Assembly: GCA_964575755.1 (NCBI GenBank) | Contig: CAZNRH010000004.1 | Coordinates: 699 to 64,698, forward strand | Length of the DNA: 64,000 bases | From: an uncultured Candidatus Saccharibacteria bacterium | GTDB taxonomy: Bacteria; Patescibacteriota; Minisyncoccia; Phycocordibacterales; JABMNX01 | Reading direction: 5' to 3' | Part shown: piece by piece, positions 1 through 64,000 of the stretch | Layout of the letters: each line of letters starts with the position of its first letter | How positions within the stretch are numbered: position 1 is the stretch's first letter | Notes under the pieces: model-generated | Told to the model about the DNA's origin: nothing | Databases searched by the model: none | The model's input: only the letters and a program-made list of their open reading frames with translations | Position numbers and translations under genes: made by a program

Positions 1-1054
1 TGTAGGATACACGAATGAAATTGTCGGTTTGGCCGTTACAGCAATTAACGCAGGAATTACGGTTGTTGAAAAAGGATATGTTGATATATCTAGCAAAACC
101 ACTACAAATCAAAATGAAGTAACAACAGGTGTTGTGTCTGGTACTCAGGAAGATGATGGTAGTAATGTTTTAGGTGGTAGTGATGGAGACACTTTGGTTG
201 GTGATACCAAAGTTGACACATTAGCGCCACAAGACGTGAATTTAGGCTACGAAGGGTTAACGGATGAAGAGAAGGAACGTGGAACCTTCTACACTATAGA
301 AGAGTTTCAAAAACTTGATCTTAATAAAATATTTAATATAGTTGTGCCGCCTGCTGTTGACCGTCCAGCTGGCCCTACACCAATACTTGACTTCAATGCT
401 TTTGAAGCCATTTACGGTCAGACATATACAACTTTGTCGTGGTCAAGTAGAAACACAACGCAATGCTCTGGAACGAATTTTGATACTTTTGACAAGACTT
501 CAGGCTCTGTCGATGCTTCACCAAATACCACAACAACCTATTACGTTACCTGCACTGGTTTCGGCGGTTCAATAACAAAAGGTGTAACAGTTGAAGTTAT
601 AGAACTTCCTCTACCCCCGACTCCACCATCTCTCTTTTTTTATGCGACAACAACAGCTGGAGATTCTTCGGTGCTGTCATGGGAGAGTGTCGATGCAACA
701 ATTTGTAATGGCGTGAACTTCAATACAAGAGGAGAGACATCAGGCTCGGTTGAAGTGTCGCAGGGCACAACGACGACTTATTCTATTGTTTGCACAGGAG
801 AAGGTGGTTCTGTAAGTGAAGAGGTTATAGTGAAGGTATATAGTCCAGAGACGAGCATTGAGGTCGTTTCGCTTGGTGGAGGTACGGTCATTACTTGGGC
901 TACCACTGACGTAGAGAATTGTCTGGTATCAGGAACTGATGGATACTCCTATCAAGTACCAGCAGAGTCAGTTGCTTCGGGCTCTGTGGAAGCTGGTTTC
1001 ACTAATCAAGGGGTAACTTATACCATCTCGTGTGATATTTTAGATGGTAGTTAA
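1..1054 (+). CDS. Repeat-containing secreted or surface protein, 5'-partial (reading frame is open to the window edge)
   Basis: Three tandem ~80-aa repeats sharing 'NTTQCSGTNF..TSGSV....TTTTYYVTCTG.GGS' (Ig-like, Thr/Ser-rich). No stop codon upstream of 29 in this frame. Confidence 0.6.
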   Translation, partial: VGYTNEIVGLAVTAINAGITVVEKGYVDISSKTTTNQNEVTTGVVSGTQEDDGSNVLGGSDGDTLVGDTKVDTLAPQDVNLGYEGLTDEEKERGTFYTIEEFQKLDLNKIFNIVVPPAVDRPAGPTPILDFNAFEAIYGQTYTTLSWSSRNTTQCSGTNFDTFDKTSGSVDASPNTTTTYYVTCTGFGGSITKGVTVEVIELPLPPTPPSLFFYATTTAGDSSVLSWESVDATICNGVNFNTRGETSGSVEVSQGTTTTYSIVCTGEGGSVSEEVIVKVYSPETSIEVVSLGGGTVITWATTDVENCLVSGTDGYSYQVPAESVASGSVEAGFTNQGVTYTISCDILDGS

Positions 1055-1172
1055 AATACTCGCAATTTTACATCGATCTGTTGTTTATAAGAAAAGTGTA
1101 TGGGGAGTCAAATAAGATATAAATATCGACACAGAGTGTTGATATTTTTGTTTTTATATTGGTTGTTATGAC

Positions 1173-1646
1173 TTAAAAGCCGAAGAACTCTAAAGCTTTG
1201 TGGAAAATTGGTTCATGTAGCTCTTCTTCATCAAGTTTTGTTAATAACGTATCCCTTATATCCTCTGGGGCTATTGATTCTGTAAGTGGAATAATAATAT
1301 ATGGAGTCATGAGACGTTCTGACTTAAGTATAAGAGAATGGTGTCCGTGTTCGTCTTCATCTATCCAAAACGCTTCAAGTGTTTTAAAAGGATATAGAGT
1401 ATCGTCAATAGAGACTCCGTGTCTGTTTATCTCAAAATGTGTTAGGTGAGGTTTTTTTGCCGCAAATAGGGCGACTGTAAATGCTGCAATGATAATAAGT
1501 AATGCGAACAGGATATTTTTAAATATGATTGCAGTAACAGCGCTTGAGAGTGCGATTATACCTAGCGCCCAAAACCAGTCGCTACTCTTTTCATTGTGGT
1601 CATACTCGTAACCTTGCCAGCTAATTTTTTCTGTTATTGTGTCCAT
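1173..1646 (-). CDS. Membrane protein with two TM helices followed by a bacterial PH-like (YdbS/YdbT-type) domain
   Basis: 157-aa ORF: hydrophobic helices 'WFWALGIIALSSAVTAIIF' and 'ILFALLIIIAAFTVALFAA', then a soluble domain. Confidence 0.45.
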   Translation of the reverse strand: MDTITEKISWQGYEYDHNEKSSDWFWALGIIALSSAVTAIIFKNILFALLIIIAAFTVALFAAKKPHLTHFEINRHGVSIDDTLYPFKTLEAFWIDEDEHGHHSLILKSERLMTPYIIIPLTESIAPEDIRDTLLTKLDEEELHEPIFHKALEFFGF

Positions 1647-1729
1647 GTGAAGAATGGTTTATTTATATAAAATCCGTAATGTATGCATTTATAATATCAC
1701 GTGTGAGTGCGCGCAAGTACTGCTGTTTT

Positions 1730-1981
1730 TCAATGTCGGTCTCTGGACACGATTCCTTGAGAGGAATCGTCTTTTTTCTTTGAAAAATAGTATATGTAAA
1801 ATATTTCAAGAATACCTACGGTGTTTACTATAAGAAGCGCAATAAACCACCACTTGTCTCTGAGTTGTGCTGACTTCCAAAGGGCAAACCCTTTCCACAT
1901 TGTTGTCCATATAATGATTAATAAGACGGCAAAGAGTAATATAATACCGTGTTCGTTTGCAAATAATTCTAATTTGTTCAT
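1730..1981 (-). CDS. Small 2-TM membrane protein
   Basis: 83-aa ORF with two hydrophobic helices. The start codon sits exactly at the end of the CATCCCGTTAGAG inverted-repeat element. Confidence 0.45.
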   Translation of the reverse strand: MNKLELFANEHGIILLFAVLLIIIWTTMWKGFALWKSAQLRDKWWFIALLIVNTVGILEIFYIYYFSKKKDDSSQGIVSRDRH

Positions 1982-2114
1982 CCCGTTAGAGTTAGGACAC
2001 TGATATAGACAATCTTTGTCCTAAAATTAAACTTTTTGTTAAAAATCGACTTTATTCCCCATATATTGTTTCAGTGTCCGACAGTCGTCCATGAACGACT
2101 TATCTCTAACGGGA
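1981..2114. repeat. MITE-like or leader hairpin element with terminal inverted repeats TCCCGTTAGAG / CTCTAACGGGA
   Basis: 11-bp perfect inverted termini at 1981-1991 and 2104-2114, plus an internal hairpin 'aggacactgatatagacaatctttgtcct'. The same termini occur at 41372-41491. Confidence 0.6.
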
Positions 2115-2151
2115 TTCATATACACAGTATACTACTTCTAAACAAAACTGT

Positions 2152-2212
2152 GGGCTACCTCGTGCTGGAACTGTGGGATTCCTTGCCCTGTAAGATTATT
2201 TCACTCTTTTTT
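2152..2212. repeat. Conserved intergenic motif 'GGGCTACCTCGTG...CTGTAAGrTTATTT' (copy 1 of 3)
   Basis: Near-identical 13-mer also at 2823-2832 and 3478-3490, each downstream of a consecutive minus-strand gene. Confidence 0.55.
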
Positions 2213-2251
2213 TGAATATAAATCGAAGGTTCCTCGTGCAAGAATATAAAA

Positions 2252-2719
2252 TCATAAATCTTTTCTCATCTCTATTCTATAATTATAAAAACCAAATTTT
2301 CTCCAAGCCTTAATCCCTATCTTATTTCTTGCGTCTACGCTAAGCTCAATATGTTTGATTTTTTTCTCTTTAAACCATTCTAGTAGCTCATTGAGTAATT
2401 TTTCTCCAATTTTCTTATACCTATAATCTTCTTTAATAAAGGTATCATCAATATTCCCAATCTTTTCAGGCATAATATATGAAGAGGCCTCTAATACTAC
2501 ACCAACAATACGCCCAATGACCTTTCCGTCACCCTCAGCTACAAGCATTCTTACATTCTTATCTTTTAACTGATCTTTCGTGTATTTATCTAATCCTTTG
2601 TATTTAGAAAAGGGTTTGTAATATTTATCTATCTTGTAATGATAATCTGTTACATCTTCAATTAATTCCATTATTTCGTTTAGATCTTTATTTGTAGCTT
2701 TTCTTATGGTGATTTTCAT
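2252..2719 (-). CDS. GNAT-family N-acetyltransferase
   Basis: 155 aa; acetyl-CoA-binding-type segment 'RMLVAEGDGKVIGRIVGVV' and C-terminal 'GIKAWRKFGF'; AGGA Shine-Dalgarno before the ATG. Confidence 0.7.
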   Translation of the reverse strand: MKITIRKATNKDLNEIMELIEDVTDYHYKIDKYYKPFSKYKGLDKYTKDQLKDKNVRMLVAEGDGKVIGRIVGVVLEASSYIMPEKIGNIDDTFIKEDYRYKKIGEKLLNELLEWFKEKKIKHIELSVDARNKIGIKAWRKFGFYNYRIEMRKDL

Positions 2720-2799
2720 ATCCTAATTCTAACGCAGTTAGCAAATTCGCATAGCAAAGTTGTTTACAAGTTACTTCAAGCACACTAAGAAACTATTTT

Positions 2800-2880
2800 C
2801 CTCGTGCTAGCATGATGTGGCAGGCTACCTCGGGGTTGGAACCATAGTCGGTCAACCTCTGTAAGGTTATTTTACTATTT
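2800..2880. repeat. Conserved intergenic motif (copy 2): 'CAGGCTACCTCGG...CTCTGTAAGGTTATTTTACT'
   Basis: Shares the GGCTACCTCG core and the CTGTAAG-TTATTT tail with copies at 2152 and 3478. Confidence 0.55.
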
Positions 2881-2913
2881 TTTCTAATATAAATTTAAGG
2901 TTTTAACAGCTCT

Positions 2914-3462
2914 TTATTCTTCTTTGAATTTAAGCCTTGGCCACTTCTCAAACCACTCTTTCTTTTTTGCTCTTTCTTTAACTAAATCTAATCCTCCTGG
3001 AAATTTAGGGCTTGGTCTTACAACTAAATTAGTTAAATCATCTATTCCGTGTGGAGCTACAAGAGTTAATTTGCCATTTCTTAACCTGACTCCTATACCA
3101 GTGGCTGTCTCTGGCCATCGAGAAATAGCATCCCTCATTGATTTATAAGGAGGTAAATTATTCCATTTGTGAGCATATACTTCATTGACTATTTCCCAAT
3201 CGAAACCCGTCTGGTTACTAAGTTTTTGTGATAATTTTTTGTCGGTTTTCTGATTGGTTTCTTTGGGGTCATAATAAACCAAATCGATATCATTTGTGTC
3301 AACTTTTAAATTTGAATATCCGTGTAAATAATCCCACACTTTATTTCTTATAAATCCACCGCCTATAACCCAATTAGGAAAATTTAGATCTTCTGCAATT
3401 TGCAAGACTTTCATCATCCACTCATCTTTTTTTATTAAATTTAAAATGTCTTGTTCATTCAT
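2914..3462 (-). CDS. Nucleotidyltransferase-family protein (DUF925 / NTP_transf_6-like)
   Basis: 182 aa with 'GGGFIRNKVWDYLHG...DIDLVYYD', pattern typical of minimal nucleotidyltransferases. Confidence 0.55.
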   Translation of the reverse strand: MNEQDILNLIKKDEWMMKVLQIAEDLNFPNWVIGGGFIRNKVWDYLHGYSNLKVDTNDIDLVYYDPKETNQKTDKKLSQKLSNQTGFDWEIVNEVYAHKWNNLPPYKSMRDAISRWPETATGIGVRLRNGKLTLVAPHGIDDLTNLVVRPSPKFPGGLDLVKERAKKKEWFEKWPRLKFKEE

Positions 3463-3477
3463 GTTTTTATACGTTGC

Positions 3478-3545
3478 GGGCTACCTCGTGTGTTCAGACC
3501 GTGGTCGTTAAGGTCAGCAAGGTTCGTTTCAAGCTTTTTAGAATA
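3478..3545. repeat. Conserved intergenic motif (copy 3): 'GCGGGCTACCTCGTGTG...GTTAAGGTCAGCAAGG'
   Basis: Third copy of the GGGCTACCTCGTG 13-mer. Confidence 0.55.
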
Positions 3546-3615
3546 TCATTTCAACGTACCTTGGGCGCCTTATATTTTTTTAAAAAGTTACAAAAGTGAA
3601 ATTTGGGTTATTAGA

Positions 3616-4410
3616 TTACAATTTCTCAATTCTAACTGCATTAAAGGCTCTTAGGATATCTTCTTTTAAGGTTGGAGTATAATCTTTGGTTTCGTTTCCT
3701 TTATCGTCCGAAAGTGCAGTTCCGTTCCCATATAGAACAACATACGTGTTTTTTCCAAGACTAACAACTGCTATGTATCCTCGTAATGTGATAGTTTCAT
3801 ATTCTGTATGTATATCAGTTGGTATAAGGTTGGTATATTTAATATTAAGAGTTGGATTGGATATGTTTAACAGAATAGCAGCACCTTTCATAAGTCGTCT
3901 ACATAGAGAGTTATTGCTTTTGCTACCAACATCACTATGAGATAGGCCACCAGAGAAATCATAAAGTGTGCCTTGGTATCCGTTGATTTGTATCTGTTTG
4001 GAGGACATAATATTTCCTGTAGGCATTTCTATACATGGATTCGGATCGCCAAAATCATACAACCAATTTTTCTGGTCAGCTACAGCTAGACTGAAATGAT
4101 CTTGGAGCGTAAATTCTCTATTCTCTTTAAATTTTACAAGATACGCTCCTAGCCAAGATTGATATTGTTTTGCATTACGATCGTAACGGGAGGAAACACC
4201 GTTTTTGTCTCTTGCCCCCATAGTCCAATGGTTGACTCCCCAAGTCCTAATGCCATGTTTAGCCCAAGAAGGTCCCATATTGAATCTAACTAACCCATTG
4301 ATCCAAGTGTTAGGGATGTTTGTAAATTCAACACGATATCCAATCTTTCTCTCGAGTAGTCGAATATACCAAGAATACATATAACCAATGAATTGTAGAA
4401 TGTTTTTCAT
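3616..4410 (-). CDS. Hypothetical protein; likely start is the internal ATG (MKNILQF...)
   Basis: The long ORF begins at a TTG. The conserved upstream block 'TTTGCTATaCaAATTT..TGCGTTAGAA' that is shared with the GNAT gene sits immediately before the internal ATG at 4410. Confidence 0.5.
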   Translation of the reverse strand: MKNILQFIGYMYSWYIRLLERKIGYRVEFTNIPNTWINGLVRFNMGPSWAKHGIRTWGVNHWTMGARDKNGVSSRYDRNAKQYQSWLGAYLVKFKENREFTLQDHFSLAVADQKNWLYDFGDPNPCIEMPTGNIMSSKQIQINGYQGTLYDFSGGLSHSDVGSKSNNSLCRRLMKGAAILLNISNPTLNIKYTNLIPTDIHTEYETITLRGYIAVVSLGKNTYVVLYGNGTALSDDKGNETKDYTPTLKEDILRAFNAVRIEKL

Positions 4411-4496
4411 ACTTTCTAACGCAACCACTAAATTTGTATAGCAAATTACCTGCAAGCTACTTCAAGCGCCTGAGACCTCATGCCAGCTCTAAGATG

Positions 4497-4580
4497 CGGA
4501 GGAGGTGGGACTCGAACCCACAAGCGGTTTCCCGCGCCTGTTTTCAAGACAGGTCCGTTACCAATTCCGGGCACTCCTCC
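4497..4580 (-). tRNA. tRNA-Ser (anticodon TGA)
   Basis: Cloverleaf read by hand: acceptor GGAGGAG/CTCCTCC, anticodon loop CTTGAAA, long variable arm, T-arm TGGGTTCGAGTCCCA, discriminator G, no encoded CCA. Confidence 0.85.
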
Positions 4581-4608
4581 TTGTCTAGACATGTATCCTA
4601 CCATTAAA

Positions 4609-5085
4609 TCAGCTATTTTTTAAGTGATGTTCCTCTGAGTGACAATTTGGACAAAGTAGTTTTAGGTTTTTCAATTCGTTATTTTCTTTGTTTCTATCTA
4701 TATGATGTACCTCTAATATTTTAGATATATCATAAGTGCACACCTCACATGTTCCACCTCTTTGGTGTAGTAGCCTTATTTTTAAACTCCTTATGTTTTT
4801 GACCTTATCTCTAGGTCTATTGATTTTGTATTTGATGCCTGTTCTGTGTATGTTTGCACATTTCCTACTACATGTTTTTTTATTTGCGCTAGCAAGAATT
4901 AATGTTCTGCAAACGGTACAAGGTTTTTCTTTCCTACAAGAAATTCCATAACAAACTTGTCCACAGAATACTCTACCCCCATTCCTTTCGATCTCAGCAG
5001 GTCTTTTGTATACGGGTTTACTGCAAATTAAGCATTTTGTATTGGGATTTCTTTTATACTCAGTCACTAACCCAGTATACCACAA
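4609..5085 (-). CDS. HNH endonuclease with N-terminal Cys-rich zinc-finger region
   Basis: C-terminal 'VHHIDRNKENNELKNLKLLCPNCH'. Paralog of 13658-14131. Lies next to tRNA-Ser. Confidence 0.8.
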   Translation of the reverse strand: MWYTGLVTEYKRNPNTKCLICSKPVYKRPAEIERNGGRVFCGQVCYGISCRKEKPCTVCRTLILASANKKTCSRKCANIHRTGIKYKINRPRDKVKNIRSLKIRLLHQRGGTCEVCTYDISKILEVHHIDRNKENNELKNLKLLCPNCHSEEHHLKNS

Positions 5086-5122
5086 AAACGTTTCGTGTAA
5101 GTATGTGTTAGGATATAAAAAT

Positions 5123-5539
5123 ATGAAAATTTTAGGAATTGATTATGGAACAAAAAGAGTTGGTATCGCTATTTCTGACGACACGGCTTCTCTTGCGTTC
5201 CCTAAAGCGATATTGAGCAACTCACATACTCTTTTAGATGAAATAAAGTCTATTATTGATAGTAATAAAGTAGAAGAAATTGTTATTGGGCAGTCACTTA
5301 ATACAGAAGGAGAAGAAAATCTGCTAATGGAAGATATTAAAAGGTTTATGACTCACTTAGATGGAAAAGTTAATCTTCCTATGCATCTTGAACCAGAATT
5401 CTTTACTTCAACTGAAGCACATAAGGGTGTAAAGGGTGGGGAGGTAAATCCTCACATGATAGATGCTGCAGCGGCAGCGCTTATACTTCAAAGGTATCTT
5501 GACAGAAGAAATAATAGTAAAAAGCAGGAAGAAAAATAA
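5123..5539 (+). CDS. ruvX: Holliday-junction resolvase-like RuvX/YqgF
   Basis: 'MKILGIDYGTKRVGIAISD' N-terminal signature. Internal ATG at 5123 chosen over the ORF-track start at 5006. Confidence 0.85.
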   Translation: MKILGIDYGTKRVGIAISDDTASLAFPKAILSNSHTLLDEIKSIIDSNKVEEIVIGQSLNTEGEENLLMEDIKRFMTHLDGKVNLPMHLEPEFFTSTEAHKGVKGGEVNPHMIDAAAAALILQRYLDRRNNSKKQEEK

Positions 5540-5564
5540 TAAGTAAAAGGTATAATACATACAT

Positions 5565-5891
5565 ATGATTTCATTTGATGAGTTTAAAAATGTTGAGGTT
5601 AAGATAGGAGAGGTAAAGTCTGCAGAGCGTGTCGAGAATACTGATAAACTAATACGGCTCATGGTTGACGTGGGCGAGGAGGAGGATAGACAGATAGTCT
5701 CTGGTATAGCGCTTTACACTGAAGCAGATGCTCTTGTAGGAAGGAAGTTTCCATTTGTTGTAAATCTTGAGCCACGTGTTATTTGTGGTCTAGAAAGTAA
5801 TGGCATGATTCTAGCCGTCTCATCTAGTGACGGAGAGTTTTCTTTTTTAGAGCCTACATCAGATATTTCTGCTGGAAGTAGTATTGGATAA
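5565..5891 (+). CDS. Stand-alone tRNA-binding (Myf/EMAP-like, CsaA-type) domain protein
   Basis: 'VEVKIGEVKSAERVENTDKLIRLMVDVGE...QIVSGIA' matches the MetRS C-terminal / CsaA tRNA-binding domain. Confidence 0.75.
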   Translation: MISFDEFKNVEVKIGEVKSAERVENTDKLIRLMVDVGEEEDRQIVSGIALYTEADALVGRKFPFVVNLEPRVICGLESNGMILAVSSSDGEFSFLEPTSDISAGSSIG

Positions 5892-5905
5892 TATATAATC
5901 GATAT

Positions 5906-6517
5906 ATGTTGGTAAGTATTATAGAAAAAATAACAACACTACAAACACGTAGTACAGAGTGGTTTAAGGAAAGGGCACATGGTGCCTATGCTAAAGCATG
6001 GTTATTTTTCTTGTCATTTACTGAGTCTTCATTCTTGTTTATTCCGCCAGACATATTACTCGTCGCCATTTTACTGGCTGGTTCTCGTCAGTGGTTTCAC
6101 TATGCAACACTTACTACGATAGCGTCTGTACTCGGTGCTGTATTTGGTTATGCTGTGGCAGTGTTTTTCTTTGATACCGTGGGTATTAAGATAATACACT
6201 TCTATAACCTCGAAGTAGTCATGGATTCAGTACGGCTATTGTTTAACAACAATGCATTTTTAGTTATCTTCACAGCTGCATTTACTCCAATTCCATACAA
6301 AGTGTTTGTTCTCGCCGCTGGATTCCTTAAGGTTAACTTCTTTGCATTCCTTGTGGCTTCTATTATTGGCAGAGGGATGCGTTATTTTGTGATTTCATAC
6401 ACAGTCCATATGTTTGGTAAGCGTGCAGTGACACTTCTTTCTAGATACTCGGTTGCGGTTACATTAAGTGTTGTCATTCTCATTTCTATTTTTATAATAA
6501 AGGGTATATTTTTCTAA
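5906..6517 (+). CDS. DedA/YqaA-family (SNARE-associated) membrane protein
   Basis: Multi-TM protein with 'FLFIPPDILLVAILLAG' and the following Gly-rich helix, typical of DedA. Confidence 0.6.
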   Translation: MLVSIIEKITTLQTRSTEWFKERAHGAYAKAWLFFLSFTESSFLFIPPDILLVAILLAGSRQWFHYATLTTIASVLGAVFGYAVAVFFFDTVGIKIIHFYNLEVVMDSVRLLFNNNAFLVIFTAAFTPIPYKVFVLAAGFLKVNFFAFLVASIIGRGMRYFVISYTVHMFGKRAVTLLSRYSVAVTLSVVILISIFIIKGIFF

Positions 6518-6613
6518 AAAACGTAAATTCATAATAGTTTATCCGTTCTTAAGATACATCATTACTACATCTGGCAGTAATGTCAGCGTACAGTTATACT
6601 AGTAGTACATACA

Positions 6614-7705
6614 ATGAAAAAACAAATGTCAGAGGAGACAATAATGGAAAGATTTTCTAATTTCTTTCCGCCACCTGAGTTTATAAATCTTAAGGCTACT
6701 GGTGTTGATATATCAGACAATTCTGTAAAAGTTTTAGGATTTAAAAATACACAAAAAGGAAGTATTCCTGTTTTTTTTGAGGAAAACAAAATATCTGACG
6801 GAATAGTAAGCCAAGGAGGTATTGAAGATCAAGAATCTTTAATTAAAATTCTGAATGGTTTACGTATAAAGTACAATATGGAATTTGTTAGGGTGTCTTT
6901 GCCAGAAGAAAAAGCTTATTTATTTCAGACCACTGTTCCAAACCCTAATGATAAGAAGCAAATCTTAAATAGTGTAGAGTTTCAACTAGAGGAACATGTA
7001 CCTATTCCAACAGAAGAATCTGTATTTGATTTTGATATTATCAAGAAAAAACATGACGTTATCGATGTCAGTGTGACAGTTTTTCCTATAACAGTGATTG
7101 CTAATTACCAAAAAGTATTTAAATCGGCGGGACTTATTCCAGCGTCGTTTGTTATAGAGGGGCAAGCGATAGCTAATGCTGTTATCGCAAGCGGTGATAC
7201 ACAGACATATATGATAGTTGATTTTGGTAGGGCTAGAAGCGGAATATCGATTGTTAAAAATGGTATTGTAAGTTACACATCAACGGTAGAAGTTGGAGGA
7301 AATAAATTAACAGAGGCTATTATGAAACATTTTAAGGTCGACGATGTTGAGGCACAAAAAATAAAGAATAAAAAAGAATTTATCAACAACAAAGAAAACA
7401 AAGAACTTTACAGCTCACTCACAACCACAATCTCTGCTCTTAAAGATGAAATAAATCGCCACTTTACATTCTGGAACTCTAAAGATGCAAATCAAAAGAA
7501 AGAAGATAAAATAAGTAAAATAATTTTATGTGGCGGTAATGCTTCGTTGTCTGGGTTGTCAGAATTTTTGTCTGTGAATATTAAGGTGCCTGTTGAAAGA
7601 GCACGTGTGTGGCAAAATGCTTTTTCTTATAATGATTATATACCTGGGTTGAGTTACGAGGAGTCGTTGTCATACGCGACAGTTATCGGTCTTGCTTTAG
7701 CATAA
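6614..7705 (+). CDS. pilM: Type IV pilus assembly protein PilM (actin-like ATPase fold)
   Basis: 363 aa with 'GVDISDNSVKVL' at the N-terminus and 'ILCGGNASLSGLSEFL' at the C-terminus; followed by PilN/PilO-like genes. Confidence 0.75.
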   Translation: MKKQMSEETIMERFSNFFPPPEFINLKATGVDISDNSVKVLGFKNTQKGSIPVFFEENKISDGIVSQGGIEDQESLIKILNGLRIKYNMEFVRVSLPEEKAYLFQTTVPNPNDKKQILNSVEFQLEEHVPIPTEESVFDFDIIKKKHDVIDVSVTVFPITVIANYQKVFKSAGLIPASFVIEGQAIANAVIASGDTQTYMIVDFGRARSGISIVKNGIVSYTSTVEVGGNKLTEAIMKHFKVDDVEAQKIKNKKEFINNKENKELYSSLTTTISALKDEINRHFTFWNSKDANQKKEDKISKIILCGGNASLSGLSEFLSVNIKVPVERARVWQNAFSYNDYIPGLSYEESLSYATVIGLALA

Positions 7706-7707
7706 TT

Positions 7708-8247
7708 ATGGCTAATTTATTACCTCAAAAAGAAAGAAAGTCATTCGAATGGGAATATAGATCCAGGTTAGTTGTCATAATACTATTATTCTTTATAGTC
7801 ACATTTGTGATTGGTGTAGTATTTTTACTGCCTTCGTATTTTATCTCTCAATCAAAAAATGAGTCTATTGCACGACAGTTTGAATTATTAGAAAAAGCAA
7901 TAGAATTACGAGAGGAAGACGTTTCAGTTAAATCCTTACTAGCTGTAAAACAAAAAATTAATGAGTTGACTATTGTTAATGGACAGGTTCCTCAGACTAA
8001 AATATTGCAGGTGATTATAGACAGTATGGATAGTCATGTCACAGTAAACGCGTTTTTTTATATACAAAGTAAAGACAAAAACAGTGAGATGAGAATCACA
8101 GGCACGGCAGAATCTCGCACAGCCCTCCTTTCATTTTCTGATAGATTAAAAAAAGAGGAATTGTTTGAGCTGGTCGATTTCCCAGTATCAAGCTTGGCTC
8201 GAGATTCGGATATTGTATTCTCTATAATCTTGAGTGGAAATTTTTAA
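7708..8247 (+). CDS. pilN: PilN-like pilus assembly protein
   Basis: Single N-terminal TM helix plus coiled coil; start overlaps the pilM stop. Confidence 0.6.
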   Translation: MANLLPQKERKSFEWEYRSRLVVIILLFFIVTFVIGVVFLLPSYFISQSKNESIARQFELLEKAIELREEDVSVKSLLAVKQKINELTIVNGQVPQTKILQVIIDSMDSHVTVNAFFYIQSKDKNSEMRITGTAESRTALLSFSDRLKKEELFELVDFPVSSLARDSDIVFSIILSGNF

Positions 8248-8797
8248 TGATATGGTTACTATGAAATTATCAAAAACACAGATAAAAATTATTACAGCGG
8301 CTTTTATAGCTGCAATGTTTTTGGGTGTTTACGGTTCTTTTTTTATAACTATCAAAAATAAAAATAACCACATATCAGAACTTAAAAACCAGGTTGACAT
8401 AGAGGTAAGAAAAGACCATCGCCTGTATTCGGTTAAATCATTGTTAACTGACTTAAATAAAGAAATTAAGCAAATTGATACATATCTTGTGGCTGATGAT
8501 GGTGTGGTGGATTTCTTAGAAGATCTAGAAAATTTAGGTTCAATAGCTGATGTTTCTGTTAGCGTTAATTCAGTGAGTGTAGACAAAAAAACAACAGAAA
8601 TGCTTCCGTTTGAACTTTTGAAAGTTGAGTTTGTAACTCGCGGAAAATGGCGTTCTGTGGTTCAGCTTATGTCTTTATTAGAAACATCTTCGCTCGGAAT
8701 AATTATCAATAGAGTACATCTTGAGAAACTTTCGAGTTCGGAATCTTGGCAAAGTAATATTAGTTTTACTGTTTTAAAATCAAAAGTAATAGAGTAA
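8234..8797 (+). CDS. pilO: PilO-like pilus assembly protein
   Basis: N-terminal TM helix plus coiled coil; overlaps pilN, i.e. operon arrangement. Confidence 0.55.
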   Translation: MEIFNDMVTMKLSKTQIKIITAAFIAAMFLGVYGSFFITIKNKNNHISELKNQVDIEVRKDHRLYSVKSLLTDLNKEIKQIDTYLVADDGVVDFLEDLENLGSIADVSVSVNSVSVDKKTTEMLPFELLKVEFVTRGKWRSVVQLMSLLETSSLGIIINRVHLEKLSSSESWQSNISFTVLKSKVIE

Positions 8798-9136
8798 TTG
8801 GATATGGACATAGAAATGACAAAACAAAAAGTAAAGAGTCGGTTATTTTCAATAGCATTTGGAGATAAACATTTACGTTCAAAAATATATTATCATTGGA
8901 ATATCATACTCGCTGTGTTTATTGGACTGAATCTTTTGTTGTTAGTATTCAGTTGGTATCTCTTCTTACAAATAAATGAGGGAGGTATCTTTCTTGTAGA
9001 AAAAGAAAACACTGTTCAAATTGATACTATCGATAGGAATATGCTCAATGAGCTTATAAAATCTTTTGATGAAAAGAAGGTTATCTTTGAAGGGAGGACG
9101 GTATCTGCACCAAGGTTGTCAGACCCTTCTTTATAG
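8798..9136 (+). CDS. Small membrane protein encoded in the pilMNO operon
   Basis: 112 aa with one TM helix; start is adjacent to the pilO stop. Confidence 0.45.
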   Translation: MDMDIEMTKQKVKSRLFSIAFGDKHLRSKIYYHWNIILAVFIGLNLLLLVFSWYLFLQINEGGIFLVEKENTVQIDTIDRNMLNELIKSFDEKKVIFEGRTVSAPRLSDPSL

Positions 9137-9212
9137 GTGAAGTAATTGTTTTTTAAGTGTTTGTTCCGTATAGTATTAAAGCGTATAGGTTAATTGGGGG
9201 TATTATAAGAAT

Positions 9213-9288
9213 CTCTCCGTAGCTTAATGGATAGAGCAACGGGTTTCTACCCCGTCGATGCGGGTTCGATTCCTGCCGGAGAGACATT
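9213..9288 (+). tRNA. tRNA-Arg (anticodon TCT)
   Basis: Acceptor CTCTCCG/CGGAGAG, anticodon loop TTTCTAC, T-loop TTCGATT, no encoded CCA. Confidence 0.85.
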
Positions 9289-9296
9289 GGTAAATC

Positions 9297-9330
9297 AAAA
9301 ACACCCCAAATAGGGGTGTTTTTGATTTAC
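9297..9330 (+). terminator. Rho-independent terminator after tRNA-Arg
   Basis: 'aaaacaccccaaataggggtgtttttgattt'. Confidence 0.7.
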
Positions 9331-9540
9331 CAACCTCTCCGGCGGGAATCGAAAGACGGAGGCTGCGAAGCCAGTTTCGAGGTGCGAGAAACTGTAGCCG
9401 AGTCCAGACGAAAAGCACTTAGTAAAATTGAGTCTTAAAGACGAAGAATTTTACTTAGTGACTGGTCGTCGATTCCTGAGATAAGTTTAAAGAGACATTG
9501 GTAAACAAAAATACCCTGAACGGGGTATTTTTGATTTTTG
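9331..9540. repeat. tRNA-Arg 3'-end fragment duplications (one inverted, one direct), possible integration scar
   Basis: Inverted copy 'taccaacctctccggcgggaatcgaa' at ~9330-9355. Direct copy of the tRNA 3' end plus its downstream terminator at ~9470-9540: 'cgattcctgagata..gagacattggtaaacaaaaataccctgaacggggtatttttgattt'. Confidence 0.6.
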
Positions 9541-9614
9541 TGGGCGATACAGGACTCGAACCTGTGACCTACCCGGTGTAAACGGGTTGCTCTAGCCAAC
9601 TGAGCTAATCGCCC
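9541..9614 (-). tRNA. tRNA-Val (anticodon TAC)
   Basis: Reverse complement reads GGGCGAT-TA-GCTCAGTTGGCTAGAGC...CCCGTTTACACCGGG...GGTTCGAGTCC...ATCGCCC-A. Confidence 0.85.
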
Positions 9615-9639
9615 CTATTAATATTCTACGGCAATATTA

Positions 9640-9737
9640 TACTCTTCGGATATAGACTAACCCGTTTACACAAAGGTGTAAACGGAGAAACTATGCTTTG
9701 GCATACTTTCTCCTCCATCCAACTGAGCTAATCGCCC
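9640..9737 (-). pseudogene. Degenerate tRNA-Val-like copy (pseudo-tRNA fragment)
   Basis: Repeats the 5' acceptor/D-arm 'gggcgattagctcagttgg' and the anticodon-arm segment 'acccgtttacac' of the adjacent tRNA-Val but has no T-arm. Confidence 0.5.
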
Positions 9738-9820
9738 TTAATGTAAGATTATAGTACGTTATTTCTTTAAAATGTTCAAATACTTTTCTTTAATCACTTA
9801 AGACTATACACTATATATCT

Positions 9821-10093
9821 ATGTATGAAATCAAAGCTAATATAACTGGTAATGTTCAGATGGTTATGTTTCGTGACTATGTGAAGCGTAGTGCGATAAA
9901 ATTTGACCTTAGTGGTACAGTTAAGAATCTAGGAGATGGCTCTGTGGAGGTGATTGCTCAAGGTAATAAAGATGACTTAAAAAAGTTAGTAAAGCTTCTC
10001 CATAAAGGCCCTATGCTAGCTAGTGTTATACGTGTTCATGTAGAGTGGAGGAAACCTGTCGAGGACTTTGATAGTTTTATCATTGTGTATTAA
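9821..10093 (+). CDS. acyP: Acylphosphatase
   Basis: 90 aa; 'ITGNVQMVMFRDYV' N-terminal signature and 'GTVKNLGDGSVEVIAQG'. Confidence 0.8.
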   Translation: MYEIKANITGNVQMVMFRDYVKRSAIKFDLSGTVKNLGDGSVEVIAQGNKDDLKKLVKLLHKGPMLASVIRVHVEWRKPVEDFDSFIIVY

Positions 10094-10121
10094 TATTTCT
10101 ACACAACACGTAATTTATTCT

Positions 10122-10811
10122 ATGGAAGAAAACACACAGACACCAAAATGCATTAGCATGATTATGGATGGAAATAGACGATGGGCAAAAGAAAGAGGAC
10201 TTTTCCCTGTTGAGGGTCATGCCAAAGGATATGAGAAACTAAAAGAAGTTATTGAGTGGACGTACGAAGCTGGTGTACCTAACCTTATTGTGTACGCATT
10301 TTCAACTGAAAATTGGAATAGGGCAAAAGAAGAAGTTTCATATCTCATGACCTTAATCCGTAAAGTGCTTGTTGAGCAATCTGAAGAATTTAATAAAAAA
10401 GGTAACAGAATTGTTTTTGCTGGCGACATAGAACGTTTTCCAAAAGATATACAAAAACTTATACATGAGTCAGAAGAAAAAACCAAAAATAATACTGGAA
10501 ATACTTTAGTGCTTTGTATTTCCTATAGTGGACGAACAGAGATACTGCACGCTGTAAATAATTTATTGAAAGGAGAAAAAACTTCTGTAAATGAAGAGGA
10601 ATTCTCACAAGCGCTTTGGATAAAGGATGTACCAGATCCGGACATTATTATTAGGACTGGTGGGGAAAAAAGACTTTCAGGCTTTTTAACATGGCAATCT
10701 GTATATAGTGAACTCTTTTTTCCAAAGACATTTTGGCCTGCATTTTCAAAAGAAGAATTTTTGGAGATTCTTAGAGAGTTTTCTTTTAGAGATAGACGTC
10801 GAGGAAAGTAA
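10122..10811 (+). CDS. uppS: Undecaprenyl-diphosphate synthase (cis-isoprenyl transferase)
   Basis: 'IMDGNRRWAKERG' and 'VYAFSTENWNR'. Start taken at the internal ATG at 10122. Confidence 0.9.
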   Translation: MEENTQTPKCISMIMDGNRRWAKERGLFPVEGHAKGYEKLKEVIEWTYEAGVPNLIVYAFSTENWNRAKEEVSYLMTLIRKVLVEQSEEFNKKGNRIVFAGDIERFPKDIQKLIHESEEKTKNNTGNTLVLCISYSGRTEILHAVNNLLKGEKTSVNEEEFSQALWIKDVPDPDIIIRTGGEKRLSGFLTWQSVYSELFFPKTFWPAFSKEEFLEILREFSFRDRRRGK

Positions 10812-10821
10812 AATTTGTAAT

Positions 10822-11547
10822 ATGAATATTTCAATAATTTACGAAGATGATTCTGTGACTGTGGTTAATAAGCCTGCTGGTCTTATTGTGCATGGTGATG
10901 GAAAGACAAAAGAGGACACCCTGGTTGATTGGATTCTTGATAAATATCCAGACATGAAAGGAGTAGGAGAGCCACTCGTGCTCACTTCAGGAGAAATAAT
11001 TGATCGACCTGGAATTGTTCATCGTATAGACAGAGACACTTCAGGAGTGCTTGTGTTGGCCAAAACACAAGAAAGTTTTTATTTCCTTAAGGAACAGTTT
11101 AAAAATCGTTCGGTAAAAAAAGAGTACAGAGCTTTTGTATACGGATGTGTTAAAAAAGATAAAGACATTATAGATAGAGAAATTGGCAGAAGTACTAAAG
11201 ATTTTAGATTGTGGTCGGCACAAAGAGGGGCTCGGGGTAAACTGCGTGAAGCTGTAACCGAGTATAGTGTTTTAGAGAGGAGTAAGGAGTTCAGCTACCT
11301 CTCGGTCTTCCTTAAGACAGGAAGGACGCACCAGATTCGCGTGCACTTTAAAGCTATTAATCATCCTGTGATTAGTGATAGGCTCTATGCCCCTAAGCGG
11401 GAACAGGCACTGGGTTTTAATAGACTGGCACTCCATGCGTTTCGTATTGAGCTAGAAATACCGAATATTGGAAGGAAATCCTTCGAGGCTCCGTTACCTA
11501 AAGATTTTAATACTGCCGTAGAGTCTTTGTCAAAGATGGTGGTATAA
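10822..11547 (+). CDS. RluA-family pseudouridine synthase
   Basis: Catalytic motif 'HRIDRDTSGVLVLAKT'. Internal ATG at 10822; no S4 domain. Confidence 0.85.
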   Translation: MNISIIYEDDSVTVVNKPAGLIVHGDGKTKEDTLVDWILDKYPDMKGVGEPLVLTSGEIIDRPGIVHRIDRDTSGVLVLAKTQESFYFLKEQFKNRSVKKEYRAFVYGCVKKDKDIIDREIGRSTKDFRLWSAQRGARGKLREAVTEYSVLERSKEFSYLSVFLKTGRTHQIRVHFKAINHPVISDRLYAPKREQALGFNRLALHAFRIELEIPNIGRKSFEAPLPKDFNTAVESLSKMVV

Positions 11548-11599
11548 TATTGCAGATAGGTACCCCTTGTGGTACAGTACTCCTTACTATAAAGCGGTT

Positions 11600-12334
11600 A
11601 TGAATCAATTAGTAAATCAAAAAGGGATAGAAATTTCTCCAGTAAACATGGAAAGTCGAAGGGACGTAGGAATACGTGCTGGAGACACTGTTCGTGTATG
11701 GCAGAAGATTACTGAAAAGGGTAAAACGCGACTTCAGGCTTTTGAGGGTCTAGTTATTGCGCGTAAACATGGAAATGAAGCTGGAGCCACATTTACCGTA
11801 CGTAGAGTATCAGGAGGAGTTGGTGTTGAAAAGATTTATCCACTTTATTCTCCAATGATAGATAAAATTGAGATTATAAAACGATCAAAAGTTCGACGAT
11901 CAAAGCTATATCATATTCGCGAAAAGGTTGCTCGAGAGATCAAACGTCAAATGCGAAAGATGAAGATGGTAGATATTGCAACAAACTCAGGTATTCAAGA
12001 TGAGGCAAAAGCCGAGGCGGATACTAAAGCTGTTGAAGAGGCGGACGTAAAGAAGCAAGAAGAAGCCAATGTGGAGGAAGAAGCAAAGAAACAGGAAACC
12101 GAAGACTCGGAAACATCTACAAAAGACAAAAAGGAAGAAACAGAAGACGATTCTGGTGTTTCACAAGACTTCATGTCCACAAACCAAGCAAAAATCGCGT
12201 CCGGAGACGTTGCACAAGAAACTGTAAAATTGGATACTTCTGAAGAAACTCCAAGAGAAGATAGTGCTGAAGTAGTGTCTGAAAAAACAGAAGAGGTTCC
12301 AGAAAAAAAGGGCGAGGAGGAAGATAAAAAATAG
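11600..12334 (+). CDS. rplS: Ribosomal protein L19 with a long charged (Glu/Lys-rich) C-terminal extension
   Basis: L19 core 'GDTVRVWQKITEKGKTRLQAFEGLVIARKHG...YPLYSPMIDKIEI', then ~130 aa of 'KAEADTKAVEEADVKKQEE...' low-complexity tail. Confidence 0.85.
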   Translation: MNQLVNQKGIEISPVNMESRRDVGIRAGDTVRVWQKITEKGKTRLQAFEGLVIARKHGNEAGATFTVRRVSGGVGVEKIYPLYSPMIDKIEIIKRSKVRRSKLYHIREKVAREIKRQMRKMKMVDIATNSGIQDEAKAEADTKAVEEADVKKQEEANVEEEAKKQETEDSETSTKDKKEETEDDSGVSQDFMSTNQAKIASGDVAQETVKLDTSEETPREDSAEVVSEKTEEVPEKKGEEEDKK

Positions 12335-12403
12335 TAAGTACTAAAACCTAACAACGTTAGGTTTTAACTCTGGGTTAATTGGTAGACATGGTATAATAGA
12401 GGA

Positions 12404-13069
12404 GTGAATAAACGAGGTCCAAAACCTAAAGAGATAGTTGATACTACATGGTCTCCAAATCTTTCGTATGCTGTTGGATTGCTTGCGAGTGATGGGTGTT
12501 TGTCATGTGATGGACGACACATTGACTTTACCTCAAAGGACAAAGAACAAATTCTAAATTTCCGAAACATACTTAAGTTACATCATATTAAGATTGGTAA
12601 GAAAAGAAACAAGATGGGGAATGAGGCGTATCGCATTCAGTTTGGTAGTATTTTATTTTATCGATGGTTAAATGATATTGGTTTGACTTCAAATAAATCA
12701 AAAACAATTGGTAAATTAAATATTCCGGAAGAGCTCTTTTTTGATTTTTTCCGTGGTGTTTGGGATGGGGACGGTACAATATATGCATATTGGGATCCAA
12801 GATGGAAAAGTAGTTACATGTTTTACATTGGAATAGCATCCGCGAGTAAACCTTTTTTACAATGGTTACAAGATATAATTAGCAAACAGTCGGATGTGTG
12901 TGGGAAAATAACTCTTCATAAGACTTCTGGTACATTTCAATTACGTTTTGCAAAAAAAGAATCAAGAGTGGTTTTTAAAAGGATGTTCTATAAAAATAAT
13001 CTCCCATGTCTTCCTCGGAAGTTTGCAAAAGCACAAAAAATCTTTAAAATAGATGAGGATCATACATAA
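12404..13069 (+). CDS. LAGLIDADG-family homing endonuclease (double-motif, free-standing)
   Basis: Two LAGLIDADG-type motifs, 'VGLLASDGCLS' and 'FFRGVWDGDGTIYA'. Sits between rplS and tRNA-Leu. Confidence 0.75.
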   Translation: MNKRGPKPKEIVDTTWSPNLSYAVGLLASDGCLSCDGRHIDFTSKDKEQILNFRNILKLHHIKIGKKRNKMGNEAYRIQFGSILFYRWLNDIGLTSNKSKTIGKLNIPEELFFDFFRGVWDGDGTIYAYWDPRWKSSYMFYIGIASASKPFLQWLQDIISKQSDVCGKITLHKTSGTFQLRFAKKESRVVFKRMFYKNNLPCLPRKFAKAQKIFKIDEDHT

Positions 13070-13071
13070 AT

Positions 13072-13153
13072 GCCCAGGTGGTGGAAGTGGTATACACGCA
13101 CGGTTGAGGGCCGTGGCTCCTAGAGCATGCTGGTTCGAGTCCAGTCCTGGGCA
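13072..13153 (+). tRNA. tRNA-Leu (anticodon GAG)
   Basis: Acceptor GCCCAGG/CCTGGGC, anticodon loop TTGAGGG, long variable arm, T-loop TTCGAGT, discriminator A. Confidence 0.8.
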
Positions 13154-13154
13154 C

Positions 13155-13375
13155 AACACGTCAAAAATCGAGAACTGCTTCTCGGTTTTTCTCGTGTTGT
13201 GAAGCGGAGCGATGTAACGATTTTTCTTTTTCCTTAAAAATTGTTACCGCGAGCTAGGGCAGGAGGTTCTTAGTGAACGCAGTGAACTTAGAAACCTGCG
13301 CCAAAAACGTAAAAAACGAGATAAGTTTCTCGTTTTTTACGTTTTTGTGAGACGGAGCGATAAAAGATTATCAAC
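13155..13375. repeat. Two copies of a ~65-bp nested-hairpin repeat (terminator-like) between tRNA-Leu and tRNA-His
   Basis: Copy 1 'aacacgtcaaaaatcgagaactgcttctcggtttttctcgtgttgtgaagcggagcgat', copy 2 'aaaaacgtaaaaaacgagataagtttctcgttttttacgtttttgtgagacggagcgat'. Confidence 0.6.
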
Positions 13376-13471
13376 TCGACTTTATAACTATAAATCTGGT
13401 ATAGTCTTGGTGTTCCTGAGTTATAAATAAACACAATATCATATTGGTAGTTTGTTTATAACTCGGGACGT

Positions 13472-13548
13472 GGTGGTCGTAGCTCAGCTGGTAGAGCACT
13501 CGGTTGTGGTCCGAGATGTCACGGGTTCAAATCCCGTCGATCACCCCA
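13472..13548 (+). tRNA. tRNA-His (anticodon GTG) with encoded G-1 and encoded 3' CCA
   Basis: Extra 5' G before acceptor GTGGTCG, anticodon loop TTGTGGT, T-arm ACGGGTTCAAATCCCGT, discriminator C followed by CCA. Confidence 0.85.
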
Positions 13549-13657
13549 AAATAACAAAAAAAATGGTAGCCATAGTGTAACAGTTAGCACTTGGGTTTGT
13601 GTCTATACCACAAGCCTAGTTCTTTACCAGATATGTGTAAAGTGAGATAATATACAT

Positions 13658-14131
13658 ATGCCTCTTATTAAACGATGTAAAATTTGTGATAAGGTTTTTC
13701 AAACAAAACCTTTTTTTGTAAACAATGGTGGTGGGAAATATTGTTCAGTAGTATGTCATCACAGGGGTTTACGAAAAGGAAAAGTTGTCAAATGCAATTC
13801 TTGTGATAAAGAAGTTTATAAGTCATTAAAAGCGCTTAAAAATTCAAAAAGTAAAAAATACTTTTGTAGCAAATCTTGTCAAACTAAATGGCGTAATTCT
13901 GAATTCATTGGTTCCAAGCATGCTAATTGGCAACACGGAAAATACTCATACAGGAGTGTATTAGCGAGAAATGGAATTACAAAGATTTGTAATTCATGCA
14001 AAATAAAAGATAGGAGAGTTCTTGCTGTTCATCATATAGACAAAAATAAGTTAAATAATGATGTAGAAAACCTCATGTGGCTATGTCATAATTGTCATTT
14101 CTTAGTACATCATTACAAAGATAAAAAATAA
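13658..14131 (+). CDS. HNH endonuclease with N-terminal Cys-rich zinc-finger region (paralog of 4609-5085)
   Basis: 'LAVHHIDKNKLNNDVENLMWLCHNCH'. N-terminal CxxC pairs align with the other HNH gene. Confidence 0.8.
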   Translation: MPLIKRCKICDKVFQTKPFFVNNGGGKYCSVVCHHRGLRKGKVVKCNSCDKEVYKSLKALKNSKSKKYFCSKSCQTKWRNSEFIGSKHANWQHGKYSYRSVLARNGITKICNSCKIKDRRVLAVHHIDKNKLNNDVENLMWLCHNCHFLVHHYKDKK

Positions 14132-14327
14132 ATAATGACTGTGACAGATTCCTTGCAGTCGCTGTACACCGTGCCAGATATTTTCTATAAAAATATCTGG
14201 CACGGTCTTGCGAAAGCCCCATGTATTCGCTTTCTCACTCTCTATGTATCCAGATTTCTATACATATTCTATAAGGGTCTCTCAAGTATTTTTATGAATA
14301 TCAGAACTCTTTGGTATACTTACCTTT

Positions 14328-14861
14328 ATGAAGAGACCTATACTTTTAGGCACATTTGGACATCCAGGTTCTGGTAAGACTTATTTTTCTGAGAGACTAG
14401 CAAAGAAAGAAAAGCTCTTTCATCTATCTGCTGATAGAATTAGATTGAAGATGTTTAAAAATCCAAAGTATACGCTCGAAGAACACAAAATAGTTTTTGC
14501 ATTTATGAATTATCTTGCAGAAGAATTTTTAAAGCATGGCGTTAGTGTTATCTATGATGCAAACTTTAATCTACGAAAACATCGTCAGAAATTAAACAGT
14601 TTGGCTAAAAAAGCTAATGCAGAATATAAATTAGTCTGGGTGAAAACAAGTGACGAAAAAGCGATGTCTCGAATAAAGAAGAGAAGTAAACTTAAAAATA
14701 CAAAAAAGAAAGAGCTGTATCGCCCTATTGATCTAAAGGTTTTTAAATTATTAAAAGAAGAAATGCAGAATCCAACTGTAAAAGAGAAAGTTATTGAAAT
14801 TAATGGTGGTATTTCGTTTTCTAAGCAGTTTGAAAGTTACAAGAAGCAGTTGAGGTTCTAA
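14328..14861 (+). CDS. P-loop NTPase / predicted kinase (AAA_33 / zeta-toxin-like fold)
   Basis: Walker A 'GHPGSGKT' near the N-terminus. Confidence 0.6.
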   Translation: MKRPILLGTFGHPGSGKTYFSERLAKKEKLFHLSADRIRLKMFKNPKYTLEEHKIVFAFMNYLAEEFLKHGVSVIYDANFNLRKHRQKLNSLAKKANAEYKLVWVKTSDEKAMSRIKKRSKLKNTKKKELYRPIDLKVFKLLKEEMQNPTVKEKVIEINGGISFSKQFESYKKQLRF

Positions 14862-14955
14862 TGACTTTCCAATAAAGGACCCAAGAATAATAGAATTTAT
14901 TAATGGATATAACAGTCTTTTGTTATAATTTATCTATATCTTAAATAATTAAAAA

Positions 14956-15390
14956 ATGGAAAACAAAAAAATTAAAGGATTTACTTGTGGGGCATTTGAT
15001 TTATGTCATGTAGGCCACGTATTGATGCTTAAGGAATGTAAACTACATTGCAACTATTTGATTGTAGGATTACAAACAGATCCAAATATAGATAGACAAG
15101 AAAAAAATAAACCAGTTCAAAGTATAGAAGAGCGTCACATAATGCTTGAAGGGATTAAATACATAGATCAAGTGTTTGTGTATACGACCGAAGCCGAGCT
15201 GTATAGTTTTCTGAAGGAAAATTCTATGAATATAGAGGTTCGTATTATAGGTGCAGACTGGGAAGGAAAGAAGTACACAGGTTGTGATTTACCCATACAA
15301 GTGGTGTTTAATAGTCGTGACCATGGTTATTCAACAAGTGTATTAAGAGAAAAGGTGTGTAAACAAGAGAGATTAAAAGATATTAAATAA
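14956..15390 (+). CDS. Cytidylyltransferase-like nucleotidyltransferase (TagD / RfaE-domain-II family)
   Basis: 'GAFDLCHVGHVLML' (HxGH motif) and a conserved Arg in 'SIEERHIML'. Confidence 0.65.
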   Translation: MENKKIKGFTCGAFDLCHVGHVLMLKECKLHCNYLIVGLQTDPNIDRQEKNKPVQSIEERHIMLEGIKYIDQVFVYTTEAELYSFLKENSMNIEVRIIGADWEGKKYTGCDLPIQVVFNSRDHGYSTSVLREKVCKQERLKDIK

Positions 15391-15436
15391 AAAAATAGAC
15401 GCAGGGTGTTACCTGCGCCGTTGTTTTTTTGATGAC
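15391..15436. terminator. Terminator hairpin between convergent genes
   Basis: 'cgcagggtgttacctgcgccgttgttttttt'. Confidence 0.6.
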
Positions 15437-15443
15437 ATGAAAA

Positions 15444-15908
15444 TTAGATTAATTTCCATGCACCAGATGGTTGTCGACACGCTCTGCCGTAAGCTCTTTC
15501 GGTATGCCCATCGACAATGATGTCCTGCTGAAACTCACGACAATCTGTATCCCCAGATTTATAAGTCCGCGTTGGTGTGTATGAACCCGAATTGCCAGAA
15601 TCGGGATTTTTCCAAGAAGACATTTGTCCTATTTGGTTGTACTCAAGAGTACTCTGCGCTGTTTGCTGAGCTTTCTTGCGGTCGTCTTCGTCCATTAACT
15701 TACCGATCTCACCACCAAGCCATCCACCACCGAGTGTGCCAATTCCGACAGCAATAAGTTTACCAGTACCCTTGCCAAATTGTGACCCAACAACTCCTCC
15801 AGCGACGGCACCAAGAAGTGTGCCATAGTCCTGTTTGTTGGCACATCCAGACACGATGACTGAGATGATTACTGCAAACGTGGTCATGAGTAATTTATGT
15901 AATCTCAT
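15444..15908 (-). CDS. Lipoprotein with glycine-zipper domain
   Basis: Signal peptide and lipobox 'IISVIVSGC', then 'GAVAGGVVGSQFGKGTGKLIAVGIGTLGGGWLGG'. Start placed at the ATG preceded by a GGAGGTAA Shine-Dalgarno. Confidence 0.65.
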   Translation of the reverse strand: MRLHKLLMTTFAVIISVIVSGCANKQDYGTLLGAVAGGVVGSQFGKGTGKLIAVGIGTLGGGWLGGEIGKLMDEDDRKKAQQTAQSTLEYNQIGQMSSWKNPDSGNSGSYTPTRTYKSGDTDCREFQQDIIVDGHTERAYGRACRQPSGAWKLI

Positions 15909-16077
15909 GATTACCTCCATAGTTAAAGTGATAGGAATCGAGCAAATCAAAGTCTTGCGGTACGTATTCTAATTCTTATATTGCCATATATTTAGTCTGT
16001 GTCAAGAGTTCTGCATATATCTATATTTTTACCATTCAGTTAATAAAAAGTTAATGTGGTTCTTGTATAATGTGTAT

Positions 16078-16233
16078 ATGGTAAAAAAACTTCAAGAAAA
16101 AAACGAGGTGTTATATCAATGTGAGGAGTGTGACTTTAAATACAGAGATAAAGACACTGCTCAAAAATGTGAGGCATGGTGTCACGAATATCAAAGCTGT
16201 AATCTAGATATAACTAAGGACGCGGTATCATAG
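16078..16233 (+). CDS. Small Cys-rich protein, possible zinc ribbon (51 aa)
   Basis: 'YQCEECDF...AQKCEAWCHEYQSC'. Not in the ORF track because it is under 60 aa. Convergent with the ZIP transporter gene. Confidence 0.35.
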   Translation: MVKKLQEKNEVLYQCEECDFKYRDKDTAQKCEAWCHEYQSCNLDITKDAVS

Positions 16234-16255
16234 GTGGAATAAATTCGAGTACATA

Positions 16256-17005
16256 TCAAACTAGTGTAAGTGCAAACATTAGCCCTACTCCAATAAATAT
16301 TGCAAACAACTGAATGGTTGATTTTCTAATGTCTAAAGTCTTATGTAATTCTGGCACAAGATCTGATCCAGCAATGTATAAGAACGAACCTGCAGCTATT
16401 GCAACAAGTGCTGGAGTTATATCACCACTTAAGTCTCCGAGGAAAAGTGCAAATAGAGCGCCAAGTACTGATACTAAAGCTGACAAGAAATTAACAAATA
16501 GCGCACGAGCGCGTGTGTATCCTGAGTGTATAAGTATTGCGAAGTCACCTATTTCTTGTGGGATTTCGTGCAATATAATTGCAAATGTTGTTGCTATGCC
16601 CACTTCGACACTTACAAGGTATGCGGCTCCAATAATTGCTCCGTCGAGAAAATTGTGAACTGCGTCAGAAAAAAGAATAATACTACCAAGTGAGCGCGCT
16701 TTATCGCAACCTTGGTCATGAGTGCCGTGGCAGTGGTGCCAGTGTAAAAGTTTTTCTAGTATAAAGAAAATAAAGATACCAACGATTATAAAGAGCGCTG
16801 CCGTGGTTGTATTTTCAAATAATTCAAAGGCTTCTGGTATAAGGTGGATTATTGCGTCCCCGAAAAGTGCTCCAACAGCGAGACTTACAAGAAAAAAGAT
16901 TGAGCGATTGAGGACCTTTTTATTAATTGAAAGTGTAAAAACGCCAATGAGTGAGATAGCACTTACGACGAGTACGCTTATTAATGTGTATGCAAGTATA
17001 GACAT
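16256..17005 (-). CDS. zupT: ZIP-family metal (Zn/Fe) transporter, ZupT-like
   Basis: 'HEIPQEIGDFAILIHSG' and an 'HWHHCHGTHD' His-rich loop. Confidence 0.85.
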   Translation of the reverse strand: MSILAYTLISVLVVSAISLIGVFTLSINKKVLNRSIFFLVSLAVGALFGDAIIHLIPEAFELFENTTTAALFIIVGIFIFFILEKLLHWHHCHGTHDQGCDKARSLGSIILFSDAVHNFLDGAIIGAAYLVSVEVGIATTFAIILHEIPQEIGDFAILIHSGYTRARALFVNFLSALVSVLGALFALFLGDLSGDITPALVAIAAGSFLYIAGSDLVPELHKTLDIRKSTIQLFAIFIGVGLMFALTLV

Positions 17006-17215
17006 GGAAACATTGTATCATTTACGCATGAACTCCGTGGTGATTATGCAGTGGTACTGGTGGTAATCGGATACGCTTTTTGGTATAAATAAAGTAGCAA
17101 GAGTCTATTTTTTCTAATCCTCCCTGGGAAACTTGGCAGGTGGGGCGCAATTTTCATTGCCCCACCTGCTTTTTTTTGTATAATTATCACTATATTAAGT
17201 AATATCAAGAACACT

Positions 17216-18076
17216 ATGGAACACGAACATAATCACAAAGAAGGTCATCACAAAGAGTGTGGTGGACATTGTGGACACCGCCACGGGCACATGCCTCACT
17301 TACACCACAAAAAGATGCGCGTTCTTGCGCCTGTTGTGCTTGCACTACTCTCACTCTTTTTAGTATCTATTACTATCACTGAAGTAAAAAACTGGAAATA
17401 TATGGGTTCAGGGATTGCGCCGACAAACACAATCACCGTGCAAGGTGAGGGTGAGGTATTTGCTATACCAGACACAGCGACATTTTCTTTCTCAGTTATA
17501 AAAAAAGGTGAGACAGCAGAGGTTGTGCAGAACGGTGCTGCTGAAATATCTAATAAGGTCATTGAGTACTTAAAAGAAAAGGGAATTGAGGAAAAAGATA
17601 TCAAGACTACCTCGTATAATGTGTATCCGCGATACGAATACGAACAGCGTGTTTGTATTACATATCCGTGCGACAGGGGTGACAGGATATTGATAGGCTT
17701 TGAAATAAATCAAAGTGTGCGGGTTAAGGTTCGGGATATTAGTAAAGCTGGCGAACTACTCTCAGGCATCGGAAGTTTTGGTGTAGAGAGAATTAGTGGT
17801 TTGTCGTTTATTATTGATGATGAAGATGGGTTGAAGCGTGAAGCAAGGCAGATAGCAGTTGCCGACGCTAAAGAAAAAGCAGAAGCTTTGGCCGCTGATT
17901 TGGATGTGCAATTAGTTCGCATTGTTAACTTTAATGAATTTGGTTCACCAAGATTTGCTAAGTTTGAAAGTATGGCACTTGGGGTTAATGATGGAGGTGG
18001 ATCAGTGGTACCTGACATTCAAGTAGGGGAAAATAGTATAACATCTAGCGTGAATATCACGTACGAAATAAAATAA
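17216..18076 (+). CDS. SIMPL-domain (DUF541 / BP26-like) protein with a His/Cys-rich N-terminal tail and one TM helix
   Basis: N-terminus 'MEHEHNHKEGHHKECGGHCGHRHGHMPHLHHKK', then a TM helix, then a SIMPL-like domain. Divergent from zupT. Confidence 0.6.
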   Translation: MEHEHNHKEGHHKECGGHCGHRHGHMPHLHHKKMRVLAPVVLALLSLFLVSITITEVKNWKYMGSGIAPTNTITVQGEGEVFAIPDTATFSFSVIKKGETAEVVQNGAAEISNKVIEYLKEKGIEEKDIKTTSYNVYPRYEYEQRVCITYPCDRGDRILIGFEINQSVRVKVRDISKAGELLSGIGSFGVERISGLSFIIDDEDGLKREARQIAVADAKEKAEALAADLDVQLVRIVNFNEFGSPRFAKFESMALGVNDGGGSVVPDIQVGENSITSSVNITYEIK

Positions 18077-18100
18077 AGAATACTTACTCTGTCGAAAGGC

Positions 18101-18140
18101 CATAAGAAATGCCCCAGGTACTTGGGGCATTTCTTATGGC
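18101..18140 (+). terminator. Perfect 17-bp-stem hairpin after the SIMPL gene
   Basis: 'ccataagaaatgccccaggtacttggggcatttcttatgg'. Confidence 0.5.
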
Positions 18141-18199
18141 TTGAAATAAGGGTTTGGTAGCTTGACGTACGTGTGTAATAGTGAGCCTAGGAGGGCATC

Positions 18200-18931
18200 A
18201 TGAATAGCTTTAAAGCTTTAGCACAACAACTGGTTCTTTGGGAAAAAGCTCCCAAGGATGCGACAATGAAAGAATGTCGTGCTTTCGCAAAGAAGTACGG
18301 CCTCGAAATCCCAGTAGGGCTTCCGCAAAGCAAGGAAGCGTTTGTGGCGATGTTCGTCGTTTGCCACGTAATTGTAGACGGATGGAGGGATGAAAAGTTT
18401 ATCCTTAAAGATTTTCCGTCGCTTAGTCACGAACATCGAATTTCACTCTTTGCGTATCGCAACGAGCTCGACGACAAACGGCATGCGAAAAAGGTCAGTA
18501 AGAAGAAGCCTGATCTCAAACTTGTTTCTTCCGCCAGCGCACCGCCGGATGACTCGGAGGAACTTCCGCTTCCAACAAACCCAAAGACAAGTAAACCGTT
18601 CAAGGATGAAGGGGAGTGGTGTGCACATAACGCTGCTGCCGAGAAGAAATTCGGTTGTGAGAAAGCCTGGGGAAAACACTCTAGCTCAAAGCCGAAGACG
18701 AAAAAACCTGCGACGCCACAAACGTGGTCAAAGCAGTTTGCTTCAACGGAAGCTTGGCACGCTCATAACCAAAAACTCTTCGAGGAGTTCAAGGTGAAGA
18801 AGGAAGCAGTGGCAAAGAAGCCCTGCAAACCTCAAAGACCGAAAGTTTCTTTCGAAGAAGATCTTCAGGCATCCTTGGAGGCAAGGAACATGCCGAGAGT
18901 TACTTCAGAAGCGCATGTTGGTGCTTCGTAA
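18200..18931 (+). CDS. Hypothetical Lys-rich protein in a GC-richer island
   Basis: 243 aa with no recognisable motif; local GC is visibly higher than the flanks. Confidence 0.5.
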   Translation: MNSFKALAQQLVLWEKAPKDATMKECRAFAKKYGLEIPVGLPQSKEAFVAMFVVCHVIVDGWRDEKFILKDFPSLSHEHRISLFAYRNELDDKRHAKKVSKKKPDLKLVSSASAPPDDSEELPLPTNPKTSKPFKDEGEWCAHNAAAEKKFGCEKAWGKHSSSKPKTKKPATPQTWSKQFASTEAWHAHNQKLFEEFKVKKEAVAKKPCKPQRPKVSFEEDLQASLEARNMPRVTSEAHVGAS

Positions 18932-18944
18932 GCTTTTCAATTTG

Positions 18945-18983
18945 GCGGGTTCTGCGTATGCAGAACCCGCTTTTTCTTTTTTG
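18945..18983 (+). terminator. Rho-independent terminator
   Basis: 'gcgggttctgcgtatgcagaacccgctttttctttttt'. Confidence 0.75.
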
Positions 18984-19061
18984 ACTTTTTGTGTGTATGT
19001 GCTAGTATATTGGAATCACCCCGAGAGGGGTTTTTTGATAAAAATTAAATTATTAAACTTT

Positions 19062-19244
19062 ATGAAAAGACTTTTTCAATACATACGAGACACAAAAGGA
19101 GAACTAAAGCATGTGTCGTGGCCAACTACTAAGCAGACAATAATTTTCACAATATTGGTGATTATAATCTCACTGTTTATTGCTGCTTTACTTGGATTCT
19201 TTGACTTTATTTTTACTGGTCTTCTTAATAAGTTCTTTATTTAA
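19062..19244 (+). CDS. secE: Preprotein translocase subunit SecE
   Basis: 60 aa 'MKRLFQYIRDTKGELKHVSWPT' plus one TM helix; directly upstream of nusG. Confidence 0.85.
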   Translation: MKRLFQYIRDTKGELKHVSWPTTKQTIIFTILVIIISLFIAALLGFFDFIFTGLLNKFFI

Positions 19245-19246
19245 TT

Positions 19247-19792
19247 ATGGAAAAACAAACAGGGAGCAAAGAGCGTCACTGGTATGCTATTCATACATAC
19301 GCAGGATATGAAAATGCAGTGTTGAGGAACCTTAGACAACGTATTGATTCTCTTGGTATGGAAGAAAAGATATTTGATGTAGTCGTACCAACTGAAAAGA
19401 AAGTGAAAATAAAAGGAGGAAAGAGGGTTGAAGAGGATGAAAAGATTTACCCAGGATATATTCTTGTCGACATGATTGTGACTGATGACTCTTGGTATGT
19501 TGTTCGTAACACACCGCGAGTGACTGGGTTCGTCGGCTCTGGAACACAGCCAGTACCCTTGACTCAAAAGGAAATTGACGAACTCTTCTCACGAATGAAC
19601 TCAGAGACAGTGAAGCACAAGATTGACCTTACTATTGATGAGGTTGTTTCAATCGTTGACGGTCCGTTTAAAGAGCTCGAGGGAAAGATAGGGGAGATTG
19701 ACGAAGAGAGAGGAAAGGTTAAGGTATTGGTACCTATGTTTGGTCGCGAAACACCGGTAGAGCTCGACTTCTTGCAGGTTAAGAAAATATAA
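19247..19792 (+). CDS. nusG: Transcription antitermination factor NusG
   Basis: 'WYAIHTYAGYENAV' NGN domain and C-terminal KOW 'KVKVLVPMFGRETPVEL'. Confidence 0.9.
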   Translation: MEKQTGSKERHWYAIHTYAGYENAVLRNLRQRIDSLGMEEKIFDVVVPTEKKVKIKGGKRVEEDEKIYPGYILVDMIVTDDSWYVVRNTPRVTGFVGSGTQPVPLTQKEIDELFSRMNSETVKHKIDLTIDEVVSIVDGPFKELEGKIGEIDEERGKVKVLVPMFGRETPVELDFLQVKKI

Positions 19793-19810
19793 GTAGAATA
19801 AACAACTATT

Positions 19811-20233
19811 ATGGCAAAGAAAATAATGAGAAAATTAAAGTTGCAAATTCCGGGAGGAAAAGCTACACCAGCACCTCCAGTAGGAACTGCGCTTGGTCCA
19901 GTGGGAATTAACATTGGAGAGTTTGTGAATCAATTTAATAGTCAGACTAAAGAGCGGGCGGGGGATATAGTACCAGTAGAGCTTACTGTATACGAAGACA
20001 GAACCTTTGATTTTATTCTGAAGACATCTCCAGCATCACGTCTACTCCTTAAGAAGCTTGGAAAGCCAAAAGGCTCAGGAAAGAACCTTGTCAGTAAGAC
20101 AGGAACTCTTACCATGACTCAAGTTAAAGAAGTAGCAGAAGAAAAGATGCCAGACTTAAACACTAACGATGTTGAACAGGCTGCAAAGATAATTGCAGGT
20201 ACAGCGAGGTCTATGGGGATAGATGTGAACTAG
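19811..20233 (+). CDS. rplK: Ribosomal protein L11
   Basis: '[26 protein letters not shown]'. Confidence 0.95.
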
Positions 20234-20462
20234 TGAACATTTATCGACCTTGCGTGGCATTTTGTGAGTGAAACGAGACAAAATACCCGCAAGGTGTACA
20301 GTCCCTGTAAGGGATAGAAGTAGAAGGAAAGTAATTGGCTGTATAATATTGAAGCAAATCCCTCTGATTTCTATGAAATCAGAGGGATTTGCTTTCAAGT
20401 GTCTATATGTGGTAGTTTTTCCTTAGATTAACTTAGTTCACAATTATTTAGAGGAAAATAAA
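20234..20462 (+). other. Highly structured intergenic region where rplA would normally follow
   Basis: Long hairpins 'accttgcgtggcattttgt...acaaaatacccgcaaggt' and perfect 'gcaaatccctctgatttctatgaaatcagagggatttgc'. Confidence 0.4.
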
Positions 20463-21257
20463 ATGAAGCAGTATCTTGACTTACTGGGCCATATTATGAC
20501 AACTGGAGTCACTAAAACGGATCGCACAGGTACAGGCACGCGTAGTGTGTTTGGATATCAGATGCGGTTTGATTTAAGTGAAGGGTTTCCAGTACTTACC
20601 ACAAAGAAATTACACCTAAAATCAATAATTCATGAGTTACTTTGGTTTCTTTCCGGCGATACGAATACCAAATACCTCAAAGATAATGGGGTAAAAATCT
20701 GGGACGATTGGGCTGATGAAAATGGTAACTTGGGACCGGTGTACGGTTCACAGTGGCGTTCATGGCCTGTTGCAGGCGGAGAGCCTATCGATCAGATTAC
20801 TAATGTTATCAATCAAATTCATAAAACCCCAGATTCGAGAAGGCTTATTGTTTCCGCATGGAACCCGGCAGAGATTGATAACATGGCGTTACCGCCATGT
20901 CATCTGTTATTTCAATTTGGGGTCGCAGATGATCGCCTAAGTTGCCACCTTTACCAACGTTCATGTGACACATTCTTAGGGGTGCCGTTCAATATTGCGA
21001 GTTATGCGCTTCTGACTATGATGGTCGCACAGGTAACTGGGTATAAACTCGGTGACTTTGTGTGGACTGGTTGTGATGTGCATCTCTATTCGAATCATTT
21101 CGAGCAAGTGAAAGAACAGCTTTCTCGTACTCCGCTACCACTTCCTTCGATGTCCATTAATCCTGACGTCGATGACATTTTCGGATTTGTGTATCAGGAT
21201 TTCGAGTTGTTGAACTACGAGGCACTTCCGCACATCCAAGCGCCTATTTCGGTGTAA
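20463..21257 (+). CDS. thyA: Thymidylate synthase (ThyA, folate-dependent)
   Basis: '[10 protein letters not shown]', '[21 protein letters not shown]', 'DVHLYSNH'. Confidence 0.95.
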
Positions 21258-21265
21258 GATGGGTA

Positions 21266-21305
21266 AAAAAGGGGTTTGGCGAAAGCCAAACCCCTTTCTT
21301 TTTTA
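21266..21305 (+). terminator. Rho-independent terminator after thyA
   Basis: 'aaaaaaggggtttggcgaaagccaaacccctttctttttt'. Confidence 0.75.
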
Positions 21306-21427
21306 AGCCAAACCTGAACAACGTTGCAATAATAGATTTTTTTGAAGTAAAATGCAGGAGTTTTTATAGTATATTTACGCACTTGTCCAGTCTTTTAAAT
21401 GTTTCTTACATTAGGTATACTCTCTTA

Positions 21428-22108
21428 ATGGCATTATGTGAAATTGAAATAAAGAGCCTTTTAGGTTCTACAGAACGTGCGCAAGAGGTAAAGGATAGGT
21501 TGTGTGAACTTAATCCAGGGACGAAACTAAGCACTAAAAACAAACAACTTAATCATTATTTTCTCGGTGGAGACGTATCTAAGTTCGATGATGCGCTTTT
21601 ACCATTATTTACAGAAGAGAAACAGAAGGATTTTAAAGAAATAATCGAAAAAGGTTCTGACTTCTCAATACGTACACGTTTAATTGATGATGAAGAACTT
21701 ATTTTTGTAATTAAAGCATCTTTGGACGAAGGAAGTAGTCACAATACAGTTTCACGAATGGAATTTGAGTCAGTTATTACAGGTATGTCACTTGATGAGT
21801 TAGATAGGTTGATTTTAGATACAGGGTTTGAATATCAGGCAAAATGGTCACGAGAAAGAGAAGAATATAAAAGTGGGGAGATTACTGTGTGTTTTGATAA
21901 AAATGCAGGATATGGGTACTTAGCGGAATTCGAAAAAGTCATAAGTGACGAATCTTTAATTGAATCTACCCGTAAAGAATTATATGATTTTATGCAACTA
22001 CTTGGTGTAGAAGAGCTTTCTCAGGAAAGACTAGAGCGTATGTTTGCACATTATAATAAGAATTGGCCGAATTATTATGGAACCGATAAGGTTTTTAATA
22101 TAGAATAG
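21428..22108 (+). CDS. CYTH-domain protein (triphosphate tunnel metalloenzyme; CyaB / thiamine-triphosphatase-like)
   Basis: N-terminal 'CEIEIKSLL' (ExExK signature) plus downstream acidic residues. Internal ATG chosen. Confidence 0.6.
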   Translation: MALCEIEIKSLLGSTERAQEVKDRLCELNPGTKLSTKNKQLNHYFLGGDVSKFDDALLPLFTEEKQKDFKEIIEKGSDFSIRTRLIDDEELIFVIKASLDEGSSHNTVSRMEFESVITGMSLDELDRLILDTGFEYQAKWSREREEYKSGEITVCFDKNAGYGYLAEFEKVISDESLIESTRKELYDFMQLLGVEELSQERLERMFAHYNKNWPNYYGTDKVFNIE

Positions 22109-22109
22109 T

Positions 22110-22670
22110 ATGTTTTTATCTGACGTAGACATCAAAAAAGCAATTAAAGAAGAAAAGATCGTTATTAGTCCGTTTAATGAAAATCAGCTGCAGATGGTTA
22201 GTTATGACGTTCGATTGAGTAATGAATTTCAAGTCACCGATCGTCACAACATTGATTTCGTCGATCCTGCAAAAAAGAAATACCCTAAAACGCGAACCAT
22301 TTCTATTTCTGATGGAGATGAATTTATTCTTCACCCTGGAGAAAATGTACTTGGAAAGCAAATAGAGTACATTGGTTGTGATTTAGACCATCTTATTTTA
22401 CTTTCTGGTAAAAGCAGTCTTGCTAGAGCTGGACTTGTTGTACACAATACAGCAATGCTTTTTAATCCTGGACACTATTTCTACCCTACATTTGAATTAG
22501 TAAACACAAGCAATGTGCCTATTGTACTTAGGCCAGGGATGGAAATTGCCCAAATTCTTTTTGCCCGCTTAACAAGCTCTGCTGGAAAGGGATATAAAGA
22601 TGTTGGTCGTTACAACAAGGAGAATTCAGACCATTTTGCTGAAAAGAAACAGAGCCCTAAACACAAATAA
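22110..22670 (+). CDS. dcd: dCTP deaminase (dUTPase superfamily)
   Basis: 'MFLSDVDIKKAIKEEKIVISPF...VSYDVRL' N-terminal pattern and 'LHPGE' / 'GLVVHNTA' motifs. Confidence 0.85.
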   Translation: MFLSDVDIKKAIKEEKIVISPFNENQLQMVSYDVRLSNEFQVTDRHNIDFVDPAKKKYPKTRTISISDGDEFILHPGENVLGKQIEYIGCDLDHLILLSGKSSLARAGLVVHNTAMLFNPGHYFYPTFELVNTSNVPIVLRPGMEIAQILFARLTSSAGKGYKDVGRYNKENSDHFAEKKQSPKHK

Positions 22671-22674
22671 AAAT

Positions 22675-24195
22675 ATGGTTGATGATGTATACATTAAATC
22701 ACTCACTGATGCCGGTTGGCCACAGGAATTTAATGAGAAATTACACACCAGTAATCTAAAGAGCAGTGTTGGTATTGCGACACTTTGGACTTATAAAGAT
22801 GTTGTATGTAAGGATCTGGATCCTGATAGTTATGTCGTAGTTGGACAATTCTACGATAGGCGTAACGCATTAGACCCGTTTTTACGTAACTGTCTCGCGA
22901 ATCCAAACATTCGTCACATTATTTTACTTGGTAATGATAAAGCTAATAGTCGTGAAGTTCTCGTTAATTTTTTTGACAAAGGTATCAATGAAGGGAAAGT
23001 GATAGGGACTGACTGCACTGTATCAGAACTTATTCCACTTGAAGATATAGAAATTTTACGTAAAAATATAACTTTACATGACCTGACTGATGAGATAAAA
23101 GACCTTGATGACTCAAAGGAGTATGCAAGGGTTATTAATGCTATTGTAAAAACTGTTACAGACTCAAAGCCATACGCTGAGCCGAAGTTATATGAAAAGC
23201 CAGAGATTGCTACTGACAGTTTCCCGTCAGAGAAAATCGGTTTCGTAGTTCGCGGAGAAAGGGTTGGGGAAACTTGGCTCAAAATACTCCGTACGGTATA
23301 CGATTATGGAACCATGGTCAAAATGAAATCAAAGGATTCTACAAAAGTACGCATGAGTCAAAATCTTATGGTTGTTATAGATGGAGAGGATCCAGATGAC
23401 CCTCAGATGGAGGAATATTTTCGTTTTGATAAGCCATATCTTAAGAGTTATTACGATGAAATTTGTACTGATAAAATTCCAGAAGGAACGCTTTATACTT
23501 ACGGCTCTCGTTTGCGTGGATGGGAAGGTAAGGGAGGCGAAAAGATCGATCAAATTGCTGACATTATTTCATACCTTAAAGAAGATCAATATCGTGCCTC
23601 TACAATAGCACAGACATGGATAGTTGAAGATGAACTTACAAGACGTATTTTAAATAAAGATAAAAGCAGTCCTTGCATAGTTCTCGTACAAGCGTATGCA
23701 CCAGAGGATAAACTTACACTTACTGTATATTTCCGAAGTAACGACATGTTTCGTGCATGGCCACTAAATGCATTTGGTCTATTAAAACTCCAGAAAGTTA
23801 TTGCTGAAGGGCTTGGTTTAAAGATGGGAGCACTTACGATTATTTCATGTAGCGCTCATATATATCAAGACAACTTTGGAGATACTAAAGATGTTTTAGA
23901 CAAATATCACAAAAACACGAATTGTTTCTTTGATCCACGTGGTTACTATGCAGTTAGTCTTAATTGTAATGAAATTAAAGTACAACATTTTTCGCCAAAT
24001 AGTCAGTTACTTAAAGAATATTCAGGGACTAAAGCTCGTGAAATTAATGACGAGATTAATAGTAGTCAACACCCATTTGACTCATACCACTCTTCTTATC
24101 TTGGTGAAGAGCTGATGAAGGCAGAGACAGCGCTTAATCTTAGTATTTCGTATACTCAAGATGGAGACCTTGATTTATCGTCATTTATAAAGTAA
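22675..24195 (+). CDS. ThyA-fold paralog (506 aa): full thymidylate-synthase/dUMP-hydroxymethylase-like domain with catalytic residues retained, fused to an unknown ~200-aa N-terminal domain
   Basis: C-terminal ~300 aa align to the adjacent ThyA: 'YGSRLRGWEGKGGEKIDQI', 'SPCIVLVQAY' (Pro-Cys nucleophile), 'YFRSNDMFRAWPLNAF' (Arg-Ser, Asp, Asn), 'SAHIYQDN' (His, Tyr). Start at the internal ATG at 22675. Confidence 0.7.
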   Translation: MVDDVYIKSLTDAGWPQEFNEKLHTSNLKSSVGIATLWTYKDVVCKDLDPDSYVVVGQFYDRRNALDPFLRNCLANPNIRHIILLGNDKANSREVLVNFFDKGINEGKVIGTDCTVSELIPLEDIEILRKNITLHDLTDEIKDLDDSKEYARVINAIVKTVTDSKPYAEPKLYEKPEIATDSFPSEKIGFVVRGERVGETWLKILRTVYDYGTMVKMKSKDSTKVRMSQNLMVVIDGEDPDDPQMEEYFRFDKPYLKSYYDEICTDKIPEGTLYTYGSRLRGWEGKGGEKIDQIADIISYLKEDQYRASTIAQTWIVEDELTRRILNKDKSSPCIVLVQAYAPEDKLTLTVYFRSNDMFRAWPLNAFGLLKLQKVIAEGLGLKMGALTIISCSAHIYQDNFGDTKDVLDKYHKNTNCFFDPRGYYAVSLNCNEIKVQHFSPNSQLLKEYSGTKAREINDEINSSQHPFDSYHSSYLGEELMKAETALNLSISYTQDGDLDLSSFIK

Positions 24196-24215
24196 TTAAA
24201 AGATAATATTGATTA

Positions 24216-25274
24216 ATGATTTCATACGTTGTTGATTTTGTGAAAAAATATAAACAGCATTTGCCTGCGGTGGCGCTTGTCGCTGGTCTTGTGTGGGATT
24301 CGATTACGCTTGGGCGTCCTGATCAGCTTTATGGAAATATTGTACTTTTGACGTATTTACTTATCGCGGGATTCTGTATTGCACTGATGGCACACAGGGA
24401 AGTGCTTAAGAAAAAGTCAAAGATTTGGCTCTCTCTTATTGTGCAATTTGCTTTTGGTAACCTTACAGGTGGACTTCTGGTGTTGTATATTGGAAGTGCA
24501 ACTCTTGCTCAAAATTGGCCGTTTCTTTTAATACTCGCAGGGCTACTTGTTGGAAATGAAATATTTAAGTCTAGATACAGGAGGGTGCAGTTTAATATTT
24601 TAGTTTATTACTTACTCGTCTTTTTGTACTCGATTTTAATCGTACCTGTTGTTTTCCGCTCTATTGAATCATGGACATTTTTGGTAAGTGCTCTCCTTAG
24701 TATTGTTGTCATAAGTTTGTTCTTATACATAATTCGACTTGTGGCGAAAAAAGTATTTAAGCAGAGCAAGAAGATGTTTAAAATAGGTATTTTCTCAACA
24801 CTTTTTATTTTTTCAATCTTTTATTATTTAAACATTATTCCACCTGTCCCACTCGCTGTCCGCGACGTTGGCATCTTTCATTCAGTTGTACGCTCTGGCG
24901 GTGACTATTTTGTTACTTACGAAGAAGGTGCTTGGTATAAATTCTGGTGGAAGTCTGACTCTACTATATATCTTAAAAATACTAATACGGCTTCTTGCTT
25001 CAGTTCTGTTTTTGCTCCTACGGAATTAGAGACCCCAATATTTCATGTGTGGGAGATGTACGATAAAAATTCCGGTATGTGGGAAGAGCGTGGCAGGTTT
25101 AACTTTCCTATTGTTGGTGGCCGTGTAGATGGATATCGTGGATACAGCGAGAAGACTATTACAGAAGGCATGTGGCGCTGTTCAGTAGAAACAGAGCGTG
25201 GAGCACTCTTAGGGCGGGTAAGTATCGAGGCTATTTTGGACACTCCACCAGAATTCGTTACTGACTTGCGCTAG
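24216..25274 (+). CDS. Membrane protein with ~6 TM helices and a C-terminal extracytoplasmic domain (DUF2914-like)
   Basis: Hydrophobic N-terminal two thirds; C-terminal 'FHVWEMYDKNSGMWEERGRF' soluble domain. Confidence 0.5.
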   Translation: MISYVVDFVKKYKQHLPAVALVAGLVWDSITLGRPDQLYGNIVLLTYLLIAGFCIALMAHREVLKKKSKIWLSLIVQFAFGNLTGGLLVLYIGSATLAQNWPFLLILAGLLVGNEIFKSRYRRVQFNILVYYLLVFLYSILIVPVVFRSIESWTFLVSALLSIVVISLFLYIIRLVAKKVFKQSKKMFKIGIFSTLFIFSIFYYLNIIPPVPLAVRDVGIFHSVVRSGGDYFVTYEEGAWYKFWWKSDSTIYLKNTNTASCFSSVFAPTELETPIFHVWEMYDKNSGMWEERGRFNFPIVGGRVDGYRGYSEKTITEGMWRCSVETERGALLGRVSIEAILDTPPEFVTDLR

Positions 25275-25317
25275 ACAATGTTAGCGGTATTTTACTAATT
25301 TCGCTATACTCAACTCT

Positions 25318-26997
25318 ATGATTCGAGAGACTATTACAGATGTTATACAAAAAGCTCTTAAAGAGGTTGGTGTAACTACGGAAAGTACTGACTATAGTAT
25401 TAATTTGGAATACCCTGCTGATTTGAGTCATGGGGATTTTTCTTGTAATGTTGCCATGATTCTCGCGAAGAAGGAAGGTAGGAATCCAAAAGAACTAGCA
25501 GAGGAGATAGTGAAGAATATAGAAAAAATTTTGGAAATAGAGAAGGTTGAGGTGGCTGGGGCTGGGTTTATTAACTTCTATCTCTCTAAGAGTTTTTATG
25601 TTGGAAATATTAAAGATATTTTAAAGACTGAAGAAAAATGGGGAAGAAATAATTCTTTAAAAGGTAAGAAAATAATGGTGGAGTACACTGACCCGAATCC
25701 GTTTAAGGTTTTTCATATTGGACATTTGATGAGTAATACTATTGGTGAATCTATTTCAAGACTTATTGAATTTTCTGGAGCTGATGTAAAGCGAGCAAAT
25801 TATCAAGGGGACATTGGTCTACATGTTGCCAAGGTACTGTGGGCTGTGGGCAAAGAAGGATTTGATGTGCGAAGTGTTAGTGATTTGGGTAAAGCATATG
25901 CATATGGACATGATAAGTATAAGGGAAGTGAAGATGTGAAGCTTGAAATAAATGAACTTAATAAGCGTATTGTAGCCAAAGATTCTGATTTAATGGATAC
26001 GTATGAAATTGGACTTAAGACATCACTTGCTCATTTTGATGAAATATATAAAACACTTGGTACGGATTTTGACTATTCTTTTTTTGAGAGTGAGTCTTTG
26101 GAAATTGGACTACCGATGGTTGATAAAGGTCTTCTAGATGGAATTTTCGAAGAAAGTGAAGGAGCTGTTGTATTTAAAGGCGAAGAGTATGGACTTCATA
26201 CTCGTGTATTTAAGACTAAGCACGGCACTACGACATATGAGACACGCGACCTTGGCTTGCCAATACTGAAACAGAAGCAGTTTAATTTCGATATAAGCAT
26301 TACTGTGACTGCGGTTGAGCAGAAGACATATTTCGATGTTGTGTTTAAAGCTTTTTCATTACTGAGGCCTGACTTTAAAGGTGAGTTAGTTCATGTGCCT
26401 CATGGACTGATGCAATTAAGTGAAGGTAAGATGTCATCAAGAAAAGGTAACGTGATTACTGGAGAGTCACTTATTGAGCTAGTTGAAGAAGGTGCCAATG
26501 AGAGGATGAGCTCTTTTGAGGTGGATAATAAAGAAGAGGTGACAGAGCAGGTTGCCATAGCTGCAATTAAGTACGGTATTTTAAAACAGTCTTCGGGGAA
26601 AAATATTATCTTTAATAAAGACCAGGCACTTTCCTTTGAGGGTGACTCTGGTCCGTATCTACAATATACAAATGCTAGGATTCTTTCTGTATTAGGGAAA
26701 GCAAAAGCCGAAGGTGTTGTAGAGAAAGCTACTGAAAGTAATGAGGTGACTGATATTGAGAGACTACTTCCGCGTTTCAAGGATGTTATAGAAAGGGCGG
26801 TGAGTGAGTATGAGCCACACTACGTTACTACGTACTTGACTGAATTAGCTGGAACGTTTAATAGTTGGTATGGACAGACTAAAATTCTAGATGGTACTGA
26901 TGACGCTCAAGCAAAACTTGCTATAGCTCACGCTGTTTCTGTAACTCTACAAAATGGTCTGTATCTCCTCGGCATCAAAGCCCCTGAAAGGATGTAA
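25318..26997 (+). CDS. argS: Arginyl-tRNA synthetase
   Basis: 'TDPNPFKVFHIGHLMSNTIGESISRL' (HIGH) and 'KMSSRKGN'. Confidence 0.9.
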   Translation: MIRETITDVIQKALKEVGVTTESTDYSINLEYPADLSHGDFSCNVAMILAKKEGRNPKELAEEIVKNIEKILEIEKVEVAGAGFINFYLSKSFYVGNIKDILKTEEKWGRNNSLKGKKIMVEYTDPNPFKVFHIGHLMSNTIGESISRLIEFSGADVKRANYQGDIGLHVAKVLWAVGKEGFDVRSVSDLGKAYAYGHDKYKGSEDVKLEINELNKRIVAKDSDLMDTYEIGLKTSLAHFDEIYKTLGTDFDYSFFESESLEIGLPMVDKGLLDGIFEESEGAVVFKGEEYGLHTRVFKTKHGTTTYETRDLGLPILKQKQFNFDISITVTAVEQKTYFDVVFKAFSLLRPDFKGELVHVPHGLMQLSEGKMSSRKGNVITGESLIELVEEGANERMSSFEVDNKEEVTEQVAIAAIKYGILKQSSGKNIIFNKDQALSFEGDSGPYLQYTNARILSVLGKAKAEGVVEKATESNEVTDIERLLPRFKDVIERAVSEYEPHYVTTYLTELAGTFNSWYGQTKILDGTDDAQAKLAIAHAVSVTLQNGLYLLGIKAPERM

Positions 26998-27107
26998 TTT
27001 AGTAGTAGTGGACTTTAAATATAATACGTTTTGTATGTTTACTTGAGTATGGTAGTTTTAATCTAGAAAAATTTATAGTAGAAACACTTGAGAAAGGAGA
27101 AAAAACA

Positions 27108-27395
27108 GTGTCCAACAGTGAAAATTCATATATATGCTTAGTGTATAACCTTCACGGTGCGATAGCTAAGTCGCGTGAAATCGGGTATCCAGTCTGCCTT
27201 ACATCAAAACGAGCTAAATCTTACAAGGAAGATGACGAGGTAGCAACTTTTATTATTACTTCAAAAAAGAATCTCGAAAAGCATTTTGCCGATGCCCTTA
27301 AAAGAAGTGACTGTAAAACAGTTGGCATTAAAAAGTTCAAAAAAAATTTTGATAGAAAAGAAGCTATGGCTTTGATGAACAAAGCTTTTAAGTAA
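27108..27395 (+). CDS. Hypothetical small protein
   Basis: 95-aa ORF followed by a terminator; no recognisable motif. Confidence 0.4.
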   Translation: MSNSENSYICLVYNLHGAIAKSREIGYPVCLTSKRAKSYKEDDEVATFIITSKKNLEKHFADALKRSDCKTVGIKKFKKNFDRKEAMALMNKAFK

Positions 27396-27399
27396 AAAG

Positions 27400-27442
27400 T
27401 TAACACCACCTCAATCCGATGGAATTGAGGTGGCTTCTTTTA
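27400..27442 (+). terminator. Rho-independent terminator
   Basis: 'ccacctcaatccgatggaattgaggtggcttcttttat'. Confidence 0.7.
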
Positions 27443-27476
27443 TACAGGCTATAAATCTGATACTATCTATTGATAT

Positions 27477-30400
27477 ATGACTGATAGTAAAGATATTTCT
27501 AACACTTCTAATAATGTGCAAAACAAGAGTGATATAGCGCTACACGAAGAGGCTATTTTAGAGTTTTGGAATAAAAATAATATTTTTAAAAAGTCTGAAG
27601 AAAAGGATGCTCCGAAAGGGGAGTTTGTTTTTTACGATGGTCCTCCATTCGCTAGTGGACCCCCTCACTATGGACATTTCCTAGCAAGCACAATAAAGGA
27701 TGCTATACCGCGATATAAGACTATGCGAGGGTATCGTGTGAATCGTAGATGGGGGTGGGATTGCCACGGTCTTCCTGTTGAGAATCTAATTGAAAAAGAA
27801 CTTGACCTTAAAACAAAAAAAGATATAGAACTGTACGGTATAGAAAAATTTAACGAAGCCGCTAGAAGTTCGATAATGAGGGATGCTGATATTTGGAAAA
27901 AAATTATTCCTCGTTTGGGACGTTTTGTTGATATGGAACGTGACTACAAAACGATGGATACCTCATACACAGAGAGTGTGTGGTGGATATTTAATGAACT
28001 GAATAAAAAGAAATTTATCTATAAAGGTTTTAAATCGATGCACCTTTGTCCTAGGTGTGGGACAACTCTTTCTAATTTTGAAGTGAATCAGGGGTACAAA
28101 GATATAACTGATATTTCTGTATATGTAAAACTAGAACTTGAAGACGAACCGGGTACATATTTGCTGGTATGGACTACAACTCCGTGGACACTTCCAGGGA
28201 ATATGGCGGCAGCTATTCATAAGGATGTCACATACATAAAAGTAAAAACAGATGCAGGTAATCTTATCCTTGCTAAAAACCGACTATCTGTATTAGATGG
28301 TGAGTATTCTGTCATTGAAGAATTTAAGGGTGAGAAACTTCTAGGTAAATCGTACACACCTTTGTTTAGTTATTTTCAAGATTCTGAAATAAAAGGTAGG
28401 GAAAACGCTTGGAAGATTTATCATGCTGATTATGTTTCTACGGAAGATGGGACTGGGGCGGTGCACATAGCGCCTGCGTTTGGTGAAGAAGATTTACAGC
28501 TAGCACAAAAGGAAGGAATTCCCATAGTACATCACATAAGCCCCGATGGAGAGTTTATAAAAGAAGTAAAAGATTTTGCTGGGCTACAAGCAAAACCAAA
28601 AGACGATCCTCAGAGGACTGATATTGAGATTATTAAACATCTTGCGCATGATGAAAGAAATCTTTTGTATAAGAAAGAGAAGGTTACTCATTCATACCCG
28701 CATTGTTGGAGGTGTGATACTCCTTTGCTTAACTATGCTTCATCTTCATGGTTTGTAAAAGTAAAAAGATTTAAAGATAAACTTGTTTCTGAAAATAAGA
28801 AAATTAAATGGGTTCCAAAAGAAATGGGGGAAAATAGGTTTGGTAATTGGCTTGAAGGAGCTCGCGACTGGGCAATTTCAAGAAGTAGATACTGGGGTGC
28901 TCCGCTTCCAGTATGGGAGGATAAGAAAAAAAGCACATACATAACATTTGGCTCAATAGCAGATCTTAAAAAGAGTATAAAAAGGTCTGGGAATAAATAT
29001 CTAATAATGCGTCATGGTGAAGCGGTGTTTAATACTAAAAACACTCTTAATTCTAACGTATCCGTCGACAATCCTCTAACAGAAAAAGGTAAAGAAAATA
29101 TAAAGATTGCCGTTAAAGGATTAAGTGGAAAGATAGATGTCGTTATACATTCACCACTGCAAAGGACTCGCGAGACAGCAAAGCTTTTAGTGAAAGAACT
29201 TGGTTTGTCTGAAGAGATATTAAAAGAGGATGCGCGGCTTAAAGAGGTTACATTTGGTGAGTTTGAAGGAAAGTCAGTTGATAAATATCACTCTTTTTAT
29301 AAATTTACTAAAGAACAAATGCTTAAGAAGCCTCATGGTGGGGAATCATGGAGTGAGGTTAAGAACAGAATTACAGAAGCTCTATATAAATTTGAAAATG
29401 AATATAAAGACAAGACTATTTTAATTGTTTCTCACAATGGACCGCTTCAAATGATACAAGCTGGAAGTGAGGGGTTTGATATGGATACATGTGGAGAGTG
29501 TATAACTGACGATAGATTTGATTTAAAGACTGGTGAAGTGCGAGAGCTTTCATTTATTCCACTTCCGCATAATAAAAATTTTGAGCTTGATTTACATAGA
29601 CCATATATTGATGATGTTGAGGTTGTAAATAAAGAGGGTGAAGTGCTAAAGCGAGTTCCTGAAGTGTTTGACTGCTGGTTTGAATCTGGCTCTATGCCGT
29701 ATGCACAACAACATTATCCGTTTAAGAATACTGATACATTTGAACCAAAAAGTGGATTGTTTTCTAAGTCTAAAGGCTACCCAGCCGATTTTATTGCAGA
29801 AGGAACGGATCAGACACGTGGGTGGTTTTACTCCCTGATTGTCCTAGGTGTTGGACTCTTTAACAAAGCGCCGTATAAAAATGTAATAGTAAACGGAATG
29901 ATTTTGGCTGAGGATGGTCAGAAGATGAGTAAGCGTCTTAGAAATTACCCTGACCCTGTAGGGGTTATGGATAAATATGGTGCCGATGCCCTTAGGTACT
30001 ACTTACTTTCCTCGCCTATTGTACGTGGTGAAGATTTAAGCTTCTCTGAAAGTGGGGTTGATGAAGTAATGAAGAAGCTTGTTGGACGACTTTCTAATGT
30101 GAGTTCGTTTTATGAATTGTATAAGGGTGATGTCGAAGATAAAACAAAATCAAACAGTACACATATGCTCGACAGGTGGATTCTTGAGCGAACTAAAGAA
30201 TTAACAAAAGCAGTGACTGATGCGATGGAGAAGTATGAGCTCGATAAGGCAACGCGACCAATAGGTAAGTTTATTGATGATCTTTCTACGTGGTATATCA
30301 GGCGTTCTAGAGATAGGTTTAAAGGTGATGATACGGAGGATAAACTGTACGCACTTAATACTACGAGAGAGGTGTTGTTTGAGATGAGTAAAATAATTGC

Positions 30401-30992
30401 ACCGTTTATGCCGTTTTATGCAGAGACGTTGTATCAAACAGTTAAGAGTGAGTCAGACCCTGAGAGTGTGCACTTGTGTGAATGGCCTGAGGTTATGTCG
30501 GTAGACAATAATATACTAAATGAGATGGAAGAGGTTAGAAATATTGTGTCTCTCGCCCTTGAAGCGCGTTCTTCCGATGGCATAAAAGTTCGACAGCCGT
30601 TAGCTCAATTAAAAGTTAAGAGTAAAAAACTAAAAGGTAAAGACGGACTACTTGAACTTATACAAGATGAAGTGAATGTTAAAGAGGTGGTCGTAGACTC
30701 TTCAATAGAACCTGATGTTTTACTGGATATTAAACTAACTCCAGAGTTGAAGAGTGAAGGTGTTGCGCGAGATATTGTACGGCAGATACAGCAGTTCCGT
30801 AAAGATAGTAATCTATCACCTCAAGATACTATTACTCTTGTTGTTGACGTGGATAGCGACCTTAAGAAGATTATTGAAGATAATATGGAAGATATAAAAC
30901 AAACTGCACTCATTAGAGAGATCTTGTTCGAGTCAGTTGATGGAGAAGGTGCTTCTATTTCAGGGAAACGAATCGCGTTTAAGCTTAAGTAA
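27477..30992 (+). CDS. ileS: Isoleucyl-tRNA synthetase (eukaryote/archaeal-like type) with an inserted histidine-phosphatase (PGAM-family) domain
   Basis: 'GPPHYGHFLAS', 'GWDCHGLP', 'EVFDCWFESGSMPYAQ' and 'GQKMSKRLRNYPDP' place it in IleS. The ~190-aa insertion (aa ~505-695) carries the histidine-phosphatase motifs 'IMRHGEAVFN', 'PLTEKG', 'HSPLQRTRETA', 'FGEFEG', 'IVSHNGPL'. Confidence 0.85.
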   Translation: MTDSKDISNTSNNVQNKSDIALHEEAILEFWNKNNIFKKSEEKDAPKGEFVFYDGPPFASGPPHYGHFLASTIKDAIPRYKTMRGYRVNRRWGWDCHGLPVENLIEKELDLKTKKDIELYGIEKFNEAARSSIMRDADIWKKIIPRLGRFVDMERDYKTMDTSYTESVWWIFNELNKKKFIYKGFKSMHLCPRCGTTLSNFEVNQGYKDITDISVYVKLELEDEPGTYLLVWTTTPWTLPGNMAAAIHKDVTYIKVKTDAGNLILAKNRLSVLDGEYSVIEEFKGEKLLGKSYTPLFSYFQDSEIKGRENAWKIYHADYVSTEDGTGAVHIAPAFGEEDLQLAQKEGIPIVHHISPDGEFIKEVKDFAGLQAKPKDDPQRTDIEIIKHLAHDERNLLYKKEKVTHSYPHCWRCDTPLLNYASSSWFVKVKRFKDKLVSENKKIKWVPKEMGENRFGNWLEGARDWAISRSRYWGAPLPVWEDKKKSTYITFGSIADLKKSIKRSGNKYLIMRHGEAVFNTKNTLNSNVSVDNPLTEKGKENIKIAVKGLSGKIDVVIHSPLQRTRETAKLLVKELGLSEEILKEDARLKEVTFGEFEGKSVDKYHSFYKFTKEQMLKKPHGGESWSEVKNRITEALYKFENEYKDKTILIVSHNGPLQMIQAGSEGFDMDTCGECITDDRFDLKTGEVRELSFIPLPHNKNFELDLHRPYIDDVEVVNKEGEVLKRVPEVFDCWFESGSMPYAQQHYPFKNTDTFEPKSGLFSKSKGYPADFIAEGTDQTRGWFYSLIVLGVGLFNKAPYKNVIVNGMILAEDGQKMSKRLRNYPDPVGVMDKYGADALRYYLLSSPIVRGEDLSFSESGVDEVMKKLVGRLSNVSSFYELYKGDVEDKTKSNSTHMLDRWILERTKELTKAVTDAMEKYELDKATRPIGKFIDDLSTWYIRRSRDRFKGDDTEDKLYALNTTREVLFEMSKIIAPFMPFYAETLYQTVKSESDPESVHLCEWPEVMSVDNNILNEMEEVRNIVSLALEARSSDGIKVRQPLAQLKVKSKKLKGKDGLLELIQDEVNVKEVVVDSSIEPDVLLDIKLTPELKSEGVARDIVRQIQQFRKDSNLSPQDTITLVVDVDSDLKKIIEDNMEDIKQTALIREILFESVDGEGASISGKRIAFKLK
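28990..29560 (+). other. Histidine-phosphatase (phosphoglycerate-mutase-like) domain nested inside ileS
   Basis: Motifs RHGE, SPLxRTxxTA, EG and SHNG lie between the IleS segments '...YWGAPLPVWED..ITFGSIADLKK' and 'DLHRPYIDD...PEVFDCWFESG'. Confidence 0.75.
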
Positions 30993-31002
30993 CAAGATTG
31001 TT

Positions 31003-31596
31003 ATGTCACATCATAGATACCAGACAGAGGCGATTATACTAGGGAGCTCTGATATGGGTGAGGCTAACCGGTTTATTGATATGTATACTGCAGAGCTTGG
31101 AAGGATTCGTGCTGTTGCAAGGAGTGTGAGGGAAGAGCGCTCTAAACTCAGGTTTTCTTTACAGGATTTCTCTATGGCAGAGGTTTCTTTAGTTCGAGGG
31201 AGGGAGGTATGGCGTATTGTTGGGGCAGAGAGCGGATACAATTTTCATAATGAATTTAAGGAAAATAATGGCGAGACAAAAACAGCACTTAGAATGGTCT
31301 CACTTTTAAAGAGATTACTTAATGGCGAGGAAGAAAACAGGGAGCTATTTACCGTTGTGTCAGACGCTTTTTCATTTCTTAAAACAAGCTCTCTTTCTGA
31401 TGAGGAATTAAGTAGCTTTGAATGTTTAGTCGTGCTTCGTATACTTTATAATCTTGGATATGTTGCAAAAGATAGTACAAACGCGCGATTTCTTGATACT
31501 GCAGATATTCATGTTGACTTGATGTCACACATCTCTCCGATGCGAGAAGATGTTATAAAACAAATTAACACTTCACTTCAAGAAAGTCAGCTTTGA
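31003..31596 (+). CDS. recO: DNA repair protein RecO (short form)
   Basis: 'YQTEAIILGSSDMGEANRFIDMYTAELGRIRAVARSVRE' N-terminal OB-fold pattern. Confidence 0.7.
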   Translation: MSHHRYQTEAIILGSSDMGEANRFIDMYTAELGRIRAVARSVREERSKLRFSLQDFSMAEVSLVRGREVWRIVGAESGYNFHNEFKENNGETKTALRMVSLLKRLLNGEEENRELFTVVSDAFSFLKTSSLSDEELSSFECLVVLRILYNLGYVAKDSTNARFLDTADIHVDLMSHISPMREDVIKQINTSLQESQL

Positions 31597-31603
31597 TAAT
31601 TTT

Positions 31604-32401
31604 ATGACAAAAGAGAAACCACGACCAAACTTAAATAGTGATAAGGAATATATAAATAAGATACACAATCTTATTATTAAAAAAAATAACATTGAAGAGA
31701 TTCACTTTGAATATTTAAACGAAGCTTTGTTTGACCTCGGCATCACGTCAGATATTTACAAGGATTTCTCTTTGGGATCTGTACCAGAAGAAATAAGACT
31801 ATCCATTGAAAGAGCTTTTGAATATATAGAAAATAATGAATTGTCAGATGAGGTGTTAGTTAAGATTTACAGGCTTTGGGACTATTTAACAGAGAGCGAT
31901 CCCTTAGAAAAAGCAGATATAATTTATGTGTTCGGAGGAATTAGTGAATTAGGAGTGAAAGAATCTATACGAATAAAAAACAAAGGCTATGCCTCTAAGA
32001 TTTTGTTTAGTGGGAAACACGCTTCATATATGAAAGATGTTGAACTTTCTGAAGCTGAAAAATATACAGAATTGGCAATTAAGAGTGGTGTGTCCAAAGA
32101 AGATATAATTTTAGAGAAAGAGTCTATAAATACTCCAGAGAATATTGTGAATTCTGCAAAAATTTTACATGAAATGAATTTTCTTCCTAAGAAGATAATT
32201 GCCGTAAGTCTTCCATATCACATGAAAAGAGCTTCGTTAACAATGAAAGGAGGATTTGATTGGGAGTTTCAATTAATTCGTCACCCAGGTCTTTCCGCAA
32301 AATATACAAGAGAAAGCTATTTTAGAGACAAGAACGGATGGACGTACATTTGCTATGAATTCATTAAAATATATATGGCACGGAAGATGGGGCATTTTTA
32401 A
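31604..32401 (+). CDS. DUF218 (YdcF/ElyC/SanA-like) domain protein
   Basis: 'ADIIYVFGG...ILFSGKHA...INTPENI...IAVSLPYHMKRA'. Confidence 0.65.
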   Translation: MTKEKPRPNLNSDKEYINKIHNLIIKKNNIEEIHFEYLNEALFDLGITSDIYKDFSLGSVPEEIRLSIERAFEYIENNELSDEVLVKIYRLWDYLTESDPLEKADIIYVFGGISELGVKESIRIKNKGYASKILFSGKHASYMKDVELSEAEKYTELAIKSGVSKEDIILEKESINTPENIVNSAKILHEMNFLPKKIIAVSLPYHMKRASLTMKGGFDWEFQLIRHPGLSAKYTRESYFRDKNGWTYICYEFIKIYMARKMGHF

Positions 32402-32456
32402 ATGTAAATTCTTCCACTATCCACTTTTTACTATCTACTCTATACTTATCTAGTAT

Positions 32457-34358
32457 ATGAACGAGAAGGATAGAATAAAGAGTTTACGGAGGAGGCTCTA
32501 CTCACGCCGTGGTATAAAGTCTGACGGGAGACATGGACTGCGTTCTGAAGATAGCTCGGTAAAAAGATCGTGGACTCAACCAAGTGTTAAAAAGAAAGAC
32601 TCTCCAGTAAAAGAGAAGAGGTCTCTACTGGGATTGTTTTTCACCATTTCGGTACTGTTTTTCATTGGTTCTGTGATGTTTGGTTCTTTTTATTTTTTTG
32701 AAGAGAAAAATGTCGTTTCGTCAGATAATGTTGACATACAAATTCAGGGTCCAACTGCAATAGGTGGTGGGGAAGAGTTAGAACTACAAGTGACTATTGT
32801 AAACAAGAATGCGACTACGCTTCAGTTAGTAGATTTACTTGTTGAATACCCCGAAGGGACTCGTTCTCCAGGAGACTTACAAAATGAATTACTTAGGTTT
32901 AGGAGCTCGATCGGTAACATTGTGCCTGGCGAGCGTGTGAACAAAAGTATAGGCGCCGTCTTGTTCGGTGAAGAAAATACCCAGAAAAGTATTACTGTTA
33001 CTGTGGAATACAGAGTGGCTGGATCTAATGCAATATTTTTCGCTGAAAAGGAGTACCAAGTTACTTTATCTTCGTCACCTGTGAACGTCTCAGTACGTTC
33101 GTTTAATGAAGTCGTGTCTGGGCAAGAGATTGATTTCACTGTTGTGGTCAACTCTAACTCAAGTGCACTTGTCGAGAACCTAATACTAAGAGCAGAATAT
33201 CCTTTCGGATTTTCGTTTACTAAATCTGAGCCAGAAGCTAAGTTCTCAAACTCTATATGGGACATTGGCGACTTAGACCCAGAACAGGAAAAGACAATAC
33301 GTATATTTGGCGTAATGACAGGGCAGGACAATGAAGAAAGAGTGTTTCGTTTTGAGGTTGGTGTACGAGATGACTTAGATGTAAAGAAGCTTGCGACTAC
33401 ATTTGTCTCTACAACTCGCGGAATAACTATAAAGCGTCCATTTATAAGTGCGGATATTACACTTAATGACAAAAGAGAGGATTTGTATGTTTTTTCAAGT
33501 GGCGAACAGATTAGTGGCGAGATAGCGTGGAAGAATAATTTAACAGATACTATTTCTGATGCACAGTTTGAGATTAATCTCTCTGGGAATTCTGTCGACG
33601 AGTCATCTATATTGGCTGAACAAGGTTTTTATAATTCTGTAACCAATACCCTCCGTTGGGGTAGGGATACTAAGCAGGGGCTTGCGGAGCTAAGTCCGTC
33701 ACAAGCTGGAATTATTAAGTTTAATTTTAAAACTAAAAATATTGCAGTGTTTGGGATTAGGAATCCAGAAATCATACTTAGTTTAACTGTTCGTGGGAGG
33801 AGAGAGAGTGAAAGTAACGTGCCTGAGCAGATAGAATCTATAATTACGAGAAAGATACGTATCTCGTCTGACTTAAATCTTACTTCACGTCTACTTTATA
33901 ACACTGGAGGTATAGTAAACAGTGGGCCACTTCCACCTGTTGCGGAAAGAGAAACGCTATATACTGTTGTCTGGACTATTACGAATACTGCCAACCATGT
34001 GTCTGGTGTAAAAGTTGTTGCGGAACTGCCTTCTTATGTAAGGTGGGCAGGTAGATTTATACCAGGCGATGCGAGCATAAGCTTCAACCCTAATAATAAT
34101 CAGGTTACTTGGAATGTTGGGGAGGTGAAGCAGGGTGTGGGAGTTAGTGTAACTCCAAAAGAGGTGTCGTTTCAAATAGGACTCATCCCTAGCTTGAGTC
34201 AGGTTGGTGGAACACCAGCTTTAGTGCATAATCAGTCTATTGTTGGGTTTGACCAGTTTACTGAAGTACAAATAAGTGGCGTTAGTGCACCGCTCACTAC
34301 ACGAATTACTTCAGAGGTTGGACTACCTAGTGAACATGGGCGTGTATTGGCTCCATAA
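32457..34358 (+). CDS. Large membrane-anchored extracellular protein (basic cytoplasmic N-terminus, one TM helix, beta-rich ectodomain)
   Basis: 633 aa; TM helix 'LLGLFFTISVLFFIGSVMFGSFYFF', then Ser/Thr/Val-rich sequence. Confidence 0.5.
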   Translation: MNEKDRIKSLRRRLYSRRGIKSDGRHGLRSEDSSVKRSWTQPSVKKKDSPVKEKRSLLGLFFTISVLFFIGSVMFGSFYFFEEKNVVSSDNVDIQIQGPTAIGGGEELELQVTIVNKNATTLQLVDLLVEYPEGTRSPGDLQNELLRFRSSIGNIVPGERVNKSIGAVLFGEENTQKSITVTVEYRVAGSNAIFFAEKEYQVTLSSSPVNVSVRSFNEVVSGQEIDFTVVVNSNSSALVENLILRAEYPFGFSFTKSEPEAKFSNSIWDIGDLDPEQEKTIRIFGVMTGQDNEERVFRFEVGVRDDLDVKKLATTFVSTTRGITIKRPFISADITLNDKREDLYVFSSGEQISGEIAWKNNLTDTISDAQFEINLSGNSVDESSILAEQGFYNSVTNTLRWGRDTKQGLAELSPSQAGIIKFNFKTKNIAVFGIRNPEIILSLTVRGRRESESNVPEQIESIITRKIRISSDLNLTSRLLYNTGGIVNSGPLPPVAERETLYTVVWTITNTANHVSGVKVVAELPSYVRWAGRFIPGDASISFNPNNNQVTWNVGEVKQGVGVSVTPKEVSFQIGLIPSLSQVGGTPALVHNQSIVGFDQFTEVQISGVSAPLTTRITSEVGLPSEHGRVLAP

Positions 34359-34382
34359 ATAATATAAACAAAAGCAATAGAT

Positions 34383-35693
34383 ATGGGAAAAGAGAAAGAC
34401 AGCGAATTGATGGAGAAAATTGTTTCACTCACAAAGCGACGCGGTTTTGTGTTTCAAGGATCTGAAATCTATGGAGGTATAGCAGGAATGTTCGACTATG
34501 GACCACTTGGTGTTGCGCTTTCTCATAATATTACTGACTTGTGGTGGGATAAATTTGTTGATGCTCGAGATGATGTATATGGACTCGACGCAGCTATTAT
34601 AATGAACCCTAAAGTGTGGGAAGCGAGCGGACACGTGGACGGTTTTTCTGACCCAATGGTTGAATGTAAGAAGTGTAAAAAGCGTTTTAGAGAGGATCAG
34701 GTAGAAGGCGAATGCCTAGAGTGTGGTGGTGAGTTTGCGGATGCAAAACAGTTTAATATGATGTTTAAGACAAATGTTGGAGCTACTGAAGATGAGTCGT
34801 CTGTAACATACCTTAGACCAGAGACTGCTGGGGGTATTTTTACAAATTTTAAAAATGTAATGGATTCGATGCATCCAAAACTTCCGTTTGGTATCGCGCA
34901 AATAGGTAAAGCTTTTCGTAATGAGATTGCTCCGCGAGACTTTATTTTCCGACTGCGTGAGATGAAGCAAATGGAAGTAGAATATTTTGTTAAAGAAGTT
35001 GACTGGGAGGGTGCATTCTCACAGTGGCAGAAAAGTATGAATGAATACGCACAAGAGATAGGAATTGATAAAGATTCGCTACATGAACTTGAAGTTGGAG
35101 ACGGCGATAGAGCGCACTACTCAAAACGTACTATAGATTTTGAATTTGATTTTCCGTTCGGAAGAAAAGAGTTGTGGGGGTTGGCGTATCGCTCTGACCA
35201 CGATTTAACTTGTCATGCTAAAGCGTCTGGAGTTGATTTAACATACCTTGATACAGAAACTAATGAAAGATTTGTACCTCATGTTGTGGAACCATCGCTT
35301 GGTGTTGATAGGACGGTATTAGCTGTTCTTGTGTCTGCATATCGTGAGGATGAAGTAGGAGACAGTAAAAGGGTGTACCTTGCGTTTAAGCCATCTGTGG
35401 CGCCTATTAAAGCTGCTGTGTTTCCACTTATGAAGAATAAGCCAGAGCTTCAGGAGAAGGCTCGTGAGGTGTATAAAAACCTTAAGAAAGAGATTCCTCA
35501 AATAATGTTTGATGATAATGGAAATGTAGGCAAGAGGTATCGTAGGCAAGATGAAATAGGCACGCCGTACTGTATTACTATTGATTTCGATACTTTAGAA
35601 GATAATACTGTGACTGTGCGTAATAGAGATACAGCAGAACAAGAAAGGGTTTCAATTGAAAATCTTGTTGAGGTGTTGAAAAAAGATTTGTAA
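34383..35693 (+). CDS. glyS: Glycyl-tRNA synthetase (dimeric archaeal/eukaryal-type)
   Basis: 'RRGFVFQGSEIYGGIAGMFDYGPLGV' and 'FRNEIAPRDFIFRLREMKQME'. Confidence 0.9.
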   Translation: MGKEKDSELMEKIVSLTKRRGFVFQGSEIYGGIAGMFDYGPLGVALSHNITDLWWDKFVDARDDVYGLDAAIIMNPKVWEASGHVDGFSDPMVECKKCKKRFREDQVEGECLECGGEFADAKQFNMMFKTNVGATEDESSVTYLRPETAGGIFTNFKNVMDSMHPKLPFGIAQIGKAFRNEIAPRDFIFRLREMKQMEVEYFVKEVDWEGAFSQWQKSMNEYAQEIGIDKDSLHELEVGDGDRAHYSKRTIDFEFDFPFGRKELWGLAYRSDHDLTCHAKASGVDLTYLDTETNERFVPHVVEPSLGVDRTVLAVLVSAYREDEVGDSKRVYLAFKPSVAPIKAAVFPLMKNKPELQEKAREVYKNLKKEIPQIMFDDNGNVGKRYRRQDEIGTPYCITIDFDTLEDNTVTVRNRDTAEQERVSIENLVEVLKKDL

Positions 35694-35750
35694 TCTGGGT
35701 TAGCGTCTACTTACTGGCTACTACTATCTATTAATTATATAATTAATGGT

Positions 35751-36809
35751 ATGTCTGATAACACTAAACAGCTAATTGTAAATATTACGACCGGAACGGT
35801 TATTAAATCTATATTACTTGTAATATTGTTCGTGGCACTCTTTTATTTACAGGACCTCGTTCTGGTCATTTTGACTTCTGTGGTTATAGCCTCTGCTATC
35901 GAACCTGCTACAAAATGGTTTGTGCGGTATAGGTTCCCACGCGTTGTAGCTGTTATGGTGGTTTACTTGTTATTTTTTGCTTTCTTGCTTGGATTCTTTT
36001 ACTTTTTCTTGCCACCAGTTTTAACTGAGATGATTAATTTCTTGGGAGTTTTGCCTAGCTATTTAGATACATTTGATTCATCGAGACCATTTCAAGAGTC
36101 TGTATTTTTGGGAACACAGAGTGTCGTTGATACATTTTCAATAACCAATGTAGTGACGGAGTTGAGGGCTCTCTTTTCTAATGTTTCGGAAAGTTTCTTA
36201 GCAACTGTTACGTTTGTATTTGGTGGTGTATTTAGCTTCGTCTTGATTATAGTTTTCTCCTTTTATTTCGCTATGCAAGAGACTGGAATAGACGATTTCC
36301 TTAGAATTATATCTCCTGTAAAATATCAAAAAGAGATAATTAGCCTCTGGAAGCGTTCTCAGATTAAGATTGGTTTATGGATGCAGGGACAGATTATTTT
36401 GGCCGTGATTGTGGGTATGCTCGTGTACCTTGGTCTTACTATACTGGGAGTTAAGTACGCACTCCTTCTTGCTGTAATTGCTGCAATGTTTGAGTTGATA
36501 CCTGTATTTGGACCTATTCTTTCATCAATTCCGGCTATTATTATTGGTTTTGTTGACGGTGGTGCTACAACTGGACTTATGGTCATGGGTCTTTATGTAA
36601 TTATTCAGCAGTTTGAAAATCACCTTATCTATCCGCTTGTGGTGACTAAAGTGGTTGGTGTTCCGCCTCTTTTGGTTATTATTGCGCTTCTTGTGGGGGC
36701 TCAACTAGCTGGGTTCTTGGGGGTTATCTTGGCTGTACCTATTGCAGCTGTGATTCAAGAGTTTGTGAGTGATATGCAGAAGAAGAAGGAAGGGGCACTT
36801 CAAAACTGA
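35751..36809 (+). CDS. AI-2E family transporter (PerM / UPF0118)
   Basis: 8-TM protein with 'ELIPVFGPILSSIPAII'. Confidence 0.75.
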   Translation: MSDNTKQLIVNITTGTVIKSILLVILFVALFYLQDLVLVILTSVVIASAIEPATKWFVRYRFPRVVAVMVVYLLFFAFLLGFFYFFLPPVLTEMINFLGVLPSYLDTFDSSRPFQESVFLGTQSVVDTFSITNVVTELRALFSNVSESFLATVTFVFGGVFSFVLIIVFSFYFAMQETGIDDFLRIISPVKYQKEIISLWKRSQIKIGLWMQGQIILAVIVGMLVYLGLTILGVKYALLLAVIAAMFELIPVFGPILSSIPAIIIGFVDGGATTGLMVMGLYVIIQQFENHLIYPLVVTKVVGVPPLLVIIALLVGAQLAGFLGVILAVPIAAVIQEFVSDMQKKKEGALQN

Positions 36810-36825
36810 CACAATCAGCGGCCAC

Positions 36826-36882
36826 AGGCACTGCTGTTTGTATCTAATCGCTGTGACTCTTAGACAAACAGGGAGCATTTCT
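36826..36882. repeat. Palindromic repeat, CCCTGTTTG...GATACAAACA family (inverted relative to the 57495 copy)
   Basis: 'gctgtttgtatctaatcgctgtgactcttagacaaacaggga' is the reverse complement of 57495-57540. Confidence 0.6.
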
Positions 36883-37033
36883 TCGTCGCTACTTCACTAA
36901 ATATCATTCACTGTATGCTCGATACAGTTCATTCCATTTAGTTCGTGCTTCTCGAACTGTACCCAATTGTGTTAGTTCTGGACTTGATAAAAAATAATCT
37001 CTGGCGTAATATCGTAGTGATAATACAAAAACT

Positions 37034-38500
37034 ATGTCCAAACCTTTTTATATAACAACTACACTTCCGTATGTGAATGCGGACCCGCATATTGGTTTTG
37101 CGGTTGAAATTTTGCAAGCGGACGCACTTGCACGTTTCGCGCGTCTTATGGGGCGAGATGTATTTTTCAATACTGGTACTGACGAACACGGTCAGAAGAT
37201 TTGGGATAAGGCAGAAGAGAACAAAGAAGATATTCAAAAGTATGTAGATCGATATGCGCAAGAGGTAATGAAATTAAAAGAAGCACTCAACCTTTCAGTA
37301 GATGCTTTTGTGCGAACTACTGACGAGGCGCACATAAAAGCAGCGCAGGAGTTATGGAAGATATGTGATGCAAACGGCGACATTGAGAAAAAGAAATACA
37401 AAGGACTTTATTGTGTTGGGTGTGAAAAGTATTTGACAGAGAAAGATCTTGAAGACGGGAAGTGTCCACTACATCCAACTCAAGAACCACAGATAATAGA
37501 AGAAGAGAATTATTTCTTTAAACTATCTCGATATCAAAAACAATTAGAAGACTATTTAAGTAAAGAGGGTGTGGTAGTGCCAGAGCATAGACGACTTGAA
37601 GCACTTGAGTTTGTGCGAGGAGGTCTCGAAGATTTTAGTATTTCAAGAGAGAAAGAAAGACTGTCTTGGGGAGTGCCAGTGCCAGGGGATGATGAGCAGG
37701 TTCTTTATGTTTGGTTTGATGCTCTTACTAATTATATTTCAACTCTTGGCTGGAAAGATGATGAGAATGGAAACTTTAAAAAGTATTGGGAAGAGGGCGA
37801 GACGCTTCAAATAGCAGGGAAGGATCAAGTGCGTTTTCAATCTATTATGTGGCAGGCAATGCTCATGTCTGCGGGGATTAAAAATACGGACAAGATTTTC
37901 TATCATGGTTTTATTAACTCAGGTGGGCAGAAGATATCTAAATCTCTTGGTAATGTGATTAGCCCATTTGAGTTGGTAGAGCGATATGGGACTGAAGCTA
38001 CGCGGTTTCTGCTACTTAAGCACGTACACCCAGTTGAAGATACTGATGTTACTTGGGAACGACTCGATGAATGGTATACGGCTGATTTGGTGAATGGATT
38101 AGGTAACCTTGTGTCGCGTGTAATGAAAATGGCTGAAGAACATCTTCCCGAAGCTATTGACCGCACGTGTGTAGAAGAGAAAGGGTTTAATGATGAAAGA
38201 AGTAAGCCTTATAAAGATGGTTATAGTAATTTTGAGTTTCAAAAAACATTAGATCTTATATGGGAGGATATCGCGATAGCAGATAAGCTTATTCAAGAAA
38301 CGCAACCATTTAAATTAATTAAATCTGAGAGTGAGGAGGATAAAAATAAAGCTATTGAAGTAATAGAATTGCTTGTACGAAAATTGGTCGTGATATCTTT
38401 TCACTTACGTCCAATTATTCCAGAGACGAGTAAAAAGATTGAGGAAGCTATTGAAACCAATAAAAAACCTGAGAACTTATTTCCACGGTTAGAAAAATAA
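37034..38500 (+). CDS. metG: Methionyl-tRNA synthetase, short form without a C-terminal tRNA-binding domain
   Basis: 'TTLPYVNADPHIGFAVE' (HIGH-class) and 'KISKSLGNV' (KMSKS). Confidence 0.9.
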   Translation: MSKPFYITTTLPYVNADPHIGFAVEILQADALARFARLMGRDVFFNTGTDEHGQKIWDKAEENKEDIQKYVDRYAQEVMKLKEALNLSVDAFVRTTDEAHIKAAQELWKICDANGDIEKKKYKGLYCVGCEKYLTEKDLEDGKCPLHPTQEPQIIEEENYFFKLSRYQKQLEDYLSKEGVVVPEHRRLEALEFVRGGLEDFSISREKERLSWGVPVPGDDEQVLYVWFDALTNYISTLGWKDDENGNFKKYWEEGETLQIAGKDQVRFQSIMWQAMLMSAGIKNTDKIFYHGFINSGGQKISKSLGNVISPFELVERYGTEATRFLLLKHVHPVEDTDVTWERLDEWYTADLVNGLGNLVSRVMKMAEEHLPEAIDRTCVEEKGFNDERSKPYKDGYSNFEFQKTLDLIWEDIAIADKLIQETQPFKLIKSESEEDKNKAIEVIELLVRKLVVISFHLRPIIPETSKKIEEAIETNKKPENLFPRLEK

Positions 38501-39273
38501 TGCTTGAATATTTTGATTTTCATTCACATATACACTTTGGAAAATTCGATGATGATATCGACGAGGTGTTGGCGCGTATGAGAGAAAAGAAAGTTGGAAC
38601 TATTGTGGTGGGTACTGATATAGAACAATCAAAAAAAGCACTTGCGTTTGCTCAAAAACACGAAGGAGTATTTGCGACTGTTGGACTTCATCCAGCAGAT
38701 AACAAAAAAGAGTCATTTGATGAAGGGATTTATGAAAAACTTCTCTCAGATGAAAATGTGGTCATGGTGGGTGAGTGTGGACTGGACTACTTTCATATTA
38801 AAGACGATACTGAAAGAGCGCGACAGAGAAAGGAGTTTGAAAAGCAGATTGATTTTGCTGTGAAGTATGATAAACCGATGATGTTACATATTCGAGATGC
38901 TCACAAGGAAGGACTCGACATGTTGAAATCAAAGAAAAAAGAATATGGAGATAAATTACGTGGAAACTCACATTTTTTCACTACTTCACCTGAGATTGCG
39001 AAGCGATATTATGAACTTGATTTTACGACATCATTTCCTGGTGTTATTACTTTTACACACGACTACGACGATACGGTGAAATATGCACCAAAAGACATGA
39101 TACTTGCAGAGACCGATTCGCCTTATGCTGCCCCCGTGCCATATAGAGGGAAGAGGGATGAGCCTGTATATGTTATTGAGGTTGTAGAAAAAATGGCGGA
39201 GATTAGGGGTGAGGATGTTGAGGAACTTAAAGTACAACTTATAAAAAATACTTTTCGTATAATACAGAAATAA
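38500..39273 (+). CDS. tatD: TatD-family metal-dependent hydrolase
   Basis: 'DFHSHIHF' and 'GECGLDYF'; immediately follows metG, as in many bacteria. Confidence 0.85.
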   Translation: MLEYFDFHSHIHFGKFDDDIDEVLARMREKKVGTIVVGTDIEQSKKALAFAQKHEGVFATVGLHPADNKKESFDEGIYEKLLSDENVVMVGECGLDYFHIKDDTERARQRKEFEKQIDFAVKYDKPMMLHIRDAHKEGLDMLKSKKKEYGDKLRGNSHFFTTSPEIAKRYYELDFTTSFPGVITFTHDYDDTVKYAPKDMILAETDSPYAAPVPYRGKRDEPVYVIEVVEKMAEIRGEDVEELKVQLIKNTFRIIQK

Positions 39274-39282
39274 TAATTTTTT

Positions 39283-39852
39283 ATGAAAGAAGAACTTGCA
39301 CATTCGTTTAATATTCATTTAGATACTGAGGTGATTGGTAGATTAAAAAGTGAGCAAGAAAAACTTACTAAACAATTTAAAGAGCGACGGTTTTACGATT
39401 CTTCTCCACATTTAGCTATTGCTACAAAGTTTATGGATAAAGAAACTGCACAAGATTTTGTTCGGGTTTTGGTGGATGAGTTTAAAGATGATGTCCAGTG
39501 GACTTTGGAGTTTAGCGATTTTAGTCTTTCCGATACAAAAGATTATATTTTCTTACATTTAAGTAAAAAGTCACGAAGGCTACTTTTTAAACTTCACGAA
39601 CGAGTATTTAGAGTTACTAAGGATATAGGACTTGAAGAACAAAGTAATAATAAGTTTCGACACTTTGAGTATGACCCACATATATCCATTTTAAAAGTAG
39701 AACCGACCGAAGCTGAAAAAGCACTTAGTCTTATAGAGAAAGATTTTTCTGGAGTAAAAACTCAAGCATTGCAATATGAAATTACTCAACAGACAGACAA
39801 TAAAGAAGGTTTTAGTACATTTCCAGTGATTTATGAGATTAATTTAAAATAG
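39283..39852 (+). CDS. Hypothetical protein, possibly 2H phosphoesterase (LigT-like) fold
   Basis: Two His-x-(S/A)-x segments, 'PHLAIA' and 'PHISIL', at the spacing seen in LigT; weak. Confidence 0.3.
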   Translation: MKEELAHSFNIHLDTEVIGRLKSEQEKLTKQFKERRFYDSSPHLAIATKFMDKETAQDFVRVLVDEFKDDVQWTLEFSDFSLSDTKDYIFLHLSKKSRRLLFKLHERVFRVTKDIGLEEQSNNKFRHFEYDPHISILKVEPTEAEKALSLIEKDFSGVKTQALQYEITQQTDNKEGFSTFPVIYEINLK

Positions 39853-39855
39853 CAT

Positions 39856-40776
39856 ATGAGCACTGAACTAAAAGAGAAACTCAATGTAATATCTAGTATT
39901 TTTGATATCAAGAAAGTTCTCTCTATAAATCCAAATAAAGAATATATACAAAAGTATTACAAAATAAACAAGATTCCATATTCTCTTTTTCATACAAAGA
40001 CAGATTTTATACACATGGGTATTAGTCGGAACGGTATCTACAAGGAAGAGGATTTATTAGAATCAGTTCGAATAATCGACACATGTATACATAAAGTTAA
40101 AGCCCAAAATGTTTTAGAGCTTGCTACTGGCAGGGGAGCAAATTCTTTATGGTTAGCTCAAAAAAATAGTTCAGTATCTTTTTATGGGATAGATATATCA
40201 AAATGGCAGTTAGACTTCGCCTTCAAGAAAGCAAAGAAAGTCGCTAATTACCATCCTAGTTTTGGCGATTATCATAATTTAAAACAGTACGGAGATAGTT
40301 TTTTTGATGTTGTATTTGTAGTGGAAGCATTGTGTCATAGTGTCGAGAAGAATAAAGTTATTAATGAAGTACGTAGGGTTTTAAAGCCAGAAGGCTTGTT
40401 TATAATTCTTGATGGGTATTCAGGTCAACGAAGAATGGGTCTAACTGATGATGAAGAGGTTATAGCAAAATTACTCGAACGCGGGATGGCGGTTGAAGAA
40501 TTTGAACAATATTCTACTGTAAAAGAAAAAATATTAGAAGCAGGATTTAAGATAGATTATGAAGAAAATCTTTCTGAACTCATTATCCCTACACTCGTGC
40601 GGTTCGAAAAGAAGGCTGAGAAGCTGTTTAATCATCCAAGATTCGGAAAGATAGTATCGAACATCTTTCCTAAAGAGTTTATGTTTAATACCATTTCAGC
40701 GTACTTGTTTCCTATTCTTATGAAAGATAGGGTGTTTGAATACTGGATAACAGTATCTACCAAGGCAAAATCTTAG
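39856..40776 (+). CDS. Class I SAM-dependent methyltransferase
   Basis: 'VLELATGRGANS' (motif I) and 'FDVVFVVEALCH'. Confidence 0.7.
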   Translation: MSTELKEKLNVISSIFDIKKVLSINPNKEYIQKYYKINKIPYSLFHTKTDFIHMGISRNGIYKEEDLLESVRIIDTCIHKVKAQNVLELATGRGANSLWLAQKNSSVSFYGIDISKWQLDFAFKKAKKVANYHPSFGDYHNLKQYGDSFFDVVFVVEALCHSVEKNKVINEVRRVLKPEGLFIILDGYSGQRRMGLTDDEEVIAKLLERGMAVEEFEQYSTVKEKILEAGFKIDYEENLSELIIPTLVRFEKKAEKLFNHPRFGKIVSNIFPKEFMFNTISAYLFPILMKDRVFEYWITVSTKAKS

Positions 40777-40830
40777 ATTTCTTGCGGTGGTACTTCGCTT
40801 ATGGTAAAGTAGAGCACATTGTAAAGATAT

Positions 40831-41361
40831 ATGACAGAAGTGGAAAAGACAGAAAACATAATAAATGAAGTAGATATTGATATGGACGGGGATATTGATC
40901 CGCGTGTATATGAATTGGGGTACAGTATTATTCCAGCTGTTTCAGAAGAAGAAGCACCAAAAGAGGCTTTGGCTATTAAGGATTTTATTAAGGAGCACGG
41001 CGGTACTGTTATATCAGAAGAAGTTCCAAAACATATCGACCTTGCATATGACATGTTCAGAACTGAAAAGGGAAAGAAAGAAAAGTTTGAGACAGCATAC
41101 TTTGGTGGGATTAAGTTTGAGATGGCGCCATCTGGAGTTATTGAGGTTAAAAACGTTCTTGATATAAACAAAAATATCCTTCGACACATTATCTTTAATA
41201 CAGTGAAAGAAAGTACTCGTTCGGAAATGAGGCTTCCTCAAGTGAGAACTGAACGAAAACATAATGTTGCGCCAAAAACAACTCCTAAAAAAGAAGAATT
41301 AGGCGTTAAGGTATCTGAAAAGGCTCTTGATGAAAGTATTAAAGAGATTGTGGTAGAATAA
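40831..41361 (+). CDS. rpsF: Ribosomal protein S6 (with C-terminal extension)
   Basis: 'YELGYSIIPAVSEEEAPKEALAIKDFIKEHGG' S6-like; gene order rpsF-ssb-rpsR. Confidence 0.75.
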   Translation: MTEVEKTENIINEVDIDMDGDIDPRVYELGYSIIPAVSEEEAPKEALAIKDFIKEHGGTVISEEVPKHIDLAYDMFRTEKGKKEKFETAYFGGIKFEMAPSGVIEVKNVLDINKNILRHIIFNTVKESTRSEMRLPQVRTERKHNVAPKTTPKKEELGVKVSEKALDESIKEIVVE

Positions 41362-41371
41362 ATCTATATGT

Positions 41372-41491
41372 ATCCCGTTAGAGACCGCGGTCACGTAGGA
41401 TATAATCAAAAATATGAAAATGAGTCGAAAACAAATTTATAAGACAATAATCAGACAAGTTCGCACGACCGCGACCTGTCTCTAATGGGAT
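41372..41491. repeat. Second copy of the TCCCGTTAGAG inverted-repeat element; its 3' arm ends in the ssb start codon
   Basis: 'atcccgttagagaccgcggtc ... gaccgcgacctgtctctaatgggATG'. Confidence 0.6.
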
Positions 41492-41939
41492 GTATTTAAA
41501 CAAAGCTCTTATTATTGGAAATCTGACACGTGACCCTGAGTTGCGTTCACTCCCGTCTGGAATACAGGTAACTAGCTTTAGTGTTGCTACCAACCGTGTT
41601 TGGAAAGATAAAGACGGACAGAAGCAAGAAGCTGTTGAGTATCATAATATTGTGGTATTTGGACGACAAGCAGAGACAAGTGCACAGTACCTAAAGAAAG
41701 GAAGCTCTGTTTTAATTGAAGGGCGACTTCAGACACGAAGCTGGGATGCAGACGGAGTTAAGAAATATCGAACAGAGATAGTTGCTGATAGAGTACAGTT
41801 TGGCTCACGAAACAGTGGTGACACTGGAGGTGGTAATACTACTCCAAAGGCAGATGAAGGTGCTAAACCAACAGAGACAAAAGTGGATGCAATAGAATAT
41901 CCAGAAGAAGATATTAACCCAGACGATATACCATTTTAA
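41490..41939 (+). CDS. ssb: Single-stranded DNA-binding protein
   Basis: 'LNKALIIGNLTRDPELR' OB-fold start and C-terminal acidic tip 'DDIPF'. Confidence 0.95.
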   Translation: MYLNKALIIGNLTRDPELRSLPSGIQVTSFSVATNRVWKDKDGQKQEAVEYHNIVVFGRQAETSAQYLKKGSSVLIEGRLQTRSWDADGVKKYRTEIVADRVQFGSRNSGDTGGGNTTPKADEGAKPTETKVDAIEYPEEDINPDDIPF

Positions 41940-41949
41940 TTTAATTACT

Positions 41950-42150
41950 ATGAACACAGACTTTTTTTCAACACATAATATAAAACATATCGACTATCGA
42001 GATATTGATATCTTAAAGCAGTTTTTGAATCCACACGGACGTATTCTTGCACGTAAGAAGACTAACCTAACCGCGAAGCATCAACGCAGAATGGAAGAGG
42101 CTGTAAAGCGCGCTCGTTTTATGGGATTACTTCCTTTTGTATCTAAATAA
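41950..42150 (+). CDS. rpsR: Ribosomal protein S18
   Basis: 'KHIDYRDIDILKQFL...RKKTNLTAKHQRRMEEAVKRARFMGLLPF'. Confidence 0.95.
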   Translation: MNTDFFSTHNIKHIDYRDIDILKQFLNPHGRILARKKTNLTAKHQRRMEEAVKRARFMGLLPFVSK

Positions 42151-42299
42151 GATAACGAGCGTAGCGACTATATCGAATTTATGTCCCGATTTCTCCTTTT
42201 TTCCTAGGAGAAATTGCTGGACCCGATAAGTTCTAAGTTTTCTATGAATATAAAAAACAGCTCAGGTGACTTAGTTGTTTTTTATTTGGATTTTGAAAA

Positions 42300-42332
42300 A
42301 GGAAAAACCGCCACGGGTGGCGGTTTTTAAAT
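42300..42332. terminator. Bidirectional rho-independent terminator
   Basis: 'aaaaaccgccacgggtggcggttttt' between convergent genes. Confidence 0.75.
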
Positions 42333-42344
42333 CGAAAAACATTT

Positions 42345-42662
42345 TTAATGTACTGTGATGTTTGTCGGAATAAGCGAATGTTGCTGTATCTCCTGGTGTG
42401 TTGGCAAATCACATAGTGCGAACATCTGCACACGCTGTCGCACTGGACAATATTCATCGCCGCTAAATTTAACAATGGCATCATATTTTGCCTGCAGTGA
42501 TTCTGATGGAACGAAGCGACCGTCGTCACTTCTTTCGGCGTCTTCTGGTGGGTTTTCATAATAAGCGCTAGATTCCATAAGGAAAGCACTTAGTAGGCTG
42601 CTTTGATACGCTGACAAGTGCGCTGTTGTGGAATCATTTAACGGAATACCAATTTGTGACAT
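42345..42662 (-). CDS. Hypothetical protein (GC-richer than flanks)
   Basis: 105-aa ORF; no recognisable motif. Confidence 0.4.
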   Translation of the reverse strand: MSQIGIPLNDSTTAHLSAYQSSLLSAFLMESSAYYENPPEDAERSDDGRFVPSESLQAKYDAIVKFSGDEYCPVRQRVQMFALCDLPTHQEIQQHSLIPTNITVH

Positions 42663-42711
42663 GACTTGTATCCTCCTGCTGAGTAATTTCTGTACTCAAT
42701 ATAGCAGATTA

Positions 42712-43281
42712 TTATTTCTTTTCAACTCGCTCGACATATTCGCCTGTTTCGGTGTTGATGCGGATTATGTCGCCTTCGTTTATAAAAAAGGGAGTTGATA
42801 CAGTTGTGCCTGTCTCAAGCACAATTACTTTAGAGCCTCCTTGTGCTGTGTTGCCTCTAATTCCTGGTGGTGCTTCTGCGACCTCTAGCTCTATTTTGAT
42901 AGGGAGTGAAATGCCTATGATATCATCGTTGAAGGTGAGTCCTGTCACTTCACTGTTTTCTTTTATATATTCTGAACTACTCCCAACGGTTTCTTTGGAA
43001 AGTTGAAATCTGTCTTTAGGGTTTTGAGGATCAGAGAACCATAACTCGCCTTTGTTTTCGTATAGGTATTTTATGGTTTTCTTGCTGATGTCTGCTTCTT
43101 GTACTTTGTCGGATTGATGAAAAGCTTGTTCTACTACACGTCCATTTATTAGGTTCTTGAGTTTTGTTTGGTTTACTGGTTTTTGGCGGTTTTTCTTTGC
43201 GGTATTAGAAGACATGACCTCATACGGCTCATTTTCTAGAGCTATATATTTCCTTGGGAGTATTTCATTATAGCTAAGCAT
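42712..43281 (-). CDS. efp: Elongation factor P
   Basis: Aligns along its length to EF-P: 'GEPYEVM', 'ISLPIKIELEVAEAPPGIRGNTAQGGSK', 'GEYVERV'. Atypical loop at the usual modified-Lys position. Confidence 0.9.
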   Translation of the reverse strand: MLSYNEILPRKYIALENEPYEVMSSNTAKKNRQKPVNQTKLKNLINGRVVEQAFHQSDKVQEADISKKTIKYLYENKGELWFSDPQNPKDRFQLSKETVGSSSEYIKENSEVTGLTFNDDIIGISLPIKIELEVAEAPPGIRGNTAQGGSKVIVLETGTTVSTPFFINEGDIIRINTETGEYVERVEKK

Positions 43282-43452
43282 GGTGGAGGTTAGTATATCC
43301 CATAGAGTGCATTCTGTAAAAACATACGATATATTACAAGAAATAAACTACCCAAATCTGAGTTTTGGACTTTGATATATTGACAATGTGATATATTTGA
43401 TGTATTCTTTTTGTAGTTAAGTTCATGAATTTTAATAAAAAAAGGATGGATT

Positions 43453-43725
43453 ATGAGTGAAGTTACAAAGAAAGAGATTTGCCCTAATTGTCACGGACAG
43501 CGGAAAGTGTGCGGTTTTTGCAGAGGTAAAGGAGAGGTATCAAAACAGGACAGTCTCACAGGTGTTGTAGCTCGTGAAATTGTCACCTCGTGTTACGTAG
43601 ATGAAAATCTCAATGGAGATGATCAGGTTATTGCCGAAACTGTGGAAGACGAATCAGTCAGCATTGGGTGGGAACACAAATCAGGCTTGTATGTATTTGA
43701 AGGCGGAAAATCTGACAGAAAATAA
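43453..43725 (+). CDS. Small zinc-ribbon protein
   Basis: 'CPNCHGQRKVCGFCRGKG' (two CxxC pairs). Confidence 0.5.
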   Translation: MSEVTKKEICPNCHGQRKVCGFCRGKGEVSKQDSLTGVVAREIVTSCYVDENLNGDDQVIAETVEDESVSIGWEHKSGLYVFEGGKSDRK

Positions 43726-43821
43726 ATAAGTCACTGTGGAGGTCACTTCTTCAGTGGCTTTTGCATTTGTGTATGTTTTAATGTAAGTTATGTTTAGTTA
43801 GTTTAGACATATACTGAAAGG

Positions 43822-44220
43822 GTGTTAAAAATGTTAAACATTTTTAAATTATTCAATCTTTTTACGGATGTTACAACAGGTACTATGAGGTACTTCAAGC
43901 CGCTTGGAAGCGGTCGATTGGTCTCTGTCCAGGTTTCGGATAAAGACTTGGAAAAGATTTCATTAAATTTCCAAAGGAAGATTGAACCAGCTGATGTTTG
44001 TGACGGCAAGCTTGTAAGCTTAGTCACTGAAGAAGTAAAGCATCGCGGTGGCAAACGTGTTACTTCTCTGGAACTGACTTACGATAGTGCTGAGGCGTTA
44101 CATAAAGTGCTTGGATTAGCACTTAAAGACATGAGGAGACGTCGTTCACGCAGGATAATCGAAAACTTTTTATTGTTTACAGTGTTTGAGACTATGCGAT
44201 CTAAACGAACTCTGTTTTAA
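43822..44220 (+). CDS. Hypothetical protein
   Basis: 132-aa ORF with a basic C-terminus; no recognisable motif. Confidence 0.35.
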   Translation: MLKMLNIFKLFNLFTDVTTGTMRYFKPLGSGRLVSVQVSDKDLEKISLNFQRKIEPADVCDGKLVSLVTEEVKHRGGKRVTSLELTYDSAEALHKVLGLALKDMRRRRSRRIIENFLLFTVFETMRSKRTLF

Positions 44221-44365
44221 ATTAGCTTGCTCTAATATATAGAGTGCCGTCATCAACCAGTGTGTTGATGAAGGTTTTTCATTTTTTATATAATTTGATT
44301 TGTAACTTTGTGATGGAGGTGGTGGTTACAATAAGTACAGAGGTCGAAAGTGGTATCAGGATAAG

Positions 44366-45058
44366 ATGATGAGTGGGTCGCAGAGGGGTTTTGAGACTTC
44401 TACTGTTCTACTCTGTCTGTCTACTACCATGTATACTGTAATTATGGGATTACTTGATGAACAACAGATATATACAGATACTGGTGATAAAACTGATGAA
44501 GAGATTCTAGCTCTATCTGTGCGAAAGCCTGAGCACTTTAAGATTCTTCTAGAGCGGTATCAGGATGCCTTTTTAAGGAAAGCTATCTCGATTTTAAAAA
44601 ACAAAGAGGATGCTGAAGAGGTTGTCCAAGAGACATTTAGTAAGATTTATATATACGCCGATAGGTTTACTGTGCAAGAAGGGGCTTCGTTTAGCTCGTG
44701 GGGGTACAGGATACTTATGAACACCTCGTTTACAAAGTATCAGAAGCTAAAGAAGGATTGGAATAATTTACAAAAACTTGAGCCTGAGATATATGAGACT
44801 CTTCCTGATACGAAGAGCGAACAGTTTGAGAAATTTGAGATGAGTGATTACGTCGTTTCGATACTGTCAGAATTGCCGGAAAAGTTTGCGCAGATTTTAC
44901 ATAAACATTTTATAGAAGGTAAACCACAGAAGAATATAGCAGAAGAAGAGGGGATTACGGTTGGTGCGGTAAAGACTCGGGTGCATAGGGCAAAAGTTGC
45001 ATTTCGTAAAGAATTGGATAAACAAGCGAAGGATCAAGAAGAGACATTATCAACATAG
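44366..45058 (+). CDS. ECF-type RNA polymerase sigma factor (sigma-70 family, regions 2 and 4)
   Basis: Region 2 'AEEVVQETFSKIYIYADRF', region 4 'KNIAEEEGITVGAVKTRVHRAKVAFRKEL'. Confidence 0.8.
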   Translation: MMSGSQRGFETSTVLLCLSTTMYTVIMGLLDEQQIYTDTGDKTDEEILALSVRKPEHFKILLERYQDAFLRKAISILKNKEDAEEVVQETFSKIYIYADRFTVQEGASFSSWGYRILMNTSFTKYQKLKKDWNNLQKLEPEIYETLPDTKSEQFEKFEMSDYVVSILSELPEKFAQILHKHFIEGKPQKNIAEEEGITVGAVKTRVHRAKVAFRKELDKQAKDQEETLST

Positions 45059-45068
45059 ATACAAGATT

Positions 45069-45395
45069 ATGACCAAAGAATTAGAACAAAAAATAATGAG
45101 GCAGGTAAGGATGGTGTACTACCTTAAAAAGGTATTTAACCCACTTATGTTTAAGGTGTATGCACTGGCTCTTGCTACTGCAGTAATATCTTCACTTGTT
45201 TCTGTTGCAAATGTGTTTAACAATATGCCGTCACTTCTTGAGTTTAATAGTATGTATCGTTTCACTAATAGTGCTATCTCAAATACAGAGCTTTCTGTAC
45301 AACTTGTACTCGGTGTGGTGGTAGTGGTTATGGTGTTGCTTGTGAAGGATACTATTAAGAACTTTTCTTATTCTGGGAAATTGGTTAGGGGTTAG
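45069..45395 (+). CDS. Putative membrane anti-sigma factor
   Basis: Immediately downstream of the ECF sigma gene; two TM helices. Confidence 0.45.
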   Translation: MTKELEQKIMRQVRMVYYLKKVFNPLMFKVYALALATAVISSLVSVANVFNNMPSLLEFNSMYRFTNSAISNTELSVQLVLGVVVVVMVLLVKDTIKNFSYSGKLVRG

Positions 45396-45399
45396 ATTT

Positions 45400-45560
45400 T
45401 TTAGGGTTGCTTTTGAAATGAAGGACGTCCCTCATTTGGGGTTGGGATAGTGGGTTTGGAGGTCGGGACTCCAAATTGCTGGAGTTAATATTGAAATTGA
45501 AAGGCCGTATAATAGGGGATTGCATATGTAGCTACATTTTGATAGAATGTAGCTATTAAT
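45400..45560. repeat. Cluster of MITE-like palindromic repeats (GGACGTC-centred and TTTGGAG..CTCCAAA)
   Basis: 'ttgaaatgaaggacgtccctcatttgg' and 'ggtttggaggtcgggactccaaatt'; relatives at 46213-46460, 58520-58990 and 61297-61364. Confidence 0.6.
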
Positions 45561-45578
45561 AATTAATATATAACTAGT

Positions 45579-45815
45579 ATGACGAAGATAGTTAAAAAGG
45601 TCGAAAAGTTCTTAAAGAATCCAACTTCTACTAAGTATTCAGATTTAGAGAATATATTATTTCATTTTGGATTTGAAAAAATTAATGCGAAAGGGAGTCA
45701 CGTAAAATTTAAACACTCTAAACTCAGACAGGATTTGATAATTCCTATGCATAAGAGAGAGTGTAAAGATTTCTATAAAGAAAAAGCAAAAAAGATAATC
45801 AATAAGATAAAATAA
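45579..45815 (+). CDS. hicA: HicA-family mRNA-interferase toxin
   Basis: 78 aa, 'FGFEKINAKGSHVKFKH...IIPMHKRE'. Confidence 0.7.
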   Translation: MTKIVKKVEKFLKNPTSTKYSDLENILFHFGFEKINAKGSHVKFKHSKLRQDLIIPMHKRECKDFYKEKAKKIINKIK

Positions 45816-45835
45816 AAGATAAGATAGAGAAAATT

Positions 45836-46150
45836 ATGAAAAGGATAACATCAAATATAACAGTAAATAATAAGAAATATAATTACAGTCTTGAAGAAAA
45901 AAAGAAAGGTGTGGTTTTTGTTGAATGTAAAGATGCGAATATAGCGCAGGAATTTCTAGCAGAAGACGTTGCTCGTCTTATTATCGACTTGCCAAATTTA
46001 ATAATTGCCGAGAAAGAACATAATAAAAAACAGTCTGAAGTGATACGCTTTAGGGTTTCTTCTACAGACAAAAATAAAATAGAGAAAAAGGCTATTAAGG
46101 AAGGATATAGTTCTGTTTCTGACTATATGCGTAATGTTGTGTTGAGTTAA
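45836..46150 (+). CDS. hicB: HicB-like antitoxin with C-terminal ribbon-helix-helix domain
   Basis: 104 aa; C-terminal 'EVIRFRVSSTDKNKIEKKAIKEGYSSVSDYMRNVVL' is RHH/CopG-like; 20 nt after hicA. Confidence 0.6.
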   Translation: MKRITSNITVNNKKYNYSLEEKKKGVVFVECKDANIAQEFLAEDVARLIIDLPNLIIAEKEHNKKQSEVIRFRVSSTDKNKIEKKAIKEGYSSVSDYMRNVVLS

Positions 46151-46212
46151 GTATAGGGTTAATTTTTTATGGCAAAATTTGGCGGTTGAGTAGCCGAATT
46201 TAATTCAATGGG

Positions 46213-46460
46213 GTTGTTTTTGAAATGAGGGACGTCGGTCTCCGGTCTGTGGACATGATATTTTGCGAGATATCAGAATCAGACATGATTTCTTGAGAGA
46301 AATTAGACGTCCTTCATTACTAGGAAGATGCTAAAGATTATGGGTGGTAGAAGAGTGCCAGCTGTAACAATATCTGGCAAACGAGCGATTAGTTTGGGTA
46401 TAAAACCACCGATTGCTGATATCTCGCAAGATATCATGTCCACAGACTAGCTAATCGTGG
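46213..46460. repeat. MITE-like palindromic repeat cluster downstream of hicAB
   Basis: ~100-bp element with imperfect termini 'gaaatgagggacgtc ... gacgtccttcattac' enclosing 'ggtctgtggacatgatattttgcgagatatc'; an inverted copy of that core lies at 46418-46450. Confidence 0.65.
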
Positions 46461-46558
46461 GCTTTCGGGTTTTTATAAGCTTACAGAACTGAATGCAGTT
46501 TGGTGGAAAAAATAGGTAACAAAAGAGTCGCCTTTGTGTGGCGACTCTGATTTTGTAG

Positions 46559-46984
46559 TTATTCTTGTGCAAAGATAATTTTTTGATCCAAGGGAAGTTT
46601 TGCTTTCATTCCCGGACCTTGACCCAACCAGTCGTTAGGGAAGGCAAGGTAGAATGGTTCAGGATTTGGATTACGACTATGTAATGGATTCATGGCGACA
46701 TAGTACATTCCGTCGGCTAACCCTCCTTGGAGCCACAGTCGTGGACCGACTTCTGGGTGACAAATTTGATACCCTAGTTCTATTCCACGGACTAAAACTT
46801 CATTGAAGTCTGGGCTCTCGGTAAACCCAAGATTCTCGATGGTTACAATGAGTAGGTTCACGGTTGTGGTAACAGGTGCAACTCGAAAAGCTTGACCTTC
46901 CACCATCGCCTTTGCCCATACCTTAACCTTCACACGTGAAAGTTTTTTAAGAAGGTCTTCCTTAGTGTCACCGCCGATTCTCAC
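46559..46984 (-). CDS. Hypothetical protein (GC-richer island)
   Basis: 141-aa ORF; no recognisable motif. Confidence 0.4.
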   Translation of the reverse strand: MRIGGDTKEDLLKKLSRVKVKVWAKAMVEGQAFRVAPVTTTVNLLIVTIENLGFTESPDFNEVLVRGIELGYQICHPEVGPRLWLQGGLADGMYYVAMNPLHSRNPNPEPFYLAFPNDWLGQGPGMKAKLPLDQKIIFAQE

Positions 46985-47067
46985 ATCGACGGAGATACCA
47001 GGAAGTTGCGTAAATTCTCGAAGAACCTTCCTTATTCTCCGAACAACTTTCCCTTTCTGGCAGTATT

Positions 47068-47280
47068 CTATTCTTCTTCTTGCACAAAGATAGGGAATAG
47101 TCTATCAGGGCGATCTCTTGTGGGCTGTATCACCTCACCGTGTTCATCGAGTGCATAGTTACCGCGTCTTTTCGTCTCCCACGGACATTCGATAAATTCA
47201 TGGATTGTCATGTTATTCAGGAACTTTTCGCCGTTTCGTCGCTCAGTATGGTTTGGTTGGTCTTGCATAATTTCAGACAA
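47068..47280 (-). CDS. Hypothetical small protein (GC-richer island), possibly paired with 46559-46984
   Basis: 70-aa ORF 83 nt upstream of the previous gene, in a different frame. Confidence 0.35.
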   Translation of the reverse strand: MSEIMQDQPNHTERRNGEKFLNNMTIHEFIECPWETKRRGNYALDEHGEVIQPTRDRPDRLFPIFVQEEE

Positions 47281-47427
47281 ATCACTACTCCTTTTACTGA
47301 TTTCCTATTGGCATAATACTATATATATTAAATTTGTCTAAGGTTGGGCTTTTGGTTTTTAAATAGCGAAATATATGTTTTGTGATATAGTGACTTTTGA
47401 ATTGAACATTTAGAAGAGGTGCCTGCT

Positions 47428-47586
47428 ATGTTTGAGAAAATCGCAAAAATCGCTGCTAAGCTTTACTCGGGTAGGGATTGGCACAAGCTTTCGCAAGAGG
47501 AGAGAGGCTTGGTGAAGTCACTGGAAGAATCAGGACTTATCACCCTTAATAGTCCGGCAAATGGCTTTGTGGGTAGAGTGGCCTAA
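47428..47586 (+). CDS. Small ORF (52 aa) with Shine-Dalgarno and terminator
   Basis: 'GAAGAGGTG' 8 nt before the ATG; followed by hairpin 'cccgacagaagtctcgacttctgtcggg' plus T-run. Below the 60-aa ORF-track cutoff. Confidence 0.35.
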   Translation: MFEKIAKIAAKLYSGRDWHKLSQEERGLVKSLEESGLITLNSPANGFVGRVA

Positions 47587-47589
47587 ATT

Positions 47590-47634
47590 CCCCGACAGAA
47601 GTCTCGACTTCTGTCGGGCTTTTGTTTTGATTTT
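47590..47634. terminator. Bidirectional terminator (small ORF / recA)
   Basis: 'cccgacagaagtctcgacttctgtcgggcttttgttttgatttt'. Confidence 0.7.
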
Positions 47635-47691
47635 CTTTGATTTGTACAAGGGAGGTTCTTGGACAATATACTAAAAACTATTAACTACAAT

Positions 47692-48720
47692 CTAGACTAA
47701 AAACTTTTTGATATCTTTTAGGATTCTGTTGGTGAGCTTTTTGTTTTCTTTGAGCATTACTCGGGTGGCATCGTAGCCTCTACCGAGCTTCTCTATTTCC
47801 TTTTCGTCTCCTCCTGGTAGGTAAGAGTATGAAGCGCCTGCTTTTCTTATGATTCCGAATTTTTCTCCGAGGGCTAATAACTCGCCCTCTTTGGATATGC
47901 CTTCATTGTACATAAGGTCGAACTCTGTGACTTTAAACGGTGCGGCTATTTTGTTTTTGACTATCTTTACTCTGTGACGTCCTCCCATAACTTCATCGTT
48001 TTTCTTAATCTGTGCGATACGGCGGATGTCTATACGTACTGAGGTATAGAACTTCAACGCTTTTCCTCCTGTTGTTGTCTCTGGATTACCAAACATGACA
48101 CCTATTTGCATACGGATTTGGTTTATAAATATTACTATAGTCTTTGATTTGGCGGTTATTGCAGTGAGCTTCCTGAGTGCTTGTGACATTAGGCGCGCTT
48201 GCTTGCCGACGTGATGCGCCCCCATGTCGCCCTCTATCTCGTCTTTTGGTGTAAGGGCTGCAACTGAGTCTATGACTATGACATCAAGCTTACCTGAACG
48301 AATTAGGCTCTCGGTGATCTCAAGTGCTTGCTCTCCTGTGTCTGGCTGAGAGATAAGGAGTTCTTCGTTTTTAACGCCGAGTTTTTCTGCATATACTGGA
48401 TCCATGGCATGCTCTGCATCTATGAAGGCACACACACCGCCATTTTTCTGTGCTTCCGCTATTACGTGTAGAGAAAGGGTGGTTTTACCTGAACTTTCTG
48501 GACCGAATATTTCTATAATTCGCCCACGTGGGAGCCCTCCTATACCGAGAGCCCAATCAATACCAATTGACCCTGTATGAATTACGTCGACATCTACTCT
48601 TGGTTTGTCTCCGAGGCGCATGATTGCTTCGTCGCCGAATTTTGTTTTGATTTCGTTAATTGCGTCTTCAACTCCAGTATTGGTAGCTTTCGGCGCTTTC
48701 TTTGCTTTTTTTGTTGCCAT
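47692..48720 (-). CDS. recA: Recombinase RecA
   Basis: '[16 protein letters not shown]' Walker A and '[14 protein letters not shown]'. Confidence 0.97.
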
Positions 48721-48915
48721 ATTTTTAGATTTAATTATGCTCCCAGTTTATTTAAGAGCGAAGCGATTAATTTATAAACTGCAGTGCAGGGAGGTCGTTA
48801 GACCGAGTCGTGAATTAGGAATTATGAATAAGGAATTATGTTAAATATTTATAGGATAAGTATACACTAGGTTTTGGGCGTTTTTGGCAAGTATTGATAT
48901 TCGGCGAAAATATAG

Positions 48916-48955
48916 AAAACCACGTGCAGGTGCAGCCTGCACGTGGTTTTCTGTT
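48916..48955. terminator. Bidirectional terminator
   Basis: 'aaaaccacgtgcaggtgcagcctgcacgtggttttctgttc'. Confidence 0.7.
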
Positions 48956-48970
48956 CTCCTAAAAGCTACT

Positions 48971-49318
48971 CTAGTTGTATACAAGCTCAAGAACCTCTTT
49001 TGTTTCTATACCAAACCGATCTTCTGCTCGTATAGTGACTATATTGTATCCTTTGGATAGTAATATCTTTTCTTTAAACGCCCCGCTTTCATCTATGTAG
49101 ATTTGTCTATCATTTAAGCTGATACTCGATATGTTTTTCGCTGCGCCAGATATCTCTACTAGGGAAGATGTGAACACATCACCGCTTTGTGGTTCTGATA
49201 TTGTTAGTACTGGTCCAGTTACCAAGTTTTGCATCTGGAAGTACGTGTACCCAAGTATGCCGAGTAAAAGGAGGATAAATATTACAGTTTTTATGTTTGC
49301 TCGTTTGATCAGGGTCAT
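48971..49318 (-). CDS. Membrane-anchored hypothetical protein
   Basis: 115 aa; N-terminal TM helix 'TVIFILLLLGILGYTYF'. Confidence 0.45.
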   Translation of the reverse strand: MTLIKRANIKTVIFILLLLGILGYTYFQMQNLVTGPVLTISEPQSGDVFTSSLVEISGAAKNISSISLNDRQIYIDESGAFKEKILLSKGYNIVTIRAEDRFGIETKEVLELVYN

Positions 49319-49373
49319 TAGGAGTGGTTATAAAGTTCAAATTAATTGGTAAGTTGGTAAAGAAGTTTATGGG

Positions 49374-51725
49374 TTACTTAACAACGCCTTTGGGCGCGAT
49401 TTCTTCTGAGGAATCGTCGTCATCTTCATATAATTCTTCCTCTTCAGATGGGAGTTCGTCACCTGTCCCGTTAGAAGTAGACTCGTCAGAGTCGTCAGTT
49501 CTAACGGGATCGGTTTCGTCAACGTCGTCTCCGGACGTGATTTCTTCTGAGAAATCATCGTGGTCGTCAAGAACCTCACGTGGTTTTGAGCCGTTTGCTG
49601 GGCCTATTACTCCTCTGTCTTCAAGCATATCCATTAAGCGTGCTGCACGAGCATAACCTACACGCAACTTTCGTTGTAGGTATGATGTTGAGGCTTTTCC
49701 TGCTTCGATAATTACGCGATATGCGTCGTCGTACAGAGCATCTTCTTGCTCATCTTGATCATCGAGAGTTGCGGAGAACATGGCAGGGTCTCCACTGGTT
49801 TCAGTGAAATCTATTTCACTTGGTAATTCATTTTCGTAACTCTTAATCAAGAACGAAGACACTTTCTTTAATTCTGTTTCTGTTATAAATGGAGATTGTA
49901 TTCGTAGTGGTTTAGACATTTCTCCTGAAAGGAAGAGCATATCTCCTGCACCAAGAAGCTTCTCTGCACCTCCTGTGTCGAGAATGGTTCGTGAGTCTAT
50001 CTGCGAAGATACTTGTAAGGCGATGCGTGTTGGTATGTTGGCTTTAATAAGTCCTGTAATAACCTGCACTGAAGGCCTTTGTGTTGAAAGTATTAAATGA
50101 ATTCCTACTGCACGACTCATTTGTGCAAGACGTACTATGGCACTCTCGAGCTCTCGTGGATATGCTTGCATTATGTCTGCAAGCTCGTCGATAATAAGTA
50201 CAATATACGGCATTGGTTCTGGTACCTCGTCTTCTGGCAAGTCTTTGTCGACTGATGGCGCGACTATGTTCTTGTGATAAGAAGATATGTCTCGCACTGA
50301 GGCTTCTTCTAATATGTCGTAGCGCCTATCCATCTCATTTGCGAGCCATTTGAGGGCTAAGATAGTCTTCTTAGCATTAGTTATTACAGGAGTGAGTAGG
50401 TGTGGAATGTTTTTGTATAGAGTTAATTCGACACGTTTTGGATCAACTAAGATAAGTCGCATGTCTTGTGGTGACTTGCGGTAGATAAGTGACATAACTA
50501 CATTGTGAATCATGACTGATTTACCTGATCCAGTTGCTCCGGCAATAAGAAGGTGAGGCATCTTCGCTAAATCATAGAAATGTGAGTTACCGACAATGTC
50601 GCGGCCGAGACCTATGAGCAGTGACTTATCTGAGTTCTGGTACTCATCATTTGCTAATAGGGAAGCGAGTCCTACCATAGCTTTAGACTTGTTTGGTATT
50701 TCAATGCCAACGAGTGACTTGCCTGGTATTGGTGCTTCTATGCGTACTGGATATGCTGCGAGTGCGAGCTCTAGATTGTTTTGAAGTGTGAGAATTTTAG
50801 AAAGTCTAACTCCTTCGGCTGGTTTGAGTGTGTAGCGAGTTACTGTCGGACCGATAGAAACTTCATCCATCTCTACTTGTATGCCAAAGTTTTGTAGCGT
50901 GCGTTTTATGATGTTGGCATTTGCTTTTACGTCTCCCACGTCTGGCTTTCCTTTATCCTTTTCAAGTAGTGACAGGGGAGGGGGAGTGTACTCTCCAAAC
51001 GATGCATATGTATTTATTTTAGGATCTTTTTTGCCGAAACCGAGTAGACCTTTTAATCCACCAGCGCCTTCTTCTTCGTCTTCAGTTTCTTCTTCGTCGT
51101 ATTCCTCCTCCTCTGCATCTTCATCGCCTCCGGGCGCGATTTCTTGCGAGAAATCGTCATCTTCTTCGTACGCTTCTTCCTCGGCGTCATCCTCGTAGTA
51201 TTTCTCCTCTTCAGTATCTTTTCGTTTGAAGACATTCAAGAATGAAAAACTTGGCAGGAAGTCGAACATAATAACAAGAGACAATATAATAAGCACAACG
51301 AGCATAAGTACAGATGCATATACATCGAGTAATGCAACAATAGGGGACGATACGAAACCTCCTATTATTCCAGCACTTCCTTTAAATGCTATATCTATAA
51401 TTCCTAAACTTGAGAGTATAAATACTCCTGCGCTCACGTTCTTTAGTGTGCCGTATGCATGTTCGTATGAACGAAAGAATGAAATTGCTATGAAAAATAG
51501 AACGATAGGTAATAAGAAGTATCCAACACCAAAGAGAGTGGAGAGACTGTTGAATGTAGCTCGCCCTGCTATACCTGCGATATTAAATGCGGACAGTATA
51601 AAAAAGAGTGTGATAAATAGGAATACGATACCCCAAATACCACGTACAGTTTCTTCTTTCAGGTCTTCAAATATGTTACTAATTGCAAGATCTTTTTTAT
51701 TTCCTTTTTTCTTTTTTTTAGCCAT
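49374..51725 (-). CDS. ftsK: DNA translocase FtsK/SpoIIIE
   Basis: N-terminal TM segments, acidic linker, motor domain 'LIAGATGSGKSVMIHNVVMSL', gamma domain '...STSYLQRKLRVGYARAARLMDMLE', then an extra acidic C-terminal tail. Confidence 0.92.
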   Translation of the reverse strand: MAKKKKKGNKKDLAISNIFEDLKEETVRGIWGIVFLFITLFFILSAFNIAGIAGRATFNSLSTLFGVGYFLLPIVLFFIAISFFRSYEHAYGTLKNVSAGVFILSSLGIIDIAFKGSAGIIGGFVSSPIVALLDVYASVLMLVVLIILSLVIMFDFLPSFSFLNVFKRKDTEEEKYYEDDAEEEAYEEDDDFSQEIAPGGDEDAEEEEYDEEETEDEEEGAGGLKGLLGFGKKDPKINTYASFGEYTPPPLSLLEKDKGKPDVGDVKANANIIKRTLQNFGIQVEMDEVSIGPTVTRYTLKPAEGVRLSKILTLQNNLELALAAYPVRIEAPIPGKSLVGIEIPNKSKAMVGLASLLANDEYQNSDKSLLIGLGRDIVGNSHFYDLAKMPHLLIAGATGSGKSVMIHNVVMSLIYRKSPQDMRLILVDPKRVELTLYKNIPHLLTPVITNAKKTILALKWLANEMDRRYDILEEASVRDISSYHKNIVAPSVDKDLPEDEVPEPMPYIVLIIDELADIMQAYPRELESAIVRLAQMSRAVGIHLILSTQRPSVQVITGLIKANIPTRIALQVSSQIDSRTILDTGGAEKLLGAGDMLFLSGEMSKPLRIQSPFITETELKKVSSFLIKSYENELPSEIDFTETSGDPAMFSATLDDQDEQEDALYDDAYRVIIEAGKASTSYLQRKLRVGYARAARLMDMLEDRGVIGPANGSKPREVLDDHDDFSEEITSGDDVDETDPVRTDDSDESTSNGTGDELPSEEEELYEDDDDSSEEIAPKGVVK

Positions 51726-51865
51726 GTCTTAGATTTTATTGTGAATGTAGTGAATTAGAAAATCTTAGACCCACCTAAAGTTTTTGCTTTTTTACTCGCA
51801 AAAAATTTGGAGGGTACGCTGATTTCTATCAATAATAACATAACTAGGCAGTATAAAGCTGTGGG

Positions 51866-51930
51866 AAAGCCCCTGATTGCGTGGCTACCGATTTGTTCAA
51901 GAGTGAAGCGAGTCGTAAATCAGGGGCTTT
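51866..51930. repeat. Inverted repeat 'AAAGCCCCTGATTGCG...AATCAGGGGCTTT' upstream of 52180
   Basis: Related hairpin 'aaagcccctgattgcttcgcaatcgggggcttt' at 52985-53017 flanks the same gene on its 3' side. Confidence 0.55.
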
Positions 51931-52059
51931 GGGTTATGTAGAAGCTTATATTCAATACATAACCAAGGACAACCCTTGGTTATGTATTTGGCGGTCGGAC
52001 CGCCAAATGGATGACATTTTTGTGTATGTGTTTTGTAATGATTTTGCCTATTGTACTTT

Positions 52060-52182
52060 TGGATGTCCTATATATAATGGACATAAGTTAATATGTCTTT
52101 AAAAAAGATAAAAGACATGATAAGAGACAAGACGAAAGACACTTCTAAGACATGTCTTTAAGACATAAATAATGTCCTTATG
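52060..52182 (+). promoter_or_regulatory. Array of palindromic operator-like sites (GACAT/ATGTC half-sites) ending on the start codon of the downstream HTH-protein gene
   Basis: 'atgtcctatatataatggacat', 'aagacatgtctt', 'taagacataaataatgtcctta'. Confidence 0.5.
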
Positions 52183-52953
52183 GTTAATAAAAAGAACAAG
52201 CAGCTACAATCGCCAACATATTCATACGGAAAGACTGGGTTTGACGTCAGTGTGCACAGCCCTTTTGGAGATAATTATGCAGGTGCTCATGCGTACGAAA
52301 AAACAGAGAAAATTATTATCGCACTCCACCTTGTTACAAACTCTGTCCCTGAGAAAGAGTCCGTTAGAAATACTGTAAGAGACAAATCAATTTGTATTCT
52401 ATCAGACATACTTCAACTTCGATCTGGTTTTAAATCTGCTGGGTCTTATAGGGTTGATAATGTTGTCGCATCTATATATGAAGTCATGTCTCTGCTCGAC
52501 ATTCTACATGTTGCGGGATTTGTATCGGATATGAATCTGGAGGTACTTAAAAGGGAATTAAGTGGCCTTATTATATTTATTAGGGAATCTTCCGACACAG
52601 AACTCTCAGAGAAGGTGGTAGTTGGTAACGGACATTTTAATATAGAAAATATTAAGGACAGAAGTACGTCCTTTAATATAAAAGACTCCGAAAGGACGTT
52701 TAGTAATATAAAAGACACTAAAAAGTATACACACAGCAATTCAACAACTTCTGCTTCTGCAAAGCATAATGAACGAAGCGAAGCTATACTTAAACTCATA
52801 GGAGACAAGGAACGTGTAAATGTAAAGGACGTTTCCGCGGTGATTACTGATTGTAGTGAGAAAACTATCCAGCGTGAACTTATAGCTCTTATACATAAAG
52901 GTGTCCTTAAGAAAGAAGGGGAGAGAAGGTGGAGTATGTATTCGTTAGTATAA
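52180..52953 (+). CDS. Hypothetical protein with C-terminal winged-helix DNA-binding domain
   Basis: C-terminal 'SEKTIQRELIALIHKGVLKKEGERRWSMYSL' resembles DeoR/MarR-type wHTH. Confidence 0.45.
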   Translation: MVNKKNKQLQSPTYSYGKTGFDVSVHSPFGDNYAGAHAYEKTEKIIIALHLVTNSVPEKESVRNTVRDKSICILSDILQLRSGFKSAGSYRVDNVVASIYEVMSLLDILHVAGFVSDMNLEVLKRELSGLIIFIRESSDTELSEKVVVGNGHFNIENIKDRSTSFNIKDSERTFSNIKDTKKYTHSNSTTSASAKHNERSEAILKLIGDKERVNVKDVSAVITDCSEKTIQRELIALIHKGVLKKEGERRWSMYSLV

Positions 52954-52984
52954 AACTGTAGCTATTTCGTGGCTTAAAATGGTT

Positions 52985-53017
52985 AAAGCCCCTGATTGCT
53001 TCGCAATCGGGGGCTTT
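52985..53017. repeat. Hairpin repeat 'AAAGCCCCTGATTGC-TTCG-CAATCGGGGGCTTT'
   Basis: Stem-loop right after the 52953 stop; relative of the 51866-51930 inverted repeat. Confidence 0.55.
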
Positions 53018-53774
53018 ACTGTTTACATGGCGTAGTTTAGGTGTATTTTATTGAAAGCTATAAGCTAGAACGGATAAGCTGTTTTAGGGTTGACTTTATA
53101 TGCCTAAAACAGTAATATATGCCCCAATGGATGTTAGCGGACAACTGTTAATTAGTGCTTAAAAGCACTTTCCCTGTGTGCCTTATATAAAGGTATTTAC
53201 GGGGCTTTGTTCGTTGCAATATAAGGAGTAAAAACATGTAGATTTAGCGTCTTTTAGCAATAATCTAGACGATAAAAAATCTTCATGATTGTACCCTTAT
53301 ATAAGGTCATGTACCTTTATCCACATGTACCGTTTTGATTGCTCATTATAGGAAGATATAATTTACCTTAAGCAATCCCGTTGTAGCGGGATGTGAATTG
53401 GGTGAATGATTTGACTACTGGCAGTAAAACGGTGAAGGGAAGATCGTTGACAAAATAATAATAAATTAAAGTTGTTCATAAAAAACATATTCTTTTTATA
53501 TTGTTTTTGAACAATTATTTTACTGGATTACTTTATACATAAATGGAAGTTATTCTTGAAACTCAGTCTAAAACCCTTACCTGCTAAACTCGTTGCTTAT
53601 GTCGATAACTAGGTAGCGATTAATTAGTGAAGGAAAATATCGGACGTGAACAACCTCGTAATGCTTGGTCGCTAACAAAGCATTTGGTTGAACACATAAT
53701 AAAGGACAGAAATATATTTTGGTCGAACAAAATTATTCTGTACCTATATGAGGTTTGTGTGTCTATGAAGACAC

Positions 53775-56700
53775 ATGGACACACAAAAAGTTTATAGGAA
53801 AATTAAATTAATTATGACTAACACATTACAAACAAGAAAAATCGTAACAGCACTTATTGTTGTTGCAATGATCTTCGGCGCAATGTTTGCATTCACATCA
53901 GTGAAAGCATACGCACTTACCGAAGCTCAAATACAGTCAATCCTTTCTTTGCTCTCATCCTTTGGATCAGATCAAGGAGTGATTGACAATGTTAACGCCT
54001 CACTTCGAGGACAGGCAACAAGTGGAACTGGTTCAACTGGTACCACAGCATGTTCTTTCTCAGCTTCTCTTACAATGGGAAGTAAAGGTGCAGACGTAAC
54101 ATGTCTACAAGATTACTTAACAGGAACAGGTCACTTCACATTCTCAGGAGGCTCAACCGGATACTTCGGTTCAGTTACTAAGAGTGCAGTGGCAGCATGG
54201 CAAGCAGCTAACGGTGTTGCTCCAGCAGTTGGATACTTTGGCCCAATTTCAATGGCTAAGTACACAGCAGTTGCAGGAACAACAACAGGTGGTGACACAT
54301 CAGGTGGAACAACAACTCCAGCTCCAACAGGAACAGGACTTAGCGTTTCAGCAGGTGTACAACCAGCAGCTTCACTAGCGCCAGAAAGCGCAGCACGCGT
54401 ACCATTTACAAACTTCACAGTAACCGCAGGTTCAGATGGAGCAGTAACAATGAACAGTGTTGTAGTTGAAAGGACAGGACTTGCAGCAAATGCAGCATTT
54501 GCAGGTGTTGTACTTCTTGACTCAAACGGAGTAATGCTTGGAACAGCAAAGACTCTTAACTCAAACGATCAGGCAACTGTTGGAGAGGCAGTAACTATCC
54601 CAGCAGGAACATCACAAACATTTACCGTTGCAGGTAACATGGCAGCTGTTAACACATTGCGAGCAGGACAAGTGGCTTCACTTTCAATCGTGTCAGTTAA
54701 TACGACAGCAACAGTAAGTGGATCACTTCCAATTACTGGTGCTTCACACACAATTAACTCAACACTTACAATTGGTGCAGCTACAATGGCCGTATCTTCA
54801 TTTGATCCAAACTCAGCACAAAGCAAAGAGATTGGAACAACAGGGGTACGAGTAGCTGGTGTCCAAGTTACTGCAGGTTCAGCAGAGGACATTCGAATTC
54901 GAAACATTCGATGGAATCAAACTGGTTCAGCAGGAACAACTGACATTACTAATATTGTGACTGTAGTTGACGGTACTTCATACCCAACAACTATTTCATC
55001 AGATGGTAATTACTACACATCGAACTTCGGTTCAGGGATTGTAGTAACTAAAGGAAACAATGTAGATGTCTACGTAAAGGTAGACATAGCTTCAGGTTCA
55101 TCACGAACAGTAATTATGGATATTGCTAAGGCAACAGACATCTACGTTACAGGTGAAACCTTCGGATATGGAATTACAGCTACTCAGTCTCAAGACGGTA
55201 CAGTAGGATTAACTACTGCTTCTGAGTTTACAACTGGGTCTCCATTCTTTGACAACGCAACAATGACTATCTCAGCTGGATCAGTAACTACTATCCAGAA
55301 GTCAGCGTCAGTTGCAGCTCAAAACATTGCTGTTAACGTTTCTAATCAACCACTTGGTGGATTCGAGACAGACATCAAGGGAGAAGCTATCAACATCGCA
55401 GGAATGACATTCACTGTTGCTACTTCATCGGTTAGCACTGGTGGTCTTTTGACAAATGTAACTATTGTTGACCAGAACGGTTCAGTAGTTGCAGGTCCAA
55501 TTGATTCAACAGGATACGCTCCACAGACACTTGCATTTACTGATTCAATAACCATTCCAACAGGAAAGATGGTTTACACACTGAAAGGTAAGATTGGAGC
55601 AAATGCTACAAATGGTGGTACTTACATAGCGACAACAGATCCTTCTTCAACATGGACTACTCCAGTTGGAGATGTAACAGGTGATGCAATTACAATTGCA
55701 ACAGGTTCATTCTCTCTTAACACTATGACAGTTAAGGCAGCTGCACTTGATATTGCAATTTCATCAACACCAGTTGCACAGAACATCACTGCAGGAGCAC
55801 AAGACTTTACATTTGCTAATGTACAGCTTGACGCAACTCAGTCAGGTGAGGACGTAAGATTCTCTTCACTTAAGCTTGCAATGACATTTAGTGGAATGGC
55901 AGTTACAGATGTAACAGCTTGTCAGCTGTTTGATGGCTCAACTGCTTTGAACACAGGTTCAAATGTAGTAACACCTTCAGGATCTTCTGACGCTGACCAA
56001 ACTTTCACACTTGACCAGACATTAACTATTTCAAAAGGAACAGTTAAGTCACTTGCAGTTAAATGTGACCTTGCAAGTGGTCTTAGTGACGGAGATTACG
56101 TTGCTTGGGGTATTAACTTAGCATCTTCTAACCCAACAGTTACAGGTGTAACTTCATCTAGTTCAGTATCAGAAAATATTTCTGACGCAACAGGACCTCA
56201 GATGACAGTTGCAACAGTAGGTGTTGTAGCTTCAAAGGACTCAGCGAGCCCTTCATACGTGATTGGAGCAGCTGGCTCAACTGGAGTTAACGCAGGAGTT
56301 ATTAAATTCCGAGCTTCAAACGAAGCGGTTACACTTCAAAGAGTAGGATTGGTACTTACAAGCGGTGCAGCAGCAGACCTTGTACAGGTTTCTCTATGGG
56401 ATGGCTCAACTAAGGTTGGTACAGCTATCTTTGTAGGATCAAACACAAACGCAACTTCAACTCTAACAACTCCTGTCACACTTCCTAAGGATGTTGACAA
56501 GACGTTGACAGTTAAAGTTGACCTTGCAAGTATTGGTTCTTCACAACCAGGAACACAAGGTAAATTGATTAAGGTTGACATCAACACAGACGGAACTAAC
56601 ACCCAAGGAGTCGGACAAGAATCAGGAACAACAGTTACTGTTTCAGGTTCAACTTTGGTGGATGGAGTACGTATGATGAAGTCATACCCAACATTCGCAA

Positions 56701-57317
56701 AATTGTCAGTACCTTCAACCACACTTGTTACTTCAACAATGGATCTTTACCGATTCAGCGTGACAGCTAATAGTGCAGGTTCAGTCGGTATCTACAGGTT
56801 CACTGTGAACATTGCGACATCATCAACACCTTCTGGAACATCATCAACAACTGTAAAACAGCTTAAGGTTTATGCTTACACTGATTCAGGATTCTCCTCA
56901 ACAGTGTCAGGATTCTCTACTGCTGGTCAGTTGAACAGTACAGCCGCTGGATTAGTAGATGGAGACAATATTATCCTTATGGGTGGTACGTCTGGATCAC
57001 AGGCATATCTCCAGATTCCAGCAGGAGCAACGTACTACTTTAAGGTTGTAGGAGATGTAGCTCTAACTGGTGGACCAACTGCAGGTTCAATTACGACCAG
57101 TCTTCTAGGGGATGCGAATTACCCACTTAACGGTACTAGCTTCCTTATGGCTGATGCAGCAAGCTCGACGGCGTTTACTGATGGAAATGGAGATAACTTC
57201 ATTTGGTCACCAAACGCAACAACAACGTCTAATGTTGAACATGAAGATTGGACAAATGGTTACTTCGTATCAGGATTACCTTCAGGTAACATGGATAACC
57301 AAGTTATCGTTAAGTAA
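53775..57317 (+). CDS. Giant (about 1170 aa) surface protein: signal/TM, peptidoglycan-binding-like domain, then Thr/Ser/Gly/Val-rich beta-repeat region
   Basis: 'IVTALIVVAMIFGAMFAF' signal anchor; 'SKGADVTCLQDYLTGTG...GYFGSVTKSAVAAWQAANGV' PG_binding_1-like; the rest is low-complexity repeats. The real start may be the ATG at 53814. Confidence 0.65.
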   Translation: MDTQKVYRKIKLIMTNTLQTRKIVTALIVVAMIFGAMFAFTSVKAYALTEAQIQSILSLLSSFGSDQGVIDNVNASLRGQATSGTGSTGTTACSFSASLTMGSKGADVTCLQDYLTGTGHFTFSGGSTGYFGSVTKSAVAAWQAANGVAPAVGYFGPISMAKYTAVAGTTTGGDTSGGTTTPAPTGTGLSVSAGVQPAASLAPESAARVPFTNFTVTAGSDGAVTMNSVVVERTGLAANAAFAGVVLLDSNGVMLGTAKTLNSNDQATVGEAVTIPAGTSQTFTVAGNMAAVNTLRAGQVASLSIVSVNTTATVSGSLPITGASHTINSTLTIGAATMAVSSFDPNSAQSKEIGTTGVRVAGVQVTAGSAEDIRIRNIRWNQTGSAGTTDITNIVTVVDGTSYPTTISSDGNYYTSNFGSGIVVTKGNNVDVYVKVDIASGSSRTVIMDIAKATDIYVTGETFGYGITATQSQDGTVGLTTASEFTTGSPFFDNATMTISAGSVTTIQKSASVAAQNIAVNVSNQPLGGFETDIKGEAINIAGMTFTVATSSVSTGGLLTNVTIVDQNGSVVAGPIDSTGYAPQTLAFTDSITIPTGKMVYTLKGKIGANATNGGTYIATTDPSSTWTTPVGDVTGDAITIATGSFSLNTMTVKAAALDIAISSTPVAQNITAGAQDFTFANVQLDATQSGEDVRFSSLKLAMTFSGMAVTDVTACQLFDGSTALNTGSNVVTPSGSSDADQTFTLDQTLTISKGTVKSLAVKCDLASGLSDGDYVAWGINLASSNPTVTGVTSSSSVSENISDATGPQMTVATVGVVASKDSASPSYVIGAAGSTGVNAGVIKFRASNEAVTLQRVGLVLTSGAAADLVQVSLWDGSTKVGTAIFVGSNTNATSTLTTPVTLPKDVDKTLTVKVDLASIGSSQPGTQGKLIKVDINTDGTNTQGVGQESGTTVTVSGSTLVDGVRMMKSYPTFAKLSVPSTTLVTSTMDLYRFSVTANSAGSVGIYRFTVNIATSSTPSGTSSTTVKQLKVYAYTDSGFSSTVSGFSTAGQLNSTAAGLVDGDNIILMGGTSGSQAYLQIPAGATYYFKVVGDVALTGGPTAGSITTSLLGDANYPLNGTSFLMADAASSTAFTDGNGDNFIWSPNATTTSNVEHEDWTNGYFVSGLPSGNMDNQVIVK

Positions 57318-57377
57318 TCTCGTTACTTAGACCTAATCTAGAAGCAAAGTTCGCTAACACTTACTCCTAGATAAAAT

Positions 57378-57412
57378 AAAAACCCTCGCTTTTGCGAGGG
57401 TTTTTATTTTAT
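57378..57412 (+). terminator. Rho-independent terminator
   Basis: 'aaaaaccctcgcttttgcgagggtttttattttatc'. Confidence 0.8.
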
Positions 57413-57439
57413 CAGTTTGTAGGTTTACAGTTGTTAGCT

Positions 57440-57550
57440 TACAGGCTCCCTGTTTGCCCAAGCTTTGCTTGGATACAAACAGCAGTGCAGAGCCTCCCTG
57501 TTTGTCTAAAAGCCACAACGATTAGATACAAACAACAGAGCAGGAAGGTC
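57440..57550. repeat. Two tandem copies of the CCCTGTTTG...GATACAAACA palindromic repeat
   Basis: 'ccctgtttgcccaagctttgcttggatacaaacagcag' and 'ccctgtttgtctaaaagccacaacgattagatacaaacaacag'; the latter matches 36826-36882 inverted. Confidence 0.6.
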
Positions 57551-57569
57551 TTTTCAGACCGAGTCGTGG

Positions 57570-57604
57570 AAAACACGACCGCCGAAGGCGGTCGTGTTTT
57601 TTGC
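57570..57604 (+). terminator. Terminator hairpin
   Basis: 'aaaacacgaccgccgaaggcggtcgtgttttttgc'; preceded by 'agaccgagtcgtg', which is also found at 48793. Confidence 0.7.
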
Positions 57605-57688
57605 TAAAAGCCGTAACCCGTAAGCTGATAGCTAACGCAGTCACAAGCAACCTTTAGGTTGCTTGTGACTGCGTTTTAAAATACAATA

Positions 57689-58516
57689 GTGGACATGTTT
57701 ACAGATAAAATCAACAGTGAAAAGACTCAAAAAATTATTGGAATAACAGTAACTGTGCTCCTTGTCGGCCTTATTGGCTGGTATGTTATGCGTGATATTT
57801 CTCCTGTAAATCCTACTGGAGAGCTAGATAAAGTAGGGGGTGGGAGTATAGAAGCTCTAGTTGAAAGCGGTGATGCTGAAATAAAAGAAATACCAACAGG
57901 TTTAGACCTTGATGTTGATACAGTAGCGCGACCAAAACTAGGTAGAGCAATTACGTTTCCAGATAGGTTTTCTTCTGAAGCGATTGAAATTTTAGTAAAT
58001 AATATTGCGACACTTACAACTCAATTAAAAGAAGACCCTAACTCATTTCAAGCTTGGTCTGACTTGGCAATACAATATAAAATAATTGATGACTTTGAAG
58101 GAGCTGCTGAAATATGGGGATTCTTAATAATTTCCACAGAAGACAATGTAAATACTCGCATTAACCTTGGTAACCTATATCACTATCAACTAAGAGAGTA
58201 CGAGAAATCAGAGGCAGTATTTAAAGAAATAATAGACATCGATAGTAGTGTGTCGGGAGCATACACAGGACTTCATGAGTTGTATAGATATTCATATAAG
58301 ACAGATACAGCACAGGCAATAGATATACTTAAGGAGGGTGTGGTAGCTGTACCAGACGATATTGATATCAGGATGTTACTTGCTTCGTATTACACAAAGA
58401 TTGATATGAAAGATGAGGCGCTTCTAGTGTATGAAGAAGTATTAGTGATGGCAAACACAGCAGGGAATACAAACTTAGTTACCATAATAGAGTCAGCAAT
58501 TCAAAATCTTAAATAG
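57689..58516 (+). CDS. Membrane-anchored TPR-repeat protein
   Basis: N-terminal TM helix 'IIGITVTVLLVGLIGWYV'; TPR-like 'AWSDLAIQYKIIDDFEGAAEIW', 'NLGNLYHYQLREYEKSEAVFKEII'. Confidence 0.6.
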   Translation: MDMFTDKINSEKTQKIIGITVTVLLVGLIGWYVMRDISPVNPTGELDKVGGGSIEALVESGDAEIKEIPTGLDLDVDTVARPKLGRAITFPDRFSSEAIEILVNNIATLTTQLKEDPNSFQAWSDLAIQYKIIDDFEGAAEIWGFLIISTEDNVNTRINLGNLYHYQLREYEKSEAVFKEIIDIDSSVSGAYTGLHELYRYSYKTDTAQAIDILKEGVVAVPDDIDIRMLLASYYTKIDMKDEALLVYEEVLVMANTAGNTNLVTIIESAIQNLK

Positions 58517-58519
58517 AGC

Positions 58520-58990
58520 TAAAATAACAAATTTGGAGACCTGGTCTCCAAATTTGTATAAAAGATTAAATAATATGCAACGAATAGTAAATCATTCATT
58601 TTTCAAATTCTTCGTTGGTTTTATAGCGATGTTACTTCTTAGTTTTGCGATTATAACCATAACTTCACAGATTTCAGAAAAGGAAGTCGACTCCAAAAAC
58701 CAAACAGCCTGCCAAGATTCAGAAGACTGCTAAACAACAAATGGAGGACGTCGGATGTCCTCCATTTGTAGAAAAGTTATTAACAGAATGACGTGGTTTG
58801 AGGTGGTTAGGTTTTTTGGTTGTTGAAGTCAGACTTCAACAAACTTCAACAAAAAATGAGGGACGTCGGAGGTCCAACATTTAAGGAGGGGTATAGTTCT
58901 GTTTCAGACTATATGCGTAAGTTAAAACCCAGAATAATAAATTTGGAGACCTGGTCTCCAAATTTAGACTGCTGGTCTAGTTACTTATGT
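58520..58990. repeat. Composite repeat region: two perfect copies of the palindrome 'AAATTTGGAGACCTGGTCTCCAAATTT', GGACGTC-centred palindromes, and a ~45-bp duplicate of the hicB 3' end
   Basis: Palindrome at 58533-58559 and 58940-58966; 'aaatggaggacgtcggatgtcctccattt' at 58741; 'aaggaggggtatagttctgtttcagactatatgcgtaa' at ~58877-58915 matches 46096-46135. Confidence 0.7.
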
Positions 58991-59300
58991 GTTTTGTTGT
59001 AAACCACAATCCGGCAATAAAAACGGATATAAGAGATATAAAAACAGGGGGAAAAAGTAACATATACCCTAAAATAATTAAAATAAATTTAGAGTCCTCT
59101 CCAAATATTTCAATATATATCCCAAAACTGATAGGGAAAGTTAAAAGAATTAATGTCAGAATGACGGTGATTATATATACTAGTATAGATACAATTCTTG
59201 CGAAAACATGTTTTCCTTTATTGAAAATCTTTCTTCTTGGCCATATCGCTAATTTATATCCCAAAAAGCAAGAGAGCGCTAATGGTACAAGGAGCAACAT
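58977..59300 (-). CDS. Hypothetical multi-TM membrane protein
   Basis: 107-aa hydrophobic ORF. Confidence 0.4.
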   Translation of the reverse strand: MLLLVPLALSCFLGYKLAIWPRRKIFNKGKHVFARIVSILVYIITVILTLILLTFPISFGIYIEIFGEDSKFILIILGYMLLFPPVFISLISVFIAGLWFTTKHISN

Positions 59301-59408
59301 GATGTACTATGAGGTCATATCTGCCATAACTATAGTGTATCATCACAAAAAATGACTCTAGTGCTGGCTCTAGAGTTAATTTTTTTGTGATGGTATAGTT
59401 ACTTATAC

Positions 59409-60053
59409 ATGAAAACTTTCTTTTTAAATGTGTGGAGATATGGGCGGTGGGTTCTATTGGCTGTGATTGTGTTGTATGTGGCTCTCGTCATCTATCGAAT
59501 TCCATTTGTGGCAGAACAGGAAAGGTCTGACGAAGCTGTTGCATTTATTAATGCGCAAGCTATTACAATGGCAGATGTGACAGGAGAGAATTTGCCACCA
59601 GTGCCCGACAAAGAAATAAATGATTCGACTATTGAGGGAATCGACGTAAACAGTAATGGTATTCGAGATGATGCTGAACTCTCTATCTTTGAGATCTATC
59701 CATATGATATTAAGATTCGCGCAGCTTTGTTGCAGTATGCAATGGCATTGCAGTTGTATATTACAAAAGTGTTTGATTCGGAGACGTGGAAAGAAGCTGA
59801 TATTCAAACGTCACGAGGGTACTTTTGTTTATTAAAATCTCTTCCCCAATTAGATAAGAATATTGCAACTAGTAAAGATATCGAAATTTTTTCTGATAAA
59901 CACGATTTTCTTGTAGATCAAGTTAGAGATCTTGTGATGAATACTGAAATTAGAAAAGAAAAGTATGAAGACATGTTTGTTAAATTTATCACTTCAACTA
60001 GCGGAAATGAAAAAGAAGACTGTGATCTAGACCAAGAAGTATTTAGGAATTAA
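59409..60053 (+). CDS. Membrane-anchored hypothetical protein
   Basis: TM helix 'WVLLAVIVLYVALVIY', then a soluble domain. Confidence 0.45.
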   Translation: MKTFFLNVWRYGRWVLLAVIVLYVALVIYRIPFVAEQERSDEAVAFINAQAITMADVTGENLPPVPDKEINDSTIEGIDVNSNGIRDDAELSIFEIYPYDIKIRAALLQYAMALQLYITKVFDSETWKEADIQTSRGYFCLLKSLPQLDKNIATSKDIEIFSDKHDFLVDQVRDLVMNTEIRKEKYEDMFVKFITSTSGNEKEDCDLDQEVFRN

Positions 60054-60059
60054 TATTCT

Positions 60060-61289
60060 ATGTTTAAAAAAACTTGTGTAATTCTGACTCTCGTAGTAAT
60101 AGGATTGTCTAACGCTAATATTGCACTTGCTGAAAGTTGTAAAACTGATGGTTATACTGTGGTGTTTGTAAATGGGGTTTTTACAAGTGAAGAAGAAGCT
60201 AGGGCTGGAATGGATGAATTTAAAAAGGACTATTTTTTATTAGCAAGTGGTCGTAATAATGTCACATTTAAGTTAGGCTATAACCCATCACATCTAGCGG
60301 GGGTCGGGGATATTGCGCAGGCAGTGTCGCAGGTGATGGGGTCGTCGATGAGTGACTTTGATCTACAGACCATATTGATGCAGGTTCATTCGGAGATAAC
60401 GACTCAGAAGATTCTATTAGTTGGACATTCTCAGGGTACTTTATATACGAATGAGATGTATAAGTATTTGACTACGCATGGTGTGCCTGTGGAGGCTATC
60501 GCTGTATATAATCTTGCGACACCAGCGAGTTCTGTTTCTGGAGGCGGTAAGTACCTCACATCTGGTAATGATAATCTTATAAACACAGTTCGAGAGTGGA
60601 CGGCTAGTGTAGGTGCTCCACAACCTCTCCCTGCAAATGTTCTTTTACCGCCTTCGTCTGCTGACATAGAAGAACTTTTTCGTGGGCATGCATTTTCTCG
60701 TGAGTATCTTGCACAGGGTGCAGGAACTATTGTGTCTGATATCGATAATTTGTTAAGTGGATTAAAGACAGGAGGCACGGTTTCTGGAAGCGAGTCTGGT
60801 TGTTTCGATTCGCCTGTTGGCACGTTCTCTTATAGAATGCAAAAGTTTGGTTTCGCCATTGCTGACCCGTCTGTTACAGCTATACGCATTGCGGTAGTAA
60901 ATACAGGAAAGACGATGGCGGCGGTTGGGTCTTCTGTAAAATATCGAGTGCTGACTGTGATTGAAAATGCTCATTTTGGTTTGTTTTCTGGGCAAGATAA
61001 GGTCACGCAGAATACAGCGTCAGTGGGGAGTATAGAATATTCTCAAAAGACTATATTTGAGTTGGAGCTTCCGCCTGTTCCTGATGACTTGTTACAAGAA
61101 GAAGTTGAGACAGAAGAAGAGGTTGTGCTAGGGGAGGAAGGACCTAAGCTTCGATTGGCAGAAGAAGTGGTGATAGGGGCAACTCGATTAAAAGGCATGT
61201 CGCCGCCTTTGGGTACACCTGATTTGGGAGGCGCAACAATTGATAGTTCACCACCAAATGGTCCACCACCACCTGGGGGAGAGTATTAA
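60060..61289 (+). CDS. Secreted alpha/beta-hydrolase (lipase/esterase-like) with Pro/Gly-rich C-terminal tail
   Basis: Signal peptide 'VILTLVVIGLSNANIALA'; nucleophile elbow 'LLVGHSQGT' (GxSxG); C-terminal 'SPPNGPPPPGGEY'. Confidence 0.6.
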   Translation: MFKKTCVILTLVVIGLSNANIALAESCKTDGYTVVFVNGVFTSEEEARAGMDEFKKDYFLLASGRNNVTFKLGYNPSHLAGVGDIAQAVSQVMGSSMSDFDLQTILMQVHSEITTQKILLVGHSQGTLYTNEMYKYLTTHGVPVEAIAVYNLATPASSVSGGGKYLTSGNDNLINTVREWTASVGAPQPLPANVLLPPSSADIEELFRGHAFSREYLAQGAGTIVSDIDNLLSGLKTGGTVSGSESGCFDSPVGTFSYRMQKFGFAIADPSVTAIRIAVVNTGKTMAAVGSSVKYRVLTVIENAHFGLFSGQDKVTQNTASVGSIEYSQKTIFELELPPVPDDLLQEEVETEEEVVLGEEGPKLRLAEEVVIGATRLKGMSPPLGTPDLGGATIDSSPPNGPPPPGGEY

Positions 61290-61296
61290 GTTTATA

Positions 61297-61364
61297 AACA
61301 CTTGGGTGTCGGTCTGTGGTCTCCGGACATAATATTTTGCGAAATATCAGACACCCAAGTGTTT
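61297..61364. repeat. 68-bp MITE-like element with perfect 15-bp terminal inverted repeats
   Basis: 'aaacacttgggtgtc-ggtctgtggtctccggacataatattttgcgaaatatca-gacacccaagtgttt'; the core matches the 46246-46276 repeat. Confidence 0.7.
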
Positions 61365-61880
61365 TGGTTAGTATTGACTTTTAATTTATATAGTGATATT
61401 TTATTTGTGCAACGTGGAAATTCCCCCCCAGTACATGTTGCGTGCGCGAAGTCCATTGCGACTTCGACAACCTAGTGTGGCATCTTTGGGATCTCCCCCC
61501 TCCCTGTGTGCCACACGGGGTTTCTTTTTTATATAAATGTGATATATTATTTTTATCTTTTGGACAAGTGGAATGCTGTTCTCTGCCCATGGTTCGTATT
61601 CTTCCCCAAGAGTTCTTGGAACCATGGCCTGGTTCCTCCTAGTCCTGCACTGTATTGATGAATTCCCAGGTCCATCAATCTGTGCAGGGCTTTTTCTTTT
61701 TCTTATTATTTTATGGCTGTGGATAATAGTTGAGGGGGGTGTATTGGTGTGTTATAGTGAGTGTGGGAGCAGTTCTTTTGTATTTTAAGCACTTAAGTCA
61801 GTGTGGGACTGTGATCCTGTATTTGAAACCTTCAATAGGGAGATTCTTTCATGAGAATTTTGTTATATGTCCGAATATCC

Positions 61881-62411
61881 ATGGCCACCGCCACCATCGC
61901 CTTGCTTTCCATAGGCCTGAGCAGCAACGCCATGTCAGCGCAGCAATCGCTGTTTGATATCAATCCGCCGACCCAACAGGCCTATACGCCTGACATTGTG
62001 GCTGGCTACACCGACATGGCCGACGTGACCATCATGACTCCCGCACGCATCGACACTGACGCTTTGCCGATTGGTCTGACATTTGGACTTTCTCGTGGTG
62101 AAGTTGATTCGATTTTGGCGAGCGGCTCTACGCCACCCGACCTCGGCTTCAAACCTGATCCTGGTGACATCACGTTGAAGCCAGTGGCTCTGAGTCTTCC
62201 GTTTAAAGATGGTAACATCACGACCGACGTTGGCTCAGCAATCATTACGACGATAAAATCGTCCAAAGTCATCAATCTTGGCCAATATGGATACACTCCA
62301 TATGCCAGTGTGTCCAGTCTTGTTGCATATATGGCCAATGGCACGTCACTCGGCATCAGAAGCGACGACTTCCTCACATCGGAAACCTTCGGCGGTCATC
62401 TTCGCCTCTAG
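61881..62411 (+). CDS. Secreted hypothetical protein encoded in a GC-rich island
   Basis: Signal peptide 'ATATIALLSIGLSSNAMSA'. The coding sequence is clearly GC-richer than the surrounding DNA, and several terminator-like hairpins lie upstream at 61480-61700. Confidence 0.5.
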   Translation: MATATIALLSIGLSSNAMSAQQSLFDINPPTQQAYTPDIVAGYTDMADVTIMTPARIDTDALPIGLTFGLSRGEVDSILASGSTPPDLGFKPDPGDITLKPVALSLPFKDGNITTDVGSAIITTIKSSKVINLGQYGYTPYASVSSLVAYMANGTSLGIRSDDFLTSETFGGHLRL

Positions 62412-62597
62412 CCGACCAAATCTGGAAAGGGAGTCTCAAGAATGGGACTCCCAATCCTACCACCTCTATATTCTCTATGAGAAGTAGGGGTTTTTGTTTT
62501 TTATAATTACAGACTGAACTATGTCCAGTTAACCGGACATAGCAACTGGCAGACTTTTCAACCTGCAAGTTGAAACCTATAAGCTATAAGCTAAACA

Positions 62598-62650
62598 ACA
62601 TTAAATCAACAAAGCGCGAAGCGCTTTGTTGATTTAATGTTGTTTATATG
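62598..62650. other. Long perfect hairpin (about 23-bp stem)
   Basis: 'aacaacattaaatcaacaaagcgcgaagcgctttgttgatttaatgttgtt'. Confidence 0.6.
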
Positions 62651-62655
62651 ATTAA

Positions 62656-63333
62656 GTGTCTTTAGAATATTGTTTTTTAACGCTTTTAACTTCTGAGGAG
62701 GGGAGTGAGATGAAGATTCTTAATATTGAAGTAAGGCATACTATTCCAAACGACCTATCATTGTACAGAATGGTCGCTGGACTTATCATTGCTGTGCTTT
62801 TCTTGACGATGTCACAAGGAATTGTGTTTGAAGTGACGTGGGTCGCCATATATGTCATCGCGTGTCTTACTGATTGGGCTGATGGACATATTGCAAAAAG
62901 ATGGCTGTCAGAAGCGTCTGACTTTGGCAAAATAATCGACCCTCTCGCTGACAAGGTGTTGGTAATCTCAATGGTTACCCTTGTATTGTTTGTTGGGAAG
63001 GTTGAGCTTTTGAGTTTTGAATCGTTTCTCATGGCGCTCATCGTTGCAAGAGAGGTATTAATTTCTATTGCACGAAAACCATTGATTGGGGATGTAAACA
63101 TTCTTTCTGTGAGTAAAATTGGGAGGTGGAAAGCTGCTGTTCAAATGATTGCCGTCGGAGTGCTTCTAGGTAGAGACGGTATTATTGCTGGACTCTTTGG
63201 CCGAATGGTGCCACACTTATCATTTGAATATTTCGGTTCTTTACTTTTACTCACCGCGACAATTCTTACATTGTATTCAGGGTATGGATACTTTGTTCGC
63301 TGGATTAATACGTCTGGTGCAACGACAACTTAA
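62656..63333 (+). CDS. CDP-alcohol phosphatidyltransferase (PgsA-like)
   Basis: 'DWADGHIAKRW...SDFGKIIDPLADKV' = D-G-x2-A-R...G-x3-D-x3-D signature. Confidence 0.8.
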   Translation: MSLEYCFLTLLTSEEGSEMKILNIEVRHTIPNDLSLYRMVAGLIIAVLFLTMSQGIVFEVTWVAIYVIACLTDWADGHIAKRWLSEASDFGKIIDPLADKVLVISMVTLVLFVGKVELLSFESFLMALIVAREVLISIARKPLIGDVNILSVSKIGRWKAAVQMIAVGVLLGRDGIIAGLFGRMVPHLSFEYFGSLLLLTATILTLYSGYGYFVRWINTSGATTT

Positions 63334-63355
63334 GAAGTATTAACTCTAAGTATGT

Positions 63356-63399
63356 ATACCCGGGCTCTCTTTTGAGAGAGCCCGGGTATTGTTTTTTTA
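63356..63399 (+). terminator. Rho-independent terminator
   Basis: 'atacccgggctctcttttgagagagcccgggtattgttttttta'. Confidence 0.8.
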
Positions 63400-63603
63400 T
63401 ATATATTTTGACTTTTCTATATTTGTTGTATATACTCGCTGTATTGGACTGAAGACAACAGGCGCGATTAGCTGACAGCCAAAAGCTAACTTTAAGACCT
63501 GTCGAGGAACTACATGCATTCATATATTATATGTTGGCGTGTCTAACTACTTCATTCAGACCAATTTAATGGTCGGTTTTTTATTGCATAGCCAAAAATT
63601 ACA
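63400..63603 (+). promoter_or_regulatory. Putative rplJ leader region
   Basis: 200-nt untranslated stretch between the terminator and the L10 start; L10 leaders are autoregulatory in many bacteria (inference from position only). Confidence 0.3.
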
Positions 63604-64000
63604 ATGGCAAAAACAAGAGAACAAAAAACAAAGATATTAGAGAAATTAACCAGTGCTGTGAAAGACGCTGGCTCTGTTGTGTTTGTGAACTTTCATGGGC
63701 TTGGTGTTACTGACACTAACAAAATGCGAAGTGCGCTAAAAGAACAAGATGTGAAATATTTTGTTGCAAAGAAAACATTAGCAAAGCGTGCTTTAGACGA
63801 GTCTGGCATTGAGGGTGATGTCCCTGCGTTTGATGGGGAACTCGCTATTGTTTGGGGTAATGACCAAATTGCTCCAGCATGCGGTGTTAAAGAGTTTACT
63901 GACAAGCACAAAAAAGAACTTTCGATTCTTGGAGGAGTCTTTGAGAATCGATTTCTTGGAAAAGAAGAGATGACAGTTATTGCATCTATTCCACCACTAA
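63604..64000 (+). CDS. rplJ: Ribosomal protein L10, 3'-partial (runs off the window)
   Basis: 'MAKTREQKTKILEKLTSAVKDAGSVVFVNFHGLGVTDTNKMRSALKE...' fits the L10 N-terminal pattern; no stop before the window end. Confidence 0.75.
   Translation, partial: MAKTREQKTKILEKLTSAVKDAGSVVFVNFHGLGVTDTNKMRSALKEQDVKYFVAKKTLAKRALDESGIEGDVPAFDGELAIVWGNDQIAPACGVKEFTDKHKKELSILGGVFENRFLGKEEMTVIASIPPL

Follow-up and report, generated by a model that had tools for sequence, protein, structure and literature searches.

A MITE-like insertion element that occupies start codons is widespread in Patescibacteria/CPR

Two hairpin-forming elements, E1 and E2, are located in the window (the whole 64,000-nt stretch of DNA that was analysed), each directly in front of a gene (Table 1). 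E1 precedes the minus-strand gene of a small membrane protein with a DUF5652 domain, and E2 lies between rpsF and ssb, with rpsR following. A terminator-like site was seen at 2236-2224, after the GNAT gene upstream of E1; none overlaps E1 or E2 themselves. An intrinsic terminator, with a GC-rich stem followed by a U run, was rejected as an identity for the hairpins, as the stem instead runs into AUGRA and coding sequence. E1 and E2 point the same way with respect to their own genes and share the arms TCCCGTTAGAG / CTCTAAYGGGA, found at 1981-1991 and 2104-2114 in E1 and at 41373-41383 and 41480-41490 in E2. The original prediction had described two hairpin elements with matching inverted ends, and they are present as it placed them apart from a shift of one base at each edge. 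With up to one mismatch allowed, the arm sequence TCCCRTTAGAG occurs eight times in the window against 1.48 expected, a count reached in none of 100 shuffles. Six of these eight matches form three inverted pairs, the third of which, at 49466/49499, had not been noticed before and constitutes a mini copy within ftsK. The acidic tail of ftsK in which it lies is not conserved, homologues carrying other acidic tails, and mini hairpins like this one occur in other genomes, as does the GAA/TTC arm variant. When folded as RNA, E1 (-50.6 kcal/mol, z = -4.7) and E2 (-40.3 kcal/mol, z = -3.9) are both predicted to use the arms as a closing stem, and for each of them 0 of 200 shuffles were as stable. The A and U of the start AUG are paired in these models, in line with the occlusion of the AUG by a long-range stem that had been proposed.

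Table 1. Features of E1, E2 and the mini copy, with the surrounding genes, in window coordinates.
Feature	Position	Strand	Description and basis
DUF5652 (PF18893) small membrane protein gene	1730..1981	-	ORF; identical 83-aa protein on record with PF18893
E1 downstream ATGAA	1977..1981	-	True DUF5652 start codon + 2 nt
E1 P1 3' strand	1980..1991	-	CUCUAACGGGAU; takes in A + U of start codon; fold
E1 element proper	1982..2114	-	133 nt; sense strand TCCCGTTAGAG ... CTCTAACGGG; sequence, pattern match, fold
E1 P2 3' strand	1995..2003	-	UCAGUGUCC; then UAA, then 3' arm; fold
E1 uORF	2039..2119	-	26 codons + stop, opened by upstream ATG copy; translation
E1 P2 5' strand	2071..2079	-	GGACACUGA; fold
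E1 P1 5' strand	2104..2115	-	AUCCCGUUAGAG; 12-bp closing stem in MFE and centroid folds
E1 upstream target copy ATGAA	2115..2119	-	Opens uORF MNPVRDKSF...; direct sequence reading
-10-like TATACT	2126..2131	-	6 nt 5' of E1 upstream ATG copy; leaderless-type promoter; sequence reading
rpsF (ribosomal protein S6)	40831..41361	+	ORF; Pfam match on L001 orthologue
-10-like TAGAAT (TG-extended)	41354..41359	+	rpsF end, 8 nt 5' of E2 upstream ATG copy
E2 upstream target copy ATGTA	41368..41372	+	6 nt past rpsF stop codon
E2 uORF	41368..41442	+	24 codons + stop, MYPVRDRGHVGYNQKYENESKTNL then stop; translation
E2 P1 5' strand	41372..41385	+	14 nt; fold; family covariation at stem positions 9-11
E2 element proper	41373..41489	+	117 nt; sequence, pattern match, fold
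E2 P2 5' strand	41386..41392	+	CGCGGUC; fold
E2 P2 3' strand + bulge	41467..41477	+	GACCGCG 41467-41473; asymmetric bulge ACCU 41474-41477 with conserved CC-U
E2 P1 3' strand	41478..41491	+	14 nt, CTCTAATGGGA; A + U of ssb AUG, one G.U pair
E2 downstream ATGTA	41490..41494	+	True ssb start codon + 2 nt
ssb	41490..41939	+	ORF, orthologue comparison
rpsR (ribosomal protein S18)	41950..42150	+	ORF, orthologue comparison
Mini copy	49466..49509	.	Arms TCCCGTTAGAA / TTCTAACGGGA, 22-nt loop; in frame in ftsK acidic C-terminal tail

Each element sits between 5-nt direct repeats consisting of the start codon and two further bases, ATGAA for E1 and ATGTA for E2; the preceding copy of each repeat (2115-2119 on the minus strand and 41368-41372) was missing from the original prediction. 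The comparison with relatives for presence or absence that had been proposed found both window sites unoccupied and single-copy in the syntenic relative GCA_964625905.1 (~82% DNA identity). The ssb site of this relative reads rpsF-TAA-ATAT-ATGTATTTAAAC (ssb), a spacer of 4 nt with no element, and its -10-like TAGAAT is 6 nt upstream of the ssb ATG. E2 is missing between rpsF and ssb in the loci L001 and L125, where both flanks are syntenic, and the BLAST blocks to L001 break at E2 with an overlap of 6 nt (L001 10001-10006, ATGTAT) that corresponds to both 41368-41373 and 41490-41495. A second contig with an empty rpsF-ssb site comes from the window's own metagenome. At E1, synteny with the relative was found on the gene side only; the BLAST alignment of the DUF5652 gene starts exactly at 1981, and the relative's orthologue (L122) reads TATAAT-N6-ATGAAC with no element, in a layout that matches that of E1 and recurs genome-wide. 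The terminal GGGATG had been thought to supply the start codon of the adjacent gene. The start codons of ssb (41490) and of the DUF5652 gene (1981, minus strand) do lie within it, but they are not donated by the element: the ATG is the gene's own, already present in the empty site, and on insertion it is duplicated along with the two bases that follow.

These empty sites bear on the proposal that E2 is a gene-specific leader through which ssb, or the S6-SSB-S18 operon, regulates itself, and that its likeness to the DUF5652 leader is coincidental. In favor of this, E2 separates rpsF from ssb and base-pairs with the start AUG of ssb. Against it, the closest relative has no element at that junction, the same element stands before more than 100 unrelated genes, and the flanking 5-nt duplication is the mark of an insertion. 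We find the leader explanation hardly credible. The alternative that had been raised, a MITE, agrees with the empty sites at both genes and with more than 130 further copies beside unrelated genes elsewhere: E1 and E2 belong to a family of insertion elements, MITE-like and specific for start codons, that occurs widely in Patescibacteria/CPR, and are not an ssb leader.

A scan of 185,579 species genomes recovered at least 120 stretches holding 132 copies among the matches listed, almost all in Patescibacteria MAGs. Most of the copies listed are 117-123 nt long (range 100-137 nt), with terminal inverted repeats of 11-14 bp, TCCCGTTAGAG(RY) / (RY)CTCTAACGGGA, and a single MAG may hold several copies, tandem and nested ones included. 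The conservation of the arms is partly a selection effect because the search demanded exact arms; second copies within the same loci are mostly intact too. The interiors are mostly unrelated, 119 copies falling into 95 clusters, which is unusual for MITEs and argues that the arms are kept by selection and not by youth alone. The genes behind the copies listed fall into 103 clusters and include typA, lepA, rplQ, rplI, frr, murG, murC, adk and pheT along with ~100 others. Among the copies listed, the 5-mers on the two sides match exactly in 76 of 86 cases, against a mean of 37 and a maximum of 51 in 20,000 permutations. A duplication of only 2 bp next to perfect 12-bp repeats was ruled out because the fifth base covaries between both flanking copies (ATGAG/ATGAG in 7 of 10). 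The element integrates via a 5-bp staggered cut and so comes to stand between two copies of ATGNN.

The element has no conserved coding capacity, the uORFs within it ranging from 6 to 42 codons with conservation limited to the arm-encoded MNPVR[DG]. A conserved internal promoter is likewise unsupported, with 94 -10-like hexamers on the antisense and 87 on the sense strand; E2 alone has a good internal promoter-like TAGAGA-16-TATAAT. A promoter in the 3' arm that starts transcription at the AUG was rejected, as CTCTAACGGG holds no usable -10 box at the right spacing. The 0.95 Mb of flanking DNA yielded neither an autonomous element nor a transposase carrying these arms, and viral contigs contained neither a copy of the element nor a long arm-bounded element. 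Unpaired arms and long arm-to-arm distances, looked for in all loci, led back to degraded, tandem or nested copies only. The element was not described in the literature that we searched on CPR/Patescibacteria start codons, hairpins, MITEs, the arm sequence and leaderless Parcubacteria.

Across the family, the element consists of a 14-bp terminal stem of nearly fixed sequence, P1, enclosing an AT-rich interior, and a second stem, P2, with one bulged U beside the 3' arm. At each P1 position from -1 to 11, Watson-Crick pairs form in at least 92% of copies, while position -2 is so paired in 77% and forms G.U in a further 17%; compensatory changes are found at positions 9-11. In P2, 44 sequences show 6-19 double changes per pair and close to no broken pairs, and the P2 of E1 ends in CC beside the 3' arm in agreement with the family consensus. 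Selection on P1 at the level of RNA is unproven because its mismatches are symmetric (16 G.U against 14 A.C) and the sense RNA is just 1.2 kcal/mol more stable than the antisense (p = 0.012).

Among the copies listed, an ATG adjoins 123 of 132; whether copies always abut start codons had been proposed as a check. Of the 119 ATGs that could be oriented in this set, 94% lead into ORFs of 50 aa or more (median 231 aa), and in most of ten proteins tested a Pfam domain (GTP_EFTU, L9_N, Glyco_transf_28 and others) starts at residues 1-3. Unoccupied ATGRR sites number 355 at gene starts and 789-1374 in non-coding DNA, from which ~20-30% of copies would be expected at start codons; ~90% are observed there. 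Orientation relative to the gene is sense in 83 of the copies listed and reversed in 4. CPR copies with intact arms are almost always located exactly on an authentic start codon and in sense orientation.

Another reading of the element is a mobile translational-control module under positive selection, in which a conserved trans-acting factor (RNA-binding protein, helicase, RNase or sRNA) would act on the invariant arms or the P2-U junction to open or cut the hairpin, so that many housekeeping genes would be co-regulated at initiation. The arm sequence is near-invariant, beyond what pairing requires, across many CPR classes while the interiors are unrelated, and the asymmetric conserved junction A-C-G[P2]C-U together with the 83:4 sense bias points to a strand-specific function. 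Genes with a role in growth are among those whose AUG is occupied (typA, lepA, rplQ, rplI, frr, ssb, adk, pheT, murC, murG). A decoy resembling the 3' arm (ACGGGA and the like), which could compete for the 5' arm, is present in ~18% of interiors (21 against 9.9 expected), and words resembling the 5' arm are depleted there. However, occupancy is not conserved, the closest relative being empty at the same gene, and across genomes the same gene has been struck by unrelated copies, once in the opposite orientation. By our estimate, gene families recur about as often as the ATGRR constraint predicts, with no enrichment of target genes beyond it, and the invariance of the arms owes something to the exact-arm search noted above. 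We consider a control module unlikely.

The genes around the copies suggest how their hosts begin translation. SD-like 4-mers precede only 11% of gene starts, and the position of the -10 box peaks at -7/-8. A -10 box of the leaderless type is present at 57 of 119 occupied sites, against 24% of all gene starts. Among 114 upstream ATG copies, 92 have a leaderless-spaced -10 box, the end of an upstream ORF within 40 nt (13 of these as ATGA overlaps), or both, and 41 (36%) are operon-internal with no -10 box. Hosts appear to initiate on leaderless mRNAs, whose -10 box precedes the ATG by 6-8 nt, or to restart at stop/start junctions.

The roughly two-fold enrichment of -10 boxes at leaderless spacing would also fit a mechanistic targeting of start sites, in which, for instance, an open complex of RNA polymerase at a leaderless promoter would guide integration, or an RNA intermediate would be joined to the 5' ends of mRNAs, and selection after loose ATNNA targeting would not be the cause. 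The nucleotide-exact placement in fixed orientation, at a 2.5- to 4-fold excess over the tolerated-site prediction, agrees with this explanation, as do repeated independent strikes on the same start codons and the tandem copies. The operon-internal junctions without a -10 box weaken pure transcription-start targeting, however, and apart from ATGRA no sequence signal emerges from the 25 nt upstream of copies. Outside CPR, MAG copies are flanked by ATTTA, ATAAA and ATCAA as 5-nt repeats and are not at start codons, so that the basic mechanism seems to need only an AT-rich pentamer. We give mechanistic targeting a slim chance.

Duplication of the target would leave the upstream ATGNN copy in the native context for initiation, and ribosomes would therefore start there. 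From this position they may translate a junk uORF (M-N-P-V-R-...), melting P1 on the way, halt inside the element, often at a UAA that the 3' arm supplies 4 nt ahead of the gene's AUG, and re-initiate on the gene. Insertion at a start codon would then do almost no damage, whereas in genomes this dense an insertion at most other sites would be lethal or soon deleted. The uORF frames, counted after removal of related copies, are consistent with such a relay. For 36 of 72 copies (p = 0.0025) the ATG-to-ATG distance equals 1 mod 3; of these 36, 18 have a uORF that runs open as far as the UAA of the arm, where the baseline is 11% (p = 8e-9). In the in-frame class it is open in 0 of 18. These sequence statistics suggest that the junk uORF often reads through the hairpin to the 3'-arm UAA just before the true AUG. 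The relay to this UAA is not universal, since ~3/4 of uORFs end early, those of E1 and E2 at codons 27 and 25. The orientation bias of 83:4 is not explained by the uORF model alone because both arms share one sequence. With a probability of about 60%, we favor the reading that the family is a ~115-135 nt non-coding, palindromic-ended MITE-like element on start codons that is made tolerable by a uORF relay.

The hairpin might instead be removed from the RNA, by self-cleavage or by a host RNase (e.g. RNase III on the ~22-bp P1+P2 stack) near GGG|AUG, leaving a leaderless or short-leader mRNA in which the insertion is silent like an intron. At the approximately half of occupied sites with a leaderless-type -10 box, the transcript would begin directly with the element. 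The strict sense orientation and the conserved structured junction beside the 3' end are compatible with removal, as is the 3' strand of P1 and P2, which is continuous over ~22 nt in both architectural types, and essential genes bear the element despite the paired AUG. Yet Rfam 15 returned nothing at gathering score in the window and only chance-level matches at E <= 10 on E1 and E2, with no ribozyme or other family match, and there are very few invariant unpaired nucleotides to make up a catalytic core. A 5'-terminal AUG is not native to the 41 of 114 operon-internal sites, and the frame and stop-codon bias of the uORFs is not predicted by removal, which we judge to be rather improbable. A small but appreciable chance remains with a new class of selfish element that has the translation start as its niche, homes to start codons by more than DNA sequence, through initiation complexes or an RNA intermediate, and is kept silent in SD-less leaderless translators through an RNA-level trick (relay or shunt from the duplicated AUG, or precise leader removal), functionally a "start-codon intron".

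Several known repeats share features with this element. The Correia elements (CREE) of Neisseria and the ERIC/IRU elements of enterobacteria are MITEs co-transcribed with genes, and Correia hairpins are RNase III substrates that can alter expression. Both resemble the present element in their size of 100-150 bp, TIRs, short duplication, non-coding nature, location beside genes and long hairpin in the mRNA. They differ in duplicating TA instead of 5 nt (ATGNN) and in being genus-wide where this family is phylum-wide; moreover, ~90% of copies here are exactly on start codons and ~95% are in sense, interiors are unrelated between copies, and there is no conserved internal promoter. The Rickettsia palindromic elements (RPE) are 100-150 bp palindromic repeats of reduced genomes, tolerated where gene function survives, and the ftsK mini copy is read in frame as they are. 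RPEs lie inside ORFs, however, and are translated as an extra peptide, whereas full-size copies here precede the ORF, hold stops and are flanked by the duplicated start codon. REP/REPIN sequences are short conserved palindromes that also form ~100-nt hairpin doublets and mini hairpins; they are mobilised by RAYT transposases, and the mobilising gene need not be inside the element. We rejected this identity, as REP/REPIN insert without duplicating their target and are found for the most part downstream of genes or where two genes converge, in contrast to the 5-nt duplication and adjoining ATG found here.

Integron attC sites (57-141 nt) have inverted ends with GTT/AAC, a variable unrelated centre, extrahelical bases and a location just 5' of ORFs, and their extrahelical bases make recombination strand- and orientation-specific. 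They were rejected because the order of the boxes is reversed (GTTAGAG...CTCTAAC here, RYYYAAC...GTTRRRY in attC) with a misfit at the first and last box positions, and the genes here are core operon genes, not cassettes. No integrase was seen among the called genes around ssb in L001, and exchange by a tyrosine recombinase misfits because the flanking 5-nt duplications vary by site. For targeting only, an analogy is offered by Ty3 of yeast, a eukaryotic LTR retroelement guided by TFIIIB to the Pol III transcription start, which integrates within 1-2 nt of the start site and duplicates 5 bp of its target; by contrast, one in three sites here is not a predicted transcription start. For expression only, termination-reinitiation through a hairpin, shunting on the CaMV 35S leader and the T4 gene 60 bypass are analogous in that a short uORF lies before or runs into a stable stem with the true start at its 3' foot, and gene 60 has matched sequences on both sides of the skipped segment as well. 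In none of these systems does the arrangement arise from a mobile element that has duplicated a start codon.

If this reading is correct, a phylum-wide mobile element has its place on start codons, and essential genes (frr, pheT, murC, adk, ssb) are not spared, which raises the question of how cells still translate genes behind the hairpin. CPR/Patescibacteria have almost no Shine-Dalgarno sites and are scarcely accessible to genetics, and each copy would be a natural experiment on their translation initiation. The duplicated AUG, the hairpin and the built-in UAA lead to concrete predictions on leaderless initiation, restart after a uORF and RNA processing. For annotation, "intergenic" gaps of ~120 nt and mis-called starts in CPR MAGs may be copies of the element. 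The exact, orientation-specific placement could indicate a new targeting mechanism, and the family would show a route by which selfish DNA persists in extremely streamlined genomes.

Both elements with inverted termini described in the original prediction, one (E1) in front of a DUF5652 gene and the other (E2) in front of ssb, were present in the window sequence as stated. A search for the arm motif TCCCRTTAGAG with at most one mismatch returned eight matches in the window where 1.48 were expected, a number reached in none of 100 shuffles. Three inverted pairs account for six of the eight: 1981/2104 (E1), 41373/41480 (E2) and an overlooked short one at 49466/49499. Read toward the adjacent gene, E1 and E2 have an identical arrangement, ATGAA-TCCCGTTAGAG ... 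CTCTAACGGG-ATGAAC and ATGTA-TCCCGTTAGAG ... CTCTAATGGG-ATGTAT, respectively. As ATGNN stands on each side of both elements, it forms a 5-nt direct repeat, and the ATG adjoining the element belongs to its second copy. The arms were also expected to pair on the mRNA, and in the predicted folds they form the closing stem of both elements (z = -4.7 for E1 and -3.9 for E2 against dinucleotide shuffles).

By its SSB homologues the window belongs to Patescibacteria (Parcubacteria/Paceibacterota). Of the genomes on record, GCA_964625905.1 is the nearest, with synteny around ssb at ~82% DNA identity. Its rpsF-ssb gap is 4 nt (GGTAGAATAAATATATGTATTTAAAC), and the BLAST blocks between it and the window are interrupted at E2 and overlap on ATGTAT, which corresponds to both 41368-41373 and 41490-41495, as is characteristic of a target-site duplication. 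The window's own metagenome assembly also contains another contig in which this site is empty. The relative's orthologous DUF5652 gene likewise lacks the element (TATAAT-TCTTAT-ATGAACCAATTAGAA); its annotated start is 7 codons too early, at an upstream ATG within the TATAAT region. Synteny at E1 holds on the gene side only and ends immediately upstream of the element. In the relative, tRNA-Ser directly precedes the DUF5652 gene, whereas in the window ~2.4 kb encoding a 279-aa ORF, NTP_transf_6 and a GNAT acetyltransferase lie between them, placing E1 at a rearrangement boundary. Both sites are thus unoccupied in the relative and the elements are insertions, which refutes the alternative that they represent a leader specific to ssb.

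One genome per species was scanned with TCCCRTTAGAG-N(89-119)-CTCTAAYGGGA. At least 120 stretches with paired arms were recovered, and all but five of those listed came from MAGs labelled Patescibacteria, Parcubacteria classes, Saccharibacteria or unclassified "bacterium". Together with the window these give at least 132 copies, mostly 117-123 nt, and among the matches listed 123 of the 132 adjoin an ATG at one end. Searching the same loci with a profile yielded further copies: some with the GAA/TTC arm variant, a compensatory change, others as mini hairpins of 29-50 nt, and others in tandem or nested, the last two arrangements suggesting repeated insertion at the same targets. The third window pair is a mini copy of this kind, read in frame within ftsK as DPVRTDDSDESTSNGTG; comparable mini hairpins are present in L069 and, nested within another copy, in L095. 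It lies in the acidic C-terminal tail of FtsK, which is not common to FtsK homologues. The acidic segments of this protein are alike in the N-terminal linker (DDFSQEIAPGG) and at the C-terminus (DDSSEEIAPKG).

Positions of the elements, related copies and gene starts discussed in the text
Feature	Position	Remark
E1	window 1982-2114	minus strand
E2	window 41373-41489	plus strand
G.U variant of E2 3' arm (CTCTAATGGG)	window 41484-41498	
Promoter-like sequence in E2	window 41379-41406	TAGAGA-16-TATAAT, 10/12 matches
Mini copy (TCCCGTTAGAA ... TTCTAACGGGA)	window 49466-49509	44 nt; inside ftsK (49374-51725, minus strand)
Example starts with TATAAT-like box, no Shine-Dalgarno site	window 5123, 5906, 14328, 21428, 25318, 27477, 32457, 57695	
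Adjoining or overlapping operon genes	window 7705/7708, 8247/8252, 22108/22110, 38500, 39852/39856	
Break in synteny upstream of E1	L122 2780-3018	window 2120-4495
DUF5652 gene of relative	L122 3001-3273 (annotated)	orthologous start 3019
Tandem copies sharing one ATGAA, copy nested in P2 loop, 201-nt copy with internal insertion	L031 5472-5711, L006 5898-6279, L100 962-1200, L095 408-586, L037 853-1053	
ACTTG in place of 5'-side ATGAA	L011 3556, L034 2835, L093 6421, L095 1283, L109 6667	four independent
Same gene, unrelated interiors: typA	L005 2393, L052 4710	one copy in the rare reversed orientation
lepA	L108, L119	
rplQ	L013, L021, L027	
rplI	L036, L066, L083	
frr	L033, L035, L091	
Copies in non-CPR-labelled MAGs	L030 1170-1281, L043 5515-5651, L121 4211-4335, L100 962-1200	

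Among the matches listed, 119 copies could be oriented by the adjoining ATG, and 94% of these ATGs begin ORFs of 50 aa or more (median 231 aa, although many are cut by locus ends). The proteins downstream of the listed copies fall into 103 unrelated clusters. Ten were tested (TypA, LepA, L17, L9, RRF, MurG, MurC, Adk, PheT and PriA), and in most of them Pfam domains begin at residues 1-3, indicating that the ATG is the native N-terminus. In the 86 listed cases whose upstream flank reads ATG, the flanking 5-mers were identical in 76 (permutation mean 37, maximum 51), most frequently ATGAA (50), ATGGA (15), ATGAG (7) and ATGTA (3). A 2-bp duplication within longer repeats was excluded by covariation of the fifth base. 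In the same loci, 355 unoccupied ATGRR pentamers lie at gene starts, 789-1374 in non-coding DNA and ~6400 within genes; if intragenic insertions alone were purged, ~20-30% of copies would be expected at starts, versus the ~90% observed. Five genes are occupied in more than one genome by copies whose interiors are unrelated, which suggests separate hits on the same start codon. In five copies ACTTG replaces the 5'-side ATGAA; in the RNA, P1, the terminal stem formed by the arms, would grow across the UGA of AUGA via G.U pairs. In MAGs labelled WOR-3, Omnitrophota and Bdellovibrionales the copies contain internal mini hairpins and are flanked by 5-nt repeats of ATTTA, ATAAA or ATCAA, so the basic insertion mechanism seems to require no more than an AT-rich pentamer; the first A was fixed by the scan pattern. 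Neither of the two that were placed sits on a start codon (L121, 118 nt from the next start; L043, 5 nt upstream of one).

P1 comprises 14 bp and extends into the real AUG, whose A and U it includes. Among listed copies it is Watson-Crick paired in at least 92% at each of positions -1 to 11 and in 77% at position -2 (plus 17% G.U), with compensatory changes at positions 9-11. The 3' end carries an asymmetric conserved CC-U-RY before the arm. The CC closes a local hairpin (P2, conserved motif A-C-G[P2]C-U) in 78 of 119 copies, and in the remainder, E2 among them, pairs with GG beside the 5' arm. RNAalifold on 44 copies recovered P1 and P2, each P2 pair showing 6-19 double changes and almost none broken. 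By the 3'-end asymmetry, 83 listed copies lie in the sense orientation relative to the gene and 4 are reversed. Interiors are AT-rich and mostly unrelated (119 copies in 95 similarity clusters), with no conserved internal promoter among listed copies. The promoter-like sequence in E2, whose -35 part is formed by the 5' arm, is no general trait of the family; it would yield an ssb transcript lacking the 5' arm, its AUG therefore free. Through its G.U variant, the 3' arm of E2 also gains a further AUG, out of frame and 5 nt ahead of that of ssb, opening the 4-codon AUGGGAUGUAUUUAA. Support for an action of the fold at the RNA instead of the DNA level is weak: sense RNA exceeds antisense in stability by 1.2 kcal/mol (p = 0.012), and P1 mismatches show no asymmetry.

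Scarce Shine-Dalgarno sites, a -10 box at -7/-8 and abutting genes are characteristic of genomes that use leaderless mRNAs and translational restart at stop/start junctions. No Shine-Dalgarno sites were found for the window genes, operon genes there adjoin or overlap, and in many cases a TAnnnT (TATAAT-like) box stands 6-8 nt ahead of the ATG, suggestive of leaderless mRNAs. A Shine-Dalgarno-like word precedes only 11% of gene starts across the loci, where -10 boxes peak at -7/-8. Of the 114 listed upstream copies of ATGNN, 51 are preceded by a -10 box at leaderless spacing, 63 lie within 40 nt of the end of an upstream ORF (ATGA overlaps in thirteen and TAATG in four), and 92 fall into at least one of these two groups. 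In the window, the upstream copy of E1 follows TATACT-N6 and that of E2 follows TAGAAT-N8, six nt after the rpsF stop. We infer that the upstream copy preserves the native initiation context; ribosomes should therefore start there and would read M-N/D/S/Y-P-V-R-... into the element. With related copies removed, the ATG-ATG distance is 1 mod 3 in 36 of 72 (p = 0.0025), a frame that brings this upstream ORF (uORF) to a stop at the UAA of the 3' arm (CUC UAA CGGG AUG). No earlier stop interrupts it in 18 of these 36, where the baseline is 11% (p = 8e-9); the peptides are not conserved, and 0 of 18 in-frame uORFs are open. This pattern fits a relay in which translation would melt P1 and end beside the true AUG. 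The relay to the arm UAA holds for about a quarter of copies, neither E1 nor E2 among them, and it leaves the orientation bias unexplained.

No matching family was found in Rfam, no copy in viral contigs and no description in the full-text searches of the literature. That E1 and E2 belong to a MITE-like family of insertion elements generating a 5-nt duplication is well supported, as is the placement of this family in CPR genomes on authentic start codons in sense orientation. Set against known MITEs (Correia, ERIC), Rickettsia palindromic elements, REPINs and attC sites, its exact start-codon placement, fixed orientation, invariant arms around unrelated interiors and phylum-wide spread appear, as far as could be found, to be novel.

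Follow-up and report, generated by a model that had tools for sequence, protein, structure and literature searches.

Integrons, among them the sedentary chromosomal integrons and the CALINs, are one-directional stacks of small accessory ORFs in which a conserved repeat starts from each stop codon, the cargo recurs in different arrays and the recombination functions are not carried by the cassettes. These properties are shared by the locus analyzed here, which is located in a 64-kb stretch of DNA (the window) from a Patescibacteria (CPR) genome. The locus differs from integrons by the lack of an intI gene, of attC R''/R' cores and of a ssDNA hairpin spanning the repeat. Its anchor is the 3' end of a tRNA-Ser instead of attI, the tRNA-Ser gene forming the head of the array; each cassette has its own -10-like box, and the palindromic site is found 5' of the gene and not across the 3' repeat.

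The islands of Prochlorococcus are built by tycheposons, which are tRNA-targeting integrative elements (bioRxiv 10.1101/2020.12.28.424599), and tRNA-targeting genomic islands in general are covered by the Islander concept (PMC4383910). The locus has in common with these elements and islands the insertion at the 3' end of a tRNA gene, the full and partial tRNA copies at the junctions, the outward displacement of older insertions by successive ones, and the pile-up of integrase-less remnants and cargo modules in a hotspot varying among relatives. As in an Islander-type island, an intact tRNA gene (tRNA-Ser, Table 1) borders one end of the DNA that relatives lack, whereas the displaced tRNA 3' fragment at the distal end and the internal integrase gene of such an island were not found in the window. 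The element-borne recombinase and replication module of a tycheposon were likewise not found in the window array or in related cassettes. Unlike theirs, the units here are about 0.6-1.2 kb in size and consist of one gene each, with standard 5' and 3' modules and neither an integrase nor replication functions. They are hosted by a CPR bacterium, and the junction that is repeated combines a trailer site of 20-24 nt with the end of a 3' module (X) and is not a plain tRNA fragment.

In the Xer-dependent pdif modules of Acinetobacter plasmids and in IMEX, each gene module lies between short palindromic sites of a recombinase, which is encoded by the host and mobilises the module in trans. The locus may resemble them by its discrete modules, its palindromic sites and a mobilisation in trans, but its site is unlike dif and its sites are direct repeats linked to a tRNA. 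The dispersed copies of REP/BIME or MITE elements were not found in the 64 kb, and the terminal inverted repeats of a MITE were not found around the X-Y block. CPR bacteria (Patescibacteria) have tiny genomes with few recognised mobile elements, and their acquisition of accessory genes is therefore poorly understood. We propose with moderate confidence that the locus is an integron-like, tRNA-Ser-anchored array of horizontally exchanged cassettes served in trans by a recombinase. A cassette is composed of a module on the 5' side (Y), of one cargo ORF or a few, and of the 3' module X.

Results

Gene content and insertion at the tRNA-Ser 3' end

The preliminary description of the locus reported a cassette-like run of minus-strand accessory genes, whose calls were confirmed by Pfam analysis (Table 1). 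The anchor of the array is the tRNA-Ser(tga) gene, the last bases of which (..CTCCGC) abut the junction site. The 264-aa protein encoded by the first cargo gene has 76 homologues in a conserved CPR/DPANN family, and no Pfam family, PDB sequence or defence system was matched by it. The fold of its AF2 model (pLDDT 96.7) matches PsbP/LpqN-like proteins weakly. The array has a GC content of 34.9% against a window mean of 38.3% (11th lowest among 123 windows), a value which is only suggestive. The window also encodes type IV pilus genes (PilM and its neighbours). HNH genes adjoin tRNA-Ser and tRNA-His, and a LAGLIDADG gene adjoins tRNA-Leu.

Table 1. Position of the array features in the window.
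Feature	Position	Strand	Basis
tRNA-Ser(tga)	4496..4580	-	ARAGORN; Rfam tRNA 52.6 bits; tRNA-Ser profile E 2e-16
Junction site copy 1	4476..4495	-	ATCTTAGAGCTGGCATGAGG; 2 mismatches to the 20-mer ATCTTAGAGCTAGCACGAGG
Y copy 1	4411..4496	-	precedes the 264-aa gene; nhmmer Y profile positions 1-95, E 1.3e-20
Cargo gene 1, 264-aa protein	3616..4410	-	conserved CPR/DPANN family; no Pfam family
X copy 1	3470..3572	-	nhmmer X profile positions 1-91, E 7.5e-16; motif at 3478-3490
Cargo gene 2, NTP_transf_6 nucleotidyltransferase	2914..3462	-	Pfam PF06042, E 5.1e-50
X copy 2	2814..2916	-	nhmmer X profile positions 16-91, E 3.1e-15; motif variant at 2822-2834
Y copy 2	2720..2816	-	nhmmer Y profile positions 10-95, E 2.2e-17
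Cargo gene 3, GNAT acetyltransferase	2252..2719	-	Pfam PF00583, E 2.1e-15
X copy 3	2144..2245	-	nhmmer X profile positions 6-91, E 3.9e-18; motif at 2152-2164
DUF5652 small membrane protein (native flank)	1730..1981	-	Pfam PF18893, E 9e-22; synteny in L116, L121

Five relatives with a PilM 66-74% identical to that of the window retain the flanks of the array. In L116 and L121, the order is tRNA-Ser, DUF5652 and a 157-aa ORF, with nothing between them. Since the tRNA-Ser runs straight into DUF5652 in relatives, the 264-aa, nucleotidyltransferase and GNAT genes constitute an insertion of about 2.5 kb at the tRNA 3' end, and this insertion of the three cargo genes is lineage-specific. To judge from its place directly after tRNA-Ser in the relatives, the DUF5652 gene is a native flank and has no cassette status. 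Other inserts were found at the same place in L118, L120 and L122; as those of L118 and L122 consist of genes without X or Y, the hotspot is independent of these modules.

The 3' module X

On the plus strand, the 10-mer GGCTACCTCG is present exactly at 2153, 2823 and 3479. The recurrence first noticed was confirmed by this count, these three copies being the only ones in the 64 kb and all belonging to the array locus; with one mismatch allowed, 5 matches were obtained against 1.15 expected. Exact copies of the full 13-mer GGGCTACCTCGTG start at 2152 and at 3478, and the middle copy (2822-2834) reads AGGCTACCTCGGG, which agrees with it at 11/13 positions. On the gene strand the motif reads CACGAGGTAGCCC and forms the 3' end of module X, a block of ~92 nt starting at or near the cargo stop codon and ending in ...GGTTCCAGCACGAGGTAGCCCGC; the motif first described is the reverse complement of this X end, which reads ..GTAGCCCGC. 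A copy of X follows each of the three minus-strand cargo ORFs, so that the initial statement that the motif stands after each gene of the run was right for the 264-aa, nucleotidyltransferase and GNAT genes and wrong for the DUF5652 gene, the native flank. The tail CTGTAAGrTTATTTyACT was recovered in its two copies (2188 and 2859), within a 44-nt repeat that is 84% identical. X copy 1 runs straight into the ATG of the nucleotidyltransferase gene with no Y between them, the 5' core of X copy 2 is degenerate and X copy 3 is the distal end of the inserted array. Two of the three X copies have no recognisable site after them.

By eye, the 3' half of X could pass for a decayed tRNA-Ser 3' half (GGTTC.A...CCGC). 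The tRNA-Ser profile, which is able to find true displaced fragments, gave no match to X, and we therefore state only that X occupies the same position as the tRNA-Ser 3' end. With the same profile, no displaced fragment was detected in the window between 1982 and 4495, where that position is taken by the X end.

The 5' module Y, the junction site and the palindrome

The upstream block reported as common to the GNAT gene and the 3616-4410 gene was recovered by nhmmer at 4412-4496 and 2725-2811 on the minus strand. This block, Y, is made up of a site that begins with the final bases of tRNA-Ser, of a second palindrome arm and of a -10-like box. The site starts at the tRNA-Ser end, where CCGC is followed by the 20-mer ATCTTAGAGCTAGCACGAGG, a consensus drawn from 17 independent loci; on the Y side of a junction the sequence reads ATCTTAGAGC.. 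The junction site, (CCGC)ATCTTAGAGCTAGCACGAGG-WAG-CTAT, represents the left arm and the centre of an imperfect palindrome of ~47 bp, the right arm of which, CTTCCTCGTGC-GCTCGAAG, lies 3' of the site. To the right of the 20-mer, conservation ends just past CTAT, which is the palindrome centre, and several copies of the 20-mer are devoid of the right arm.

In DNA folding, the site forms an inverted repeat in 9/10 copies from other loci (z -1.9 to -7.5) against z +0.8 for copy 1 of the window, and in the L111 subfamily matching changes are found in both palindrome arms. Both junction sites present in the window are degenerate. In Y copy 1, which consists of a site, a spacer and a -10-like box, the palindrome partner arm of the site is internally deleted. 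Y copy 2 carries a decayed site, ATCATGCTAGCACGAGG at 2800-2816, with a weak palindrome (z -1.6). Since the window sites are mutated or deleted, the array is probably fossilised and partly decayed.

A shared promoter had been offered as an alternative explanation, and this is partly borne out: reading of the sequences revealed, in the last ~20 nt of the upstream block, a -10-like TAGAAT box 6 nt ahead of the ATG; the same spacing precedes the GNAT ATG in Y copy 2. This position of the box suggests a leaderless transcription of each cassette, in which Y should act as the promoter.

X and Y in other Patescibacteria

X and Y recur around unrelated accessory genes in some 15 further Patescibacteria contigs, invariably in the same direction as the genes. 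They are usually located downstream of a tRNA-Ser gene or of a displaced tRNA-Ser 3' fragment. When 185,579 species genomes were scanned for ATCTTAGAGCNNGCAYGAGG, which is the tRNA trailer with the core, 15 loci were obtained. Of these, 10 are Patescibacteria-type contigs in which the 20-mer comes after the 3' end of a tRNA-Ser, after a displaced 3' fragment or after the end of an X. The exact 20-mer revealed 7 further metagenome loci. With the nhmmer profiles, about 22 X copies and 24 Y/site copies were detected in 18 loci, all co-linear with the flanking ORFs, in a small sample of about 20 contigs, most of them MAG fragments. The start of X usually lies no more than about 15 nt from a stop codon, and in most copies a full-length Y extends up to the start codon.

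An intact tRNA-Ser (tga, gga or gct) heads the array in the window and in L097, L100, L101, L104, L106, L110 and L113, and displaced tRNA-Ser 3' fragments were found by the tRNA-Ser profile ahead of further sites. Such fragments are present in the related loci L003, L095, L101, L104, L106 and L120. A GIY-YIG ORF is located 5' of the tRNA-Ser in L101. The cargo of the related loci is unrelated and of accessory type (RelB/YafQ, ASCH, amidase, PyrD, RidA, MBL hydrolase, HD, SET, ABM, DUF5677 and a peroxiredoxin-like protein). In L110, tRNA-Ser is followed by a site and a terminator without cassette, which makes it a candidate empty attachment site. L109 and L110 were considered as an occupied/empty pair and rejected: their similarity ends some 75 nt beyond the site, which shows them to be different loci.

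Two of the three cargo genes of the window were found elsewhere with flanking modules and other neighbours. A copy of the 264-aa gene (80% aa identity) is present in L003 between YafQ and ASCH genes, and the GNAT gene recurs with 81% aa identity in L127, a Giovannonibacteria contig of different context to which the Y-GNAT-X unit is 75-92% identical at the nucleotide level in blocks across the gene. In both cases the gene is accompanied by the 3' part of Y and the 5' part of X, and the homology breaks at the core or the site. The insertion relative to the relatives, the modules around unrelated genes and this reuse of cargo uphold the first impression of a cassette-type array beside a tRNA gene, without integrase or canonical attC.

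Search for a recombinase and for mobile forms

Neither the window nor any of the 8-kb loci, which are short, yielded a recombinase gene in regex screens, and none was among the Pfam families listed for 66 + 30 ORFs (the top 25 families in one of the lists). No tyrosine-recombinase box II or serine-recombinase motif was present in window ORFs of at least 90 aa, and Pfam analysis of the array neighbours and of 10 candidate ORFs of fitting size detected no recombinase. These 10 window ORFs turned out to be ordinary genes, a regex match in L114 was a spurious ORF, and a RAYT-like tail in L098 (7087-7377) had no Pfam support. The inserted island encodes only the 264-aa, NTP_transf_6 and GNAT proteins and has no integrase gene; a tyrosine or large serine recombinase and a replication module are absent from the window array and from the cassettes of the related loci.

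The 20-mer, searched in IMG/VR as a phage or plasmid attP, gave no match, and blastn of the X-Y block against PLSDB and INPHARED returned nothing. An attP search with the X-b 17-mer gave 4 chance matches, and GCACGAGGTAGYCCRC had 84 matches in viral contigs, each of them single and located in coding sequence that was unrelated and for the most part of high GC content. No circular or excised form and no strict empty/occupied pair within one species was seen.

Discussion

Alternative explanations

The array could be the remnant of a classical integron (a CALIN, or attC cluster without integrase), in which the motif would be the attC site of an IntI integrase, and this agrees with genes that are co-oriented, small and accessory and with a repeat that follows each ORF from its stop codon. 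However, no RYYYAAC...GTTRRRY core pair is present between 1982 and 4495 on either strand (shuffles average 0.48) and the ssDNA folds of the whole intergenic region (2720-2913) gave z values of +0.31 and -0.28, and on these grounds an attC-like site was rejected. Moreover, no intI-like gene was found, each cassette has its own -10 box and the anchor is a tRNA gene, not attI. By the core-pair, fold and intI tests a CALIN in the canonical definition is refuted, and we give an integron remnant almost no credence. The X-Y block might otherwise be a small non-autonomous repeat (MITE- or REP-like) or a structured ncRNA inserted between pre-existing genes that are not themselves mobile. The occurrence of X directly followed by Y as a contiguous block of ~225 nt in L105, L098 and L111 is in favor of such a repeat, but the genes and the modules are jointly absent from syntenic relatives and move jointly, all the X/Y copies of the 64 kb are confined to 2144-4496 and no terminal inverted repeats surround X-Y. 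A conserved RNA structure was not found either: Rfam 15 cmscan of 1000-5600 (E up to 10) matched the tRNA alone, single-sequence folds of the motif gave z from -0.6 to +0.9, and RNAalifold of 15 X copies returned 0 pairs on the gene strand and, on the other strand, a 4-bp hairpin of invariant pairs without covariation. On these results a structured RNA or riboswitch was rejected, and the cis-regulatory RNA considered at first is not supported; the inserted repeat as a whole is highly improbable.

Another explanation does without any dedicated recombinase. X and Y would be ordinary expression signals (a tRNA trailer or terminator-like element and a leaderless promoter) which travel with the genes and act as homology arms, cassettes being swapped by homologous recombination after DNA uptake; double-strand breaks made by free-standing HNH, GIY-YIG and LAGLIDADG endonucleases beside tRNA genes may stimulate the exchange. 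It is in agreement with the failure to find a recombinase near any array, with the layout of the Y 3' end, which is that of the promoters of other window genes (e.g. RuvX, 5100-5125, and ssb, 41395-41417), with the type IV pilus genes of the window and the endonuclease genes next to tRNA-Ser, tRNA-His and tRNA-Leu and before the tRNA-Ser of L101, and with a hotspot accepting DNA without X or Y (L118, L122). On the other hand, the 20-24-nt site is identical across Patescibacteria lineages and the sequence changes abruptly to its right at the palindrome centre; with this pattern, a site-specific crossover fits better than homologous exchange. X has no terminator hairpin, and displaced tRNA-Ser 3' fragments, the classical scar of integrase-type recombination, are present. 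We consider homologous swapping unlikely, although it retains a real share of the probability.

Proposed mechanism and implications

According to the integron-like reading that we favor, the array was inserted in the direction of the tRNA and precisely at the tRNA-Ser(UGA) 3' end of the Patescibacteria (CPR) genome. The X end stands where the tRNA-Ser 3' end would, and an array therefore reads tRNA-Ser, site-Y-gene-X, site-Y-gene-X and so on. Entry and exit of cassettes would take place by site-specific recombination at the palindromic site, the recombinase being encoded elsewhere and acting in trans. More tentatively, it is possible that the tRNA-Ser 3' end and its trailer serve as the docking site, the ~47-bp palindrome as the crossover site and the ~92-nt X as a required accessory arm, and that promoter-bearing single-gene cassettes are moved by a chromosomal trans-acting recombinase or by tRNA-adjacent homing endonucleases, the whole being an independently evolved integron analogue and a previously undescribed gene-capture platform.

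For annotation, the modules account for conserved "intergenic repeats" which could otherwise be mistaken for ncRNAs. If the proposed reading is true, the 20-24-nt site and the X/Y profiles would be searchable signatures for mapping the flexible gene pool in MAGs, and would permit co-occurrence analysis toward the responsible recombinase. Beside integrons and tycheposon-type islands, the array would be a third architecture with the cargo kept apart from the recombination machinery. It would provide a concrete route of gene flow, in the format site, promoter, ORF and X, common to several Patescibacteria lineages, and a functional analogue of the integron that evolved separately in ultra-small, streamlined bacteria.

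Boundary modules of the array

The preliminary description had reported a motif recurring along a run of minus-strand accessory genes beside a tRNA gene; the motif follows the 264-aa, nucleotidyltransferase and GNAT genes of an array behind tRNA-Ser(tga). This recurrence was borne out by a search of the whole 64 kb, in which exact copies of the 10-mer GGCTACCTCG were found only at 2153, 2823 and 3479, all at the array locus. The 13-mer form, described in three copies, is exact in two of them and the middle copy matches at 11 of 13 positions only. The CTGTAAG... tail and the block common to the upstream regions of the GNAT and 264-aa genes are genuine repeats, and of the six occurrences of the related heptamer CACGAGG in the window, four are at the array locus, all on the gene strand.

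By alignment of four intergenic regions of the window in gene orientation, two modules were recognised. The X module (consensus TAAGGCGCACGAGGA-ACCTTCGATTTATATTCTGAAAAATAGTTAAAATAACCTTACAGGGCTTGACCGACCACGGTTCCAGCACGAGGTAGCCCGC) lies 3' of an ORF, and the motif of the preliminary description is the reverse complement of its last part. The Y module lies 5' of an ORF (consensus CATCTTAGAGCTAGCACGAGGAAGCTATGTTCCTTGAGCGCTCGAAGTACCTTGTAGGCAATTTGCTATACAAATTTATTGGTTGCGATAGAATAAAAAT, then ATG); its first window copy begins one base past the tRNA-Ser 3' end (..CTCCGC followed by ATCTTAGAGC..). From 18 loci, iterated nhmmer profiles retrieved about 22 copies of X and 24 of Y, the latter full or partial, in a constant order on one strand: tRNA-Ser or X, site/Y, at least one ORF, X, site/Y, and so on. 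The start of X is usually no more than about 15 nt from the stop codon and often coincides with it over the first three positions of the profile; Y ends at the start codon in most full-length copies. Further direct copies of an inner box, GC(A/G)C(A/T)CGAGG, are present at the start and at the end of X and could be putative accessory binding sites.

Coordinates of features in the window and in related loci (L-numbers)
Feature	Sequence	Position	Strand	Remark
tRNA-Ser(tga)	window	4496-4580	-	first in gene order
264-aa hypothetical protein gene	window	3616-4410	-	
NTP_transf_6 nucleotidyltransferase gene	window	2914-3462	-	
GNAT acetyltransferase gene	window	2252-2719	-	
Structured stretch	window	1982-2115	-	~135 nt directly before DUF5652 ATG
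DUF5652 small membrane protein gene	window	1730-1981	-	
157-aa membrane protein gene	window	1173-1646	-	last in gene order
HNH gene	window	4609-5085	-	adjoins tRNA-Ser; free-standing homing-endonuclease type
Paralogous HNH gene	window	12404-13069	+	just after tRNA-His; 33% identity over full length to tRNA-Ser HNH
LAGLIDADG_3 gene	window	13658-14131	+	ends 3 nt before tRNA-Leu
12-nt inverted pair	window	41372-41491	+	brackets ~120 nt directly upstream of ssb ATG (41490)
Third inverted pair, short	window	49465-49510		
Displaced tRNA-Ser 3' fragment	L003	476-510		
Displaced tRNA-Ser 3' fragment	L095	7892-7913		
Displaced tRNA-Ser 3' fragment	L104	7124-7142		
tRNA-Ser 5'-end copy	L120	8429-8465	-	
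tRNA-Ser 5'-end copy	L122	8793-8829	-	
Defence-like genes	L122	6369-8559	-	
GGGATTCGAAAGCCGGAG...ACTTAGCAACTCGTGACCGAATCCC element	L100	~3150-2960	-	
GGGATTCGAAAGCCGGAG...ACTTAGCAACTCGTGACCGAATCCC element	L120	~8180-8040	-	
GGGATTCGAAAGCCGGAG...ACTTAGCAACTCGTGACCGAATCCC element	L106	~3270-3150	-	
GGGATTCGAAAGCCGGAG...ACTTAGCAACTCGTGACCGAATCCC element	L003	1-110		
Different intergenic module	L002	700-2740		beside tRNA gene, anticodon CCA

The junction site

The 20-mer which opens Y is the left arm of an imperfect palindrome (CTTAGAGC-TA-GCACGAGGAAG / CTAT / CTTCCTCGTGC-GCTCGAAG). DNA folds of site copies from other loci gave z scores of -1.9 to -7.5 in nine of ten cases and -1.88 in the tenth (L100), and matching changes are found in both arms in the L111 subfamily (GAGACA / TGTTTC). 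What precedes the site on the left is in every case the end of a tRNA-Ser-type sequence or of X, and mostly reads ..CCGC. On the right, conservation ends just past CTAT, the centre of the palindrome, and is followed across loci by one of four alternatives: the right arm with the rest of Y, an unrelated promoter (L095, L097, L104, L106, L003), a terminator (L109, L110) or a tRNA T-loop fragment (L101, L113). This pattern is as expected for a recombinase core site, whose crossover would lie near the centre. L110, in which tRNA-Ser(gct), site and terminator follow one another without a cassette, is a candidate for an unoccupied site. Both copies in the window are damaged: copy 1 has lost an internal stretch (z +0.8) and copy 2 is weak (z -1.6). 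The window array looks decayed: its sites are mutated, and no site follows two of its X copies.

Insertion at the tRNA-Ser hotspot

Five syntenic contigs were reached through proteins 66-74% identical to the window PilM. In all of them the flanks are conserved, RuvX, tRNA_bind, VTT and PilM at one end and the 157-aa gene at the other. In the interval from tRNA-Ser to the 157-aa gene, the window carries Y, 264-aa, X, nucleotidyltransferase, X, Y, GNAT, X and DUF5652; L116 and L121 a short spacer, then DUF5652, without X, Y or site; L118/L119 a single unrelated ORF of ~115 aa; L120 ~200 nt, then a displaced tRNA 3' fragment; and L122 a 187-aa gene, HEPN_AbiU2, DUF5677, then DUF5652. The three window genes and their modules are therefore a lineage-specific insertion of ~2.5 kb. 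As placed by sequence comparison, it begins at the last base of tRNA-Ser, within a hotspot of differing content among relatives.

The 187-aa, HEPN_AbiU2 and DUF5677 genes of L122, a Kaiserbacteria relative, are defence-like and lie at the hotspot without X or Y; the L111 array likewise has a DUF5677 gene among its cassettes. L120 and L122 carry a 17-18-nt copy of the tRNA-Ser 5' end (GGAGAGGTGGCTGAGTGG) 130-160 nt upstream of the intact gene, which suggests a second kind of small insertion on its 5' side. Downstream of tRNA-Ser genes a conserved element (GGGATTCGAAAGCCGGAG...GGGGTCGAGAG...ACTTAGCAACTCGTGACCGAATCCC) was observed, the ends of which repeat the tRNA T-arm in inverted and in direct orientation.

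Cassettes in other Patescibacteria

In the metagenome contig L003, a homologue of the 264-aa gene (80% identical) is one of several co-oriented genes (DUF6176, DUF2268, RelB, YafQ, then the homologue and ASCH), which are separated by the same core sequences. A scan for ATCTTAGAGCNNGCAYGAGG in one genome per species yielded 15 loci, ten of them on Patescibacteria-type contigs (Kaiserbacteria, Paceibacterota, bins labelled Saccharibacteria), in which the consensus 20-mer ATCTTAGAGCTAGCACGAGG is preceded by the ...CCGC of tRNA-Ser, a displaced tRNA-Ser 3' fragment or an X end; the other five have no flanking similarity and look like chance matches. Seven additional metagenome loci were obtained with the exact 20-mer. 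The arrays of the window, L097, L100, L101, L104, L106, L110 and L113 begin with an intact tRNA-Ser gene (anticodon tga, gga or gct), and displaced 3' fragments, detected with a tRNA-Ser profile, directly precede other sites. The cargo is unrelated and of accessory type: toxin-antitoxin, ASCH, Amidase_2, PyrD, RidA, a metallo-beta-lactamase-fold hydrolase, HD_3, SET, ABM, DUF5677, peroxiredoxin-like and PG-binding proteins and several unknowns.

Window and L003 can be aligned across the whole 264-aa ORF, from GAGG/TC.. (window ~4478) on its upstream side to ~25 nt into X, and the neighbours of this unit differ on both sides. The 3' part of Y, GNAT and X of the window share 75-92% nucleotide identity, in blocks across the gene, with the Giovannonibacteria contig L127, where they adjoin an Obg GTPase gene; the similarity is bounded by the X end and the site. 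L128 has a 79%-identical GNAT within a five-gene run closed by one X and a Y-like module, and cassettes can therefore hold several genes. The window stretch 264-aa, X, nucleotidyltransferase may also be a multi-gene cassette.

The 264-aa family is well conserved in CPR bacteria and DPANN archaea (76 matches, no Pfam). Its AlphaFold model is very confident (pLDDT 96.7, pTM 0.93), with weak PsbP/LpqN/MTC28-like fold matches (TM ~0.35 on query, 0.5 on target). In Yanofskybacteria the gene adjoins an Exo_endo_phos gene, without X or Y. L002, which carries a 73% homologue, has a different recurrent module before each gene (..CCGCCAA.A.CCACCTCG, a hairpin, then TTTTTTGGTATA(A/G)T ~8 nt before ATG), and thus other lineages may have cassette-boundary modules of their own.

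Predicted expression signals

The ATG follows a TAGAAT, TAGGAT or TATAAT hexamer at a distance of exactly 6 nt in most Y copies, as seen in window Y copy 2, L098 and L105 (two copies each), L003, L127 and L128; the same layout precedes RuvX and is found near ssb in the window. With normal sigma-70 geometry, transcription would start on the A of ATG and give a leaderless mRNA. Cassettes without a full Y have TATAAT boxes of their own. The cassettes thus appear, by prediction, to be self-expressed, whereas most integron cassettes are not.

The stretch upstream of DUF5652 is strongly structured (RNA MFE -48.3 kcal/mol, z -5.2), and the helix that closes it, AUCCCGUUAGAG/CUCUAACGGGAU, abuts the AUG. 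The same 12-nt inverted pair brackets a stretch before ssb containing a TAGGATATAAT box and a 23-codon ORF. An Rfam scan of the first copy gave no match, and the stretch is missing upstream of DUF5652 in L116 and L121. A regulatory hairpin that occludes the start codon is one possibility, a MITE-like insert another.

Nature of the locus

The proposal of a structured element or cis-regulatory RNA was not upheld: Rfam matches only tRNA, which rules out a described RNA, and RNAalifold on 15 X copies revealed no conserved structure on the sense strand and, on the antisense strand, nothing beyond an invariant hairpin of 4 bp. The lack of a canonical attC core was confirmed, since there are zero R''/R' core pairs and ssDNA folds are no better than shuffles. 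Searches of the window and of the 8-kb loci detected no recombinase, a weak negative because these loci are short and one Pfam survey covered the best 25 families. A dispersed REP or MITE is ruled out by the presence of all copies at one locus within 64 kb. X, Y and site sequences were not found in phage or plasmid collections.

Cassettes would be exchanged by site-specific recombination, a recombinase acting in trans, at the palindromic site. The main rival is homologous recombination with the conserved modules as arms. Such homologous exchange may be promoted by homing-endonuclease genes beside tRNAs, and the window has an HNH gene on the opposite side of tRNA-Ser from the array. Further genes of this kind adjoin tRNA-His and tRNA-Leu, and a GIY-YIG ORF precedes tRNA-Ser in L101. 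In the window and in L118/L119, the HNH gene is accompanied by an unusual allele of tRNA-Ser(tga) (D arm GCCCGGAATTGGTAACGG), and the relatives without HNH (L116, L120, L121, L122) carry a different one (GGCTGAGTGGTCGAAGGC); HNH gene and allele may have been acquired together.

Among the closest known systems, integrons follow the same logic, but here the sites differ and there is no IntI. The others are tRNA-targeting islands, such as those built by tycheposons, in which repeated integrations are marked by partial tRNAs and remnants lacking an integrase accumulate (bioRxiv 10.1101/2020.12.28.424599); they differ from the window locus because the elements themselves encode an integrase and replication functions. 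Literature searches turned up no account of cassettes of this type in CPR. The likeness to a gene-cassette array beside a tRNA gene holds, given the lineage-specific insertion at tRNA-Ser and the modules flanking unrelated accessory cargo elsewhere. That the units are mobile cassettes bounded by standard modules is held with more confidence than the mechanism, for which site-specific recombination in trans is the most likely. On the whole, the best-supported reading, which we consider rather probable, is an integron-like array of self-expressed cassettes, anchored at tRNA-Ser and exchanged among Patescibacteria.

Follow-up and report, generated by a model that had tools for sequence, protein, structure and literature searches.

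A conserved structured element closed by copies of the neighbouring tRNA follows tRNA-Arg and other tRNA genes in Patescibacteria

The tRNA-Arg locus of the DNA analysed here (the window, 64,000 nt from an uncultured Candidatus Saccharibacteria bacterium) contains one copy of a structured element that is conserved, present in multiple copies and located immediately after tRNA terminator hairpins in Patescibacteria (candidate phyla radiation). Judged from sequence, the element probably represents a candidate new family of tRNA-linked structured RNAs, the copies of which would be matched to their tRNAs by concerted evolution. All features listed in a first-pass annotation (tRNAs, partial tRNA copies and three endonucleases) are present in the sequence. 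Its reading of the tRNA-Arg copies as a scar of site-specific integration and excision is not supported, however: the copies make up the closing stem of the conserved element, one strand each, and the conservation of the duplicated segments in relatives indicates a structural RNA.

Architecture of the element after tRNA-Arg

The tRNA genes of the region, and the part of tRNA-Arg that is copied downstream, are:

4496-4580, minus strand: tRNA-Ser(TGA) (ARAGORN, Rfam)
9213-9285, plus strand: tRNA-Arg(TCT), intact (ARAGORN; Rfam tRNA, 67 bits)
9265-9284, plus strand: X in tRNA-Arg, positions 54-73, the sequence copied downstream
9540-9614, minus strand: tRNA-Val(TAC), intact (ARAGORN; Rfam, 71 bits)
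13072-13154, plus strand: tRNA-Leu(GAG) (ARAGORN only, without an Rfam call)
13473-13548, plus strand: tRNA-His(GTG) (ARAGORN, Rfam)

None of the tRNA fragments in the window was called as a tRNA by ARAGORN or Rfam. The repeats are far above chance, with 0 matches expected for the 24-nt core motif (100 window shuffles). Across the family the order is tRNA, hairpin t1, an inverted copy X' (reverse complement of tRNA positions 54-73), a three-way-junction core of ~110 nt and a direct copy X (positions 56-73), often followed by a second terminator-like hairpin. Pairing of X' with X makes the closing stem, and each copy thus bears the sequence of its own neighbouring tRNA. In the window the parts, all on the plus strand, are:

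9281-9339: terminator-like hairpin t1, CACCCC-AAATA-GGGGTG followed by T5 (repeat search)
9335-9484: whole element, tRNA-Arg copy, ~150 nt (covariance model R1)
9335-9353: X', reverse complement of tRNA-Arg positions 54-72 (inverted repeat, fold)
9354-9468: three-way-junction core (RNAalifold, pair counts in 56 sequences, fold of the window copy)
9355-9357 / 9402-9404: stem base of the core, internal loop GGA/GA
9361-9364 / 9396-9399: P2 of the core
9365-9371: mini-hairpin GC-GAA-GC of the core
9373-9378 / 9388-9393: P2b of the core
9408-9412 / 9466-9470 and 9414-9429 / 9447-9463: P3 of the core, CUUAG/CUUAG with a U-U mismatch
9469-9497: X, decayed direct repeat of the tRNA-Arg 3' end (repeat search)
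9503-9536: terminator t2, diverged t1 copy that the convergent tRNA-Val shares (terminator-like call, repeats)

The inverted and direct partial copies of the tRNA-Arg 3' end that had been noted before are thus both present. X' is 95% complementary to 9265-9283 over 19 nt and makes up the 5' side of closing stem P1, in which 9343-9352 pairs with 9469-9478. It is contiguous with t1, the 27-nt arms of which (9281-9307 / 9313-9339, 93%) extend into X and X' to give a palindrome with ~45-bp arms from 9265 to 9353; this layout was found at 59 loci, and t1 loops are mostly GNRA. The downstream X is intact at 9469-9478 (TCGATTCCTG, 10/10), followed by a substitution of ~12 nt that interrupts its acceptor part and then by AGAGACA (9491-9497). 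Further direct copies of the tRNA-Arg region lie at 9491-9511 (90%) and, for the terminator, at 9507-9537 (74%).

Conservation and covariation

The window copy scores 97.3 bits with R1 (E 2e-35) as part of the R1 seed, and independent support therefore comes from the orthologues in L001 (89.5 bits), L170 (67.6 bits) and L019 (62.5 bits). The segment is conserved with compensatory hairpin changes in all three (86%, 74% and 49% UppS identity, respectively), L019 belonging to the Kaiserbacteria. In 56 sequences pairing was found in 91.1% of cells as against 26-43% with slid partners, the covariation score was 0.584 versus ~0.1, and double changes occurred at 28 of 34 pairs; none of 500 shuffles attained the observed value. 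The sample was gathered with a single sequence motif and the model built from it, an ascertainment bias partly offset by 21 copies that the model found and the motif missed; these retain the CGGAG/CGAG loop, have all four Watson-Crick combinations at N22:N86 and thereby support the core independently of the motif. The near-invariant junction nucleotides read GAAAG-N-CGGAG ... CGAG-N'-C-NGGG ... CUUAG/CUUAG. Orphan copies that lack a tRNA preserve the closing stem through compensatory change, as in L127 compared with L133.

Distribution and match to the local tRNA

About 90 copies (91 genuine motif matches) were found in metagenomes and related genomes, and 59 of the 91 begin 59-64 nt past a tRNA on the same strand, covering 25 anticodons. 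Among 80 UppS loci of diverse bacteria, matches occurred only in the Patescibacteria-type loci L001 (labelled Saccharibacteria), L017 and L019; the assignment to Patescibacteria is by these named loci rather than by the metagenome contigs. Two motif probes gave no genuine copies in viral contigs. Rfam 15 gave no match to the element at E up to 10 for the window and up to 1 for five loci, and full-text literature searches turned up no published description. No recombinase or other protein family was linked to the element in the clustered neighbourhoods of the 91 copies, where no family occurred in more than 6 loci and the recurring ones were housekeeping genes.

X is an exact 13-mer copy of the tRNA in 31 of 54 loci other than the window. 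X', frequently with mismatches or indels of 1-2 nt, tracks the tRNA even where X is decayed (window, L001, L170, L121, L130 and L102); in L170 it matches its own tRNA at 20/20 positions, though the acceptor stem there differs from that of the window. The decay of X seen in the window recurs in L001 and L170, and since the acceptor part is affected, the proposed mimicry of acceptor and T-arm is incomplete in the window copy. Close relatives also differ in copy number. L171 has a clean empty site, at which tRNA-Arg and tRNA-Val share one terminator, while tandem arrays exist in L170 and L104, which bears out the first-pass annotation in so far as direct repeats of the tRNA 3' end act like substrates for excision and duplication. 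No element follows tRNA-His in the window; L170 has two tandem copies there and L019 one.

The element would be an RNA made in the direction of the tRNA, either by read-through of t1 or from a -10-like box in its descending arm. TAnnnT boxes peak ~6 nt upstream of X', and the -10-like box is present in only about half of the copies. Further signs of an RNA are a terminator-like hairpin after 23 of 92 copies versus 0 of 80 controls, the mostly GNRA loops of t1, and an excess of wobble over A-C pairs on the plus strand (44 to 21). The closing stem would mimic the stacked acceptor and T arms of a tRNA, its match being maintained by concerted evolution rather than by repeated integration. The patterns suggest that the tRNA serves as template for correcting X' across the hairpin, the tRNA's X and X' forming one long quasi-palindrome, and that unequal exchange between the two direct repeats keeps X homogeneous; the tandem arrays and clean losses in relatives may be products of the same exchange.

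Alternative explanations

Several observations count against the RNA reading: t1, a good terminator, separates the tRNA promoter from the element, a -10-like box is present in only about half of the copies, the acceptor part of X is decayed in the window, L001 and L170, X' often has mismatches or small indels, and the element is dispensable, being absent at 4 of 5 tRNAs in L171. A terminator upstream would also suit a non-autonomous mobile DNA element, for which an unlinked or host recombinase would insert the cassette X-t1-X'-core at the T-loop/3' end of tRNAs, the folds forming in single-stranded DNA and the long X-t1-X' palindrome serving as a folded recombination site. The ends of IS200/IS605 elements, like integron attC sites, are such folds in single-stranded DNA. 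This explanation, which we consider rather unlikely, is favoured by the multiple copies, their patchy presence in close relatives, the clean empty site, the direct repeats of tRNA positions 56-73 that bound the cassette, the tandem arrays, and palindromes with ~40-bp arms that stay perfect even where X has decayed; the fraction of wobble pairs is also low (3.4%), and strand asymmetry only 2:1 (44 wobble versus 21 A-C pairs on the plus strand). Yet no transposase or recombinase family recurs near the 91 copies, a gene-carrying version is absent among 88 stretches, and the motif probes gave no copies in viral contigs. A check for recent, near-identical copies within a genome showed the opposite on 27 within-contig pairs, which are as diverged as between-contig copies (0.64 versus 0.61), and this argues against recent transposition. 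The termini are specific to the locus instead of the element, the closing stem of orphan copies is preserved by compensatory change, and ~45 near-invariant junction nucleotides with GNRA/UUCG-type loops are more typical of functional RNA.

We give even less credence to a cis-acting device in which, in read-through transcripts, X' pairs with the 3' strand of the tRNA and the downstream X completes the tRNA body, yielding a tRNA isoform with a ~190-nt T-loop insertion that would be intron-like or a switch controlling tRNA maturation. The minimum-energy fold of the full transcript does adopt this arrangement in 39 of 40 loci, X' being paired to X of the tRNA, and X of the element to the entire 7-nt 5' acceptor strand of the tRNA, but both folds share base pairs by construction, which makes the energy result weak evidence. 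That X is exact to the discriminator base, with divergence usually starting 0-7 nt beyond, and that X' tracks the tRNA and not X, would also suit it. Splicing is unnecessary, however, because the tRNA upstream is whole and equipped with a terminator of its own; the core is still conserved in the window, L001 and L170, where the acceptor part of X is lost; and orphan copies and a tRNA-Leu subtype do without a tRNA-derived stem altogether. No group I intron or ribozyme model of Rfam matched the window or the five loci, and we know of no bacterial enzyme for T-loop introns. The T-loop/3' ends of tRNAs are classic integration sites, and direct repeats of the tRNA 3' end around ~200 nt would fit an attL/attR-type remnant of a decayed integrase-driven element in the tRNA-Arg 3' end, as the first-pass annotation proposed. 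This proposal is already contradicted and scarcely credible: the segment between the repeats is conserved from L001 to L019 with compensatory changes, i.e. under purifying selection with covariation, and is common to close and phylum-level relatives; the identical core type follows tRNAs of 25 anticodons, and integration does not explain the inverted copy. Neither an integrase nor a remnant of one lies nearby, in line with the earlier statement that none is present: the Pfam annotation of the identical contig L169 (~2100-13070 of the window) contains none.

tRNA-Leu subtype, endonucleases and tRNA-Val copy

The remaining features of the region are:

4609-5085, minus strand: zinc-finger HNH endonuclease gene, 28 nt upstream of tRNA-Ser(TGA) (Pfam, PHROG searches)
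9636-9753, minus strand: partial second copy of the promoter and 5' half of tRNA-Val (repeat search)
12377-12390, plus strand: AATTGGTAGACATG, 14-nt D-arm remnant of an endonuclease-free tRNA-Leu allele (alignment)
12404-13069, plus strand: free-standing gene for a two-motif LAGLIDADG endonuclease, located between rplS and tRNA-Leu (Pfam, PDB, PHROG matches)
13183-13319, plus strand: second element copy, tRNA-Leu subtype (core ~13203-13303; R1 26.8 bits, E 2e-8)
13658-14131, plus strand: zinc-finger HNH endonuclease gene, downstream of tRNA-His (Pfam, PHROG searches)

The tRNA-Leu copy, which is outside the R1 seed, lacks a closing stem of tRNA origin; hairpins lie on either side of it (13152-13201 and 13302-13347), and a truncated repeat of the start of its core follows at 13348-13361. 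Orthologues of this copy lie after tRNA-Leu in L001, L171, L170, L019 and L017.

The double-motif LAGLIDADG endonuclease described earlier is confirmed by matches to Pfam LAGLIDADG_3, PDB 2dch (E 1.4e-5) and phrog_4645 (5.5e-28), the motifs, as seen in the translation, being GLLASDGC and GVWDGDGT. The copy at the equivalent locus of L170 is 84% identical; L001 and L171 do not have the gene, and in them tRNA-Leu comes directly after rplS. The remnant is identical to the tRNA-Leu of L001 and L171, has an equally placed homologue in L170, and is reported to overlap the -10 box TATAAT of the gene (12392-12397). By alignment tRNA-Leu(GAG) is chimeric, with D and anticodon arms unlike those of the closest relatives and a native-like T-arm and acceptor. 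The gene is apparently a free-standing homing-type endonuclease inserted in tRNA-Leu(GAG), at a putative cleavage site, with the tRNA rebuilt by co-conversion. The idea that the endonucleases drive the rearrangements is thus supported for the LAGLIDADG gene, where tRNA-Leu was disrupted and reconstituted. The two HNH proteins beside tRNA-His and tRNA-Ser are likewise as described, 33% identical to each other, and are further free-standing endonucleases adjoining tRNAs; the tRNA-Ser arrangement (4496-5085) also occurs in L171 (81% protein identity), and the gene at 13658-14131 is missing from that position in L170 and L171.

A degenerate partial copy of tRNA-Val is present as well: positions 1-25 recur at 9713-9740 with 89% identity to the tRNA 5' end, TATAAT boxes lie at 9636-9641 and 9748-9753, hairpins at 9684-9713 and 9662-9685, and an anticodon-arm copy with an inverted copy at 9653-9685 (9653-9671 being the inverted D/anticodon region). 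The copy looks like a lineage-specific rearrangement scar: L170, L171 and L019 do not have it, and tRNA-Val changes orientation among relatives.

Relation to known systems and meaning

Several known systems share single traits with the element. At integrase att sites, too, inserted DNA lies between direct repeats of the tRNA segment from T-loop to 3' end and can be lost precisely by recombination between the repeats; here there is no integrase, the insert of ~200 nt is conserved, folded and non-coding, an extra inverted copy is present, and the insert recurs after 25 tRNA species. Distal to E. coli tyrT lie tandem 178-bp repeats, each beginning with the last ~19 nt of tRNA-Tyr and presumed to stem from unequal exchange, but at a single locus of one species, with neither an inverted copy nor a conserved structured core shared among tRNAs. 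Integron attC and CTX-phage attP are folded single-strand recombination sites, whose long, imperfect hairpins contain bulged bases and pass for a double-stranded target by structure rather than sequence; they are accompanied by cargo genes and a tyrosine recombinase, dedicated or supplied by the host, neither of which is evident here, and lack a near-invariant three-way-junction core. For the tRNA-Leu locus the parallel is phage T4 SegB, a free-standing homing endonuclease in a tRNA gene region. Here, too, the gene adjoins a tRNA gene and is present or absent among relatives at one locus, the flanking tRNA appears co-converted and the uninterrupted allele has left a remnant, although SegB is a phage GIY-YIG enzyme and ours a LAGLIDADG protein on a bacterial chromosome with an inferred cleavage site.

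The closest RNA is the bacterial Y RNA YrlA, according to Chen et al. (2014, PMC4201824) a structured, tRNA-mimicking non-coding RNA and substrate of RNase P and CCA addition, in which the 5' and 3' ends of the molecule close a helix that resembles part of a tRNA. YrlA mimics T and D loops, adjoins the Ro60 gene and occurs once or a few times per genome, whereas in the present element the core replaces the T-loop, the stem is copied from the neighbouring tRNA and copies follow many tRNAs; no Rfam Y-RNA model matched the window or the five loci. Most likely the core is a passenger on tRNA genes, a putative module for binding a protein or ligand or for catalysis.

The tRNA neighbourhood and its relatives

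The tRNA genes called by ARAGORN are:

4496-4580, minus strand, tRNA-Ser(tga)
9213-9285, plus strand, tRNA-Arg(tct)
9540-9614, minus strand, tRNA-Val(tac)
13072-13154, plus strand, tRNA-Leu(gag), ARAGORN only, a chimeric gene adjoining a LAGLIDADG gene
13473-13548, plus strand, tRNA-His(gtg)

Four of the five were also called by Rfam at the gathering score, where tRNA-Leu is not listed; over the whole window only tRNAs were returned at this score. Together with a repeat analysis of the tRNA-Arg/tRNA-Val region, ARAGORN recovered all the tRNA genes and repeats described in the first-pass annotation. They lie in a housekeeping neighbourhood (RuvX, PilM, acylphosphatase, UppS, pseudouridine synthase, L19) and, as had been noted, no integrase is found among the annotations of this neighbourhood. 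The closest UppS relatives of the window are Patescibacteria assemblies. The 12-kb metagenome contig L169 encodes an identical UppS protein and carries the same sequence across the region compared; UppS identity is 86% in L001 (labelled Saccharibacteria), 74% in L170, 71% in L171 and 49% in L019 (Kaiserbacteria), where the tRNA-Arg/Val/Leu/His synteny is the same. An exact look-up of the window acylphosphatase returned no record, and a tandem-repeat scan of the window found none. The rplS ORF (11567-12334) encodes 255 aa, with the L19 domain at residues 35-126 only, followed by a long K/E-rich C-terminal tail; the protein has 256 aa in L171 and 197 aa in L170.

A structured element trails tRNA-Arg

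The tRNA-Arg gene is followed by an inverted copy of its 3' end (19 nt, 9335-9353, 95% complementary to 9265-9283), which runs into a hairpin with 27-nt arms (9281-9307 / 9313-9339), and by direct copies at 9469-9478, 9491-9511 and 9507-9537. The first-pass annotation had taken these copies for an integration scar. A direct repeat of the tRNA 3' segment does surround an insert, as at an attachment site (9266-9300 vs 9469-9511), but neither an integrase or its remnant nor cargo was found at the locus, with just ~200 nt of non-coding DNA between the repeats. In L001 the ~150 nt between both tRNA-Arg fragment copies are conserved, the terminator-like hairpin behind the tRNA (t1) is wholly changed and the internal hairpins are altered by compensating substitutions. 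In L019 this core trails tRNA-Arg, tRNA-His and tRNA-Leu, each copy being flanked by the reverse complement (X') and a direct copy (X) of its own tRNA's 3' end. We therefore replace the scar by a previously uncatalogued structured element, conserved in L001 and L019, in which X' and X pair as a closing stem, P1, around a core; it belongs to a conserved, tRNA-trailing, structured element family. A group I intron or a split or permuted tRNA does not fit the locus: the upstream tRNAs are intact, ARAGORN called no extra, split or permuted tRNA gene, and no intron model was matched in Rfam at the window locus and five further loci. Annotators will mistake such copies for integration scars, pseudo-tRNAs or microRNA-like hairpins.

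Distribution of the element

A 24-nt core motif (TCGAARRRMGGMGSNYGCGAAGCC) occurs once in the window, with 0 occurrences expected by chance, and was found in 88 metagenome stretches. Among 91 genuine motif hits, 59 start 59-64 nt past the end of a same-strand tRNA, with 25 different anticodons represented; the others are found at the ends of contigs, form the second unit of a tandem array or lack a called tRNA. Two motif scans and a model search of viral contigs gave no genuine copy, which speaks against a viral origin. With Rfam 15, nothing but tRNAs and spurious hits of microRNA hairpins on the long palindromes was returned for window positions 9100-9850 at E up to 10, and likewise only tRNAs and microRNA-hairpin noise for the five loci with the top-scoring copies at E up to 1. 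Likeness to a kink-turn, the Ro-binding stem of Y RNA, signal-recognition-particle RNA, 6S, tmRNA or RNase P was judged by eye; none fits, and none has Rfam support. A search of the full-text literature found no description of the element.

When the 531 ORFs within 2.5 kb of the 91 copies were clustered in search of a linked protein, only syntenic housekeeping genes were recurrent. No HNH cluster was seen near the copies, and NCBIfam IscB matches are limited to the HNH domain, which argues against HNH genes as partners of the element; none of the 88 stretches contained a version with genes of its own.

Secondary structure and covariation

An alignment of 56 copies was folded with RNAalifold, giving P1 and two arms; with a 3-bp helix added by eye the structure comprises 34 pairs. 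Standard pairs occupy 91.1% of cells, compared with 26-43% when the partners are slid by 1-3 columns, and in 28 of the 34 pairs both sides have changed. A covariation score of 0.584 vs about 0.1 in controls was obtained, and none of 500 shuffles matched the observed values. Part of this overall signal (P1) reflects no more than the match to different tRNAs. The core helices covary independently, and compensatory helix substitutions beyond controls, as expected of a structured RNA, are present. About 45 nucleotides at the junction are near-invariant, which also counts in favour of an RNA.

A covariance model built from the alignment gave 97 bits for the tRNA-Arg copy of the window, a sequence that was in the seed, and detected a second window copy 3' of tRNA-Leu (13183-13319, 26.8 bits, E 2e-8) that was not. 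Applied to 80 UppS loci from many phyla, it matched only the Patescibacteria-type L001, L017 and L019, and it added further copies in metagenome loci. Twenty-one copies that lack the search motif retain GAAAG-N-CGGAG ... CGAG-N'-C, with N:N' paired in each of the four Watson-Crick combinations, as well as the CUUAG/CUUAG mismatch helix; the worry that the motif search itself selected the conserved features is thereby limited.

The closing stem matches the neighbouring tRNA

X spans tRNA positions 56-73 and mostly ends 0-7 nt past the discriminator base; its last 13 nt (positions 61-73) are an exact tRNA copy in 31 of 54 distinct loci. X' is less exact, with mismatches and 1-2-nt indels. It is complementary to tRNA positions 54-73, and because this complementarity continues via the trailer into the hairpin, a single long quasi-palindrome extends from the tRNA 3' end over t1 to X'. 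Where X differs from the tRNA, X' for the most part agrees with the tRNA (L121, L130, L102, the window, L001, L170). The window copy has lost the acceptor part of X. The same part is lost in L170, yet X' is there complementary at 20 of 20 positions to its own tRNA-Arg, whose acceptor stem GCCCCCG differs from the CTCTCCG of the window. X' therefore tracks the tRNA directly. Along a putative tRNA-mimic stack (12-bp acceptor plus T stem, up to the discriminator base), ungapped X' pairing drops to 42-74% at positions 69-72, partly from indels.

Orphan copies, for which no upstream tRNA was called, retain P1 by compensatory change (L127 vs L133), and a subtype without the tRNA-derived stem trails tRNA-Leu in 6 of 6 relatives examined; the core is thus maintained in its own right.

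Several flanking sequences recur. The orphan copies L127, L133 and L116, none with a called tRNA, have a common upstream string (CTCAAACACAGTTCTAACATCCTCTACGACGGCACCC). Almost the same element is found in L092 and, as an orphan, in L112; tRNA-Gln is present in L092 only, ...GAGACCGAGACGGCCAGC stands in its place in L112, and the same junction string is present in L164. A recurrent hairpin, CCGTTCATGTAATGAAAGG, is found in the element flanks of L081, L091 and L093, in the last within tRNA-like sequence not called by ARAGORN. A second repeat family lies 3' of the canonical element in L019 (3030-3130 and 11330-11400); it opens with another X' and core start (AAAGAGGCGCC), followed by CCGCACCATGCACGCATGATGCGG...GCCCGCACCATACGTACCAATTCGTATACATAATAAAAG, and its 3' part also trails tRNA-Val (about 5450-5670, minus strand).

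Gain, loss and age of copies

At the corresponding site in L171, which is empty, tRNA-Arg and the convergent tRNA-Val lie 43 nt apart with one bidirectional terminator common to both. In L170 the element lies 3' of tRNA-Arg and of tRNA-Val, and tRNA-His is followed by two tandem units that are identical; unit duplications were also found in L104, L089, L095, L128 and the tRNA-His locus of L019. Copy identity is 0.64 within a contig vs 0.61 between contigs, only tandem duplicates being identical, and there is no grouping by anticodon (0.616 vs 0.604, p = 0.37).

These values bear on how the copies arose. Copies group neither by genome nor by anticodon; neither simple vertical descent with each tRNA nor recent bursts is shown. 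Since copies within a contig are no more alike and anticodons do not group, we regard the family as old and diverged and not as a recent burst. The element was also compared with a miniature inverted-repeat transposable element (MITE), whose terminal inverted repeats are the same in all copies and whose target duplication is short and fixed; in the element, by contrast, X' and X vary by locus and equal the local tRNA, and the direct repeat is made up of 18 nt of tRNA with a further 0-7 nt. Also unlike a MITE, the element shows no nearly identical copies on one contig other than tandem duplicates, and no autonomous partner was found among the 88 stretches. We rejected the idea that X' is a retroelement primer-binding site for the tRNA, because the complement continues into the genomic trailer and not into CCA.

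Proposed remodelling of tRNA-Leu by a LAGLIDADG gene

The ORF at 12404-13069 had been described as a double-motif LAGLIDADG endonuclease, and Pfam (PF14528, 31 bits), PDB (2dch, E 1.4e-5) and PHROGs (phrog_4645) agree; its translation contains the two motifs GLLASDGC and GVWDGDGT. The gene is at the same place in L170, with 84% protein identity vs 74% for UppS, and is absent in L001 and L171, where tRNA-Leu lies directly 3' of rplS. Just 5' of the gene, AATTGGTAGACATG (12377-12390) is identical to the tRNA-Leu D-arm of L001/L171, a 14-nt remnant of the uninterrupted allele, and a homologous remnant is present in L170. The intact tRNA-Leu 3' of the gene differs in its D-arm and anticodon arm, which are closer to those of L019/L017, while its T-arm and acceptor are native-like; this chimeric allele of the window is TGGTATACACG, the L001/L171-type allele TGGTAGACATG. 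Presence and absence at one locus, a disrupted target and flanks that look co-converted, the signature of a homing endonuclease, are all found. We infer that the putative endonuclease targets tRNA-Leu(GAG), because the remnant and the chimeric tRNA-Leu are the pattern expected, and that it was acquired with co-conversion of the tRNA 5' half. The earlier suggestion that endonucleases themselves drive the rearrangements in this region is supported for this gene and tRNA-Leu. The remnant partly supplies a TATAAT -10 box (12392-12397) about 6-7 nt before the GTG start at 12404, and judging from this spacing the mRNA is probably leaderless. A 14-nt stretch between tRNA-His and the downstream HNH gene (13598-13611, in the region 13585-13620) is 86% complementary to the tRNA-Leu D-arm at 13087-13100, which may be chance or another tRNA-Leu fragment. 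The LAGLIDADG/tRNA-Leu locus offers a specific case, open to experimental test, in which a free-standing endonuclease on a chromosome would have remodelled an essential tRNA gene.

HNH genes and the partial tRNA-Val copy

Two paralogous zinc-finger HNH endonucleases, also named in the first-pass annotation, were confirmed by Pfam (HNH/HNH_3) and PHROGs (phrog_1271) in the ORFs at 13658-14131 (E 1e-18) and 4609-5085 (E 1e-15), with a mutual identity of 33%. They are not RNA-guided IscB proteins, the match spanning the HNH domain only (20-27 bits vs a 175-bit cutoff). A conserved counterpart (81%) of the gene next to tRNA-Ser is found in L171, and comparison with L170 and L171 shows the one 3' of tRNA-His to be specific to the window lineage. 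A repeat search found no fragments of tRNA-His or tRNA-Ser flanking either gene. Just 3' of the HNH gene at 13658-14131, a perfect palindrome with 17-bp arms (ACCGTGCCAGATATTTT / AAAATATCTGGCACGGT, 14168-14206) lies within the ORF 14135-14377; long perfect hairpins are seemingly common in this genome.

The degenerate partial copy of tRNA-Val is likewise present (9653-9685 and 9713-9740). It comprises a duplicated TATAAT box together with tRNA positions 1-25 and both direct and inverted copies of the anticodon arm. L170, L171 and L019 lack it, and in L001 and L170 the tRNA-Val gene itself lies on the other strand. We read the partial copy as a putative lineage-specific inversion/duplication scar.

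RNA or DNA, and significance

We consider it likely from sequence features that the element is an RNA read in the direction of the tRNA. The loops of t1 are mostly GNRA tetraloops, as in RNA terminators; TAnnnT boxes peak with their end about 6 nt 5' of X', in roughly half of the copies; the core helices contain 44 wobble vs 21 A-C pairs; and a strict terminator pattern was found downstream of 23 of 92 copies (25%) vs 0 of 80 control positions (0%). Against an RNA, the element has a good terminator, t1, ahead of it, and wobble pairs are few (3.4%). GNA triloops, which might point to single-stranded DNA, are merely the shortest versions of variable hairpins capped elsewhere by GNRA or UUCG. The element probably keeps its match to the adjoining tRNA by concerted evolution: X' would be corrected against the tRNA across the palindrome, and unequal exchange between X repeats would homogenise X and would also explain the tandem arrays and clean losses.

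In the minimum-energy fold of the whole transcript X' pairs with the tRNA's own 3' strand at 39 of 40 loci, and the downstream X completes the tRNA, yielding a predicted tRNA with a ~190-nt T-loop insertion. This alternative arrangement is suggestive only, because both arrangements hold the same pairs by construction, and it is inapplicable to the window copy, where X lacks its acceptor part. From this predicted fold one may conceive of a radiation-wide class of "tRNA-addressed" RNAs, in which sense and antisense of the local tRNA 3' strand surround a conserved catalytic or ligand/protein-binding core and swap partners with the tRNA; we think this improbable. If true, the element would serve its tRNA as a sensor or as a switch for maturation or quality control, or alternatively would act on individual tRNAs as a new small ribozyme or as an intron-like element.

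Genomes of the candidate phyla radiation are tiny with little spare DNA, and many still keep a folded element of ~150 nt behind tRNA genes. The core is as strictly conserved as that of a riboswitch or ribozyme, and the closing stem is rewritten to fit whichever tRNA precedes it; we know of no other RNA family with a stem sequence dictated by its genomic neighbour. A DNA-level element would represent a new way of colonising tRNA genes with no enzyme linked to it; an RNA would be an abundant player in tRNA biology across a very large and poorly understood part of the bacterial tree.
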